From positions 9,550,001 through 9,614,000 of the forward strand of contig CM075988.1 of the NCBI GenBank assembly GCA_038087875.1: a stretch of 64,000 nucleotides of DNA, given 5' to 3'. Shown in pieces: positions 1 through 64,000 of the stretch. A program made the position numbers and the translations under genes. A model generated the notes under the pieces. The model saw only the letters and a list, made by a program, of their open reading frames with translations, was not told the DNA's origin and did no database searches. This stretch comes from Malacoraja senta (lineage: Eukaryota). How positions within the stretch are numbered: position 1 is the stretch's first letter; the number at the start of each line of letters is the position of its first letter.

Positions 1-44
1 GAAGGACCTATTTTCTCCTATACTCATTATGAAGTATATGAGAA

Positions 45-1038
45 AATGAAGGCCAACGTGCCATTAGCTTACTTCACTGGCTGTTGTACCTGTATGCTTA
101 CTTTCAGTGGCTGATGTACTAGGACACCCAGGTCTCGTTGTACTTCCCCTTTTCCTAACCTGACACCATTCAGATAATAATCTGCCTTCCCGTTCTTGCC
201 TCCAAAGAGGATGTACTTGGATAAATAGTACATTTATCCACATTATACTGCATCTGCCATGCATCTGCCCATTCACCCAACCTGTCCAAGTCACTCTGCA
301 TCCTCATAGCATCCTCTTCACAGTTCACACTGCCACCCAGCTTTGTGTCATCTGCAAATTTGCTAATGTTACTTTTAATTCCTTCATATAAATCATTAAT
401 GTATATTGTAAATAGCTGTGGTCCCAACACCGAGCCCTGCAGCACCCCAATAGTCATTGCCTGCCATTCTGAAAGTGACCCATTAATCCCTACTCTTTGT
501 TTCCTGTCTGCCAACCAATTTTCTATCCATGTCAATACCATACCCGCAATACCATGTGCTCTAATTTTGCCCACTAATCTCCTGTGTGGGACCTTATCAA
601 AGGCTTTCTGAAAGTCCAGTTACACTACATCCATTAGCTCTCCCTTGTCCATTTTACTTGTTACATCCTCAAAAGATTCCAGAAGATTTGTCAAGCATGA
701 TTTCCCCATTGTAAATCCAGGCTGACTTGGACCGATCCTGTTACTGCTATCCAAATGCGCCGATATTACACCTTTAATAATCGACTACAGCATCTTCCTC
801 ACCACTGATGTCAGACTAACTGGTTTATAATTCCCTGCTTTCTCTCTCCCTCCTTTCTTGAAAAGTGGAATAACATTAGCTACCCTCCAATCCACAGGAA
901 CTGATCCAGAATCTATAGAACATTGGAAAATGATCACCAATTGCGTCCACAATATCTAGAACCATCTCCTTGAGTACCCTGGGATGCAGACCACCAGGCC
1001 CTGGGGGTTTATCAGCCTTCAGTCCCATCAGTCTCCCC
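45..1038 (-). mobile_element. CR1-clade LINE fragment (RT region), degraded
   Basis: ORF 170-574(-) has CR1 RT motifs GVLQGSVLGPQLF and SKFADDTKLGG; clearly similar to the CR1 at 43713-45562. Confidence 0.9.
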
Positions 1039-1039
1039 A

Positions 1040-1822
1040 CAGAATGGAAAAAAACAGAAAGGAAAATATAAAATAAAAGGTAAGGGATAAAGAAAGGAAC
1101 ACAGGATAGAAGGAAAGAGAAAAATGAAGGAAAGAAAGAAAGAGAAAATAAGGGAAGGAAGGAAGGAAATAAGGAATAGAGAAAAGAAGAAACAAAAGAA
1201 AGATAAGAGAAAAAGAAAGGAAGGAAGGAAATAAGGAATAGAGAAAAGAAGAAATAAAAGAAAGAGAAAAAGAAAAGAAATAAGGAAAAGAGAAAAGAAG
1301 AAATAAAAGAAAGATAAGAGAAAAAGAAAGGGAGGTGGGAAAGAGGGAAAGAGGGAAAGAGGGAAAGAGGGAAAGAGGGAAAGAGGGAAAGAGGGAAAGA
1401 GGAAAGAGGGAAAGAGGGAAAGAGGGAAAGAGGGAAAGAGGGAAAGAGGGAAAGAGGGAAAGAGGGAAAGAGGGAAAGAGGGAAAGAGGGAAAGAGGGAA
1501 AGAGGGAAAGAGGGAAAGAGGGAAAGAGGGAAAGAAAGAGGGAAGGAAGAAGGGAAGGAAAGAAGGAGGGAAGGAAAGAAGGAGGGAAGGAAAGAAGGAG
1601 GGAAGGAAAGAAGGGGGAAGGAAAGAAGGAGGGAAGGAAAGAAGGAGGGAAGGAAAGAGGGAAGGAGGGAAGGAAGGAAGGAAGGAAGGTAGGAAGGAAA
1701 GAAAGAAGGAAAGAAGGAAGAGAGAGAAAAAGAAAGAGTGAAAGAAAGAGTGAAAGAAAGAGTGAAAGAGTGAAAGAGTGAAAGGATGAAAAGAAGAAAA
1801 AGAAGAAAGGAAGGAAGGAGAC
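1040..1822. repeat. Purine-rich low-complexity tract incl. (GAGGGAAA)n, (GGAA)n and (GAGTGAAA)n
   Basis: Almost only A/G on the + strand; 8-bp unit array about 1337-1540. Confidence 0.95.
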
Positions 1823-3077
1823 TAAGAGAGGGGATGAAGCCAGGATGGATTAAATGAATTGATTAATTACATTTAATGGCATCGGAATGACCAATCCACC
1901 ACATATAATGAGGAACCAAAAATATAAAATAGATAAGTTCATGACGGAGTTGGTCTCAGAGCCTGTGTCCTAATATGGACAGAGTTTTCCTCTGATGGAT
2001 TTGAGTGCTGAAATGTACCTGAGACTTCTGGTACCATCTCAATGTGACGTACATGGAAATAATTTGCCACATGCATTATTTACCTCACGGGCAAAACAAA
2101 ATTATTTTGAAAGCAGCAAACCTATTGATTGAAAAATACTTTCTTGCTTTTCCAGAGGCAAGGTACTCAATTCACATCAGTTCTGATGAATTCCATTAAT
2201 GTTAATGAGCTGCAAGAGTGAAGGTAGCAGCCATTTCACCGATTGTCATAGTTGCCAGAAGGGTTGCAACAGTTCAAGAAGGGCGGATCACCACCACTAT
2301 CTCAAGAGCAAAAGCTTTTCACTGTATTTCGGTACATGTGACAATAAACTAAACTCAAAATCAAAAGAGCAATAAGTTATTGTGCCAGTATTACTAGTGA
2401 TGTAATATGTCATATAATGCATGAATATATTCCTTGTTGTCAGGAAAAAAATATTTAAGCAAGCAAGCAAGTGATTTATAGCATTTCTGAACTGAATCTT
2501 TGTATCATAGTCACTGGTTGTTCTGTGAGGTTGGTTAATATAACAGAAGGTTTAATATAATAACAGGAGGAGTAATATTCAGCTTCTTTGGAAAACTGTT
2601 TTAAACATGCATGAGGACTGCTCTGTAATTATATTTTAGAGTAAAATTCATTTATTTAATCAAGATTGTTGCCATGAGTAACTTCAAATATTTTTAATAT
2701 GACACCATATGAAAGTTGTCTTTATTAGAGTTTCTTTAGTCATATTTCTTCAGTATAGGTTCAAAATGTGTAATAACGGCTTGAAGAAGATGTATCTGTA
2801 CGTCTAGGGGTAGGTCATGGTTAGTTGACGTCTCCAAATGTTCAGATCTGGACCGACAGCTGAAAACTCTGGTTCACTTTAATTACCCCCAAAATCAATA
2901 ATTTCTGACACAAAATATGGGTTCTTTAATATTCAGGGTTCCATGATATTCAAGCAGACATTTTTATCATAAGGTCCAAGCTCAGATGTGCGCTCTGTAA
3001 TGTTATCACTTGGCTCCCCACTACCATCCCTCAAACATCTCAGAACGTGGTGGAGAGAGAGGTGGGCTCCATGGAAT

Positions 3078-3378
3078 AGTTTAGTTTAGTTTAGAGATAC
3101 AGCACGTTAACAGGCCCTTCGGCCCATCGGGTCTGCGCCGACCAGCGATCCCGTACATTAACACTATCCTACACACCTTAGGGGCAATTTTTTTAATACA
3201 TGAAACCAACTCAATTAACTTGCAACCCTGAACGTCTTTGGAGTGTGGGAGGAAACCGAAGATCTCAGATAAAACCCACTCAGGTCAGGGGGAGAACATA
3301 CAAACTGCGTACAGACAAGCACCCGTAGTCAGGATCGAACCTGTGTATCTGATGCTGTAAGGCAGCAGCTCTACTGCT
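3078..3378 (-). mobile_element. tRNA-derived V-SINE (HE1-like)
   Basis: B-box GTTCGATCC on minus, central domain, CR1-like tail and (CTAAA)n end; many near-identical copies in the window. Confidence 0.85.
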
Positions 3379-3493
3379 TGGGATGTAGGAAGAAACCAGA
3401 GCAACTGTACAGTCACAGGGGAACATGCAAACTCCACGCAGGCAGGCCAGGGTTGAACCCAAGTCACTGGGGCACCTCTACTGTCCGCACCAC
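3379..3493 (-). mobile_element. 5' part of a second V-SINE
   Basis: Repeats the SINE head/central segment (gtcacaggggaacatgcaaactcc...gttgaaccc). Confidence 0.65.
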
Positions 3494-4330
3494 TACCTAC
3501 GGGCTTTGGTCACAGCTAAAATTTGGTATGGGAAGCATACCACTAAAACACATTTACTTATCACATCTGCACCGTTCTTGAGTGTGCGACCATTTTGAGG
3601 CACATATTTTTATTAAATGGGAAATATGACAGCTTACCCTTGAAGTTAAAATATTGCACTCAAACCATTCATCCAAGAATGTGTACGGTTATGCAAATTG
3701 CAGTGTAATTAAGCTCCAATACCATAGAGAATTACAATAATAACCTGATTTTTAGTGAGAACGCCTCTTAAAATGGGATTTTTGCCCATTAGTTTTCAGC
3801 AGGACTAGTTTTCAGTATTACTGAACAAAACAACCTTCATTTGCATATATATTCAAAGGAGATATATTACCTTTTCAATTGCACTTAAAATTTATGTTGA
3901 TTCCAATTTGGTTGTTCGGTAGTGTCTGAATAAATCAGTTACAGTAAACACAATTAAAACATAATCCCTCACTCACTCTTCATTTTTAGCAGGTGGGCAG
4001 AGCGGTTTTCATTCCAGCATAGTCCTCCTGGATCCTGCAGCATTGTGGTGAGGTTGCTAGGCAAGTAAGCTAGCCTGGTCTGAACCAATGATCCAAACTC
4101 ATGATTTCAAATCATAGGAAGTGGCAAGGGAATCTACATGTGAGTAATTAAATAAAACTATATTAGTAAAGTGTATGTCATTAACAGTGACCGTAGAGCT
4201 ACTGAAATTCCGTAACAATCCCCTTTGGCTTGTAGTTGACTTGATTGAATCCTCGAGCTGTATCCATGGAAACTGTCTCTTTGGTACACCAAGTCCATGC
4301 CGACCATCCATTTAATACAACTCCACACTA

Positions 4331-5205
4331 TGGCGGATGTGGAGGAGTGGGCGCGTTTGTACGGGCGCCTGCCTGCAGTCCGTCCTCTAACCCGTTTTAT
4401 TGTCTATAACTTTTATTTGGAGGTCTATTCTTTCTATGTGGGGGTGGGGGATGGGGAAACTGTTTCAACCCCAGTTCTACCTGGTCGGATATGCGGTTTT
4501 CCTCCAAATCGCATCTTCGCTCTCCCCATGCGGCCTTCCATCGTGCTGGAGTGGCGTTCCTGCCGGGGACCACAGCTTCGGCGGCACAGCGCTGGGACAC
4601 CAACAAGGAGCGGGCAATGCCTTGCCGGGTCGCCACTCCGCAGTGCTGTGACCGCCGACCACCACATCGAGCAGCGAGTCTGCGGTCTGTGGTCTGCGGT
4701 CTGCGGTCTGCGGTTTGAGGGCATCCCGCCGCGGGCGGGCGGCGCTGGATCAAAAACACCGCGGAGTCGAAGCACCAACCGGCGCGGCCTGAAGTCCCGG
4801 GCGTCGCAGTCTCCGGGGAAGTAGCGGCCGCTCCAGATACTTCAAGGCCGCTGAGGACTTTCCACCCGATGCCGGTGTTCCAGCTTCCCGGCGGGTGGGC
4901 CTACAACATCGGGCTGCCGTTGCGGCGACTGGCTGCGGAGGCCTCAAACTGGCCCCGACCTCGGGTGGACTAGGAGGAGGACTGGACATTTTGGTTCCTT
5001 TCCCTCACAGTGGAGAGTGTCGACTCTGCTGTAGGGGGGATGTTCGTGTTGAATCTCTAATAGTGTGTCGTGTCTTTTTTTTCTACCTCTTTTTTTTCCT
5101 CATTTATATGGATAATTTTCTCTGTAAAGCACTTTGGCTTCAGTGATTGAAATTGATTGAAAAGTGCTATATAAATAAATTTCCTTTACTTACTTTACTT
5201 TACTT
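4331..5205 (+). mobile_element. GC-rich non-autonomous retroelement with an L2-type 3' tail, inserted in a SINE
   Basis: 3' end gtaaagcactttgg...aaagtgctatataaataaa plus (TTAC)n resembles the L2 tail at about 31168-31233; SINE sequence resumes on both sides. Confidence 0.6.
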
Positions 5206-5486
5206 ACTAACCCCATTTTATTCTCCCCACATTCCCATCAACCCCACCCCCCTCCCCCCCCCCCAGTTTCTGCCACATGCCTAAACACTTGGACAATATA
5301 AAATAGCTAATTAAAGTACTGAGTCATAGGGTCTTTGATATGTGGTGGAAACTGGAGCAGCTTTTCTCCTGGTTCACAAAATTGCAGTTGATTCCTCGAC
5401 TGCACTGTGCACTTAATATGGAAAAACCTGCATCTGACTAATCATTGGCTCCTCCTTGCACAAGGCGGATTATAAATAATGCTGAT

Positions 5487-5686
5487 NNNNNNNNNNNNNN
5501 NNNNNNNNNNNNNNNNNNNNNNNNNNNNNNNNNNNNNNNNNNNNNNNNNNNNNNNNNNNNNNNNNNNNNNNNNNNNNNNNNNNNNNNNNNNNNNNNNNNN
5601 NNNNNNNNNNNNNNNNNNNNNNNNNNNNNNNNNNNNNNNNNNNNNNNNNNNNNNNNNNNNNNNNNNNNNNNNNNNNNNNNNNNNNN
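5487..5686. other. Assembly gap (200 N)
   Basis: Run of N. Confidence 1.
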
Positions 5687-5744
5687 GTAATTTGTACATA
5701 GGCCGAGAGAAATTGCATTTACATTGTAAGGCAAGTAACTTATT

Positions 5745-6016
5745 TAATTTACTTTATTTTAGAGCTACAGTGCGAAACAGGCCCTTCGGCCCACTGGGTC
5801 CGTGCCGACCAGCGATCCTCACACATTAACACTATCCTACACACACAAGGGACAATTTACATTTATGCTAAGCCAATTAACCTACAAACATGTACGTCTT
5901 TGGAGTGTGGGATGAAACCGAAAATCTCGGAGAAAACCCACACGGGCACGGGGAGAACGTAAAACTCCGTACAAACAGCACCCGTGGTCGGGAACGAACC
6001 CGGGTCTCTGACGCTG
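5745..6016 (-). mobile_element. V-SINE (HE1-like), 5' truncated
   Basis: Matches the other SINE copies (gaaacaggcccttcggccc...ggagtgtggg...cgaacccgggtctctg). Confidence 0.85.
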
Positions 6017-6619
6017 TTGGTCAGAACAAACAGAGATGCAAGAAACTGCCGATGCTGGAGGGATTCCACCATGAAATGTTGGAGGAAGTCAGCGGGTCAG
6101 GCAGTCCAGCCTAATCAGTCTACAAATGTTTATTCATTTACTAAATTTAAAGCTGATTAAAGAGTGTTTTGGTCATTGATTAGTCTATTGGCCAATAAAG
6201 TGCTCTGCTGTATAATAAGGATTTTTCATGCTTTTACTGAAAAATCAAATGCTAACAATGTTTTTTAGATTTAAATAAAAATAAACAAATACTATAGAAA
6301 TTGAAACTTGGGTCATATTGGCTGAATATGAGATACATGAACAATATACACATGCATTGTAAAAGAAAATCTGTAATTTAAGGAAGGTAGATACCCCTTC
6401 GCTTAGAAATATTGTGCTGTTTTCTTTTAAGATTTTAATTCAGAGGAACCATTTGATAATATGTCTACTCCTGACATACTAGGTCCTAGATGAGCTTGTC
6501 ATATTGATAACCTACTGGTAAAATCACCTAAATATACCGGAAATTATTATGTTGGGTGATGTCCATAATGTTCAGATGTTTAAATAAGAAAAAAAATCCA
6601 GTATCATGCTCGGAGTAGA

Positions 6620-7260
6620 TACAGAGCCCTTGCAATGGCACTGAGTGCCTGTAGTCCATATATCAAGAGTACACTAACTATGAGTTTTCCATTTTCATTT
6701 CTGCACCCCCATCCCCTCCCTGTGTTCTTGTTCCACTGGGACCAGTCCCCTGAGGTACTCTCTTCATTTGCACACATTTCCCATTTCCAGCCAGCCATCT
6801 TAACTAGATATCTACCTGGGTTTCCTCTCCCAAAGCCTACCATCCCCAATCCCTCCCTGATCTGGTTCCATCTGTCCATTTTCCCTGTCTTAACTGTTCC
6901 CACTGATCACTGTTCACCTCTATCCCTACCTTCCCCACCCCTCCATTCTCACTTTCACCTGCCCACTGTTTTTCTTTCCTTCTCTATTTCAATCTACCAC
7001 CCACCAGCCTCTATCTCTTAACTCCCCCACATGGCTCCATCTGCCACATTTCACCTGCTTCCATTTATCCCCTGCCAGCCCCTGTGTCACCCTCCTTTCG
7101 CCTCATTAAACTGTATATCTTCCTTCCACACTCTCAGTCTTGAATCGCAACCCGAAACGTTGTCTATCCACTTCCCTCCTCAGGTTAACCCTCTGAGTTA
7201 TACCTTCAGTTTGCCCTTTATTCCAGATTCCAGCAGCTGCAGCCTCTTATGTCTCCATCA
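6620..7260 (+). mobile_element. Degenerate Penelope-like 3' fragment
   Basis: Pyrimidine-rich body ending in the decayed pLTR motif cagtct...acccgaaacgttg...ctgagtta...ccagcagctgcag, as at 49800-49910. Confidence 0.45.
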
Positions 7261-8619
7261 AGAGTAGATGGAAGTCCAGCATAATCAATAGATGGGCCCC
7301 ATCATAACCGAGCCATAAGCTCATTCCATCACACACCTCTTGCCTCAGGTGTGATAGAGTCTGTGCTGCCCTCTGATTTGATCAGCCAGCTCAAGACCCA
7401 CAGATTACAGAGTGGAAGCAAACCATCCTTGATTGTAAGGGATTGAACAGGGAGGCTTAAGGATGTGAGATATTGTGCATTTATAATAGTTTGGTCTGAG
7501 ATAATTCATCATAAATTGCACTGAAGTTCTCAGACATGGAACAGTTAATCAAAACATTGCAATGAGGAAGGCTTAGTATGACTAAGAAAAATAAGATAAT
7601 ACTTTAAACTATCAATGCCCTAAGAAACTAACCTGTTGTTTGCATAATTATGTCAGTTGGTAAGATTTAAGGGACATTGAAATGGAAGGGGATATTTAGT
7701 TTTGATTTATACTTGAGGGGTAAAAAGAACTAATACATGATAATTATCCATGGGATGGATGCAATGTAATGGGAGCTTCAGGAGAAAGATATGTCCACAT
7801 CTGAGAATGGACTTTAGGAAAAGCATCATCTTTTGTTGTGTTGCAGTTTCTGAATCTATATTTCCATCTCAAATACACAGAATATTTGAAGTAACATCTA
7901 ATGTAACACACTGAAGATATGTTTACTTTAGCTAAATCTGCGTGATTTTGATCTTGGGTAAAGACATGAGATTGGATTGTTGACATAAAATTGGCGGCTC
8001 CCAAAATTAAAATGGTCGCCTGCATCTTCATTGAAATTGGATTTCTGGGCAATCAGCTACAAATTATTGATGGTTATTTCACCATGAGTATAGTAGTTGT
8101 ATCCTTACTCAGTCATGGCAGTGTACTGGACTCCTGGATGTGTCCATTCCAAGATGTTGAATTGAACAATTAGCCATTCATCAAACAATTGGAAAGTCAA
8201 TACACATGAGGCTCGAAGTGTCAGCACCATCAACAAACATTTGAACTGTGCCAAACCATATTGTTGCCTTTTGCGATATCAAAGGGAAGTCTTAGGTCTT
8301 GTCGAGATGGAACTTACATAGCGAGGAAGAATGAATCCACTTTGCTGTTGATATGACAGCTATCTCTGTAGTTGTAAGTTCAAAGATAAATTGTGTAAGT
8401 CTTCAATTGATTCAGAGGAATTGTTCACAGATAGTGAAGGTGGGTAAGATCTAAGCACGATAATATTCAGCATTTTAGTAGCATCCATGTGAAGTAGGTA
8501 TATCCAATCGATAGTAAGGTTATTACAGGTCTACTGAAACATCAAGTACAAACAATGTATATGATATTTTGTTAAAAAGAAAACATATGTGGAATGCATC
8601 TGGATGATACTGTAAGAAA

Positions 8620-8715
8620 GATAAAACACAAAATGCTGGAGTAACCCAGCGGGTCAGGCAGCATCTCTGGAGAAAAGGAATAGGTGATGTTTTTGGTTGA
8701 AGCCCTTCATCAGTC
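8620..8715 (-). mobile_element. Penelope pLTR-derived short repeat
   Basis: aaacacaaaatgctggagtaac...gcagcatctctggagaaaaggaataggtga...cccttcatcag; reverse complement of the 49820-49910 motif. Confidence 0.7.
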
Positions 8716-9029
8716 CCTTCTTTGGACATGTGTTCTTTCCTACACATTTTGTCTGCTCCACTGTGAAATGTCTTCAAGGTATGCCTAGTTTGAAGAAGTT
8801 CTCCTCCTCCTCCTCCTTCCTATACAAGATGTTACTGCAGTCAGTCTTGAGAACATTGGACTTAGAAGAAGAATTGCTTGATGGTGAACTGACCATTCTC
8901 CCTGAGCTTGCCTCTTACCACCTTTGAAAAGATAGTGTTGATTTGGCCAGTTAATCCCAATGGAACAACAACCAATCAATCAGTTAGCCATGCGCATGTA
9001 TAATCATTGATATTTTCCCTTAACAGTGA

Positions 9030-9330
9030 TTGATTGATTAAAAGACATAGCATAGAAACAGACCCTTTGGCTCACTGAGTCCATGTCAACTATCAATCAC
9101 AAGTTCACACTAGTTCTATTTTATTCCACTCTCGCATCTGTTCCCTACACACCAGGGGAAATTTTACAACAACTTTGATCTGTGGGAGGAAACCTGAGTA
9201 CTCAGCGGAAACCCATGCAGTCACAGGGAGAACGTACAAAATCCATACTCAGAGTATCCGAGGTCAGGATCGAACCTGGGTCTCTGGTGCTGTGAGGAAA
9301 CAGCTCTACCAACTGTGCCACTATATCACC
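9030..9330 (-). mobile_element. V-SINE
   Basis: SINE tail, central domain and B-box (ggatcgaacc on +). Confidence 0.8.
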
Positions 9331-10082
9331 ACATTGTGGGCAAATAGTGACACTCTGACAATGCACTGTCCAATTATTCTGATATGCCAGTGGTTCACTA
9401 TCTGCCTCGCTTTGTAAAATTTCCTTTGCTCCCCTCTTACTCACAGGCCACACTTGACAGTCTGCAGGAACCCCAGTTTCTGTACTCCTTTTAAAAAATT
9501 GTACAGGTCCACCACTGATTTAGCAGGACACTTGGTTCCAGGGTCTTTCTGGATTGACTGTTTTGCCAGATCAATAGAGGTCATGCCTTGGGGTGCCGAA
9601 ATACTGGCCCACAAAGTCGGCCGCGGAAGTCGGCTATGGGAACGGATATGCCGGTTCCGGCTAGTCGGGAGTTCCAGAGCCCTGGCCACAGGCGGTAAAT
9701 TCGATCCGGTGATCGGCCGTAGAAGTCGTCTATGACATCAGATCTGCTGGCTCTGTTCGGGCCACAGTTCCAGAGCCCTGGCTGCTGCGGACAAATTCGA
9801 CCCGCTGGTTGACAAGGAAGTCCCAATGAGGTTGAGATTGGCCGACTCACCCGGCCTAGGCACCACATTTTTGGGGGGACCTCAGGCGTAGGGGGGGAGG
9901 GGGGGGGGTAAGATTTTGTCCTGATTAAAGGGACGGTGGGTGAGAGGTTGCTAGACTACCAGTTGCCAGATAATTGATGGTGGACCTGTATTGCCTCTTT
10001 AATAGGAAGAATAGCTGATAGTTCATCAAATCTGCTGGTCTGGAATTACCATCTTCCCAAGCATGCTAGATATTTGGAGTTC

Positions 10083-10083
<1 letters not shown>

Positions 10084-10152
<69 letters not shown>
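10084..10152. repeat. (GTT)n microsatellite
   Basis: Perfect trinucleotide array. Confidence 0.98.
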
Positions 10153-10381
10153 CTTGTCAATTTTCTTGTTACATTTGCCATCTTTGCATAAGTAATCTGT
10201 GTTTTATGAATTGATTAAAAAAATATATTTGATTTTACTTTAAAACTGATTCAAGACTTCCGGTGGCGCTATGGAGTAAGAGAGACTCACGCCGACTAGC
10301 TCCGGGAAAAACCCGCTGAAAACGGGGGAAAAAGACGGGACCTACCTGCAGTAAACGGCACCGATTGTTTGCAGTAAGTTC

Positions 10382-10808
10382 GTGACGTCATCAGGCGCGC
10401 GACACCGGCAGCATGTCGATTCAACATACCCCCCCAAGGCGAGAAAAACCGGCAAGGCTAAAGAGGTAGGCCCAACTGAAGCCTCGGCCTCAGTTTTAAC
10501 AGCATCCCAAGAAGATATCTCAAAGAAGAAAAAGACAGATGTGGAAGAATTAAAAATCTTCCTTACACAGGAAATCTCTAATATAATGAAAGAAATTAAA
10601 AATCTTAAACTGGATCTGATTTCTTTTAAAGAGGAAATTAAAGAACAAATTAAAGAAGAAGTTACAACTTCTATACATGAAGTTCTGGAAGATTGGAAGT
10701 TAGACATGGAAGAAAATATGAAACAAAATATTGAAGAAGTAAATGATAAACTGAATTCGATGGAATCTAAATTTGATTCTAAGTTGGAGCCTATCCTCCA
10801 GACATTAA
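10382..10808 (+). pseudogene. L1 ORF1p N-terminal coiled-coil part (interrupted by a MITE)
   Basis: Lys/Glu-rich heptad sequence (EEIKEQIKEEV, MEENMKQNIEEV); frame joins 11481-12646 once the MITE is removed. Confidence 0.8.
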
Positions 10809-11477
10809 AAGGCCTGTCTCATGAGTCTGTGGTCATTGGCGGCGAAACAGGAAGAATCTACTGCTCCTGGGCCGCCATAGACCGCGCACTCGGTCAAACG
10901 CACAATTCCGGGGCCGTGCGGCGTTGTTCCCAACACCGCACGGTGCTAAAATAAAACCAACACTGTCCAAAAAACTTTTCCTACTGCACAGCCGCCGCCA
11001 GTGAGGCACGAGTGCAGCATGGCCGCCGCCACAGCCGCCGCCAGTGTGGCACGAGTGCGGCACGGCCGCCGCCACAGCCGCCGCCAGTGTGGCACGAGCG
11101 CCGTGCGTCGAACTTGCACCGCCACAGCCTCCGCCAGTGAGGCACGACCGCCGCCACAGCCGCCACCACAGCCGCCGCCAGTGAGGCACGTGTGCGGCAT
11201 GGCCGCCGCTACAGCCACCGCTACAACGCCGCGATCAGCACGGCCGCCGCCACAGCCCCGCAGATCCGAAATGACGTCATCGCAGTCGGCCCGCCCTTTT
11301 TTTTTACTTACCGCAAGCTCGTGGGATCAGCCGTACTTAAATCACTCGGCCCCCGCGCAGCACCCGTGCGGCGCTCCCGTGGCATAGGCTCGGCGCTCTC
11401 GCCGTTGCCGTGCAGTCCCCTCTACAGGCGAAGCCGCGCTTCACCGCCGATGACCGCAACACCGTGAGACAGAGCCT
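10809..11477. mobile_element. PIF/Harbinger MITE A with internal GC-rich tandem repeats of up to about 42 bp
   Basis: Termini AAGGCCTGTCTCAT / GTGAGACAGAGCCT; flanks TAA (10806-10808) and TTA (11478-11480). Confidence 0.85.
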
Positions 11478-11480
11478 TTA

Positions 11481-12646
11481 ATCAACACCAACAGGTTGTG
11501 ACGGAATTAGAGGAAATTGCTGAGACAAGCACCGAAACTACAAATAAACTTATTGCTGAGAATAAACGCCTATCAAAGTTATTACATCAAATAACCGAAA
11601 AATGTATTGACTTGGAGGGACGACAGAGACGCCAGAATTTAAGATTCGTGGGCATCCAGGAAGGCAGAGAGGGGAATCGTGACCCCCGTGAATTTGCTGC
11701 AGATCTATTGAAAAAAGTCTTGAATTTGGATCAAGCACCACTACTTGCCCGAGCGCACAGAGTATCGAGACGTCGCCCGGATAGAGGTTTTATACAATGG
11801 AAAAATTATGGAATTAAAAAGATTGGACATCTTTATAGGGAAGGCATCTTTCTGTCATTTCAAGAGTTACAACAGAATTATGGACTACACTCAAATAATT
11901 TTTTCAGATATCTACAAATTAGAGATTATGTTAAATCTAATACACAAGTATATAGGACTAGGGAACCAGAAATTCTTGATGAATGTTTGAATAAGCATCC
12001 TAACACTGAAAAATTAATAGCTTATATCTATAACATCCTCTTAAACAATGAGGTACCACCGATGGAACTATATAGACACACATGGAAACATGAGTTAGGT
12101 CACTCTATAACGAAAGACATTTGGGACGAAAGTTTACAACATATACATCAATGCTCGTTAAATGCCAGACATGCTTTAATACAATTTAAAGTCTTACACA
12201 GATTACATTATTCCAAAATAAAACTAAATAGAATCTTCCCACATATTTCTCCTATCTGTGATAAATGCCTACATCTAGAGGCCAATTTAACACATACTTT
12301 TGCAAATTGTATAAAAATCAAAAATTTCTGGATTGATATTTTTGAAATAATTTCTGAAGTTGTTAATACTAACTTGGATTCAGACTCAAAATTAATAATA
12401 CTTGGGATATCAGAACAAAGTTTAATACTCACAACAAGCCAAAGAAACTTCCTCGACTACAGTATAATAACTGGGAAAAAATTAATATTAAAATTTTGGA
12501 AAGGTCCTATAACCCCCACAATTAAAATGTGGATTGTGGAAATGTCGGAGACCCTACATCTAGAAAGAATTAGACTTGTCTTAATGGACAAACAAGAACT
12601 TTTTGTTAAAATATGGGCTCCATTCGTTAACTATTTGAAGGGATAG
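11481..12646 (+). pseudogene. L1 ORF1p central part fused in frame to the ORF2p C-terminal (CCHC zinc-knuckle) region
   Basis: DLEGRQRRQNLRFVGIQEG and ARAHRV (ORF1) followed directly by FIQWKNYGIK...CDKCLHLEANLTHTFANC...ETLHLERIR, colinear with ORF 52897-54015. Confidence 0.85.
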
Positions 12647-13584
12647 ATGGGCCCAGCACGAAAACCCAACTGAAGCTTGAACTCAGGATTAGATGTAAAA
12701 TTATATTTCATAACCTACGAACTTATCTCCAATGACGTATTATAAGTAACTCATTCCACCTCTTTTTTTTTTCTCGATATTTGTAATGCTTTTTTCTTTC
12801 TACCTCTCTTTTTCTATCTATATAAAAAAAAACACTAGAAGCAGAATTAATCGACAATTGACAATTTTAATAATGTATGATTGATGTATATGAAAAGTTT
12901 TTTTTCTATTATAATATGTTACTATACTTTATAATATGTTTGCTTCTAATAAAAAATATTAATCAAAACTGATTCAAGCTAAATTAAATAAAATTATTCC
13001 TTGCAGAGTCAAGCACCATTCTAGTTTTCATCTTTGTATAGTGAAAGAACAGCCTCCTATAAAAGCTGAGGGTTGATAGGTTAATTGTCTACTGTAATTT
13101 GTCCTTAATGTTTGCCAATGTCTTCTAATATCAGCTTATCCTTCAATCAGAACAACAACAGCCCGAGTCACAGAGTCACAAAGTCATACACAGGGAAATA
13201 GGCCCTTTAGTCAATAGGGAATGAACCAACCATTATACTCCCAGGTGAGTGGTGGAAAGAGGGGAACTGATGGGAATGTGGGAAGAGTAAAATAATGTGG
13301 AATAAGTGCAGGTAAGGGCTCCAGGCTTGTATCATTCTCTCTTGGCTGAAGGGCTTGTTTCCATTCCTGATGACATTGTGACTCTGTAACTCTGACTAAT
13401 GTCTTTCTGATTGAAGGATCATCTAATATTAGAAGGCAGGAGATAAGTGAAAGGAAACAAAATACCAGAGCTATTTTATCAGTGACCTACCCTGAAGCTG
13501 GAATAATGCACCCAAGGACCGCTTAGCTATTCTCGGGCAAGCTATTTTGAAATCATTGGGCACACGCTTTGATGCCACAGAGTC

Positions 13585-13770
13585 ATAGTCATACAGCATG
13601 GAAACAGTCCCTTCAGCCCAACTTGCCCATGAAGACCAAGATACCCCATCTGCACTAGCCCCACCTACCCACATTTTGCCCATACCCCTCTAAACCTTTC
13701 CAATCTGTATACTTGTCCAAATGTCTTTTAAATGTTGTTATAGTAGCTACCTCACCAACCTCTCTGGTAT
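13585..13770 (-). mobile_element. CR1 3' fragment
   Basis: Reverse complement of the CR1 tail (catggaaacagtcccttcagccc...tgtccaaatgtcttttaaatgttg). Confidence 0.75.
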
Positions 13771-13856
13771 TTTTTTATATTTTTGCTGGAAATGCTCAGA
13801 CACTTATGGCAAAGGAGTAAAACAGGGATACTATTTCAAATCGATGAACTTTCATT

Positions 13857-14188
13857 TTTAGTTTAGAGATACTGCACGGAAACTGGCCCTTCTGCCCACC
13901 GAGGCTGCACCGACCAGTCATCCACGCAAATTGACACTATCCTACACACACTAGGGACAATATACAGTTATACCAAGCCAATAAACCCACAAATCTGTAC
14001 GTCTTTGGAGTGTGGGAGGAAACCGAAGATCTCGGAGAAAACCCACGCCGTCACGGAGAGAAGGTACAATCTTTGTACAGACAGCACCCATAGTCAGGAT
14101 CGAACCCGGGTCTATGCATTGTATGCACTGTAAGGCAGCAACTCTAGCGCTGCACCATGATGCCGCCCTTTGCGCCACCGTGCCGCCC
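13857..14188 (-). mobile_element. Full-length V-SINE with a duplicated 5' head
   Basis: Complete SINE; the head ends in gccgccc twice (14150-14188). Confidence 0.85.
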
Positions 14189-15269
14189 TTAACATGTTCT
14201 CTAACATTTACAATAATCTTCAAGTGGCACCATGTCAACGACATTAGAAATTTCAAATATATAGTTTCAGGTTTCCGCTTATTTACGCCGCTGTTTGGAC
14301 ACAAATATTTCTTCATGATTGTCAAATACAATTCCCACTTCCCACTATGACTCTGCCTGGTCATATTGTTCTATATCCTCCCCACCTACCCATCGCCATG
14401 TTTTCTACATTTTTTCAACAGTTAAGAAACTTAGGTTTGGGACATGGACAACGTGGGCCGAAGGGCCTGTTTCCATGCTGTGTGACTATGACTGTCCCTC
14501 TGCATTTTTCTGATCCACAGCGATCATTCTGGATTGAAAGGAATTCTAGAAGATCATTGCCGACTCTTTCACAATCCGTACTTTTGACTTGTTTAAAATC
14601 ATTGGATTTGACTCATGACATTCGGAGATGTCTCATCTTTTAATCTTAATACTGTTTCCAGTAATTTTTCATTAGAAATATTAACTACTTTAAGGTAACT
14701 ATTCCCATTTGAATTTTCATTCTCCACATACTGATCATTTGTGTGACCAAATGAGTTTAAAATCCCTTAGATTTCCTTCTATTATATTGCAATTGCTTTT
14801 ACCTCTTTGGTATCCACATTTGTTTTTGCTCGTCTCTTTGACATACTTTAATGTTCTTTTTTCACATTTCTTGCTGGTTAATTCTTGCTTTTTATTTCAT
14901 TATTCTTTATTAAATCTTGACTATCTTTTGCTGATTAGTCAAATCCTCCCAATTCCCAGATTTAATATTATTTTAGTCAAAAATATCTCTTCCTTTATTC
15001 TCTCTTTAATCTCTTTAGTTACAATTGGCTTACACTCTCCTGAGCAATGGAAACCATTCTTATCTCATGGAGTTTTTACTTATTCAAGGAATGCCTAATA
15101 GGTGTATGAATAATTTCTTTAAATGCTTGACTTTGCTCCTTTCTTTGTATAAAATTATCCAAACTTCAGCAAACCCCATCTCTCATATCTAAATAATAAC
15201 ACTAGTTTTGGTGTTATTCCCAACACGATCACACCTCATGTGAAGTAAGAGGGCATCTATAATAGCCTG

Positions 15270-15720
15270 AAGCCTAAGGAGTCATAGAGTTGTAGAGTGA
15301 TGCAGCAAAGAAGCAGGCCCTTCAGCCCACCATGGCCTCATTGACCACCAAACACTCATTTACACTAATCTTATATTTAGTTTAGTTTGGTTTAATTTAG
15401 AGATACAGTGCAGAAACAGATCCTTCAGCCCAGCGAGTCTGCGGTGACCAGCAATCCCCATACACTATCACTGTTCTACACACACTAGGGACAATTTACA
15501 ATTTTACCAAGCCAATTAACCTACAAACCTGTACGTCTTTGGAGTGTGGGAGGAAACCAGAGCTCCCGGGGAAAACACACACAGATCACGGGGAGAACGT
15601 AGACACTCCGTACAGACAAGTACCTGTAGTCATAATCCCTTTTTTAAATTCTCTCCACATTCTCTTCAACTTCTCCTATATGCAACCATTCACCCTCATA
15701 GTAGGAGCAATTTACAGTGG
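15270..15720 (-). mobile_element. SINE nested in SINE (inner copy about 15377-15632)
   Basis: Outer tail is interrupted at acactaatc...taatccc by a second (TTTAG)n-tailed copy. Confidence 0.7.
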
Positions 15721-17029
15721 CCCTTTGTCTGTTAAATATTTAATCTGAGTGGTCCATGAAAAATCTGTCACGTACATGTGAAAATTCTCATGTGCAACCT
15801 TATCTTCCGTTAGTTTTTCCTTCCCATTTAACTCCCATTTAACTAACAGAATGAAGCATTTAGTTTGCAGAGTATTCAGACCATTGTGTCAAAAGAACCA
15901 GATACTTATGAATAGATATATAAATGATTAAATCTCAAAATCAGTCTTTAATTTCACCTCAAGTATAGCTCGGGGTTAAAATGTCCACTTGGGTTGCTTT
16001 AACGCTGTAGTTATAGAATACAATATATCCAAAGTATTGTTGGCTTTGAGAGGTGTTTTATACGGGTATTCCTTAAGGTAAGAAAGGAATATATTCTTTA
16101 AAAATATTTTGCTGAACAAATTTTCTTCAATTGAAAAGGCTAGGCTAAATGCATTTAAAATATTTTGGAATAATGTATGCGAATGGGCAGAGGGTTTTGC
16201 ACTGCTCATTATAGCAAAAGGTAGATTTGTAAATTTGAGGGCAGATACCCAATGGAATTTTATGTCATTATATAAAAAAATCATAAACAGAACATTCTCC
16301 CAAACCCAGGTACATATCACCCAAAGTAAAATTTCTGATAAAACAGCTAAATCAGGAACAGTTTAGAATAAACTATTTCAATTTGTTTTAGAATATAATA
16401 ATGCACAAGTATGATAACCATGCAGTTTAATTAAATTGGCTGAAAATAAGATTTACAACATTATTAATTCACAGTCTTCACCAGTATTGTGTGAATAATT
16501 TAACATTAAGCAACTCAAAATAACAACAATTATTTGGAGTTATTTGTGGATACAAGGAACTACAGATGCTCTTTTACAGAAAAAGGTATAAAGTGCTGGA
16601 GTACCTCATGGTCAGAATTATTTGTTGGTTATACAAGAATATACTTCAATGAATCAATGATACTTTATTGTCACATGTAGCTGGGTACTGTGAAAAGCTT
16701 TGTTTTTCATACAACCTTGTAAAATCATACGGCATAACTCACCTAGGCAGGACACAAGTGTCATGTTTCTGGCTCAGACATAGATACAAAAGGTTCATCA
16801 AACAGTTTTATCTTCTGCTCGCAGCGGCAAACCAGGCCCGCCGTCGCATGTGGCAACAGGGCTGCCCCCCGCCAGGTCCCCCTTTCGTTCTCGGTGGCCA
16901 CCCACGGGACCCCCATGAAGTTTTCTAGATTGTCAAGAATTTTCTGGTCTAAAAACAACTTGATATTTGAAGCGACTCCAAGTGCACAAACAAGCACATG
17001 GGAAGCTCACAGATGATTGATAGAATCAG

Positions 17030-17330
17030 AACATAGACACAAAATGGTCATGTCATAAGGAATAGTAGAATTAGTCTCCCTCCTAACCCCATTCTCCTGC
17101 CTCCTCCCCATAACCTCTGACACCTGTACTAATCAAGAATCGATCTATCTCTGCCTTAAAAATATCCACTGATATGGGTGACATTTTGGGTTGAGACCCT
17201 TCTTCAAGAAGGTTCGCAACCCGAAATGTCACCTTCCTTCTCTCCAGAGATGCTGCCTGTCAGGCTGAGTAATGGCAGCATTTTGTGTCTATCTTTGGTT
17301 TAAACCAGCATCTGTAGTTCCTTCCAACAC
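17030..17330. mobile_element. Inverted pair of Penelope pLTR repeats with an embedded CR1 3' fragment (about 17050-17170)
   Basis: ggtgacattttgggttg...cttcttcaagaagg...caacccgaaatgtcacc is a near palindrome. Confidence 0.6.
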
Positions 17331-17432
17331 ATAATAATTAAATAAATAAACTTCAGTTGATCCTATTTCAGGATCTTTTGAGATCAATTTTCATGTGTCT
17401 TTACTGATAAGATTTATGTTAATTGAGTTTCT

Positions 17433-17580
17433 GGAGAAGAAACCCAAGCACCTGGAGAAAACCCACGCAGTCACAGGGACAACGTACAAACTCCGTACAG
17501 ACAGCACTGGTAGTCAGGATCGAGCATGAGTCACTGGCGCTGTAAGGCAGCAGCACTACCGCTGCACCACTGTGCCTCCC
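17433..17580 (-). mobile_element. V-SINE 5' half
   Basis: SINE head and central domain. Confidence 0.8.
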
Positions 17581-18400
17581 AAATCTTCTCCTATGTAGCT
17601 CATTGAATAGTTTGGAGGAAGTACTGAATCAAGTACGGGATGGAGTGATTCGTGCAGTTCCATGGCCATCCTGCGCAAAGTGAACCGACTGAAGGTGACC
17701 ATCTTGATGAGAGTTTGAAATGACTTGTTGGTGGTGATGCTCCTTCCATCACCCCATATCTGCCAAGAGGTGCCTGGGCTCAGTGCTCAGGAATAACAAA
17801 GCATCTCAGAGCATCCATGTAGTGACAAAAAATGAGGGAGCAGGGAGAAAACAAAAGGAAAGAAGAATATAAATTGAGTTGAAACACTTAGATCCAAAGC
17901 AGCAAAGCACCAATATGAAAATTGCTGAATATATCTTACTGATTCCTATATAATTGGTGGACTTTTATTCAATATCTACCCATTTGCTTTCCGCCTCTAT
18001 TGCAACTATTCATCCGTTATCTAATTGTCTGGAGTGTAGCCAGATTTTTTAACTAGCCTTCTCAATGTAAATATACAAACAGCTTTTCTTTTGCAAAATG
18101 ATCTCATGTTTATTTTGTGATTTCACATGGTGTGATTTATAATTCAAATTTATGGTGCAAATCAGGTCACTCTATTTACAACAGATAAAATATTCTCACC
18201 ATTCGAGCCATGTTATCAGCGCCGTATAAATGAATCGACACAAACAAAATTGGAATCAGGGAGTCGGAGAATACATTTGGAAGCTCATAAATGGTGGTCA
18301 ATGCTTCAGAAATAAATAGCAATAAAGGTCACTGAGCAGGTGTATTAATATTCAAACAGGGCTGTTAAAGCAATAAGAATGGGAGTGTGGATGATTATAA

Positions 18401-18958
18401 AGGGCCTGTCCCACGTGCATGCGACTTCATGCGGCAAATGCGACCTAACCGCAAGCGGGGGCCGTGCGGGGGCCGTGCGGAGGTCGAGTGATCCCCGTAC
18501 AGGGCCGGTCCCACCAGCATGCGGCTGCATGCGGCAAGCGCTACCAAATCGGAAGCGGGGGCCGTGCGGAGGTCGAGTGATGTCAAGACGGTGCATACGG
18601 CGGCGAGGCGGAGCGCAGGCCATTGAGGCGGTGCGCACGGCCTCGATGCGGCTGCGTCCGGCATCGAGGTGGTGCGCAGGGCCTCGAGGCAGCTGCATCC
18701 GGCGTCGAGGCGGTGCGCACGGCCTCGATGCGGCTGCGGGGCGGCAGGCCGTTGCCGCACGGAATTTTGAACAGTGTCCGTTTTTCGGAGCCCCGCGCGA
18801 TGTCGGGACCAGCTCTGCACAACTCCATACGGCTCCGGCGATCGAAGTGGGACTGGCCCCGCGTCCTCCGCGCGGCCCCCGCACGGCCCCCGCACGGCCC
18901 CCGCTTGCGGTTAGGTCGCGCTTGCCGCATGGAGTCGCATGCCCGTGGGACAGGCCCT
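18401..18958. mobile_element. PIF/Harbinger MITE B, about 80-bp TIRs
   Basis: AGGGCCTGTCCCAC...GTGGGACAGGCCCT; flanks TAA (18398-18400) and TTA (18959-18961). Confidence 0.92.
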
Positions 18959-19224
18959 TTACAGGAGGATTTGTGTGGAAGCATGACAGCGTTGTTGGTC
19001 AAATCTGTATATGGAACTTGCTACCAGCACTGAGTGGCTGAGGCAGGGAGATATTTAAGGGGAATCCGTTTCACTACTTCAAGGGAGAGAGGATGAAAGG
19101 GACACGTCAGCAGGGTGATATGAAGTGAGGCGAAAGGTGGCTTGTCTGGAAACTGATTGGCCAAGATCTTGTCTGTGCTTCACAGTTCTAGGAGCAGGCT
19201 GGTGAATCTGTAAAACACATTGTC

Positions 19225-19420
19225 ACCGAAGTCTGTGGAGGCTGTCAATGGATATTTTTAAGGCAGAGACAGATAAATTCATGATTAGTATGGGTGCCAG
19301 GGGTTATGGGGAGAAGGCAGGAGAATGGGGTTGGGGAAGATAGATCAGCCATCATTGAATGGCAGAGTAGACTTGATGGGTTGAATGGCCTCATTCTGAT
19401 CCTATCACGTGACCATATGA
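19225..19420 (+). mobile_element. CR1 3' fragment
   Basis: gctgtcaatggatattttaaggcagag...tagacttgatgggttgaatggcc tail. Confidence 0.7.
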
Positions 19421-19528
19421 GCAGCCTTAATCACATGTAATTGCAGTTGTCAGGTAGTTCTTTGAGAAATATGCAGTGTGCATATAAAGATCAAGAAGGT
19501 CTTTTCAATGTTTAACCTTTACAATACA

Positions 19529-19846
19529 GGGGCGGAACAGAGGCTTAGTGGTAGAGTTGGTGCCTTAAAGCACCAGAGACCCAAGTTCGATCCTGACCAC
19601 GGGTGCTGTCTGCACAGAGTTTCTACGTTCTCCCTGTGACCGCGTGGGTTTTGCCCGGGTGCTCCAGTTGCCTCCCACACTCCAAAGTGTTACAGGTTTG
19701 AAGGTTAATTGGCTTTGTGAAAATTGTAAACTGTCCCTAGTGTGTAGGATAGTGTTAGTGTAGATGATGATCGCTGGTTGGCGCGGATTTGTTGGGCCAA
19801 GTGCCTGTTTCCACCCTGTATCTCTGAAGTCTGAAGTGAAGTCTGA
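19529..19846 (+). mobile_element. Full-length V-SINE
   Basis: A-box-like aggcttagtgg, B-box gttcgatcc, central domain and CR1-like tail. Confidence 0.88.
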
Positions 19847-20434
19847 GTTGAGAAAAGAGGAAAAATAAATTTGCACTAGTTGCTAAATTGGTGATGTGCG
19901 AGAGGGTGATGTGCAGTTTGCAGGTCACAGCACATTCATGTATTGAAGCTGGATATGTGTTATGAAGCAGTATCTTATCTGCCTGTACATAATCCATATC
20001 CTTCCAGACCCTGCATAACCATGTGTCTATCCAAAAGTTTCCAAAATGCCACTATCATATCTGCCTCAATCACCACCCCAAGCAGTGGGATAGACCTTAG
20101 TACAAGATTCCAGAAAGAGTTTGGGAAGAGACCTTAAGTAGACCGTGCATACCTTATTTGAGCTCTCTGTGTCTTACATTGTGCAATGGAGTTTGGAGGT
20201 TATGGGTTAAGATTCCACAGTTTGCACATTACATTGTGTCTGTCCCTCTCAAGGGGAGGTGATCACAGACTACAATCACTGCTCGAATAGTTATACAGCT
20301 TGGGCTGAACTACACCAAATAATAGTGATACTAACTCAGAACTGACAGCCTGCTTCTCTGATGCTACTCTTGATATTGACAACAAAACATCACAAGGGAT
20401 CCTGATGCTTAAGTGCCCATGAGGCCCCCTCAGG

Positions 20435-20790
20435 ATCTGAGGGGTTACCTGATAGAAGTGTATAAGATTATGAGAGGCAGAGATAAGGTAGATAATCAAA
20501 ATATATTTTTTCCTATGGTGCCCATATCAAAAATTAGAGACCATTGGTTTTGTTTGAGAGGAAGACGTTCTAAAGACTACCTGAGGGGTTATACCTTTTT
20601 ACACAGAGAGTGGTTGATTTCTGGAACGCACTGCCACAGGAGGTGGTGGAATCGCATAGAATTAATTTATTTCAGAGGTATTTAGACAGATTTGATCTAA
20701 AGCACAGAAGGATATGGGCCGAACGCAGACAAATGGGATTGGGATTAGCATATATAGGCAAGAAGGTCAACAAAGTGGGCTGAAGGGCCC
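20435..20790 (+). mobile_element. CR1 3' fragment
   Basis: Encodes LRGYLIEVYKIMRG, the CR1 ORF2 C-terminal motif also in ORF 44357-45475. Confidence 0.8.
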
Positions 20791-22733
20791 ATTTCACGAC
20801 CCGAAATGTCACCCATTCCTTCTATCCAGAGATGCTGCCTATCCTGCTCCAGCATTTTGTGGCCATTTCTACGCTGTACAATTCTGTGTCTCTATGCCTC
20901 AATGACCTCCCCCTTCAATATTCCATTCCCACCCAGTTGAGTATATCTGCAGCTTGAATGCATTTCACTTAAAAACTCTGTAGATCACATACCATCCTGC
21001 AGTAAGTCTGATTCACCTATCTCATATATTTTCACCGATGAACATTGGTCCTTGACTGACCATTTATAAATTCCACTCTTTTCTTTAAAATCATACCTGA
21101 TGCTTATCGTTCTCTGTGACGTTATCCTTTTCCAGAAAATGACTTTTCACTCAGTTGACTCTGTTCTCTTGTATCTCCATCTACTCTGGCTCCAACACGG
21201 GTCATCATGTCTGAAGAATTCCTCCTCACAATTTATCTGCAACCCTCAGTACTTTCTCTGCAGTTGAGGAAAGAAACTTACTTCTAGAGTAGGGGTCTGG
21301 AGTCTGGAATGCACTGGCTCAAAAGGTGATAGGGACAGACACCATTCACATTTAAAATAAAATATACTTGCCTGTCTACTTGAAGATCTTTGACCTACAT
21401 TACTATGGACAAGTGTTGGGAGATGGGATTAGCTCTTTATTTAACCAGTGTGGATACATTGAATCAATTTTTCCTCTTCTACATCATGAATTTTCTATAA
21501 TTTTATTCAGCGAATCTTTGACCCCACTCGACATTAAGATAATGGAAATTATACCCTTAAGTAAATGTGACTTCAGATCTTTCTTGTTCATTTTTTTAAA
21601 AACTGAAACCCCATTTGGAGGTAAACTGGCCACTCTCTTTACCAAGGGCCAGTGTTCAGGACTATCACAAGGGTACAGTGAGGGGGTTGGAGTATTTTAA
21701 GTGAAGGTGAGTGAACATCATGTTCACTTGTCCATAGGATTGTCACCTAGTCATCAGGATTGCACTTGGCCTGCAATGGGTGCCCTTCCCAATAGCCTTA
21801 AAGACAGTTAATGGCTGTAGATAAATAAACAAGGCCCAACAAATTATTCAAGGAGGAAAAAATAGTAAGTATAACAGGCAGCATTTATCATCTGAAATCA
21901 TTTTCAGACTGCAAAATAAGTTGCTTAATTTAAAATGTGGGTGAGGTTGAAGCGCTGTTGTTAATTCCATGCAGATAACAACCTGCTGCTTGACAGACAC
22001 TGAAGTAATCCACTCAACCAATAAACTTCAATTACCCTATTCAACCTGGTTTCAATAATTATAGTATACATTTGCATTACATTTGTGGTGATAAATTCAC
22101 TGTTATAAATTCCGTGATTCACTCAGTAAATAAGTGTTGGTTTACTGCGAATGCCATGAGCAATGATCAAGCTCTGCATGTAAATAATAATAGTAATCAA
22201 ATACATTTCTGAAGAGTGTCACAATTGTAGCCAGATGTTTTAAAACTCTGAGGGTAAATTTGATGACTTTTGTGTTAAGATGGGTGAAAGCAAATTGGCA
22301 GACTGATTTACATCTCTATTTATTTCATTTGAAGTCAATTCACTTTGTGCTGTCACAGAAAGTCAAATTACCCCCAATTTGCTCTTCTCCAGAAGAAAGT
22401 AAATTCAGAGTATCTAACAATTTGGAAGCAATTTTCAATCTGTGTAAAACTTATTGACAGGTTGTTATTATATCCTTGCAGTAAACCTCGAAAAAGTAAC
22501 CTTAAACTGTCCACCTGAAAGTATGAAATCTGTATAAAACCATCTGGCATTTTGTTATCTTATTGACAATCATAAACACGAGGGCAAGTAGTGTGATTTG
22601 AAAGTGATTACATCTGACTCCTGAGTATGTGGCTCATCCTATTTAGTTCCACGACTCAGTCCATTGCTGATGTAGTGTCTGCATGCTCTTACTTAGTTGA
22701 TCAACAGAGGTAAAAGAATCAACAAGTCCACAA

Positions 22734-23050
22734 GGGGGTGGCACAATGGCACAGTGGTTGAGTTGCTGCCTTACAGTGACAGAGACCCGGGTTCGATCCT
22801 GCCTACAGGTGCAGTCTGTACGTAGTTTGTATGTTCTCCACGTGACCACTTTGGTTTTTCCCGAGAGCTCTGGTTTCCTCCCACGCTCCAAAGCCGTGCA
22901 GGTTTGTAGGTTAATTGGCTACTGTAAATTGTAAATTGTCCCTAGTGTGTAGGATAGAGCTAATATACAGAGATTGCTGGTCGGCGTTAACTAGATGGGA
23001 CCTTGGGCCTGTTTACATGCAGTATGTCTAAACTAAACTATAACTAAACT
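22734..23050 (+). mobile_element. Full-length V-SINE
   Basis: A-box tggcacagtgg, B-box gttcgatcc, (CTAAA)n tail. Confidence 0.88.
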
Positions 23051-23052
23051 TC

Positions 23053-23185
23053 TTCAGTCTAAAGAAGGGTCTTGACCCGAAACGTCACCTATTCCTTCGC
23101 TCCATAGATGCTGCCTCACCCGCTGAGTTTCTAAAGCATTTTTGTCTACCTTCGATTTTTCGAGCGTCTGCAATTCTTTCTTAAA
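23053..23185 (+). mobile_element. Penelope pLTR-derived repeat with a mutated hammerhead core
   Basis: agtctaaagaagggtcttgacccgaaacgtcacc...gatgctgcctcacccgctgag. Confidence 0.75.
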
Positions 23186-23234
23186 TATAACTAAACTTAG
23201 ATATCTTTCATGAGGAATTCAACACCCAATCAAA

Positions 23235-23765
23235 TAATGTTATCCCACTTTCTCCACTCCCTAGACATTAGGGCAATGTTACAGAGGCCAATTAACCTAC
23301 AAGTGCACATATCTTTAAGGGCCTGTCTCACTGTACGAGGTAATTCAAGAGCTCTCCTGAGTTTAATTAAAAAAATCAAACTCGTGGTAAGCACGTAGAA
23401 TGTACTTAGCGGGTACGTCGGAGCTCGGGACGTCTCTTAGCGGCTCGTAACGCTAACGGCAGGTACTCGGGAAACGCGGTAAGCTCGTGAAGACTCGTGA
23501 AGATTTTTCAACATGTTGAAAAATGTCCACGAGAGCCCCTACGAGCCTACGAGCGGCTATTACCGTAATTCTCTGAGTTCGAATCAAGGGAAACTCGGGC
23601 GAACTCTTGAATTAGCTCGTACAGTGGGACAGGCCCTTTAGGATGTGGGGTATATCAGAGCATCCAGTGGAATCCCACATGGTCACATGTACAAGTTCCA
23701 CACAGACAGCGCCTTAGGTCAGGATCGAGTCTGGTTTCTCGCACTGAGGCAGCCACTCTACCAAT
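23235..23765 (-). mobile_element. V-SINE split by MITE C
   Basis: SINE sequence is continuous across the TTA target (atatctTTAggatgtggg). Confidence 0.75.
23318..23637. mobile_element. PIF/Harbinger MITE C
   Basis: AGGGCCTGTCTCACTGTACGAG...CTCGTACAGTGGGACAGGCCCT; TSD TTA at 23315-23317 and 23638-23640. Confidence 0.92.
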
Positions 23766-24174
23766 TTGTTCAACAGACTCTAAATGTAAAAAATCTGTGG
23801 ATGATGGAAATAATGAAATAACGACAGAAAATGCTGCCACTGCCCAACAAGTCGGGTAGCACGGGTGGGGAGAGAGAAAGAAAAATAATATTTCAGATCG
23901 GTGAAAGATGCTGTCTGACCTGGAGTGAATCTTCTTTCAAAATACTTTTGCAGTCAGATCTGTATCTGGACTAACTACAAAAGTGTCAATGGAGATTCCT
24001 AGTTGATCTTTCTGGAAAAGATGAGCTCCAATTTCCAGGCAGAGCTCTATGCAGTTTGCAGCAAGGTTTTTTTCTATTCCATTCTCATTACACTTTGGAT
24101 TTTTGCCCACAGAAGGCTGGACTTCCATCACAAACCACCCCAGTAGTCCCTCCTCATCAGCTGAGGTATAGAAG

Positions 24175-24460
24175 ATTTTGACTTTAGGCCTTAGACTTTA
24201 TACCACATGGAAACAGGCCCTTTGACCCACTGTGTCCATGCTGGCCAGCAATAGCCCCATACACTAGCACCATCCTACACACTAGGGACAGTTTAGATTT
24301 TTTTTACCAAAGTCAATTAACCTACAAACGTTTATGTCGTTGCAGTGTGGGAGGAAAACGGAGCATCCGGAGAAAACCCCGGCGATCACAGGGAGAACGT
24401 GCAAACTCCGTACAGATAGCACCTGTGGTTAGGATCAAACCCAGGTCTATGGCGCTGTAA
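24175..24460 (-). mobile_element. V-SINE, head cut off at the MITE D insertion
   Basis: SINE sequence ends at ggcgctgTAA. Confidence 0.82.
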
Positions 24461-24833
24461 AGCCCCTGTCCCACTTAGGAGGCCTAAACAGCAACCTCTG
24501 GTGACCTTGCCTGCCACCCAAGGTTTCCATGAGGTCAACGGAGGTTTTGGTCACTCTCCCTAATGGTCGAAAGTGGTTTCCGCGTGGTCGAGGCTTCATC
24601 TACGTTGCTGCTATTTTTTCATCATGATTAAAACCTCGACTAAAAATAGGTTGCTGTTTTAAAAATCGATAATTTTTTAGTCGCAGGTCTAGTCAAAGCT
24701 GTATGGTCATGAGTAGTCGCCCAAAGAGTCGTACCTTTTTCTGGTCACTGCTGGATTTTCACCATCTTGAACATTTTCGGCGATCTGCTGCGACTATGAC
24801 GGGTGCCGGCAGTCACCCAAAAAAATCGCCGAA
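24461..24833. mobile_element. PIF/Harbinger MITE D (right TIR interrupted)
   Basis: TAA then AGCCCCTGTCCCACTTAGG; ends aaaaatcgccgaa where MITE E begins. Confidence 0.75.
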
Positions 24834-25260
24834 TGGGTCTGTCCCACTTAGGTGATTTTTAGGTGACTGTCATTGTCGTAGCAGGTTGCCGAAAAACCAG
24901 CGACGTTAGGTGATTTTTTAGGCGATTGCCAGCGAATACGACAATGGAATTCACCGAAGTCAGCACCGGCGACAACCTACGTCACCTGGCGACAACCTAC
25001 GTTAACCTGGCGACAACCTACAACAGCACCTACGTCAAGTTACGCTCATTGACGTCAATCATACGGTCGTCACTGTCGCCAAAAAATGTTCAACATGTTG
25101 AAAATCCAGTGGCGACCAGAAAGACGCTACGGCTCATTAGGTGACTGAGAAGGCTACTCACGACCATACAGGCGACACCTTGGCGACTACCGGCGATCCA
25201 TGTGGCGACAGCCTAGTCGCCTGTAGTTGCCTAAAAAATCGCCTAATTGCGACAGGCCCA
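24834..25260. mobile_element. PIF/Harbinger MITE E
   Basis: TGGGTCTGTCCCACTTAGGTGATTTTT...AAAAAATCGCCTAATTGCGACAGGCCCA; many GGCGAC/GTCGCC motifs. Confidence 0.8.
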
Positions 25261-25759
25261 ATACTCTCTATTTAACAATTTGACTAAATCACATAACACT
25301 CTTTCCTTCAGGTAGCAGCATCTTTGATGTTGTTTGATGTCTGGTGTTGCACGCTCTCATCTTTCCACCTCAACTGTTGTTCCACCTCAACTGTTCATGT
25401 TTCAGCAAAGGGAAACATTTGTCAAAATCATTCAGTGCTGAGAGTACTATGCAGTTGAATTGTACATTATACCAGTGATGATAAAAAAATATTTAAATTA
25501 TTCAAAAATAGCAGTCTAACACGCATGGAAAATATCCATTAATTGCCTCTATTTTTTCATACAGTATGTTCACGACAATGCAACTTCATTAATCCTTTGT
25601 GCAAAGCTGCCAGAAGATAATAACAACACACGATTTTTTCACCATCTAAATTAAGTATTCAAAATCACCTTCCAAATTCAATATTTAGGTCCCATTCCTA
25701 TTTTCATTTTGGAGAATGAGCACAATTTACCAGCCATTGGATGTGACTTCCCCAGGGCC

Positions 25760-26130
25760 CAGGGTACAAAATGATGAGAAGAATAGATCGGGTAGACGCA
25801 CTGAGTAGGGGAGGTAATCAAGAACTCGGGGACATTGGTTTAAATTGAGGGAGGGAAAGATTTAATAAGAACCTGAGGGGTAACCTTTTCACACAAAGGG
25901 TGGTGGGAATATGATACAAGCTGTCGCAAGAGGTAGTTGAGGCAGGTACTATCTGAACAGTTAAGAAACAGTTGGACAGGTACATGGATAAGACAGGTTT
26001 AGAGGGATACGGGTCAAACGCAGGCAGGTGGGACTAGTGTAGATGGAACATATTGTAGATGGGACATGTTGGTTGGTGTGTGTAAGTTGGGCCAAAGGGC
26101 CTGTTTCCACACTGTAAGACTATGACTATC
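25760..26130 (+). mobile_element. CR1 3' fragment
   Basis: aggggtaaccttttcacacaaagggtggtg...gggcctgtttccacactgt...(gactat)n tail. Confidence 0.8.
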
Positions 26131-26949
26131 ACTGGATTTTCTGAACGTCCAGATCTTTCATGGTGCTTTAACCCTTTTGCAAGGGAGCCTACACCAAAGT
26201 GAAATGTGATTTTGCACCTAGTAGAATGGAAAACATTGAGAGTGTCAAAGATGATTGCACATGACTAAACTCAATCCTTATGGGAGCCTTGGATGAAAAA
26301 ATGCTTCACAGTCCTGTTGAGTTCTAGTTCATCAGCATCTCTGTAACATTTAGACTTACTTATTTTTTCTTTCTAATGGTGCAAATGATGAAGCCATGTC
26401 GCCAACTTTACATTGATGATGAACCATCTGTACTGGTGAACTGGAGCCACTTCTATCACTCGCTCTCAAGCCTTATTCATGTTGTTTTCATGGATGACGT
26501 TCCCTGTAAATCATTGTGCCTTTCCTTTGCTCAGATTATCCATCGGGAAGATAATTCCTTAACCTTTTCGAAACTGGAACTAAACTACACTGACTTTGGC
26601 TTCAAATAGTTATTCTTAAGATAATGCAGATTCTTTCTGGATGTTAACATGTCCATTTTGTTTCATCACATAACAAAGTTAAATAGCCAAGTCATTGTTG
26701 ATGCATTGATCCTAGCAAAGGTTTATGTGAGTTTTTTTTAAATCATTGCTCTGTCAACTAATGCAACCACCTGAGGCAATAAAACCAATAATATTAACTG
26801 TAATCATCTGCATGATGAGCTCCATGCACATTTGAATTTCTGACATTTAGTTGCTCATAAACACAATTTTTATATAACTCTTGTCTTTACATCTCTGGTC
26901 TTTTTCAAACCATCTGATTATCAAATCCCTTCCCCTCACCTGCACCTCA

Positions 26950-27290
26950 AAGATAGACACAAAATGCTGGAGTAACTCAGCGGGTCAGGCAGTATCTCTG
27001 GTGAAAAGGAAAGTGATGATTTGGATCAAGATCCTTCTTCAAACCAGCATCTGCAGTTGCTCCCGACACATTTTGTCTACCTATCATTCACCAGGCTTTG
27101 TCCTGGTCCTCCTCACTTCCAGTAGCCCTCCCCCCCCCCCCCCTCCCCACCACAATCAGTCTTAAGAAGAGTCCCATCCATAAGCATCACCAATCCATGT
27201 TCCCCAGAGCTGCTGCCTGACCCCCTAAATTAGTCCAGCTCTAGTTGTGTCTTCTTTTGTAAACCATCATCTCCAGCTCCTTGTATCTCC
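26950..27290. mobile_element. Inverted Penelope pLTR-derived repeats
   Basis: Minus copy 26950-27040 and plus copy about 27157-27290. Confidence 0.6.
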
Positions 27291-28641
27291 ATTTTGATAA
27301 TCTTTCAATGTTGTGGCTACTATCTCTCTGGAACACCAGAGGGAAAACTGATCAGCTGTTCAAATCTTCTGTAATGATGAAAACTGTGTATATGCGTTGA
27401 ATTGGTATGAACTAGGGCAGCAGTCGAGATACAATTTTTTTTTCTATTCAACTAATGAAACCTTAACGTTAAAGAACAAGAAGCAGTAAAGTCTGCGAGA
27501 ACACAATACTTTTCCTACATTTTTTCCAAAAACGCCCATAACTCCAAGGTCCTTTTTAGTACCATTACCTCTATCATATGTCCTGCCCCCAGGACCAGCT
27601 TAGCTGGGTCTCCTGCTAAGTGCAAAGAATTTACTACATTTTTCACCAGCAAAGTTAAGAACATCAGAACGAATATTTCCCCTCCCATCCGTGACCTAGC
27701 TGTCTCATTGTTCTGTTCTTCAAAATTAGACTGTTTCCAACCCGTTACTCTACCCTCCATTGTAAAGCTGGTCACCACTATGAAACCTACTACCTGCCCC
27801 CTTGACGTTGTCCCCTCTGCCCTTCTGAAGGATGTCATTGCAATAGCCGGTCCCAGCATTCTCGCCATCATCAACAGTTCTCTGGCCACTGGCACTGTTC
27901 CTACCTGCTTCAAGCAGGTCCAGCCCCTCATGAAAAAACCTAACCTAGACCCCACCTTGCCTAGCAACTACAGACCTATTTCCAAACTGCCTTTCCTTTC
28001 AAAGGTCCTTGAAAAGGTAATTTTAAATCAACTTATGCCTTACCTACACCAGAATATCATCCTGGAAACTTTCCAATCAGGTTTCAGGGTCCACCATAGC
28101 CCAGAGTCTGCCTTGCTGAAGGTACATAACAACCTACTTCTCACCATTGACTCCGGTGACTGTGCAATCCTGCTCCTTCTCGACCTCAGCGCAGCATTTG
28201 ATACAGTCGACCACACCATCCTAATTGACCGTCTCCGGTATGGGGTTGGTATTGATGGCACTGCCCTGAGCTGGTTCGTCTCCTACCTCAAAGATAGGAG
28301 TTTCTCTACAAACATAGGCAACTCTTTCTCCTCCCCAGCTAGCCTTTGCTGCGGGGCTCCACAAGGCTCCATCCTAGGCCCCATTCTCTTCTCCCTGTAT
28401 ATGCTCCCCTTAGGCCAAGTCATTCAGAGGCACGGCATTTCCTTCCACAGCTATGCAGACGATACCCAACTCTATCCCCCCCTGAAGCAATCAAATCTAC
28501 TCAGCCTTATGCACTACCTCGAGGATATAAAGTGTTGGATGGCCCAGAACTTCCTCCAACTAAATGAGAGTAAGTATGAGGTCATCCTACTCGCCCCCTC
28601 GGACTCCATCAAAATGATAGCTGGCATCCTTGGAAGCCTTA

Positions 28642-30443
28642 AAGCCCTGTCTCACTGTGCGAGTTGACCCACGAGTGACCACGAGTGAAAGACTCGTGGT
28701 TGCGTACGATACTACAAGTTTATGATCCAGAGTTTAACCGAGTTCCCACGGGTATGTCTAAGTTTCCCGTTTACTTCTCATTTCTGCGATGTTCCAAGTT
28801 CGTCTCCCGAGTGTACCAAGTTCCTCTCCCGTTAATCTTGAGGCAACAATGTATATCGAAGTGTTGAAAAATCATCACATGTTAAAAAAATGATGTCATG
28901 CCAGCCAAAGAACGTAGAGACTATTGTGTTTGCTGCATGTGTTCTGCACAACCTGATCCGTATCAGAGGTGCAGCTTCAGGATCAGCAACAGCCATGCAG
29001 GACGGTGACTTAGTGGACAGTCAAACAGGGAGAATAACACTAGGTGCGTGGAGGAGTGGTACAAACGACGAGACTTTGGTGCCACTGCAGTGTTTTCGAA
29101 GTAACACGGGGACCAACAGTGCAAAAGAGCAGAGAGACCATCTCTGCTCCTACTATAATTCAGAATTGGGCAGTGTGCCGTGGCAGGACAGCTTAGTTTG
29201 AGCGGCTGCCGACCACAGGTACATCACTGCACGAGGAGAGCCCACATGCAGAAAAATCCAGTTAATTTCATGTTTAGTTTAATCCTGCTGACTTTTCTTT
29301 GTTTAACTTTAAGTGTGGATTTTATTTTTTATTGTGGTGTAAAAGTAATTTCATTGCATCTGTCTTTCCTTTAAAACGTGGTTATCATGCATCTGCTTAT
29401 CTGATTGTAGATCTCAAAACTTGTCATTTAGCGCATTGCATTGTATCTTTTATTGCCTGAATTTAGACTTGTGCATTTCTCAGCTGAATTAGTATATAGT
29501 GGAAATACTTTTATTTGGGCTTCATTTGTTGATTTTCATGTATGAGAAGCCCTTTTTCAGACCACTGTGTTGTTTGCTGTGGTGCTCCTTTTCTCAATAT
29601 GTGCAAAAAAGTATTTTTTATATTGAACAAGATGAATAAAGACTTTGTTTCACATTCACCGTGCTGTTTGTCTTATTTTCTGATCTACTGAGAGGGGACA
29701 ATTTTAAACATTTAAAAATCACAGCATATGAGGCAGCTGAGTCCTTAAATCTCACAAATGATTGTGAGAATCAAGATGTGAATATATTTTGCCTTCCTCT
29801 ATTTTGTGTTTTATGATGAAAGGAATATTACATTCAAGTCATGAGACTTTGTAGTGATATTAATATGAAGACTTCCAGACATCAATTTGATCTTGATAGC
29901 AAAGAACTCTCTTTTATTGTGCAATGAAGTAAACAAACAGTGAGAATCAAACGGATCAGCTAAAAGCTTTTCAACACAACACAACACAACACAAATTTAT
30001 ATATAAACTTCAAGCAATTTTTTATTTTCAACCCACTCTGTCTCCTTATCAATAACTTGCTTAACTTTGTTAAGCAGAATTTGTCTTTAAGAAGTCTAAG
30101 TAACTGATATTTCTATCCCTGATTATTGTTTCTAAAAAGAGTTCCCACGGTAGAATCACGAGTCACAAAGTTAAACGCACGGGCCACTACGTTCTTACGA
30201 GTTTAAATGTTTCAAATTTTAACCTCAAGAGTACATTTTACTCGTGGAAAAGTTCAAACATGTTTGAACTTTTTCAAGAGTTAACAAGTTTCACGGGTAC
30301 CTCCCGTTAGCGCCAAGAGTCGCTAAGTTTCGTCCACGAGTTCCGACGTTCCCGCTACGTTAGTTGTACGTGATTACCACGATTTAAATTTGTTTTAAAC
30401 TCGGGGTACCTCGTGGGTCAACTCGCACAGTGAGACAGGGGTT
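28642..30443 (+). mobile_element. PIF/Harbinger deletion derivative F
   Basis: About 33-bp TIR AAGCCCTGTCTCACTGTGCGAGTTGACCCACGAG; TSD TTA at 28639-28641 and 30444-30446. Confidence 0.93.
28890..29201 (+). pseudogene. Harbinger (DDE_Tnp_4/HARBI1-like) transposase C-terminal relic
   Basis: IVFAACVLHNL motif and ...RDHLCSYY...GSVPWQ, typical of Harbinger transposase C-termini. Confidence 0.8.
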
Positions 30444-32171
30444 TTACCCCATTACTCAAACCTCACGTCAAAAGCCTTGGCGTGATATTTGACTCCGCGT
30501 TGAAATTTGACAAAAAAGTCAATGCCGTGGTAAAAGCTAGCTTCTTCCAGCTTCGGACGATAGCTAAAATAAAATAATTCCTCCAATTTGACGACCTTGA
30601 AAAGATCATCCACTCATTTATCTCCTCCCGCCTTGATTACTGCAACTCCCTTTACACTGGTATCAGCCAATCATCCTTGTCCCGCCTGCAATTGGTCCAA
30701 AACGCCGCAGCAAGACTCCTGACGGGCACCCGAAAAAGGGACCACATCACCCCGATTCTGGCCTCTCTCCACTGGCTCCCAGTGCGGTTCCGAATCAATT
30801 TCAAGCTCCTTCTTTATGTATACAAAGCCCTTAACGGGCTTACCCCACCTACATTAAAAATCTGCTTACCCACCATACCACCTCCAGGTCCCTCAGATCA
30901 GCCGACTTGGGGTTACTGACCATCCCGCTGTCTAGGCATAAGCTCAGGGGTGACTGCGCTTTTGCGGTTGCAGCATCTAGACTATGGAACAGCATCCCTC
31001 TTCCCATCAGAACTGCCCGCTCCAACTCTTTTAAGTCTAGACTTAAAACTTACTTCTACTCTCAAGCCTTTCTTGAGGTCCTCTGAGGGAGCGCTGTATG
31101 TATGTATTTATGTATGTATTGTTGAGCTATGTACCACTGTTTGTAGCACGTTAGTACCTGCACTAAAGTAAGGCACTTTGGTCAACGAGAGTTGTTTTAA
31201 AATGTGCTATAGAAATAAAATTGACTTGACTTGAAAGAAAGAAAATTAAGTGATTCAGTTAACCTCCTCGTTTAATGACCTCAGGACTGCCAAGATAATT
31301 TACAGGGAATGCAATGTTTTTGGAGTTTAGTCCCAATAGTGACATTGTTAAAGTAAGATGGGTAGAACAGGGACCAACAGGAATATGTAACAAAATGGTC
31401 AGCAAGTTAGTTAACTTAGTTAATTGACATTGGACAGCGGAACAAAACTGAAAATGTCAGGCTTTCAAAGTATTTGCAGCAACTTGTGTAGATGTACAAA
31501 AGACCCAATTATCTGTCAGATTGTGTGGTATAGTTAACTCCTCTGGGCTCCTCTAATGTATGAATTGATAATAAGCTGCCAACTACTAAATATAAGGAAT
31601 TTGATATCCCTCGATGGGGCGATCGTGATTATATTATCTGAAGGTTGACAATAAACATTAAATGCAATATTTTGAAATTAACTTAAAACACAATTTTATC
31701 AGTGAAATGTCAAATCACCTTTTACAGATTATAATTGAAAATAAATAGCGGCAACTGATTTTTTTCTTCCAGCACCATTTATTGCCGAGAGTGCATCAGA
31801 CTTCCCAGTTTCTAGTGCAAGCTGAAAAGATTCAAACTAAAATCCTTTAAGCCATCTAAGTGAAATTGTTCTTTGCCTTTTATAGACACACTCTGCTGTG
31901 AATTGGCACTATAGAATGCTAAAGCCAGTTAGGGCATAAATAGAGCTGTAAAATGAGTGAGGCAGAGATTGAATAACATTGTTAATCATGGATGAATAAG
32001 CTAACCGTATTTCTCAGCATCAGTATGATTCAAGTTGAGTGATCTTTAAGAGAAGGTTCTCCAACAGATTTAAACACATGGGGGAAGAAGGGGGTAACAC
32101 TGACAGACGCACAATTTGTTTTTTTGTACACATTTACATTCAGAAATATATTTATGCACCACTATTAATTT

Positions 32172-32270
32172 GAAGTCTGAAGAAGGGTCTCGACCCAAAA
32201 CGTCACCTCTTACTTTTCTCCAATTTCTCCAGCTTTACCCGCTGAGTTACTCCAGCATTTTGTATCTATC
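32172..32270 (+). mobile_element. Penelope pLTR-derived repeat
   Basis: agtctgaagaagggtctcgacccaaaacgtcacc...gctgagttactccagcattttg. Confidence 0.75.
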
Positions 32271-32384
32271 TTACGTTCTACCTGTTGGTTCAGCTCAGGG
32301 TAAACATTGATTTGCTCAAAAATCATTACCTTGATTTTAATGTTCAAGATGTTTAAGACTTTGATGTATGTTAATGAGTCCAAT

Positions 32385-32870
32385 TTTCTGACTGCAAAAA
32401 TTGTGAATGTAGCCCAGTTCGTCACACAAACCAGGCTCCCCACCGTTGACTCCATCTGGACTTCACATCAGAAAAGCAGTCAACATAATCAAGGGCCTTT
32501 CTGACCTCTTCTTCTCCCCACCCACAATGGACAGAAGGTACAGAAGCTTGAAAGTATGCATTACCAGACTCAAGAACAGCTTCTTCCCAGCCTCTGTTAT
32601 CAGACTTCTGAACGGTCCTTTCATAAGCTAGGGCACAGTCCCAATTCACCAAACTCCCCCATTGCGAACATTGGACTTTTTTGCTCGAACTGTTATGCTT
32701 CATTGTTAAGAAGCTATATTCTGATTACTGGTATATTTCTGTTTGCCCTATTCTTTGCAATTGTGCTTGCCTTGGTTGTATTCAGGTATAGTATATCTGA
32801 TTTGTTAGGAGAGCAAGAAAACAAAAGCTTTTCACTGTACCTTCATACACATGACCTTCAACGAACCTAA
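32385..32870 (+). mobile_element. Rex1/Babar-like LINE 3' fragment
   Basis: Encodes RRYRSLK...TRLKNSFFP; tail aaaagcttttcactgtacc...catgac. Confidence 0.65.
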
Positions 32871-32979
32871 ACCATACCCTTTTCTTAAATATATTCTGCT
32901 ACTTGTTCTCAACCACCTTCATGATAAAAAAAAAACCACAGACTCATTTTCCTTTGAGTGATCTAACAAAATGGTGAGG

Positions 32980-33106
32980 GAAGGAACTGCAGATGCTAGT
33001 TTACACTGAAGATAGACACAAAATGCTGCAGTAACTTAGCAGGTCAGTCAGCATTTCTGGAGAAAAGGAATAGGTGACATTTCGTGTCGAGACCCTTCGT
33101 CAGACT
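32980..33106 (-). mobile_element. Penelope pLTR-derived repeat with hammerhead core
   Basis: Minus strand reads agtCTGACGAagggtctcgacacGAAAtgtcacc. Confidence 0.75.
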
Positions 33107-33299
33107 CCAAAGTGGTGAAGCAGGCATCAGGGCTGAATGACCACATGACTGGAGTTGTAATAACAATTTTGCATTCCCAGCAATGCTAAAGCAGTTGTGT
33201 TGCTGCATCCTTTACTCCTCATTGTTCAGTATGGATTTGCTCCATTTGATTTACAAGCAGAGATACCACTTACTGCAGGAGAAAATTACAAATATTGTT

Positions 33300-33575
33300 A
33301 TTGATTGATTGAAGATACAGCTTGGAAACAGGCCCTTCGGCCCACCGAGTCCACATTGACCATTGATCATCCATTCACACTAGTAATCCCACTTTCACCT
33401 CCACTCCCTATGCACCAAGGGTAATTTACAGAGGCCAATTAACCTACAAACCCACACTTTATGATGTGAGAGGAAACCGGATCACCCGGAGGAAGCCCAC
33501 GTGGCTAGAGCGAGACCATGCAAACTCCACACAGAGAGCACCCAAGGTCAGGATCAAACCCAGGTCTCTGGTGTT
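33300..33575 (-). mobile_element. V-SINE
   Basis: (TGAT)n tail, central domain and B-box remnant. Confidence 0.8.
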
Positions 33576-33839
33576 GCTCTCCTCAACATGGTCAACACAA
33601 TGTTCATGTCTTGAGTGCAGGCGAAGAGATGCAAAAAGCAGTGGGTTCTCATGAAGACAGTGGTGTTGGAGGTGGTAGGGCCTATGTTAGCGGCTGTTGT
33701 ATGCTACCTTTTGACAAACCAGTGCTGCAGCAAGGACTTGAAAGAAACATTATAGTCATTGTTTCGATAAATTAGAAAGTTTAACGCCTGCTTCAAGGTT
33801 TCATGCAAAGATTGGTAAGTGTATGGAAAGAACTGTTGG

Positions 33840-34010
33840 AGGATGTAGTTGAGGAAGGGATTATCGCAACGTTTAAGAAGCAAATAAACAGGGTCATGGA
33901 TAGGACAGGAACATGAATCAAATGCAGGCAAATGGGACTAGTGTAAATGGGACTTGTCGGTCAGTGTGGGCCAAAGGGCTTGTTTCCACATAGTATGACT
34001 CAATGACTCA
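33840..34010 (+). mobile_element. CR1 3' fragment
   Basis: gggactagtgtaaatggg...gggccaaagggcttgtttccac...(atgactca)n. Confidence 0.7.
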
Positions 34011-34789
34011 AAGTATGACATAGGCTGGTACTATAACTGTGAGATATACATGCAAAGAGATGCTGCCTGTCCCACTGAGTTACTTCAGCATTTTGTGTCT
34101 ATCTTAGTTAACTGGTGGGACTGGTCTAAACAAACCTGCAGTCTGATAGCACAAAGCGCTGGAGGAGCTCAGCGGGCCAGGCAGCATCTCTGGAGGGTCC
34201 CGACCCAAAACATAGCCTACCCATTACCTCCATAAATGTTGCGTGATCTACTGAGTTCCTCCAGTGCTTTGTATTTAGCTCAAGGCTCCAGCATCAGCAG
34301 TTCCTTGAATCTCCTGTGGTCTAATTTGAGTATTTGAAGTTATGCTATAACTTTATTTTACTCCACACCCATTCAAAAGCAGCTGTTTCAGCAGTTCTTG
34401 TATCATAACCATTTTACTTTGTTCTTACACAAGTGGCAAACTTCAGCAGAGGAGGAGAGTGCACAGTTCCTATCACAAAATTAGGTCAGTGTAGTCTCTG
34501 AAACATTTTACCTCACACCCTGTCAGATGTAGGAAGTGTATTCCTGCTGTTCAAGGCATGCTGTTTGAATCCTTGCAGATGCACTTAGGACACCTGAAAT
34601 GTGAGCTACTAGAGCACTTTGTATTTTGCTCACGTTTCCAGCACCTGCAATTCCTTGTGTCTCAACCTTGCTTCTTTGTTAAATGGTTTAATTTGTTTAA
34701 TTTTTATACACATTCTGATTTATTTCATACTAAGAATGATATTGATGCTTTGAAAGTTACTTAATTTAAAAGAAAAACATATTATTGGC

Positions 34790-34948
<159 letters not shown>

Positions 34949-35029
34949 TTGTCGTTGTCTTATTATCGTCCCTGGTGTCCTGCTGGTATTTATCTGCCAT
35001 CTTATTAATTAAAAATAATCATTGTTCAT

Positions 35030-35465
35030 CATAGAACATAGATCTTAGAACAGTCAGCACAGGAACAGGCAATTTGACTAATCGTGTCTATGCTAACTAT
35101 GATGTCAATTTAACTAATCCCATCCGCTTGCACTTGATCCATATCCTTCTGTTCCCTGTCTGTTCATGTATCTGTCTAAATGCTTATTTAACATTGATAT
35201 TGTATCTGTTTTTATCTACATCTTCTGTAAATGTTCCCCTTTCACCTTAAACCTATGCTCTCCAGTGTTTGACATTTACACCCCGGGGAAAAAAAAATTC
35301 TGAATGTATTTCCTATCTATGCCTTTCATAACTTTATACAAATTCCATCAGGTCATCCCTCATTCCAACTCTCTGAATTTAGCATGGAAAGCTGTTCCCA
35401 TGCAGTTAATACTCAGCTAATCAGGTAACATCCTGGTGAACTACTTCTGCACTCTCTGCAAAGCT
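35030..35465 (-). mobile_element. Degraded CR1 3' fragment
   Basis: Reverse complement of the CR1 tail and ORF2 end (ctatgcctttcataactttatac...tggtgaactacttctgcactctc). Confidence 0.65.
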
Positions 35466-35645
35466 AGGGCTGCAGGCTAATTGGCTTGGTAAAATTGTAA
35501 ATTGTCCCTAGTGTGTGTAGGATGGTGCTAGTGTGTGGCGATCACTGGTTGGCATGGACTCGATGGGCCGAAGGGCCTGTTTCCACACTCTATCACTAAT
35601 CTAAACTAAACTAAACTAAACTAAACCGAACTAAACCAACCTAAA
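35466..35645 (+). mobile_element. V-SINE 3' half
   Basis: taattggcttgg...gggccgaagggcctgtttcc...(CTAAA)n. Confidence 0.82.
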
Positions 35646-35737
35646 TGCCCTGATAAGGGTACTCACTGTCTCCACTGCTGGTAAGCCATTAACATTATCT
35701 GATATTCACATCGATTAGTAATTGATCACTGTTTTTG

Positions 35738-35982
35738 GGGTTTAGAGATACAGCGCAGAACGTCTGCGCCGACCAGCGATACCGGCACATTAACACACGC
35801 ACATTAGGGACAAATTACATTTTTCATGTGTGTACGTCGTTGGAGTGTGGGAGGAAACCTCCCGTCTTGGAGAAAACCCAGAGACACGAGGAAAACGTAC
35901 AGACGGCACCCGTAGTCAGGATCGAACCTGTGTCTCTGGCGTTGCAAGTGCTGTAAGGCAGCAACTCTACAGCTGTGCCACC
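35738..35982 (-). mobile_element. V-SINE with internal deletions
   Basis: Tail, central domain, B-box and head present. Confidence 0.8.
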
Positions 35983-36029
35983 ATACTGGTGGCACGATTG
36001 ATGGATAATAGATGACCTTATCACATGGA

Positions 36030-37594
36030 CTACATATGCCAGGCAGGAGAGAAGACTCAACACCTTCTACTAGGTATGTTACAATACTTACCTTCATCGG
36101 CGCTGCAATTCTGCCACTGGCCGTGTGCGCGATTTTGGCGCCTTTGAGGGGGGGGGGGGGGGCGGGGTTAAAACGCGGGTTTCTCCTACCTTGTCCTGTA
36201 TTATATTTCGTTGGAGTGCCAGCGTTTGCTGAAAAATCGTTCCGACGGGAGTTTTGTGTATTTTTTATTTTTATTCGATCGACAATGTCAGCGCTGGAGT
36301 GATTTTAAAATCAGCTTCGAAAGCCGTCAATGCCGACAACGGGGACGGATTTCACGCACGGGACAGGTAAACGAAAGCAGTTTATTTTTTTGTATAAAAG
36401 TGCTCCTTAAGAGGCCTTTAATTCACATTTTTTTAATGCGAAACGGTGATTCTTTTCCCCGAACTAACAGCAGAATTTTTCATGCCGATACGGGGTTAAA
36501 TTCACCGCAAATCAACGTTCCAAATGAACGCGTTCCAGAAAACCCCACTCGCAAGATGATTTAAATGGCCATTAATTTACAGGTATTAAACATTAAATTC
36601 CTTCCATTTGGCCTGTAAATCCATGACAATGAGATTTAAAAATTATGTTATATTGTGAATTCTTGTGTGAATGTTATTTGGACACTTAGGCTATTTAAAA
36701 ATGTTAATCTATTCTTAAGAAATTGATAGATGTTTAGATCTAGTAATTGAATTTTGTAATTAGCTACAATTAGGTAACTAACTAATTATATGCTTTAATT
36801 TCATGTCATCTAAGTAAGATTGTTTCATATTTGTTTCAGAATGCTTCAATCTATAATAACTGAAAATTTATTTCAGTTCTCTTAATTTTTAAGAAAGTTA
36901 TGGGCTTTTGACTGTCCTCGATCACAGCTTTTGTGTTAAGTCAATGGAAAAGCAATAGGGAACAAGATGCTAATTTCCGAGTATGAAAATGGCCATAACT
37001 TTTTTAATACTGAAGATATGAAAGTGAATTAGGTGTCAAATTAAACTTCTTTTTATGCTTTATCTGATGGGATAAATCGTATCCTGGGCATATCCTGGCA
37101 AGACAGAGTGTCCAAAGCCGAGATCCTGTCTACTCAGGCAGCGCAGACTGCGGTGGCTGGGCCATGTCCACCACATGTAGGATGGCCATATTCCTCTATG
37201 GAGAGCTGACATCTGGGAGGAGAACCATTGGCCGCCCCCAGCTACATTACAAGGATGTCTGCAAGAGAGATATGAAGGCGCTCAACAATGATGTGGAGTC
37301 CTGCGAGAGCCTTGCAGCTGACTGCACGAGGTGGAGAGGTACCGTGAACCAACATCTCAAAACGGGGGAAGAGAAACTGTTGAACGCAGCGGCAGGCAAG
37401 CAGGCACTCAGAAAGGAGCGCAGCAACTTCAACAAACCAGAGACCACACACAAATGTGACCTTTGCGACAGAGAGAGTCATTCCCGCATTGGTCTCTTCA
37501 GCCGCAAGCGACGGTGCTCCAGCCGCAGTTTGGAGCAAGCAGCCAACAACTAGGATGCATAACCCATGGTCAGTCATGACCGAGGGGGGCCTAC
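36030..37594 (+). mobile_element. 5'-truncated RTE-clade LINE interrupted by a 1-kb insertion
   Basis: TTYARQERRLNTF (36030-36070) continues as RILGISWQDRVS (37078 onward); LYGELTSGRRTIGRP and CDLC..C2H2-like end; TSD TATCACATGGA at 36019-36029 and 37595-37605. Confidence 0.85.
36071..37077. mobile_element. Unclassified non-coding insertion, probably a non-autonomous DNA transposon missing one end
   Basis: Interrupts the RTE reading frame; starts TAGGTATGTTACAA; carries inverted AAAGTTATGG / CCATAACTTT motifs; no matching right TIR seen. Confidence 0.55.
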
Positions 37595-37716
37595 TATCAC
37601 ATGGAGAACCCTACCCCATCAACCCCTGCCTTCCCTGTTTGGTATCATGAAACCCTTCAGCACAATAAAATATCAGCTGAAGCAATGAACTCCGTACCTG
37701 ATGAGGGGGTTGACTC

Positions 37717-38065
37717 GAAGATAGACACAAAAAGCTGAAGTAACTCAGCGTGACAAGCAGCATCTCTGAAGAGAAGGAATGGGTGATGTTTCGGGTCATG
37801 ACCCTTCTTCAGACTGGTTAGGAATAAGGGAAATTAGAGATATAGACAATGATGTAGAGAGATAAAGAACAATGAATGAAAGATATGCAAAAAAGTAGCA
37901 ATGATAAAGGAAACAGGAGAAGGGTCTAAGCTGGAAACGTCGCCCATTCCAGAGAATGCTGCCTGTCCCACTGAGTTACTCCAGCTTTTTGTGTCTATCT
38001 TCTATTGTTAGGTGTTTGTTGGGTGAAAACGAGAAGCTAGTGCGACTTGGGTGGGGGAGGGATGA
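37717..38065 (-). mobile_element. Penelope-derived repeat with an inverted second copy (37916-38003)
   Basis: gaagatagacacaaaaagctg at 37717 is complementary to cagctttttgtgtctatcttc ending at 38003. Confidence 0.75.
37782..37815 (-). ncRNA. Putative minimal type-I hammerhead ribozyme (Penelope-associated)
   Basis: AGU-CUGAAGA-A-GGGUC AU GACCC-GAAAC-AUC-ACC: CUGANGA and GAAA core, helix II, NUH triplet. Confidence 0.6.
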
Positions 38066-39201
38066 GGCGTTTGACTCAATGGCTTTCAAACTCAGCAATG
38101 ACCTGACTAGCGGTAATTCAATTAGAAAAGCAAAACAGTGGCTGGTATAAGCAACACAACAATTTATGGATATTATAAATTCTCAGAAACATTACACTGT
38201 GAGGTGCAGGGGCTTTTCCACTAATCAGATTTAATGTAATTTATAATATTAAACTCTACAAATTAATGCAAATGCCACAGAATCAGGCCTGATGGAATTG
38301 GTTGGGATCTGCAGGTCAGCACGTCCTCTGTGATTTGCAGTCAATAAATATATCATTGCCTGTGACGCGTTGTGCAATGCATCCAGAGGTCATGGAAGGC
38401 ATTAAAGAAAACACAAATTCTCCCGTTCTTTTGGTATAATGTGAAGAAATCTCTTTAATGCAAGTGCTAATTACAAAAGTATAATCTTTCTCATGATCTA
38501 ATTCCCAGTCCAGTACAGTGGAAGGACATAGTGGCCTCATTTGAACCGTCTATGCTGGTTGAATTTATTTTTGACAGGAGCAAGACGAATGCCAGAATTA
38601 ATACAGCAAGCACTGGGAGCATTCAGCAGATGGGTTAGCTAGATAAGCAGAGAATCAGAGGTAAAGTTGCAGGTTGAGAAATCTTCAATTGATATTAACT
38701 GTGTTTCTCTTTCTACAGATGTACGCCGACCTGCTGAGTGTCTCCAGCACATTCTGTTTGCATTTTAGAGTTCCAGGTGAGATCTACTACACACAGCATA
38801 AGCCAGCATCATTTGTGCTAGTCAGCATTACGTGAAGTGCATTAATAGGGCTTCTTCATTCTTTGTAGCCTCGTACAAATCACATTAAGCTGCATGATGT
38901 AATCCCTGCCTCATCAATCATCCCAAATCTCATGGAGTCTCAGAGGCAGTTTATAGCCAAAGACTTCATCAGTGCGAACAATGACATGGGAAACAAAGTG
39001 CTGGAGTCACTCAACAGGTCTAGAAACAACTCTGGAGAACGTTTCCAGTCTTCTGCAGAACCCCCTTCTTCATCAATGACATGGGAGGTACTTACGGACG
39101 CAGAAGATCATTGCGAACCCTACCTTGTTTTATTCCGAAGATAGACAGAAAATGCTGGATTAACTTAGTGGGTCAGGCCGCAACTTTGGCGAAAAGGAAT
39201 A

Positions 39202-39235
39202 GGCGACATTTCGGGTCGGAACCCATCTTCAGACT
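39202..39235 (-). ncRNA. Putative minimal hammerhead ribozyme in a pLTR-derived repeat (about 39135-39390)
   Basis: AGU-CUGAAGA-U-GGGUU CC GACCC-GAAAU-GUC-GCC. Confidence 0.55.
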
Positions 39236-39729
39236 GAAAGATAGAAGTGGCGAGGAGGGATGTTGATGGTATGGAACTGGAGGCAAGAAAAGGTCAGAAC
39301 AAAACAGGTGACCTCTGGAAGAATGGAGTCCATAATGGCCCATTGTTGGCTGAGGAAGATGTGCTAACGCAAGGGGTACAAGGATACAAATATTTTCTTC
39401 ACTTCACTTTCCGGGCACTGTATTCTCAATTTGCTTAGAGAGAGACCTTTAAACTCTCATGACCTATCCAGTGATCAGAGGGGCACTTGCACAGCAGTTT
39501 TGAGCTCTCCATGTAACTTCTGAAGGGAACTGCACTGGTCCCAATTTCATGCACAATTCTTTGTTGCTTCCATTGACTTTAACATATTTGTGCCCAGGAG
39601 ATTTTGTGGGGATTCTGGGACTATGCACTGCATAGGTTCAGTCGACCAAATAAGGGTGAAATCCAATGTCCAGGCAACAGTTTAAGGATGATGCTACTCT
39701 AGAATGTGGTACAGCACTTCTCAAAGCAT

Positions 39730-40090
39730 TTGGGTGGCAGGGTGGCACAGCTAGCAGAGCTGCTGTCACAGGGACACAGGTTCGATCCTGACTTCAGCTG
39801 CGGTCTGAGTAGTGGAGTTAGCAAGTTCCTCTATGACCAAGTACATTTCCTCCAGGTGCTTTGGTTTCCTCCCACATCTCTAATATGTACAAGTTGGCAG
39901 ATTAATTAGCCCTAGTGTGTAGGTGAGTGGTAGAATCTAAAGTAAGTTCATGGAAAACGTGAGGAGAATTTAAAAATAAAAAAATGGAATTCATGTAGGA
40001 TTTGTGTAAACAGGTGAATGAGGGTTAGTATACATTTGCTGGGATGAAGGACCTCATTCCGTACTGTTTCCCTGCATAACTATGATTCTA
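39730..40090 (+). mobile_element. Diverged V-SINE
   Basis: gtggcacagct A-box, gttcgatcc B-box, CR1-like tail. Confidence 0.75.
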
Positions 40091-40749
40091 TTACTCCTCC
40101 ACCTTTAATGACTGTCACACATGTGAACCACTCAGATTATCTGACAAAAGACTTTGTCAAGGAGACAGGTGTTATCTAAATGGTGAGGATACCTTCTGTG
40201 ATCTTCATATTCTGAGATTGTCACACTTGCTACGCCTCCAGACACTTGAGACTCTTTCCACACTTGTCCCCTGAGCTATTAGGTCTATATCTTTCGGTTC
40301 CATTTGCGTTTTGATTTTGGGTTTTCTTCAGTACTTCTCGGTGAGCTGGCATTCGAGTCCTTTCCATTTCTGAGCCTGCTGACAGAGATAGTCTATTTCT
40401 CTTGGTTTTCTGTCATTTTTTTTGTTTGGAGGTATTGACTCAGCTCTTGAACTTGGCAAAGTGGCCAATAACCATGTCAAACCCTTCAAGAGTTGAGGTT
40501 GCATGGTTTCATTTCAACTGAGTTTCAGCTGCCAAGAAACCAATTGCCTGATTTGGGACAAATATTCAAATCTGGAATAAACACAGAAAATAGTGGAAAT
40601 TCTCAGCAGGTTATTATTTTCCCTTAACCAATATTCAGCCATGTGTACTTACAACAGATCTTGTTGGATAGTGAATATAGATAAGGTCCAGTTCATTGTT
40701 ACATTGGTAGCAGCATAGATACTTGGAAAAGGTCTTGCTGGTAAACAGT

Positions 40750-41390
40750 TCAAGAAGGAACTGCAGATGCTGGAAAATCGAAGGTAGACAAAAATGCTGG
40801 AGAAACTCAGCGGGTGCGGCAGCATCTATGGAGCGAAGGAAATAGGCAATGTTTTGGGCCGAAACCCTTCTTTAGACTGGTAAACTACCTATTACATGTA
40901 CTAATCAAAACACAACGTGCTGGAGGAAGTCAGCAGGTCAGTCAACATCTGCGGTGGAAATGGACAGACGATATTTTGGATCACAAACGTTCTGCCGACT
41001 GATTGCAGTGTTGGGTGAGGGGGGGAGAGAAAGCTGGAAAAGAGAGGTGGGGGAGGACAAAGTCAGGCAAATGATGGATAGCTACAGGTGAGAGGGATTT
41101 TGACTGGCAGATGGCTGGAGTAAATAACAAAGGGTGGAGGTGAAAAGGAGACAAAGGGCATCAGATAAGGAGAGGGGTGAAAAGTAAAGCCAGAGGTAGG
41201 AATATACGTGGAAGTGGAGGGCACGGGGAAGAGGAGGAGATTAAAGGGAACTGAAGGACTCGGGGGTGGGTAATGACTGTATAAATGAGAAGAAGCAGGT
41301 TGACTGGGAGTTTGGGAGATACTGCAGAAATATTTCTCCAACATCTTGTGTCTTCCTCAAGGTTCCAATACCTGCAGTTCCTTGCATCTG
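40750..41390 (-). mobile_element. Cluster of Penelope-derived repeats
   Basis: aaggaactgcagatgctgg...cccttctttagact, followed by a purine-rich body complementary to Penelope 3' regions. Confidence 0.6.
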
Positions 41391-42354
41391 CAGTTACTAA
41401 TCATGAGTTTCTTTATTTGACTTTGCATCAACTATTCAAAGATGGTGATGTAATGCCTCAGTTTACATACTCAACATTGTCTGACCAAAGCCAATTGCAA
41501 AATTCTGCAGATGCTGGAAATCTGAAATAAACACAGAAAATAGTGAAAATACTCAGTAAATTGGGCAGCATATAAGGTAAGAGCCACAGAGCTACCATTA
41601 CTAAAACTGGGAAAAATAGTTGAAGTTTATTTTAATTTGCAGATAAAGTAAGTGCAGTAGTGAAAACAAAAAGGGAAGTCTATGATCAGACAAAGGCTGG
41701 GTAATTGAACAACGTGTGTTAATGGAGCCAGATGATAGAGTGTAGTAAACACTGTGGATTCAATAAACCAAATAAAATTGAAATGACAGAAAAGGGGAAC
41801 AGCAAAAAAGCAAATATTCGAAATGTGAGTTTCTTGCCTGGAACGGCAAATTATCTGAAATTACTGAATTCAATGATGAATGAAGGTTGGAAGATACTGA
41901 CTAGCGGGAGTAAATAATGGAGTTAGGTAGAAATAATGATCTTCTGTGGGTCGAGAATAGTTGGAAAGAATGGGTCTACAAGGACAGTTCTGATTGTGGA
42001 AGTTAACGAGAAGGTAGAAGCAGGCTGTGCATGGTCAGACCAGGAGATTGGAGGCTGTGGATCATCTTCAAAAGAAATGATGTTCCACGCTGCAGTCAAT
42101 GCCCAAAGAGAGATGAGGAGTTGTCAGAGAGCAAACGTGTGACCTTTGTTAGGTAGAGGACAGTTTGCCAAACTAAAACAGCACTGCCCTTGTCAACAGG
42201 TTTGATGACAATGTTGAAATCGATCTGTATTAAGCCGTTTGCCAAAGGTTCAGAGGGAGGTAAGTTAAGGACATGAGAAAATCAATTTCATGCTGACAGC
42301 TGCCCGCATCTTGTCAGTCATTGGAAACGGACTCCATGTCAGTCACCATTTTCA

Positions 42355-42603
42355 CTATCCCTATTTTATTCTCCTTCAAGCCTCCCCATATTTCACCACT
42401 CAACTACACATAAAGGGAAATTTAAAGTGGCTGAATAGTCTACCAATCATGACTTCCTTTTGTGAGAGAAAATGAGTGTCAGCAGAAACCCATGCAGTCA
42501 AAGGTAGAACGTGCAAATTCCACACAGGTAGCACCCGAGGTCAAAATTGAACGCAGGTTATTGGAGCTGTGTTAGCAGCTCTACCAGCTGCACATTGTGC
42601 CAT
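42355..42603 (-). mobile_element. Diverged V-SINE
   Basis: acccatgcagtca...gaacgtgcaaattccacacag...cagctctaccagctgc. Confidence 0.65.
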
Positions 42604-42759
42604 GAAATAAGAGTTAATTTTTCTGTTGCACTGCCATCTCATTTCTACTTGAAAAACATCCTCAAAATCTACTCCTTTATGAGAATTAAAATGTATAATC
42701 ATATAATTTAATATCGCGGTTAGGAATATTCAAATAGATTTTATTATTACCAGTGGATT

Positions 42760-43470
<711 letters not shown>

Positions 43471-43712
43471 ATTTTACCTTGGGTTAGAAAGAGTTGAGTG
43501 TACACTGCAATTCTGCTATGCATCAACAGTACAAAGCATTTCATTTTTATGTGAAGGCTGACAATTTTATATTGTGTCAACATTAATAGGGTACAGTGTA
43601 TATTCTAATGTTGTGGATTAATGGGATTAAAAAACATATTGAAGTGGTGCATAAGGATTGGGGCAGCACACTGCATATTGTGGTTACTGTGAATAAACTA
43701 ATGGGATGCAAT

Positions 43713-45562
43713 TCAAAGTAAATCCAAAGGGTTTCTACAGCTATATTAATAGCAAAAGGATAACGAGGGATAAAATTGGTCCATTAGAGAGTCAGAGTGG
43801 ACAGGTATCTGCAGAGCCAAAAGAGATGGGGGAGATATTGAACAATTTCTTTTCTTCGGTATTCACCAAGGAGAAGGATATTGAATTATGTGAGGTAAGG
43901 GAAACAAGTAGAGTAGCTATGGAAACTATGAGATTCAAAGAAGAGGAAGTACTGACACTTTTGAGAAATATAAAAGTGGATAAGTCTCCAGGTCCGGACA
44001 GGATATTCCCTAGGACATTGAGGGAAGTTAGTGTAGAAATAGCAGGGACTATGACAGAAATATTTCAAATGTCATTGGAAACGGCAATAGTGCCGGAGGA
44101 TTGGCGTATTGCGCATGTTGTTCCATTGTTTAAAAAGGGGTCTGAGAGTAAACCTAGCAATTATAGACCTGTTAGTTTGACAGCAGTGGTGGGCAAATTA
44201 ATGGAAAGGATACTTAGAGATAATATATATAAGCATCTGGATAAACAGGGGCTGATTAGGAATAGTCAACATGGATTTGTGCCTGGAAGGTCATGTTTGA
44301 CTAATCTTCTTGAATTTTTTTAAGAGGTTACTCGGGAAATTGATGAGGGTAAAGCCATGGATGTTGTATATATGGACTTCAGTAAGGCCTTTGACAAGGT
44401 TCCTCACGGAAGATTGGTTAAGAAGGTTCATTGGTTGGGTATTAATGGTGGAGTAGCAAGATGGATTCAACAGTGGCTGAATGGGAGATGCCAGAGAGTA
44501 ATGGTGGATGGTTGTTTGTCAGGTTGGAGGCCAGTGACTAGTGGGGTGCCACAGGGATCTGTGTTGGGTCCACTGTTGTTTGTCATGTACATCAATGATC
44601 TGGATGATGGTGTGGTAAATTGGATTAGTAAGTATGCAGATGATACTAAGATAGGTGGGGCTGTGGATAATGAAGTAGATTTTCAAAGTCTACAGAGAGA
44701 TTTATGCCGGTTGGAAGAGTGGGCTGAAAGATGGCAGATGGAGTTTAATGCTGATAAGTGTGAGGTGCTACATCTTGGCAGGACAAATCAAAATAGGACG
44801 TACATGGTAAATGGTAGGGAATTGAAGAATGCAGGTGAACAGAGGGATCTTGGAATAACTGTGCACAGTTCCCTGAAAGTGGAATCTCATGTAGATAGGG
44901 TGGTAAAGAAAGCTTTTGGTGTGCTGGCTTTTACAAATCAGAGCATTGAGTATAGAAGTTGGGATGTAATGTTAAAATTGTACAAGGCATTGGTGAGGCC
45001 AATTCTGGAGTTTGGTGTACAATTTTGGTCGCCTAATTATAGGAAGGATGTCAACAAAATAGAGAGAGTACAGAGGAGATTTACTAGAATGTTGCCTGGG
45101 TTTCAACAACTAAGTTACAGAGAAAGGTTGAACAAGTTAGGGCTTTATTCTTTGGAGTGCAGAAGGTTAAGAGGGGACTTGATAGAGGTCTTTAAAATGA
45201 TGAGAGGGATAGACAGAGTTGACGTGGATAAGCTTTTCCCATTGAGAGTAGGGAAGATTCAAACAAGGGGACATGACTTGAGAATTAAGGGACAGAAGTT
45301 TAGGGGTAACATGAGGGGGAACTTCTTTACTCAGAGAGTGGTGGCTGTGTGGAATGAACTTCCAGTGAAGGTGGAGGAGGCAGGTTCGTTTTTATCATTT
45401 AAAAATAAATTGGATAGTTATATGGACGGGAAAGGAATGGAGGGTTATGGTCTGAGCGCAGGTATATGGGACTAGGGGAGAATACGTGTTCGGCACGGAC
45501 TAGAAGGGTCGAGATGGCCTGTTTCCGTGCTGTAATTGTTACATGGTTATATGGTTATATAT
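43713..45562 (+). mobile_element. 5'-truncated CR1 LINE, relatively young; ORF2 RT region with one in-frame stop (44321-44323)
   Basis: NYRPVSLT, YMDFSKAFDKVPH, GVPQGSVLGP, YADDTKIGG; (ATGGTTAT)n tail; possible TSD ATGCAAT at 43706-43712 and 45563-45569. Confidence 0.95.
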
Positions 45563-46729
45563 ATGCAATGCACAGTCTTGTGAATGAGTTAATACACAAA
45601 AGTGCCCAATTCCTGCTTGATTTTTCAAAGGCTTCAGCCAAGATGTCAATAATGGGAACAAGTATTACATTGCAGTGCTATGAGTAGGTTTAGAGGTTTC
45701 AAGCATAAATTGCAGTATTACAGAGGAGCAGAAAATGCTTTTGTTCCATTAATCATATGGTGAATGTCAACCTTTTTTTTCTAAAAATCATCATCGCCTC
45801 CGCTTGTTTCAGTAAGTAATTGGCCAGAATATTCCAACACTGCAGAACTGCTTTTCACATTCCCATTTAGTCATATGGTCAGAACCTATTAGATGAATGA
45901 GAAATCATATTTCCATTTCATCAGGATGCACTGCCAAAGAGAGCAGAGATCAAAGAATCTTTCTCGAAATCTGATCTTTAATGGGGGAAAAAAGCGTTGG
46001 AGTGCACACCATTTAGTAAAACCTACTTTGTATCATTGGGTCGAGTGTGAGCCGTGAAAAATGAATATGATTTAGCATTGCTTGCCCTGAATGGCAGTTT
46101 AATGAGGGAAGTAACTGAGGGGTTGAATTTTGTGCAGTATTAAGTAATAATGAATGCTGAGTGGTTCCATTAATTGATCAATGTGTGTCAGTGATGGTCT
46201 TTCTGTGCCATAAACACATCTTAAAGTGTCATTCCCCACCCTTTAAATGAAGACTTGCAAATTTATAACTGGTATTAAAAACAGCTCAATGTTTTACAGC
46301 CTTTCTAAACCGCAAAGCACAATCATTAATATTCAGACCTTAATCTCTCAGAAAATAAGCTGCGCTTTTCTTGTTAGATGTCAGCCTGATTGAAGCGTTG
46401 GATGAATTTGCAAATGTACAACTTGCCACAGCTCAAATGGGGGATAGAACATTTCCCTTGGGCTTGCTTTGTGAATGGTCTTGGTACTGCCTTCCTCCAT
46501 TAGTATCCTTACATTGTAGCTACCAGTTTAAGATACTTTGAAATCAGGAGAGACTTTCTGTGCTGAATTTTATTGTTGACCTCGTTATTTTCCAGTTTGT
46601 CACTGGAACAAAGTATAAAGGGATTACAGTGTTACACTTTGACCGTCATTACATCTTCACTTTATCAAGTTGCATCTTTATTTAGGGACACATCTTGCTT
46701 TTCAATAAGGATACTGCTTTGTCAATAAA

Positions 46730-46985
46730 GGTGGGCGCTGCGGTAGAGTTGCTCCCAGAGACCCGGGTTCGATCTTGACTACGAGTGCTGTCTGTTAGAA
46801 GTTTGTACGTTCTCCCTGTGACCATGTGGGTTTTCTCCGGATTCTCCAGTTTGCTCCCACATTTTCATTGGCTTCTGTAAAAAAATGTTCCTGGTGCGTC
46901 GGATAGAACTAGATTAAGGGTGATCGTTGGTCGGCATGGGCACGGTGGGATGAAGAACCTGTTTCCATGCAGTATCTCTATAAAC
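46730..46985 (+). mobile_element. V-SINE
   Basis: gagacccgggttcgatc...ctgtttccatgcagtatctcta. Confidence 0.8.
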
Positions 46986-48479
46986 AAAAATAGGTGCACT
47001 ACCTCAGTAAATATCTGTACAGTCGGCCAGTTGTCAGAATCCACATTCCTTCCACTATAAGCATCTATTTTCAACTCTAGTCTCACCCCTCCTTATTTGT
47101 AGGTGCTGTGAAGTATTGCTTTATACGAGGACCATTATATAATGCAAATTGTGTAATGTTTCACATCAATGACTTTTGGTGCGTCCATAATAAATGGAAA
47201 CAGGAATCTCCCTACCATGTAGTTGTGTCAGAAATAAGACCATCACATTCCCGGGCAGTAAATGTACAAAATGTCTATTTTTATTGCGTTAGGCCACATG
47301 CAGCAGAGATTTAGACAAGCTGATGTTTCTGAAAAATTGAATGTGACATTTAAGAGGCTTTTTAATATGCACTTGGATATGCAGGGAATGAAGGGATATG
47401 GATCTTGTGCAGGCAGAGGAGATTAGTTTATCTTGGCATTATGTTTGGCACGTACATTGTCGCTCAAAGGGTCCATTGCTGTGCTGTACTGTTCTATGTT
47501 CCATCAGCAAGGATTGCATGGAATAAGGAAGAAAGCCATGGATGAGGATCGCAACAGCATCCATAAGGAAGTGCTGAGATCAGGCAAAATTACAAGTGGA
47601 CGGTCTTCATGCAAGTTGAAGCTGAACTGGAATGTCAGAAATGACAAGAAGATTACAAACAGCCCAGTTCAATTTCACATTTTTGACAGTAAGAATGAAG
47701 AAGTATTGTTCCTAGATGCTCAACATACCTGAACTGAGCCTCTGAGGAGGTTGAGTAAATCAATGCAATGTTGACTGGGAAATTGAGATGCACTGACCAT
47801 GAAGATACAAGACCAGTCTGCAAAGTGTACCATGCAGGAATGGGTGATAAATAGAAAACTTTAATGAAGCAATATGTACATAACTATTTCAAGTTGGGCT
47901 ACTGCTGACAAGTAATACAGATTCAAAGGACTTTTTGAAATATTGCTCGTGAGCCATGAGCTACATGGAGAGAGCTGTAACAATTAGATTTTGCAGGAGT
48001 CCCTCCAGTTTAAGAGTGGTAACAATTTGCCCAGCATCTTGGTTTCTTTCGATGTCCACTGGTTCATGTTGGAGCGCATTAGCAAAAATATTATCTTTTA
48101 GCTGAGATTTTAAACTGAGTCCAACTTACTGTGTCAGGATATGTAAATTCTTTCAAAAAAAGTTATCCTTTGTGTGCTAATTTTTAATGCTCAGCCAGTG
48201 AAACAGAAAAAAACATCCCAGAAGATTTTGGCAATATCAGATCGTTAGTCATTGAAACTACTGTAGCTGTGATGAATTAGCTGCCATGTTTCCAACAGTG
48301 CATCAATGGCAATTCTTCAGAAGAACTCTGAGACATAATGAACGAGATTTTAACATGCTTTAGAAATGCATGTTTTTATTGATGTTATTGGGATTACAAA
48401 CATATAGCACTGCATCTTACATGCACACGATGCTTCATTCTTCTGAGCTTAGCTCAGTTACAGAATCACAGAGCCACAT

Positions 48480-48930
48480 AGCACCACAACAGGTTTGATG
48501 GACCACTATTTTCAAATTGGCCATCTAGTGCCAATCTGTATTAATCCCATTTACCAGCATTTCGTCTGTAACCTAGGCATTGACGAATTAAGTGTATTTC
48601 CAGATTATTTTTTGCAATATTTTAAGATTACCTGCCTGCATCACCTTATCAACTAGTGTGTTCCAGATTTCAACTATTCCCTTCCAATCCTTTTAACTCT
48701 CATCCTAAACCTATACACTCAAGATTTAGATACCTCTGCCATGAGGAAAATATTTCCCATTACATATCGTGTGTAAGTCCCTCATAATCTGAGGTGTCTT
48801 TGTCAGGTCAGCCCTCAGTCTTTTCCACTGCAAGAAAAACAAATTCAGTCCATCCAGTCTCTTATAACTAAAACACACCATTGCAGTAACATCCTATTGA
48901 ATCTCCTCTGCACCTTTTCCACAGCAGTCA
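48480..48930 (-). mobile_element. Highly diverged CR1 3' fragment
   Basis: aatctcctctgcacc and cctcataat motifs, complementary to the CR1 ORF2 end. Confidence 0.5.
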
Positions 48931-48984
48931 CAGCAGGTTTATATTGAGTGTGTGTAAGAGCAGAGGAGTGGACATAACAAGGCA

Positions 48985-49910
48985 TCTGAGATATCCTCTT
49001 TCTTTAGGGAACTAAGGTTCTCCTCTTACATTGTAGATGAAGCTCTCACTAAGGTCTCCTCGATCTCCCACAGATCCCCCTCCACCCATTCATAACAAGG
49101 ACAGAGTCCCCCTTGTCCTCACCTTCCACCCTATCAGCCGTCGCATACAACATATAATCCTCCAACATTTTCGCCATCTCCAATGTGATCCCACTACTGG
49201 CCACATATTCCCATCTTCACCCCTTTTTGCTTTCCGCAAAGACCATTCTGTCTCTAACTCCCTGCTCCACTCATCCTTTCCACCCAAAACACCCTTTCCC
49301 CAGGCAATTTCCCCTGCAACCGCAGGAGATGCAATACCTGTCCCTTTACCTCCCCCCTCGACTCCATTCAAGGACCTAAACAGTCTTTCCAGGTGAGGCA
49401 GAGGTTCACTTGCATCTCCTGCAACCTCATCTACTGTATCCGCTGTTCCAAAGGTCAACTTCTCTACATCGGCGAGACCAAGTGCAGGCTCGGCCGGCGA
49501 TTGTTTCGCTGAACACCTCCACTCAGTCCGTCTTAACCTATCTGATTTCCCGGTGGCCCAGCACTCCAACGCCCCTTTCCTTTCCCAATCTGACCTTTCT
49601 GTCCTGGCCCTCCTCCATTGTGAGAGTGAGGCCCAGCGCAAATTGGAAGAACAGCACCTCATATTTTGCTTGGGTAGTTTATACCTCAGCAGTATGCACA
49701 TTGACTTCTCTAACCAGATAGCCCTTGCTTTCTCTCTCCTTCCCCTTCCCAGTTCTCCCACTTGTCTTAATGTCTCCACCTATATTCTATCTTTGTCCCA
49801 CCCCCTCCCCTGACATAAATCTGAAGAATGGTCTCGACCCGAAACATCAGCCATTCCTTCTCTCCAGAGATGCTGCCTCACCCGCTGTTACTCCAGCATT
49901 TTGTGTCTAC
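48985..49910 (+). mobile_element. Penelope-like element 3' portion: GIY-YIG endonuclease relic plus pLTR
   Basis: Translation about 49390-49490 gives FTCISCNLIYCIRCSKGQLLYIGETKCRLG, then FAEHL after a frameshift; RKLEEQHLIFCLGSL; ends in the hammerhead-bearing repeat at 49818-49910. Confidence 0.88.
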
Positions 49911-50039
49911 TTTCATGTGTAAAGAGCCAATAGATTTTGAGTAATGGTTTACCACATCATCTGTTTGGAGGAATCTCTGAAAAATACCCATTTTCTCCCA
50001 CTTGCCTGATTTATTTCACTGACTTGTTGCTTCATTGTC

Positions 50040-50595
50040 TGGTTCGCAATTTGAACGGAGATTAAAGAATGGAAGATGTGGTGGACATTACCCAGTCCCT
50101 CTTGGGTAGTCATCTACCCTTCCATTGAAAGGATTTCCAGGAAGTGCTGCCCAAAAAGGCAGCTGAGATCATCAAAGGCCCACACCACCCTGGTCACACT
50201 CTCATCTAACTGTTACCATTGGGAAGAAGATACATGAACTTGAGAACCATTACCACCAGGTTCAGGAACAGTTTTCTCCCATTGGCCATCAAGCTATTGA
50301 TCCATATACTGCATAACATTAACCACAATCCTATCTGAGCAACGATCTGCTATGGACTTCATATAATGTTGAACTATATACAAAAGGACACAAAGTACTG
50401 GAGAAACTCAGCAGGTCAGGCAGCTTATCTGGAGAACATGGATCGGTGACGTTTTGGGTTGAAACCCTTCTTCAAAATCTCTTCAAAGCACGATTATGGC
50501 CGAGCAACCTAGTATAACTATTAATGTATGGTATTATAGTTTAATGCAGGTTTATTTGTTGTGTTTTATGTGCTTGTAAAACCGCAGTAAGTAAG
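50040..50595 (+). mobile_element. Rex1/Babar-like LINE 3' fragment (tail resumes at 61783-61830)
   Basis: atcatcaaaggcccacaccaccctgg...accaggttcaggaacagttt; tail gcagtaagtaagAAT|tgtattgtccc...caattaaacactctt is split by the DIRS. Confidence 0.65.
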
Positions 50596-50668
50596 AATAG
50601 TAAGATTAAACGAGAACTTACCAGTTTGAAGTTTGATCTGTATTTTATGAGGAGTTACGATGAGGGAT

Positions 50669-50704
50669 TACGTGAAGAACCCACTCAGTACGCAGGCGCG
50701 GCAT
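50669..50704. repeat. DIRS 3' ITR (inverted partner at 61720-61755)
   Basis: tacgtgaagaacccactcagtacgcaggcgcggcat versus atgccgcgcctgcgcactgagcgggttcttcacgta, 2 mismatches. Confidence 0.92.
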
Positions 50705-50822
50705 ACTTCCAAGAAGCGGTGTGGAATCACAGATAGACACAGGTATTTGAAGTAAACATAGTAAAGAAAAGGAGACATCAATTTATTAGTTTGATCCATA
50801 TAATGAGGGTGGGAGCGGAGGG

Positions 50823-50935
50823 CACGTAATCCCTCATCGTAACTCCTCATAAAATACAGATCAAACTTCAAACTGGTAAGTTCTCGTTTAATCTTACTAT
50901 TTTACTTCGGAGTCACGTGAGTGACTACGTGAAGA
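50823..50935. repeat. DIRS internal complementary region (ICR)
   Basis: 50823-50901 is the exact reverse complement of 50596-50674; 50899-50935 is the exact reverse complement of 61746-61782. Confidence 0.95.
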
Positions 50936-51102
50936 TTTCAAAGCTCTGTGATTTCAAACCGTGTAACAGTTTTATTTCACTCACTGCCGAAGTTCTTGAG
51001 GGAGGAAGTGTTATCGTAATCAACCAATGAATCCGTTTCTCAAGAAACAAAAAAGGTATTTATTAACAATAACAAAAATTAAATAGCTCCCCCGCGCTTA
51101 AA

Positions 51103-52086
51103 TTAAATATTTGCAGCTTGTAATATTTTCTCTGCAAATAAATCAGGTTTCATCAATGGCTTATTATAAAAAGTTCTGAATGTCGTTTCCCTCGACCATC
51201 CTGCTGTATTCAGAATATGGTCAACCGGTACGTCCATTCTGTCGGCCGTTGATGTAGATGCTGCCCTAGTGGAATGAGATTTAAATGTATTAGTATCTAT
51301 TCCGGCAGCCTTCAGTACCTGTTTGAGCCATCTTGAAATGGTTTGGCTCGTTACCCGGCCATGAGGTTTCTTGTGGCTGACCCATAAGGCTTTTTCACTC
51401 CCTCTGATATTGTGGGTTGTGTCTATATAATGTTGTAGATGGGTCACGACACACAACTGTGGCTCTTGTGGGTAGGCCCGGAATACCACCAGTGGATTAG
51501 CTGTTCCTGGCCTGCTTTGCTTCACCAGACCCTGTATGATGAATGTGATCTGATCTGGGGTGGTCACCATGTTATCCAGCCTTAACCTGTGTAGTGACTG
51601 AACCCTCTGAGCGGATACGAGTGCCATCAACATGAACGTCTTTAGTGTAGATTGCTCGAGGCTGAGGGATCTGGCAGGTGGCCATTCCCTGAGGTATGTC
51701 AGGACCACACTGATATCCCAAATATGGGTATACCTGGGTTTAGGGGGCTTGATATTATAAATGCCCTTCATCAGTTTTACTACCAGTGGATGGGATCCCA
51801 TTGCCTGTTGTCCTGCTGGTTTGAGATAAGCAGAAAGAGCACTCCGTGCTGTGTTGATGGCACTGTAACTAATCCCTTCATCATGGTGTAGATGGGCCAG
51901 GAACTCCAGTACGTTGGTGGCTGTGGCTGTTGCATACGTTGTCCCTGTTTCCTGGCAGTACTTCTCCCATTTTCTTATGCTGATTAAGTACTGCCTCTTG
52001 GTGGATGTTCGAAGGGATGCCGACATGGTGGTGATGGTACGTTTGGACAATCCCAGTTCCAGGTAAGGTCTATTCAAAACCTGCAA
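51103..52086 (-). CDS. DIRS tyrosine recombinase
   Basis: Open 327-aa frame with AQRVQSL (R), HSTRAAS (HxxR), AGWS and TFRTFYNK (Y). Confidence 0.92.
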   Translation of the reverse strand: MQVLNRPYLELGLSKRTITTMSASLRTSTKRQYLISIRKWEKYCQETGTTYATATATNVLEFLAHLHHDEGISYSAINTARSALSAYLKPAGQQAMGSHPLVVKLMKGIYNIKPPKPRYTHIWDISVVLTYLREWPPARSLSLEQSTLKTFMLMALVSAQRVQSLHRLRLDNMVTTPDQITFIIQGLVKQSRPGTANPLVVFRAYPQEPQLCVVTHLQHYIDTTHNIRGSEKALWVSHKKPHGRVTSQTISRWLKQVLKAAGIDTNTFKSHSTRAASTSTADRMDVPVDHILNTAGWSRETTFRTFYNKPLMKPDLFAEKILQAANI

Positions 52087-52493
52087 CCCAGGAGTTTAAT
52101 TTTCTCATGACATGGGTGGCTTATGCCTGATACTGGGTGAGTTAATAATCCTGGATCACTGGGAAAGACCATTGGTGACTCAACCACCATGTCATGTAGA
52201 ACCGGGAACCATGGCTGTGTAGGCCAGTCAGGCACCATCAAAATTCCAGAAGCAGAGTCCATCTGTATTTTGCGAAGTACCCGACTGATGAGGCAGAAGG
52301 GAGGGAAAGCATAGAAGAAGAACTTTCCCCAATCCAGCGTGAAGGCATCTAGCGCTGCTGCCTCTGGGTCTGGTTCCCAAGCGACATACATAGGTAACTG
52401 GTGATTTAGTCGTGATGCAAATAAATCGATATCTAGCGTTCCATACTGCTTAATAACTTTAGCAAATACTTTAGGGTTTAACATCCATTCGAT
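52074..52493 (-). pseudogene. DIRS pol C-terminal Dam-like N6-adenine methyltransferase domain (cut off by L1)
   Basis: DIDLFASRLNHQL, FYAFPPF and VPDWPTQPWFP motifs typical of the DIRS1 MT domain. Confidence 0.82.
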
Positions 52494-52896
52494 GTTATCA
52501 TTGAATTTTTTATTTTTTTTAATTTTTATTTATTAGAAGTACATTACATTACAACCACATACATTAGTACTCGTCACTTATGTCTTCTTACAATTAATGT
52601 ACTCCATTTATTTTTTACACTAGAAAAGGAAAAGATTGAAAGAAAGAAGAAGGTGAAGGAAAAAGTGAGAGTGTAGAAAATGTGACAACAAAAATGGACG
52701 AAGACCCTATAAGAGCAAAATTAAAAACAAAAGAAAAAGAGTTAAGAAATAGACCCTAGAAAAGAAAGAGAAAGAGAAAGAGGAAAAAGAGAGAAACAAA
52801 TATTTTTATGAGCATTACGTAAATGGGACATACCAACTCTTCAACTATCATCCCCCCTTACCTGACCTCAATTTTTTTTTAAAGTACCTTTGCACC

Positions 52897-55800
52897 CTAT
52901 ATTTGTAATAATTCTATAAATGCAGACCACGTCAGGTGGAAGTGATCTGGTTTACCTGCTAGGAGGAGTCTTATCTCTTCTAGGTGTAATGTTTCGAACA
53001 TATTTGAAATCCACATATTTACAGTTGGTATTGGAGCCTTCTTCCAAAATTTTAGAATTAGCTTTTTTCCAGTTATTAACCCATAGTCTATTAGTTTCTT
53101 TTGAAACACATTTAGTTCTGGACCATCTTCCGTTATTCCGAAGATAATCCATTCTGCTTTGGGTATCAGTCTTATTTTAAATAACTTTGTAAAGATTTCA
53201 AAAATTTCCTTCCAAAGTTTTTGAATTTTTGTACAGAAAACGAATGAGTGCGCTATAGTAGCTTCTTGGGATTGACATTTATCACAAATAGATGATACAT
53301 TTGGAAAAATGTTATGAATTTTAGTTTTCGAATAATATAATCTATGTAAAATTTTAAATTGTATTAAAGTGTGTCTTACATTAATCGAACATTTATGCAC
53401 GTTTAATAAGTGTTCATTCCAACTTTCCTTTGAAATTTTAATAGCTAACTCTTGTTCCCAGTCTCTGCTGATACCCTCTGTAGATGGTATTTGTACATTT
53501 AAGATGATATTATACAAATATGATATTAAGTTTGCTGATTCAGCTTTTACCTGCATTGCCTCATCCAATACATCTACTGGGTTGTTATAATGATCTTTTG
53601 TATATATTTTCAAATAGTCGCATATTTGAAAATATTTAAAATATTGATTATTTCCGAGTTTATATTTTATTTGTAATTGTTGAAATGAAAGTAATTTTCC
53701 AGTTTCATACAAGTCACCACGCGTTTTAATTCCTAGTCTATCCCAATGTGTAAAAGCTGTATCTATAATAGAGGGATTAAACGAAGGGTTATTAACTATA
53801 GGTAATAAAAGTGATAAATTTCTTAATTTTAAATTTTGTTTTATTTGTTTCCAAATTCGGATTGTACAATGAATAATTGGGTTCTTATTATAATTTATGT
53901 TATTCAATTTCATTGGAGAGAGGAGGATCGCTCCAATGTTTCCAGAGGAGCAATCCTCTTTCTCCATTACAATCCAGTCCACTTGCTGGGCGGAGTTATC
54001 CATCAGTTGAATCATATTTTTTAATATTTACTGACCAATAATAATACATAAAGTTAGGTAGTGCTAAACCCCCTAATACTTTAGGTTTATTCAGATGAGT
54101 TTTTTGTATTCTATGTGATTTATAGTCCCATATAAAATTAGTGATATCTGAGTCGAGTTTTTTTTTAAACTTCTTTGGTAAGTATATAGGAATCGATTGA
54201 AATAGGTATAAAATTTTTGGTAGAAAAATCATTTTTATTGCATTTATTCGGCCTATTAAAGACATCGGGAGCGTTTTCCAGAATTTAATTAGTGTGTTTA
54301 ATTTATTAAGTAGGGGGTCAAAATTTGCCTTAAACATACCTTGATATGTTCTGGTAATTTCGATTCCCAAGTATTTAAATTTTTCTGTAGCTATTTTAAA
54401 AGGGAATTTTAAAAGATGTGTTGAATCTTTCGGTTTTATTGACATAATTTCACTTTTATTCCAATTTATTCTATATCCAGAAAAAGATGCAAAGTCTTCA
54501 ATTAAATTTAATATATTTGGTATAGTGATTTGAGGTTTTGTAATGTACAGTAATATATCAACCGCGTATAAAGATATTTTATTATATGAGTCTTTAGTAT
54601 TATATCCATGGATATCAGGGTGTATTCTAATTTTTTCTGCTAGCGGTTCAATAATGAGAGCAAACAGCTGTGGTGATAATGAGCATCCTTGTCTATTTCC
54701 CCTTGATAGTAGGAATTTCGAGGATAATATGTTATTCTAGCTGTGGGTTTGTTATATAGTAACTTGATCCATAGAATAAAATTATCCCCCAGTTGGAATT
54801 TTTGTAATACTTTATCCATATAATTCCATTCTACTTGATCAAATGCTTTTTCAGCATCCAGCGAAATAATTGATAATTCTTGATCTTCAGATTTGTATGA
54901 GTGCATTATGTTGAGTAGACGTCTCATATTGTTAGATGAGTATCTCTTAGGGATAATCCCCGTCTGATCTGGGTTTATTAATTTACTAATGTATTTACTT
55001 AATCTTCTAGCTAATGTTTTCGCTAATATTTTTTGATCTGTGTTTAACAATGCTATAGCTCTATATGAACCAGGTTCTTCTAAATCTTTGTTTTTCTTAG
55101 GTATTAGTGTAATCGTTGATTCCGCTAATGTATCAGGTAGTATTCGTTTTTTAAAAGCATATTGGTACATTTTTTGTAATCTTGGTATTATTTTATCATA
55201 AAAGCTTTTATAAAATTCATTAGTAAATCCATCAGGGCCTGGTGTTTTTCCATTCTTTAGTGAGTTTATTGTATCTTCTAATTCCTTAATTGAGATTTGT
55301 GCACCCAATTACTCTTGTTCCTTCAGCTCTAACTTTGGAAGATTACAGTTATCCAAAAACTTTGTGATATTATTGGAATCAATTGTCGTTTAGATGTATA
55401 CAAATTCTCATAAAATTGCGCAAATCTTTTATTAATATCCTTCGGTGTTGTTAATAATTCCCCTTTATCTGATTTGATCTTTGGTATAGTATGTTCCTTT
55501 TCTCGTTTTTTTAGCTGTCGAGCCAAAAGTTTGTGCGGTTTATCCCCAAATTCAAAGTGCTCTTGTTTTGTAATTTGAAAAAGTCTTATACGTTTGGCAG
55601 ATAATAATTTATTTAATTTAAATTTCAAAATTATTATTTTATTATGTTTATCTATTGATGGATCTTTAGCATTATCTATATCCATTTGTCTAATAAGTTC
55701 TTCTAACTGTCTTTGTTCATTCTTATTCTTTTTATTTTGAAAAGCTTGATATGAAATTATAATACCCCTAATGTATGCTTTAAAAGATTCCCATAATACA

Positions 55801-56677
55801 GTAGGCGATATATCTGGAGTATCATTTATTTGAAAAAGACCTCCATTTGTTCTTTTAAATATATACTCGCTTGTGGATCTTTTAGAATTTGAGAATTAAA
55901 TCTCCAAAACGATTTATTCTTAAACATTCCTTCCAGTTTTAAAAAGAAAGTTAGTGGAGAATGGTCTGAAATCGAATTTGTGTGGTATATTGCGTTAGAT
56001 GTTTGGGGGATTAATTTTGTATCCAGCAGGAAGTAGTCTATACGTGAGTATGTCTTATGTACCATTGAATAAAACGAGTATTCCCTGCCAGTTGGATTAA
56101 CAATTCTCCAAACATCTGCTATATTAGTATTGTTTATATAGGTAATGAGAAGTTCCCCGGTTTTCGATTTCATATTCCCTCTCTGTTTTTGGCTTGATTT
56201 ATCTAAGTACGGATCTAAAACACAGTTAAAGTCTCCTCCTATTATAACATTTTGATAGTTAGACTCTGCAATTATGTTGAAAATTTTATTGAAAAAGTGG
56301 GGGTTATCAAAGTTAGGGGCATATATATTTACCAAGGTAAGTGGAGTATCATGGATTTCTCCATTAACTATTAGGTATCTCCCTTCTATATCTGTTATGA
56401 TATTCTTTGCTTTAAATGGTATACCTTTTCTTATAATGATTGACGTGCCTCTAGATTTTGAAGTGAATGAAGAATGGTATGTTTGACCTATCCATTTCGC
56501 CCTCAACCTAACTTGATCCTGAGATTTTAAGTGTGTTTCTTGTAGGAAGGTAATGTCGGAATTGTACAGTTTCAGCTGAGCTAGTATCTTACCCCTTTTA
56601 ATAGGTTCGTTAATACCTCTTATATTCCAACTACAAAATGAGATTCCTCCTAGGTTCTTTTGTTTGGTGTCATGCAT
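52897..56677 (-). pseudogene. L1 ORF2p (APE endonuclease, RT, CCHC), disrupted
   Basis: SWNIRG, LQETH, GGDFN, SDHSP; PGPDG, LDAEKAFD; YADD mutated to YAVD (54557-54568); several frameshifts and a stop. Confidence 0.92.
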
Positions 56678-57511
56678 TTTGAATAATTATAGTACCTTTA
56701 AATCTTGTGGTGCATCCATATCCCAGGTCTTTGGGTATTGGGGGAACTTTTGAGTTTTTAAGTTTTGTTGGTATGTCCATTTTACGCTTATCACTAAACA
56801 CAAAACACAAACATGTGATTTTATGTGATAAAAAAAAAACTAAAAAAGTGAAAATACAGTGTCTGATATAGTCGGCACTGTAGCGAGTGTCCCACCTGTA
56901 GGTGGGAAAAAACCTTGTTTTGACTTCCATTGCGTTGTTACACAAATAGCTCCGCTCTCTTAGTTAATCATAACATATTAAAATATTAAAACGGGGCCTC
57001 ACATTCAGATATATAATACAATTTTACCCTGTATATTTCATTATAACATATATATATATCGGAATTTTAACTACTAATTATTAAACCGATACTTTTGACT
57101 TCAATAAGAATCAACTGTTTGTTGAAGGGGTTAACGAGACGTGCCCCTGGGCCTAAGCCAGGTGCTCGTTTCTCCTCCCCTCCTCCCACTTATAGATAAG
57201 GTTTCAATTTATTAAAAATTCATATTAGTATTTTAGTTCGTTATTTTTTATTTTTGTTTTTGTTAGTATTCTAATCTAACATGCATAACTTATTAAGTTG
57301 TTGATAGGATAAGTTCTTACAATTGGTTTTAATATTATAATCTAATAAGCAAGTAAATGCTTCTGGTATATACCATTCCCGTCTGTTCAGCTGTTTACTC
57401 GTTTTGAACAGAAAGTGTCCTTGATTCAACATTCCAAAGATAACAGTCTAACTATCCCCAGACAAAGCATTGCTTAGAATGGTTCCGTTCTGCCAAACCC
57501 CCCTTAGATTT

Positions 57512-58639
57512 CTATTTTTCAACGATAGTTTGGGCATATTTAAACGCGTCTTCAGGCTTAACAAATGACTTTTCAAAACCCTTAAAGGAAATACGCATTT
57601 TCGCGGGATAAAAAATCCCATATCTGATCCCTTCTCTCCCTCTTAAAAGATCCTTAACCTTCTCGAATTTGTTTCTTTTTTGCACAATTTCATACGGGTA
57701 GTCCCTGAATATCTTAATAGTGTCATTGTCCAGCCACAGTTGCACACCGTATTTGATTTTACTCATAACATCTTCCAGTTCTAAAATATCCCGAAATTTC
57801 ACAATAATATGTCGTGGATAAGTTTTTCCCGCACCAGATCTTTGTTTAAATCTTGGGACACGATGAGCCACTTCGATTTTCGGTTCTTTGGAAAGATTCA
57901 GCAGTTGTTTAAGCAAGCCCATGGCAAACTCACGCACATCCTCCCCCTCGGCTCCCTCTGAGACTCCAAGAATTCTCAAATTCTGTCGTCTAGAGCGAGC
58001 TTCCAGGTCCAGGCATTTTTCTGAAACTTTACTGAGTTGAGTCACCATCTGTAGTGAAGTTTGTTCATTTTCTCGCCTCATTTGCTCATGTTCTTGCCTC
58101 ATTTTCGCCATGTCTTCAACCACTCGAGCCATGTTTTTCTCCAATTCCGTAATTGTGCGCATACTTGCAGCTACTGTTTCAAGCACAGCCGTAAACTTAA
58201 CCGTAGTAGTTTCATCCATCTTGTCCATTCTCTCTGATAGTCCATCTTTCACCTCATCAATTTGTTTATTCATAATGTCCAGTGAATCAATCATATTCTG
58301 ATTGCTAGCCTCCATAGCCTTCTGATTACCAGCATTTAAATCCCTCATCATCTTCTCCATTCCTTCCATCATATTTGCCATATTTTCCTTCATATCTTCC
58401 TTCATATTTTCCTTCATATTTTCCATCATAATTTTATTTTCATCCAAAATCTCATCTTTCATATTTTTCACTGATTTCTTCAAGTCATCAAACTCTTTCT
58501 TAGATCTTGTATCCATTTCTGCAGCCACTTCAGAGACTTCAGAGACTTCAGAGGTAACTTCTGCTTTAGGCTTCTTCTGGTCTCTCAGCAGCTTTTTCAC
58601 TGATCTCTGAGGGCTCACAGCTGGAGGCAGTTTTCTCAT
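57512..58639 (-). CDS. L1 ORF1p (coiled coil + RRM + CTD)
   Basis: Open 375-aa frame; DLEARSRRQNLRILGVSEG, AHRV, PRHIIVKF, YPAKMRI. Confidence 0.9.
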   Translation of the reverse strand: MRKLPPAVSPQRSVKKLLRDQKKPKAEVTSEVSEVSEVAAEMDTRSKKEFDDLKKSVKNMKDEILDENKIMMENMKENMKEDMKENMANMMEGMEKMMRDLNAGNQKAMEASNQNMIDSLDIMNKQIDEVKDGLSERMDKMDETTTVKFTAVLETVAASMRTITELEKNMARVVEDMAKMRQEHEQMRRENEQTSLQMVTQLSKVSEKCLDLEARSRRQNLRILGVSEGAEGEDVREFAMGLLKQLLNLSKEPKIEVAHRVPRFKQRSGAGKTYPRHIIVKFRDILELEDVMSKIKYGVQLWLDNDTIKIFRDYPYEIVQKRNKFEKVKDLLRGREGIRYGIFYPAKMRISFKGFEKSFVKPEDAFKYAQTIVEK

Positions 58640-58832
58640 TTAAAGGGCTTTAAACCACCGTTTAAAACATCGCGCTTAATGATGACGTCATCAGCGCGAC
58701 GACCAGGAGCTCCGGTAAGGTTTTTAAAAACAATCCCGATTTCTGGACCCGTTTTACACGATAAATCGTGAAATTTTTCGGGAGAGGAGCTAGGTGCACG
58801 TCTGTTAGTCCAACATGGCGCCACCGGAAGTC

Positions 58833-59513
58833 GTTATCATTGAATTTGCATGACCTGGTGTCTGCCACAGTGTTTAGCTTACCTGATAGATAAGTAGCTG
58901 ATAGCCAAATATGTCTTTCGACACACCATTGCCAAATCACATTGACCAATTTGTCGCATGATAATGATTTTATGCCGCCCATATGGTTAATATAAGCCAC
59001 CACCGTAGTATTATCAATCTGTAACCGAACATGCAAGTGCTGCTTAGTAGATACATGTGCTTTTAAACCATAAAAGGCTCCCAACATCTCTAGATAGTTA
59101 ATGCCCAGTGTCAGTAGTAATGATGACTCTAGGTTAGTCCATCTACCACCTCTGCTGGATATGGAGTTAGTTGCTCCCCAGCCTTGAGCACTGGCATCTG
59201 TTTGAACAACTAAAGTAGGGTTAGTGATGATGATAGAGCTGAAACTATGCCAAACATTTTCTGCCCACCACTGTAGCTCTGATATTGCTTCAGTGGGTAA
59301 TTTCATGACACGATCATAGTGACCTGTATGTCGTTTTAGTGCCTGTACCTTTGCTCTTTGTAAATTTTGATAGTGCAAAGGTCCGAATTGTGTAGCCGGA
59401 AATGCTGCTACAATTTTCCCAATCACTCTTGCTACTTGTCGAATAGTTGGTCGTTTGTTGACCATTAAATTGTTGCATGATTGTGCTAATGCAACCATTT
59501 TTTCCTTTGGCAA
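58833..59513 (-). pseudogene. DIRS RT connection and RNase H domain (3' end interrupted by L1)
   Basis: QTDASAQGWG, INYLEM, IDNTTVVAYIN, NTVAD motifs. Confidence 0.9.
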
Positions 59514-60426
59514 GGTAAGTCATATGGACTGAGTTAATTGTGAGTCCATGATAGTGGATGGCTTCAACTTAGATTTATCTGGATGTATGACGAACCCCAG
59601 AGTTTCGAGGAGCTGTTTTGTAGCTGATAATGCTACCACAGCCAATTCCTTCGTTTTCCCTACTATCAGAATATCATCCAGTTTTTGCCATGACAATATG
59701 TTTTTGTTTTCTTAGTATTGCCATGGCTATTTTCAATATTTTGGTGAATAATCTTGGGGCCGAAGTTAGCCCATTGGGCAATGCTTTGTACTGCCACAGC
59801 TGCCCCAACCAGATACATTTTAGGTATCTGCAATGATCTTTGTGTATGGGGACTGAATAGTAAGCGTCTTTAAGATCAATGCTTGCCATGAAGTATCCTT
59901 TGGAAATCAGTTGTTTGGCAGTAACAAATGTTTCCATTTTGAAATGTATATACTGAACAAACTTATTTAGTGATCTTAAGTCAATGAGGATGCGACATCC
60001 CCCATCTTTTTTGGTTTTAGTGAATATATTTGATACAAATTCCAAAGGTTCATGTTTGGTCTTTTCGATGACCCCCTTTGTGATAAGTCTCACCAGTTCA
60101 GCTTGTCCCTCACGTTTCTCTTTGACGGAGGGAGAAAATACCCTTTGGGGCCAATGTTGAACTGGCGGCGATTGTTCTGACATGAACTGAATTTTATATC
60201 CACTAATGCTGTTGAGTATATACTTGTCACTCGTGACCGTAACCCATGCTTCTTTAAACAAGTGTAATCTCTCCCCTGTTAGTAAAGCACCCTTATTCTC
60301 TATATGCTGACAGGAACCAGACCCACCTACCTCCATGGTTATTGGTGTTTCTTTTGTTTCCTGATGTTTTTGTAGGCTTTGCTTGTCTGACGTGCTGGCG
60401 ATGTTGGGGGGTGGCGCATTTTCCAT
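59514..60426 (-). pseudogene. DIRS reverse transcriptase, frameshifted
   Basis: KKDGGCRILIDL, SIDLKDAYY, LPNGLTSAPRLF; LDDILI follows in another frame at about 59682. Confidence 0.9.
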
Positions 60427-61604
60427 GGGGTCCGCTGTGGGCCCTGATCTAAAAAAGATCTTTGGGGATAAAATGCGGTCCCTGAGCTTTCACCAGTCCC
60501 ATATTGAGGATGTCGACTGGTGGATGCCATGGGGTGCTGCCACCTGGGTATTGTAGCTCTTGGTTTGCTCGTCCCGGGGCCTGCCCTCATGAGGCCGAAA
60601 GTTTTCGCTGCTTCCTCCATGTCCCTCAGTTTTTTGTTGAGGTCTTTCCCAAATAACAGAGCGTCCATCTCTGCAGCTGGGGCTCTGCACAACCCAGCAA
60701 ATTTGGGATTGAGGGCAGGTCTTATGTTTTCCCGCCGGAGATTATTGATCTCAAATTGTGTGTTGCACATCAGTGCCAGCACATCCTGCTGGCACGTATC
60801 CATCTCCGTGCTTTCCACAGAACGAGCAAAGGCTGTAATGGCTGACGTCAGGAGCCTTAGGATCCGCTGTAGCTTTAGTTCATGGTTACGAATGTTTGAC
60901 CCCACGTGCCCCCAGATCTGGCTGTTTACAGTCTTCACTCTGAGGGCCTCACAGTTCTCTGGTGCTGTGTAAAATTCGAGCGCCTCAAGAAGCACCTTCT
61001 CCTGCAAGGGCTTATTTGAAAGATGATTGATGCTGGCCGCCATTTTTGGTTCCAGCGGTCTTCCAGCACGTGGGGTTGCTACATAGTGGTCCACGACACC
61101 CAGCAGCTCTTCCTGCTCCTGCACCCCTTGCATACTGCCGAACTCGTCCGCCAGCCCCTGTTCTAGACCAGCCCAACCCTGGTCACCCATGCTAGCCTCC
61201 AGTAATGAGGGAGCAGAGGGCAGTGCACAAGACACTGTGGAGGAGGTGCCTGACCTACCTCCGCGAGAACGCTCTTTCTGCGTATCCCGCTGGAGCATCT
61301 GCTCCAAGAGCTGTTGTAAGCTCTGGCGGCTGTCTCTCCTCCGTTTAGGTGGAGACATGTCCCCATCCGACGAATCGGAAATTACCGGCCGGTTGCTTTT
61401 CCTCATGGATTTCCTCCCTGTCCGCTGTTCAGGCATTAGCGGGACTGGGCTTGGCTCGGTCTCGGGGATAGCGGAGCGCCCTATGTGCGTTCCTGCCGCC
61501 TGTTGCTGCCCCCCTGAGATTGAACGCTCCTCTGGTGGAGTTGAGCTGGGGGCAGTTCTTTTGGAGAGTCTTTTCTTCAGTGTGCTCATTTTGTAAGAAC
61601 ACAT
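60339..61604 (-). CDS. DIRS gag-like ORF1
   Basis: Open 421-aa frame at the 5' end of the element overlapping pol; PENC, RRENIRP and LLFGKDL segments. Confidence 0.8.
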   Translation of the reverse strand: MCSYKMSTLKKRLSKRTAPSSTPPEERSISGGQQQAAGTHIGRSAIPETEPSPVPLMPEQRTGRKSMRKSNRPVISDSSDGDMSPPKRRRDSRQSLQQLLEQMLQRDTQKERSRGGRSGTSSTVSCALPSAPSLLEASMGDQGWAGLEQGLADEFGSMQGVQEQEELLGVVDHYVATPRAGRPLEPKMAASINHLSNKPLQEKVLLEALEFYTAPENCEALRVKTVNSQIWGHVGSNIRNHELKLQRILRLLTSAITAFARSVESTEMDTCQQDVLALMCNTQFEINNLRRENIRPALNPKFAGLCRAPAAEMDALLFGKDLNKKLRDMEEAAKTFGLMRAGPGTSKPRATIPRWQHPMASTSRHPQYGTGESSGTAFYPQRSFLDQGPQRTPWKMRHPPTSPARQTSKAYKNIRKQKKHQ

Positions 61605-62869
61605 CTACAACTCTCCTTCTCCGTTAGACTAGTTCTGAATACTTACCCAACGGTCCGTCTTTTAAACTGCAGCCGGAGAGCCTTCCTCCAGCTGCCGCCG
61701 CTGTTACACTGCTGGCGTAATGCCGCGCCTGCGCACTGAGCGGGTTCTTCACGTAGTCACTCACGTGACTCCGAAGTAAAATTGTATTGTCCCGTTCCTT
61801 GTGCGTGTGTCAATTAAACACTCTTATTGCTTTGATGGGCTTCTCTGTGCTTGCTTCTAAGCTTTTAAAAAGAAAACTTGTATGTGAAAGAACTGGCTTG
61901 TTGCAAATTAGGTATTTAACCAATCGCACTGCGGTGACCTACTTAAACTTCAGGAGCTGCAAGGGAACAAAATGTTACCAGGGTTCAATTCATGTTTCTT
62001 TTTCATAAATATGATTACATCCCCAACCTTGGAAGCATCTTGAGAAAAGATGCAATGAAGGTCGCATGTTACAGCTGAGTAGCAGCTCAACAATAATAGC
62101 TTCAGCAAGCGTTTCAATGTGTGTACAATCGATAATTAGAATATGATTTGAGACAAAGCTGGTACCAGCGATAAACATGCTTCTCATAAATAATGCTGCT
62201 ATTGTATGAGAGCTTTCTGTTTTAATTTCCTCGGGGCAAATTGATCAGTGGTGACTTCTGTCGATGGTGGGTGCTCTGACACAATTGGAGAGGAGAGGTA
62301 CAAACAGCTGGAGTGGCGGCAGTGCAAGGTGAGAGGTTAGCTTGTGAATCAATATTAATTTTACTGCCATGTCACAGGATGGCTACGGCAATAATTTTCT
62401 GTATAAGTAGATTATGCTTTTAATGATTTTTGCCCGTGCATTCCCTGTAATTGCTGCTTGAAGTGTAATGCTCCTCTCAAAGCTATTGGATGTTGTTCCA
62501 GGCTTGCTCTAAGCAAATCAATTGCATTTGTTTATAAAATCTTAAGCAGAAATGAAAAGATGTGGATGAGTGCACAGATTATTGGAGTTCTGGTTGGTAA
62601 TTTATTTGATGTATTGTAAATCTTCTTGCACCTTTTGATATGGTGCTGGCCCTTGGGTTTCAAGTCCCTTGGGCAACTGATGATAGCCAAGTTTGCAATA
62701 TAATGTGACTGGCCTATAAACAATACAAAAGTTATTAGGATTCCATCTCGTGGTCTCCAACAGAAGTGCTTAGTTGCAATTACATTTCTATAATAATTAT
62801 TTGGGGGGGGATCTTGGCATAATCAATATTTATTGTCCATCCTAAACTTCCATGCGCAGACAATTGTTC

Positions 62870-63210
62870 TTGTGGTAAATGCACAGGGTCTTTTACCCAG
62901 AGTAGGGAAATCTAGAACCAGGAGAAGGAGGTTTAAGGTGAGAGGGGAAAATGTAATAGGAACTTGAGGAGCAACTTTTTCACACAGAGAGTGATGGGTA
63001 TATTGAACAAGATGCCAGAGGAGGCAGTGGATGCAAGTACTATAGCAACATTTAAAAGACATTTGGACAGGTTCACGAACATGAAAGATTTAGGCATATG
63101 GGCCAAATCAGAGCCAAATGGAACTAGTGTAGATGGGGGCATCTTGGTTGGTATGGACAAGTTGCGCTGAAGGGCTCTTCCTGTGTTAATGGAACCTATG
63201 ACTCTATCAT
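62870..63210 (+). mobile_element. CR1 3' fragment
   Basis: Encodes RSNFFTQRVMG...TFKRHLD; CR1 tail. Confidence 0.8.
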
Positions 63211-63544
63211 ATACTGGAGACAAATATGCCATTTAAAAAAAGTTCATGGTATATTGACATGTAACAATAATTACATGTAACAACACCTTGCTATTGCATC
63301 AATGTGCTGAGGCCAGGAGAGTACTTCACATATATGCACACCCAGGAGTTTGAAACTGTTGAATTTTTCCCACTGCCTTCCAATCATCTAAGACAAGTTT
63401 GTGGATCCCCAGCTTTCCCTTTCGGAAGTCCACAGTCGTCTCCAAGGTCCTGCTAATATTGAGAGCAAGATTAGTGTTCTGAAACCAATCACATTTTTAA
63501 CAACTTTGAAACTTGACAAGGCAGTGTTCTCTCACCCTGGCTAT

Positions 63545-64000
63545 TTTCCCTTTACACAAACCAGCTCACATCCCACCACAGCTCCGTCAACCTGTACAAG
63601 TACGCGGACGACTCAACCATCATAGGATTCATCACCAACAACCAAGAAACTGAATACCGTGCACAGGTCAACCAAGCAGTGACCTGGTGCACAGACCATG
63701 ACCTCTTACTCAATTAATCAAAAACAAAAGAACTTATCATCGACCCAAGGCGCCAGCCATCCCCCAAAACTCCTGTGCTCATTAATGATGAATCCATCTC
63801 CATCACTGACACATTCAAACTCCTTGGAACCCACATCAGCAACAACCTCAAATGGAGGACAAACGCAGACCACATTTATGGGAAAGCCCAGCAAAGACTT
63901 TTCCATCTCCGACAGCTAAGGAAGTTCAGAGTAAGATCTCATCTCATGCTCTGCTTCTATACAGCCATCGTTGAAAGCATCCTCACTTCATCCATCACAG
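63545..64000 (+). mobile_element. Rex1/Babar-like LINE RT fragment (runs off the window)
   Basis: Translation gives KYADDSTIIGFIT...WCTDHDLLLN*SKTKELIID...KLLGTHI...FYTAIVESILT. Confidence 0.85.

Follow-up and report, generated by a model that had tools for sequence, protein, structure and literature searches.

The window, i.e., the whole 64-kb stretch of DNA under investigation, harbors on its forward strand an internally deleted L1 element interrupted by a MITE. The element is bordered by a 14-bp target site duplication (TSD), AAAACTGATTCAAG, which occurs exactly twice in the window, to the left (10242..10255) and, in a matching copy, to the right (12965..12978), at a TT/AAAA site. The final G of the TSD may be the first base of the element itself, which would leave 13 bp; the other L1 of the window also begins with GACTTCCGG. 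The 5′ end and the 5′UTR (10255..10412), whose first 15 nucleotides are those of the other L1, are followed by the native ORF1 start (ATG 10413; 10413..10469), by the ORF1 N-terminal region with the first part of the coiled coil (10436..10809; 71% identity to P0179 over 140 amino acids, the helix of the P0179 AlphaFold model spanning residues 49-187) and by the MITE (10810..11477, 668 bp, with AGGC...GCCT ends), which is flanked by TAAA (10806-10809) and TTAA (11478-11481). The remaining coiled coil and the first half of the RRM (11482..11779; 77% identity to P0179) extend as far as P0179 residue 237, where an in-frame deletion junction (11777..11782) leads into a 288-residue ORF2 tail (11780..12646), comprising the second half of the wrist domain and the C-terminal domain with its CxxC...H...C motif and ending with the TAG at 12644-12646. 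The 3′UTR (12647..12964) carries an AATAAA signal at 12948, together with a short A-rich tail.

When the MITE is left out, the L1 sequence is 2037 nt long. The ORF at 11468-12646 (392 amino acids, with no internal stop) matches ORF1 proteins up to about residue 103-105 and ORF2 proteins from residue 105 on. The segment missing at the junction amounts to 4088 nt when counted between homologous points in the other L1, which is full-length and lies on the minus strand; this second element is only 46% identical in ORF2 and is therefore not the parent. Both the endonuclease and the reverse transcriptase fall in the approximately 4 kb that are absent, and the ORF at 11468-12646 matched no Pfam family, so that the element does not qualify as an autonomous L1. 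These data bear out most of the structure given in the preliminary description of this DNA, namely a TSD of 13-14 bp, a 3′UTR with a polyA signal, about 2 kb of L1 sequence, a passage without a stop from ORF1 into the post-RT part of ORF2 at about 11780, and the loss of roughly 4 kb judged by the full-length L1 of the window.

Relatives of the element and position of the junction

The sequence belongs by origin to the L1 clade, to which its ORF1, its ORF2 C-terminal region and its marks of target-primed reverse transcription (the TSD, the TT/AAAA site and the A-rich tail) all conform. A profile of the ORF1 relatives matches human ORF1p (2YKP, E 8.9e-23), the coiled coil and the RRM being homologous to those of L1 ORF1p, and the profile of the ORF2 tail matches residues 846-1249 of human ORF2p (8SXT, E 5.6e-25). 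The ORF1 part of the ORF at 11468-12646 is 73% identical to P0023 and 77% to P0179; in the ORF2 part, 216 of 250 residues are shared with P0001. The named proteins nearest to the ORF1 of the element belong to two skates, Leucoraja erinacea (XP_055497228.1) and Rhinoraja longicauda (XP_078269195.1); accordingly, the window, a repeat-rich stretch of vertebrate DNA, most likely derives from a skate or ray. Where the closest proteins align, the identity to a batoid L1 family represented by P0179 and P0183 (ORF1) and by P0001 and P0186 (ORF2) is 71-91%; unlike the element, however, these proteins run through the segments that are deleted here.

From 1852, 675, 34 and 3 candidates, the protein searches returned 29, the best 150, 8 and 2, respectively, and 186 related proteins were available for comparison. 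When 185 of them were screened, 110 matched the ORF1 half only, 73 the ORF2 half only and two both halves, the 186th being an ordinary ORF2; the junction was found in none of the 186. The nearest ORF1 relatives (P0183, P0031 and P0179) and ORF2 relatives (P0001, P0181 and P0186) among the proteins retrieved continue normally past the breakpoints. One of the two sequences with both halves, P0131 (Menidia, 696 amino acids), was rejected as a comparable fusion: endonuclease pieces lie between its halves, and it resembles a gene model put together over an L1. The other, P0098, is an ORF1::ORF2-tail fusion that comes from another, distant family of L1 (identities of 37% and 32%) and is represented by one sequence on one 1512-nt contig; its ORF2 part starts about seven codons upstream of that of the element, and its ORF1 breakpoint lies at about residue 291 vs. 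237.

The position of the join was derived from the relatives on both sides. The loop that follows the RAHR motif has a constant length in all 11 ORF1 relatives listed, none of which has a D at the seventh position, whereas the corresponding D is present in seven of the eight ORF2 relatives listed; given this fixed loop register and a D typical of ORF2, the join is best placed at CCG/GAT (11779/11780). A 4-nt GGAT microhomology, with the RPD of ORF1 overlying the MD of ORF2, was also considered and not retained as the single value, since the loop register of the 11 ORF1 relatives favors CCG/GAT and P0186 has L, not M, before the D. Judged from the proteins of the relatives rather than from parent DNA, the microhomology at the junction would be 0-4 nt, depending on the codons of the parent, and the residues of the relatives predict no GT-AG pair at the breakpoints in either register.

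With respect to the protein structure, the breakpoints lie inside domains on both sides. The ORF1 cut, at P0179 residue 237, falls in the loop between the RRM strands 226-231 and 246-250 of the AlphaFold model (pLDDT 84), and the 109 residues lost comprise the core strands 246-250 and 274-280, the helix 253-265 and the whole C-terminal domain; the coiled coil is retained whole. The same cut corresponds to about profile position 197, within the stretch 150-238 matched by chain 2W7A, the isolated RRM; ORF1 is interrupted in the middle of this domain. On the ORF2 side, a hand count on the profile alignment puts the cut near residue 970 of human ORF2p, in the middle of the wrist domain, placed at 863-1061 in the description of human ORF2p (PMC10830420). 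The retained 288-residue tail is nonetheless predicted to fold alone (model pLDDT 85). In a fusion under selection, the cuts might be anticipated to coincide with domain boundaries; here, neither does.

Reading frame, MITE insertion and age of the copy

The element had been described as having an intact 5′ end and as encoding an ORF1p::ORF2p chimera, and neither point is borne out by the sequence. The 530-codon frame opens with a GTG at 10382, inside the 5′UTR. The true ORF1 start is the ATG at 10413, whose product begins MSIQHTPP and resembles the N-termini of P0179 (MSTQHTPPP), P0023 (MSMQHT) and P0032 (MFPQHSPP); its frame, different from that of the 530 codons, ends after 18 codons at the TAG at 10467-10469. 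In a tblastn search with P0179, the N-terminus and the remainder fall in different frames (+3 and +2, respectively), the change occurring within or close to a C7 tract (10429-10435), and it may be either a true lesion or a homopolymer error of the assembly. In the contig comparison, two records of organism A have four extra letters within 10376-10498, and one record of organism C has one extra letter within 10248-10456, which may be the 5′UTR insertion listed at 10367; no insertion at the C run was found among the 12 of 67 insertion entries listed. The MITE brings a second stop into the 5′ frame (10952-10954), and the earliest ATG of the 3′ ORF, at 12062, lies downstream of the junction. The possible products of the element as sequenced are an 18-residue peptide, a 122-residue ORF1/MITE piece and a 194-residue ORF2 tail. 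The chimera is not translated from any ATG of the element as sequenced, and the open frame from a native start codon that would mark a functional chimeric gene is closed first by the 18-codon stop and then by that of the MITE.

The MITE has internal repeats of 40-55 nt, and both its ends read AGGC. Contigs from all four runs bypass the MITE by omitting precisely 672 nt, with TAAA as the empty site. This skip shows that the join made in the preliminary description, 1593 nt including the TAG or 530 stop-free codons, gives the family's own frame; the same skip led to the rejection of an alternative insert of 673 nt with a TTAA duplication and a broken frame. The depth of the MITE reaches about 1e5-1e6 in organism A, as against 0-6 in organisms B and C; being abundant in the former and essentially absent from the latter two, it was inserted after the split from organisms B and C. 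Concerning its affiliation, T2-MITE and Kolobok elements are described as having a TTAA target, with RR termini in Kolobok and AGGRR in T2-MITE (PMC6004289). The insert, with a TTAA on its right, a TAAA on its left and AGGC at both ends, which agrees with RR but not with AGGRR, resembles such elements and may be termed T2-MITE/Kolobok-like. The TAAA/TTAA flanks also fit a 3-bp duplication with one mismatch.

In order to evaluate the stop-free frame, neutral substitution was simulated over 512 codons. The probability of finding no stop was 0.72, 0.50, 0.25, 0.13, 0.03 and 0.005 at 0.5, 1, 2, 3, 5 and 8% divergence, respectively, and fell to 0.40 at 1% and 0.12 at 2% when an assumed indel rate was added; the prior chance that a join is in frame is 1 in 3. 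In a young copy, at 0.5-1% drift (P about 0.5-0.7), a stop-free frame is therefore unremarkable. The CpG observed/expected ratio is 1.25 in the 5′UTR and 1.02 in the 3′ part of ORF1, where undepleted CpG is a sign of youth, but 0.44 in the first part of ORF1 and 0.35 in the ORF2 part, which counts against it. Further signs of youth come from the flanks, whose divergence from organisms B and C is 4.8-5.8%, and from one organism C contig, which ceases to fit at 12967 and leaves 209 letters unmatched. This break suggests an empty site in organism C, read from where the fit ends, the joint itself lying outside the rows listed; if so, the private drift of the element would be at most about 3%. Several high-depth contigs differ by about 6-9% from the element. 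Were this distance entirely due to private drift, the absence of stops would be improbable (0.03 at 5% and 0.005 at 8%), and the reading as a young single copy thus demands that these contigs represent other subfamilies.

The distribution of the substitutions was also considered. Among the 40 of 669 difference entries listed, seven fall in coding sequence and four of the seven change the residue. Three of the four listed coding sites at which at least 92% of the organism A depth is against the window are replacements, including an I to F change in the conserved NLRI strand. Drift predicts private changes rich in replacements, as seen in this very small and pre-selected sample. In a polarized comparison with P0001, amino-acid changes are not clearly enriched on the branch of the element, with 12 on this branch, nine on that of P0001 and 13 unpolarized.

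Copies of the junction and possible explanations

No second copy of the junction exists within the 64-kb window, where the only match is the element itself. The exact 25-nt junction gave no hits in the JGI metagenomes, from which host DNA is probably absent, and scans of contigs from metagenomes, prokaryotes and viruses with a protein guide, in collections unlikely to include host DNA, returned 116, 50 and 13 pattern matches, respectively, none of them confirmed; these negative results carry little weight. Among the contigs listed for the four runs, neither a bridging contig nor a loose end was observed at 11779/11780. The summed contig depth at 11741 vs. 11840 was 22,571 vs. 109,916 in run X1, 2,455 vs. 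22,838 in X2, 27,015 vs. 87,129 in X3 and 2,744 vs. 13,388 in X4, a rise of three- to nine-fold in all four runs. Such a step would be expected if, in most copies with the ORF2 tail, ORF1 were not attached at this point; contig depth being no copy number, the indication is weak. The profile fits an ordinary L1 family dominated by 5′-truncated copies, and a minor deleted subfamily would be compatible with it too.

On the whole, it is probable that the element is a one-off internal deletion, in frame by chance, in a young and dead copy of an abundant skate/ray L1 family, and that it makes no chimeric protein now. According to this explanation, the long frame is free of stops because the copy is young and not because it has been selected. 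The first step was the insertion of an L1 by target-primed reverse transcription at TT/AAAA, which the 13-14-bp duplication documents. About 4 kb would then have been lost in a single event, whose outcome is visible in the structure and whose timing and mechanism are a matter of conjecture: either the reverse transcriptase, having copied the 3′ 1.2 kb, might have jumped at insertion to the 5′ portion of the RNA, or the loss might have come later via end-joining repair. These two routes are not told apart by the element, and the join would have kept the frame with a chance of one in three. Both template jumping and end-joining repair are discussed for non-LTR elements (PMC6740152; PMC2861651). 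The TTAA-type MITE was then inserted into ORF1 and, as a last step, a frameshift, present in the assembly and possibly a homopolymer error, severed the ATG from ORF1. As for the two options offered in the preliminary description, the chance in-frame deletion is thus the better supported, while the functional non-autonomous chimera has no positive support, in view of the disconnected ATG, the cuts inside domains, the replacements at three of the four listed sites and the lack of the junction in the 186 proteins.

A second, rather unlikely explanation is that the element belongs to a small non-autonomous L1-derived SIDE family, in which a deleted source copy provided with a promoter and a 3′ end was copied in trans and the in-frame join was a mere passenger. 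The 5′ end, the 3′UTR, the polyA signal and the TSD, all present, make up the layout of a mobilizable SIDE, and precedents are described for R2 (PMC3414825) and CR1 (PMC6740152). In organism A, the ORF1 half reaches a depth of about 10,000 vs. a single-copy depth of 26-37, i.e., hundreds of times higher, which leaves room for deleted copies, and the 6-9% distance to the high-depth contigs would suit a separate sub-lineage. Against this explanation stand the failure to find the junction elsewhere, be it in the window, in the JGI metagenomes (with the above proviso on host DNA) or among the 186 proteins, and the depth step at the junction in four of four runs. Moreover, SIDEs are called rare (PMC6740152), and human spliced L1 copies are described as dead ends (PMC5860796).

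It is much less probable that a multi-copy family exists whose source makes a selected protein, ORF1(1-237) fused to the wrist half and the C-terminal domain of ORF2, which would trimerize with normal ORF1p and bind L1 RNA as a cis-helper or a dominant-negative, the present copy having decayed. The in-frame join and the 530 codons without a stop agree with it, as do the autonomous folding predicted for the ORF2 tail, the similar fusion P0098 in another L1 family and the whole coiled coil, given that the N-terminus together with the coiled coil of the human protein is reported to suffice for L1 suppression in trans (PMC5605252). However, both cuts fall within domains, the start codon is out of frame, the MITE adds a stop and the private I to F change affects a conserved strand, even though the start-codon and other lesions could be private to this copy. 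Furthermore, any truncated ORF1 would exert the effect in trans, which makes the ORF2 tail unnecessary; trans suppression needs the N-terminus, untranslatable from this copy; and P0098 is a single sequence with another ORF1 breakpoint. A broader version is likewise very doubtful: a trans-mobilized, non-autonomous L1 family of skates and rays would combine the coiled coil with the wrist half and the zinc knuckle of ORF2, fusions of this kind would arise repeatedly around this point of ORF2 in other L1 families of fishes, as in P0098, and the protein would aid its own RNA into L1 particles or poison them. Finally, an assembly artifact, in which two L1 copies were wrongly connected at the junction, is the least probable: no bridging contig over 11779/11780 is among those listed, but the 14-bp TSD is identical on both sides, both flanks match organism A contigs with no differences, and the join offers no long homology that might mislead an assembler.

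Known systems and significance of the element

Internal deletions in single copies of non-LTR elements have been described, as an example in Hebe of Adineta vaga (PMC2861651). The Hebe copies share with the element the intact ends and the TSD, the internal loss and the inactivity; nevertheless, the deletions given for them are of 12-200 bp, with microhomologies of 5-14 bp, whereas here about 4 kb are missing, with a predicted microhomology of 0-4 nt, and two ORFs happen to be fused in frame. Like the SIDEs of R2 (PMC3414825) and Persaeus/Zenon (PMC6740152), the element joins the 5′ and 3′ ends of a LINE by an internal deletion and has no reverse transcriptase; in the accounts cited, SIDEs are multi-copy and mobilized in trans, while this element is known from one locus and has 1.6 kb of coding sequence left. 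HAL1 (half-L1) is likewise an L1 derivative with the 5′ end and ORF1 sequence and without the reverse transcriptase, but its families, described in mammals, have ORF1p only (PMC5753468), whereas here half of the RRM and the C-terminal domain are missing and 288 ORF2 codons are kept; a HAL1 would have a complete ORF1p and nothing else, and this element lacks the last 109 ORF1 residues and retains an ORF2 tail. The SpIREs (PMC5860796) are also L1 insertions with a TSD and an internal gap; according to the account cited, the gap has a splice donor and acceptor and lies in the 5′UTR or between the 5′UTR and ORF1, in contrast to the gap from ORF1 to ORF2 found here, where the residues predict no GT-AG pair, and the element is probably not a SpIRE. 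Only short internal deletions linked with 5′ inversions are treated in 10.1101/2024.08.27.596794, which does not apply to this element. A phrase-level full-text search of the open-access literature retrieved no description of an in-frame LINE-1 ORF1-ORF2 fusion by deletion, a result that is not proof of its absence from print.

The structure is real, and the meaning first attached to it is overstated. In its most likely reading, the element matters little, being a further dead L1 copy, and offers a clean case of an internal deletion followed by a MITE insertion and a possible lineage marker. Should the junction turn out to be multi-copy, the element would represent a vertebrate SIDE derived from L1; the hosts named in the SIDE papers cited are insects and a protozoan. 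Selection on the fused frame as well would make it a natural parasite or suppressor of L1 assembled from parts of ORF1 and ORF2, and would allow the role of the ORF2 C-terminal domain to be tested without the reverse transcriptase.

Full-length L1 and its host retrotransposon

The full-length L1 of the window lies on the minus strand at 52494-58847, target-site duplications (TSDs) included, with its 5' end at 58832 and a 15-bp TSD at 58833-58847 and 52494-52508. Its ORF1 (375 aa) is intact and is followed by a spacer of 835 nt, and ORF2 is split, five frames being needed to cover it. This L1 is nested within a tyrosine-recombinase retrotransposon (51103-61604, minus strand), which we take to be DIRS-like and which comprises a 421-aa ORF, a reverse transcriptase (RT; PF00078), an interrupted ORF and an integrase (PF00589).

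Other repeats and gaps

Two further PF00078 matches, at 27459-28667 and 43697-45475, are RT fragments, presumably of L2/CR1-group LINEs judging from their appearance. Several families of SINE-like repeats, with 5-12 copies apiece, are dispersed across the whole window (for example, at 3077-3378, 5744-6037, 13849-14128 and 24200-24478). A (GTT)n microsatellite (10074-10164) is located 90 nt upstream of the deleted L1, other simple tandem arrays are found at ~1094-1750, 34792-34949 and ~42706-43300, and an assembly gap of 200 N occupies 5487-5686.

Deleted L1: right flank, breakpoint and inserted MITE

The fit of one contig of organism C (run X4, record 31; 12967-13606) ends at the right TSD of the deleted L1, leaving 209 letters unplaced; this contig probably represents the empty site of the element. 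A fusion protein of a distant L1 family, P0098 (232 aa; Logan, a single 1512-nt contig), runs through ORF1 to about residue 291 of P0179, the ORF1 protein of a closely related batoid L1, and then into the ORF2 tail, its ORF2 part beginning ~7 codons upstream of the ORF2 breakpoint in the deleted L1. The nearness of the two breakpoints, with this one case, may be due to chance or may hint at a preferred break region.

A second MITE-like terminus, similar in pattern to the MITE embedded in ORF1 (10810-11477), is present at 24458. In the contig comparison, the family of the embedded MITE is extremely abundant in organism A, whose contigs match both flanks without differences. Organisms B and C essentially lack it, even though their flanks differ by only ~5-6%; the family is, therefore, the product of a recent lineage-specific burst.
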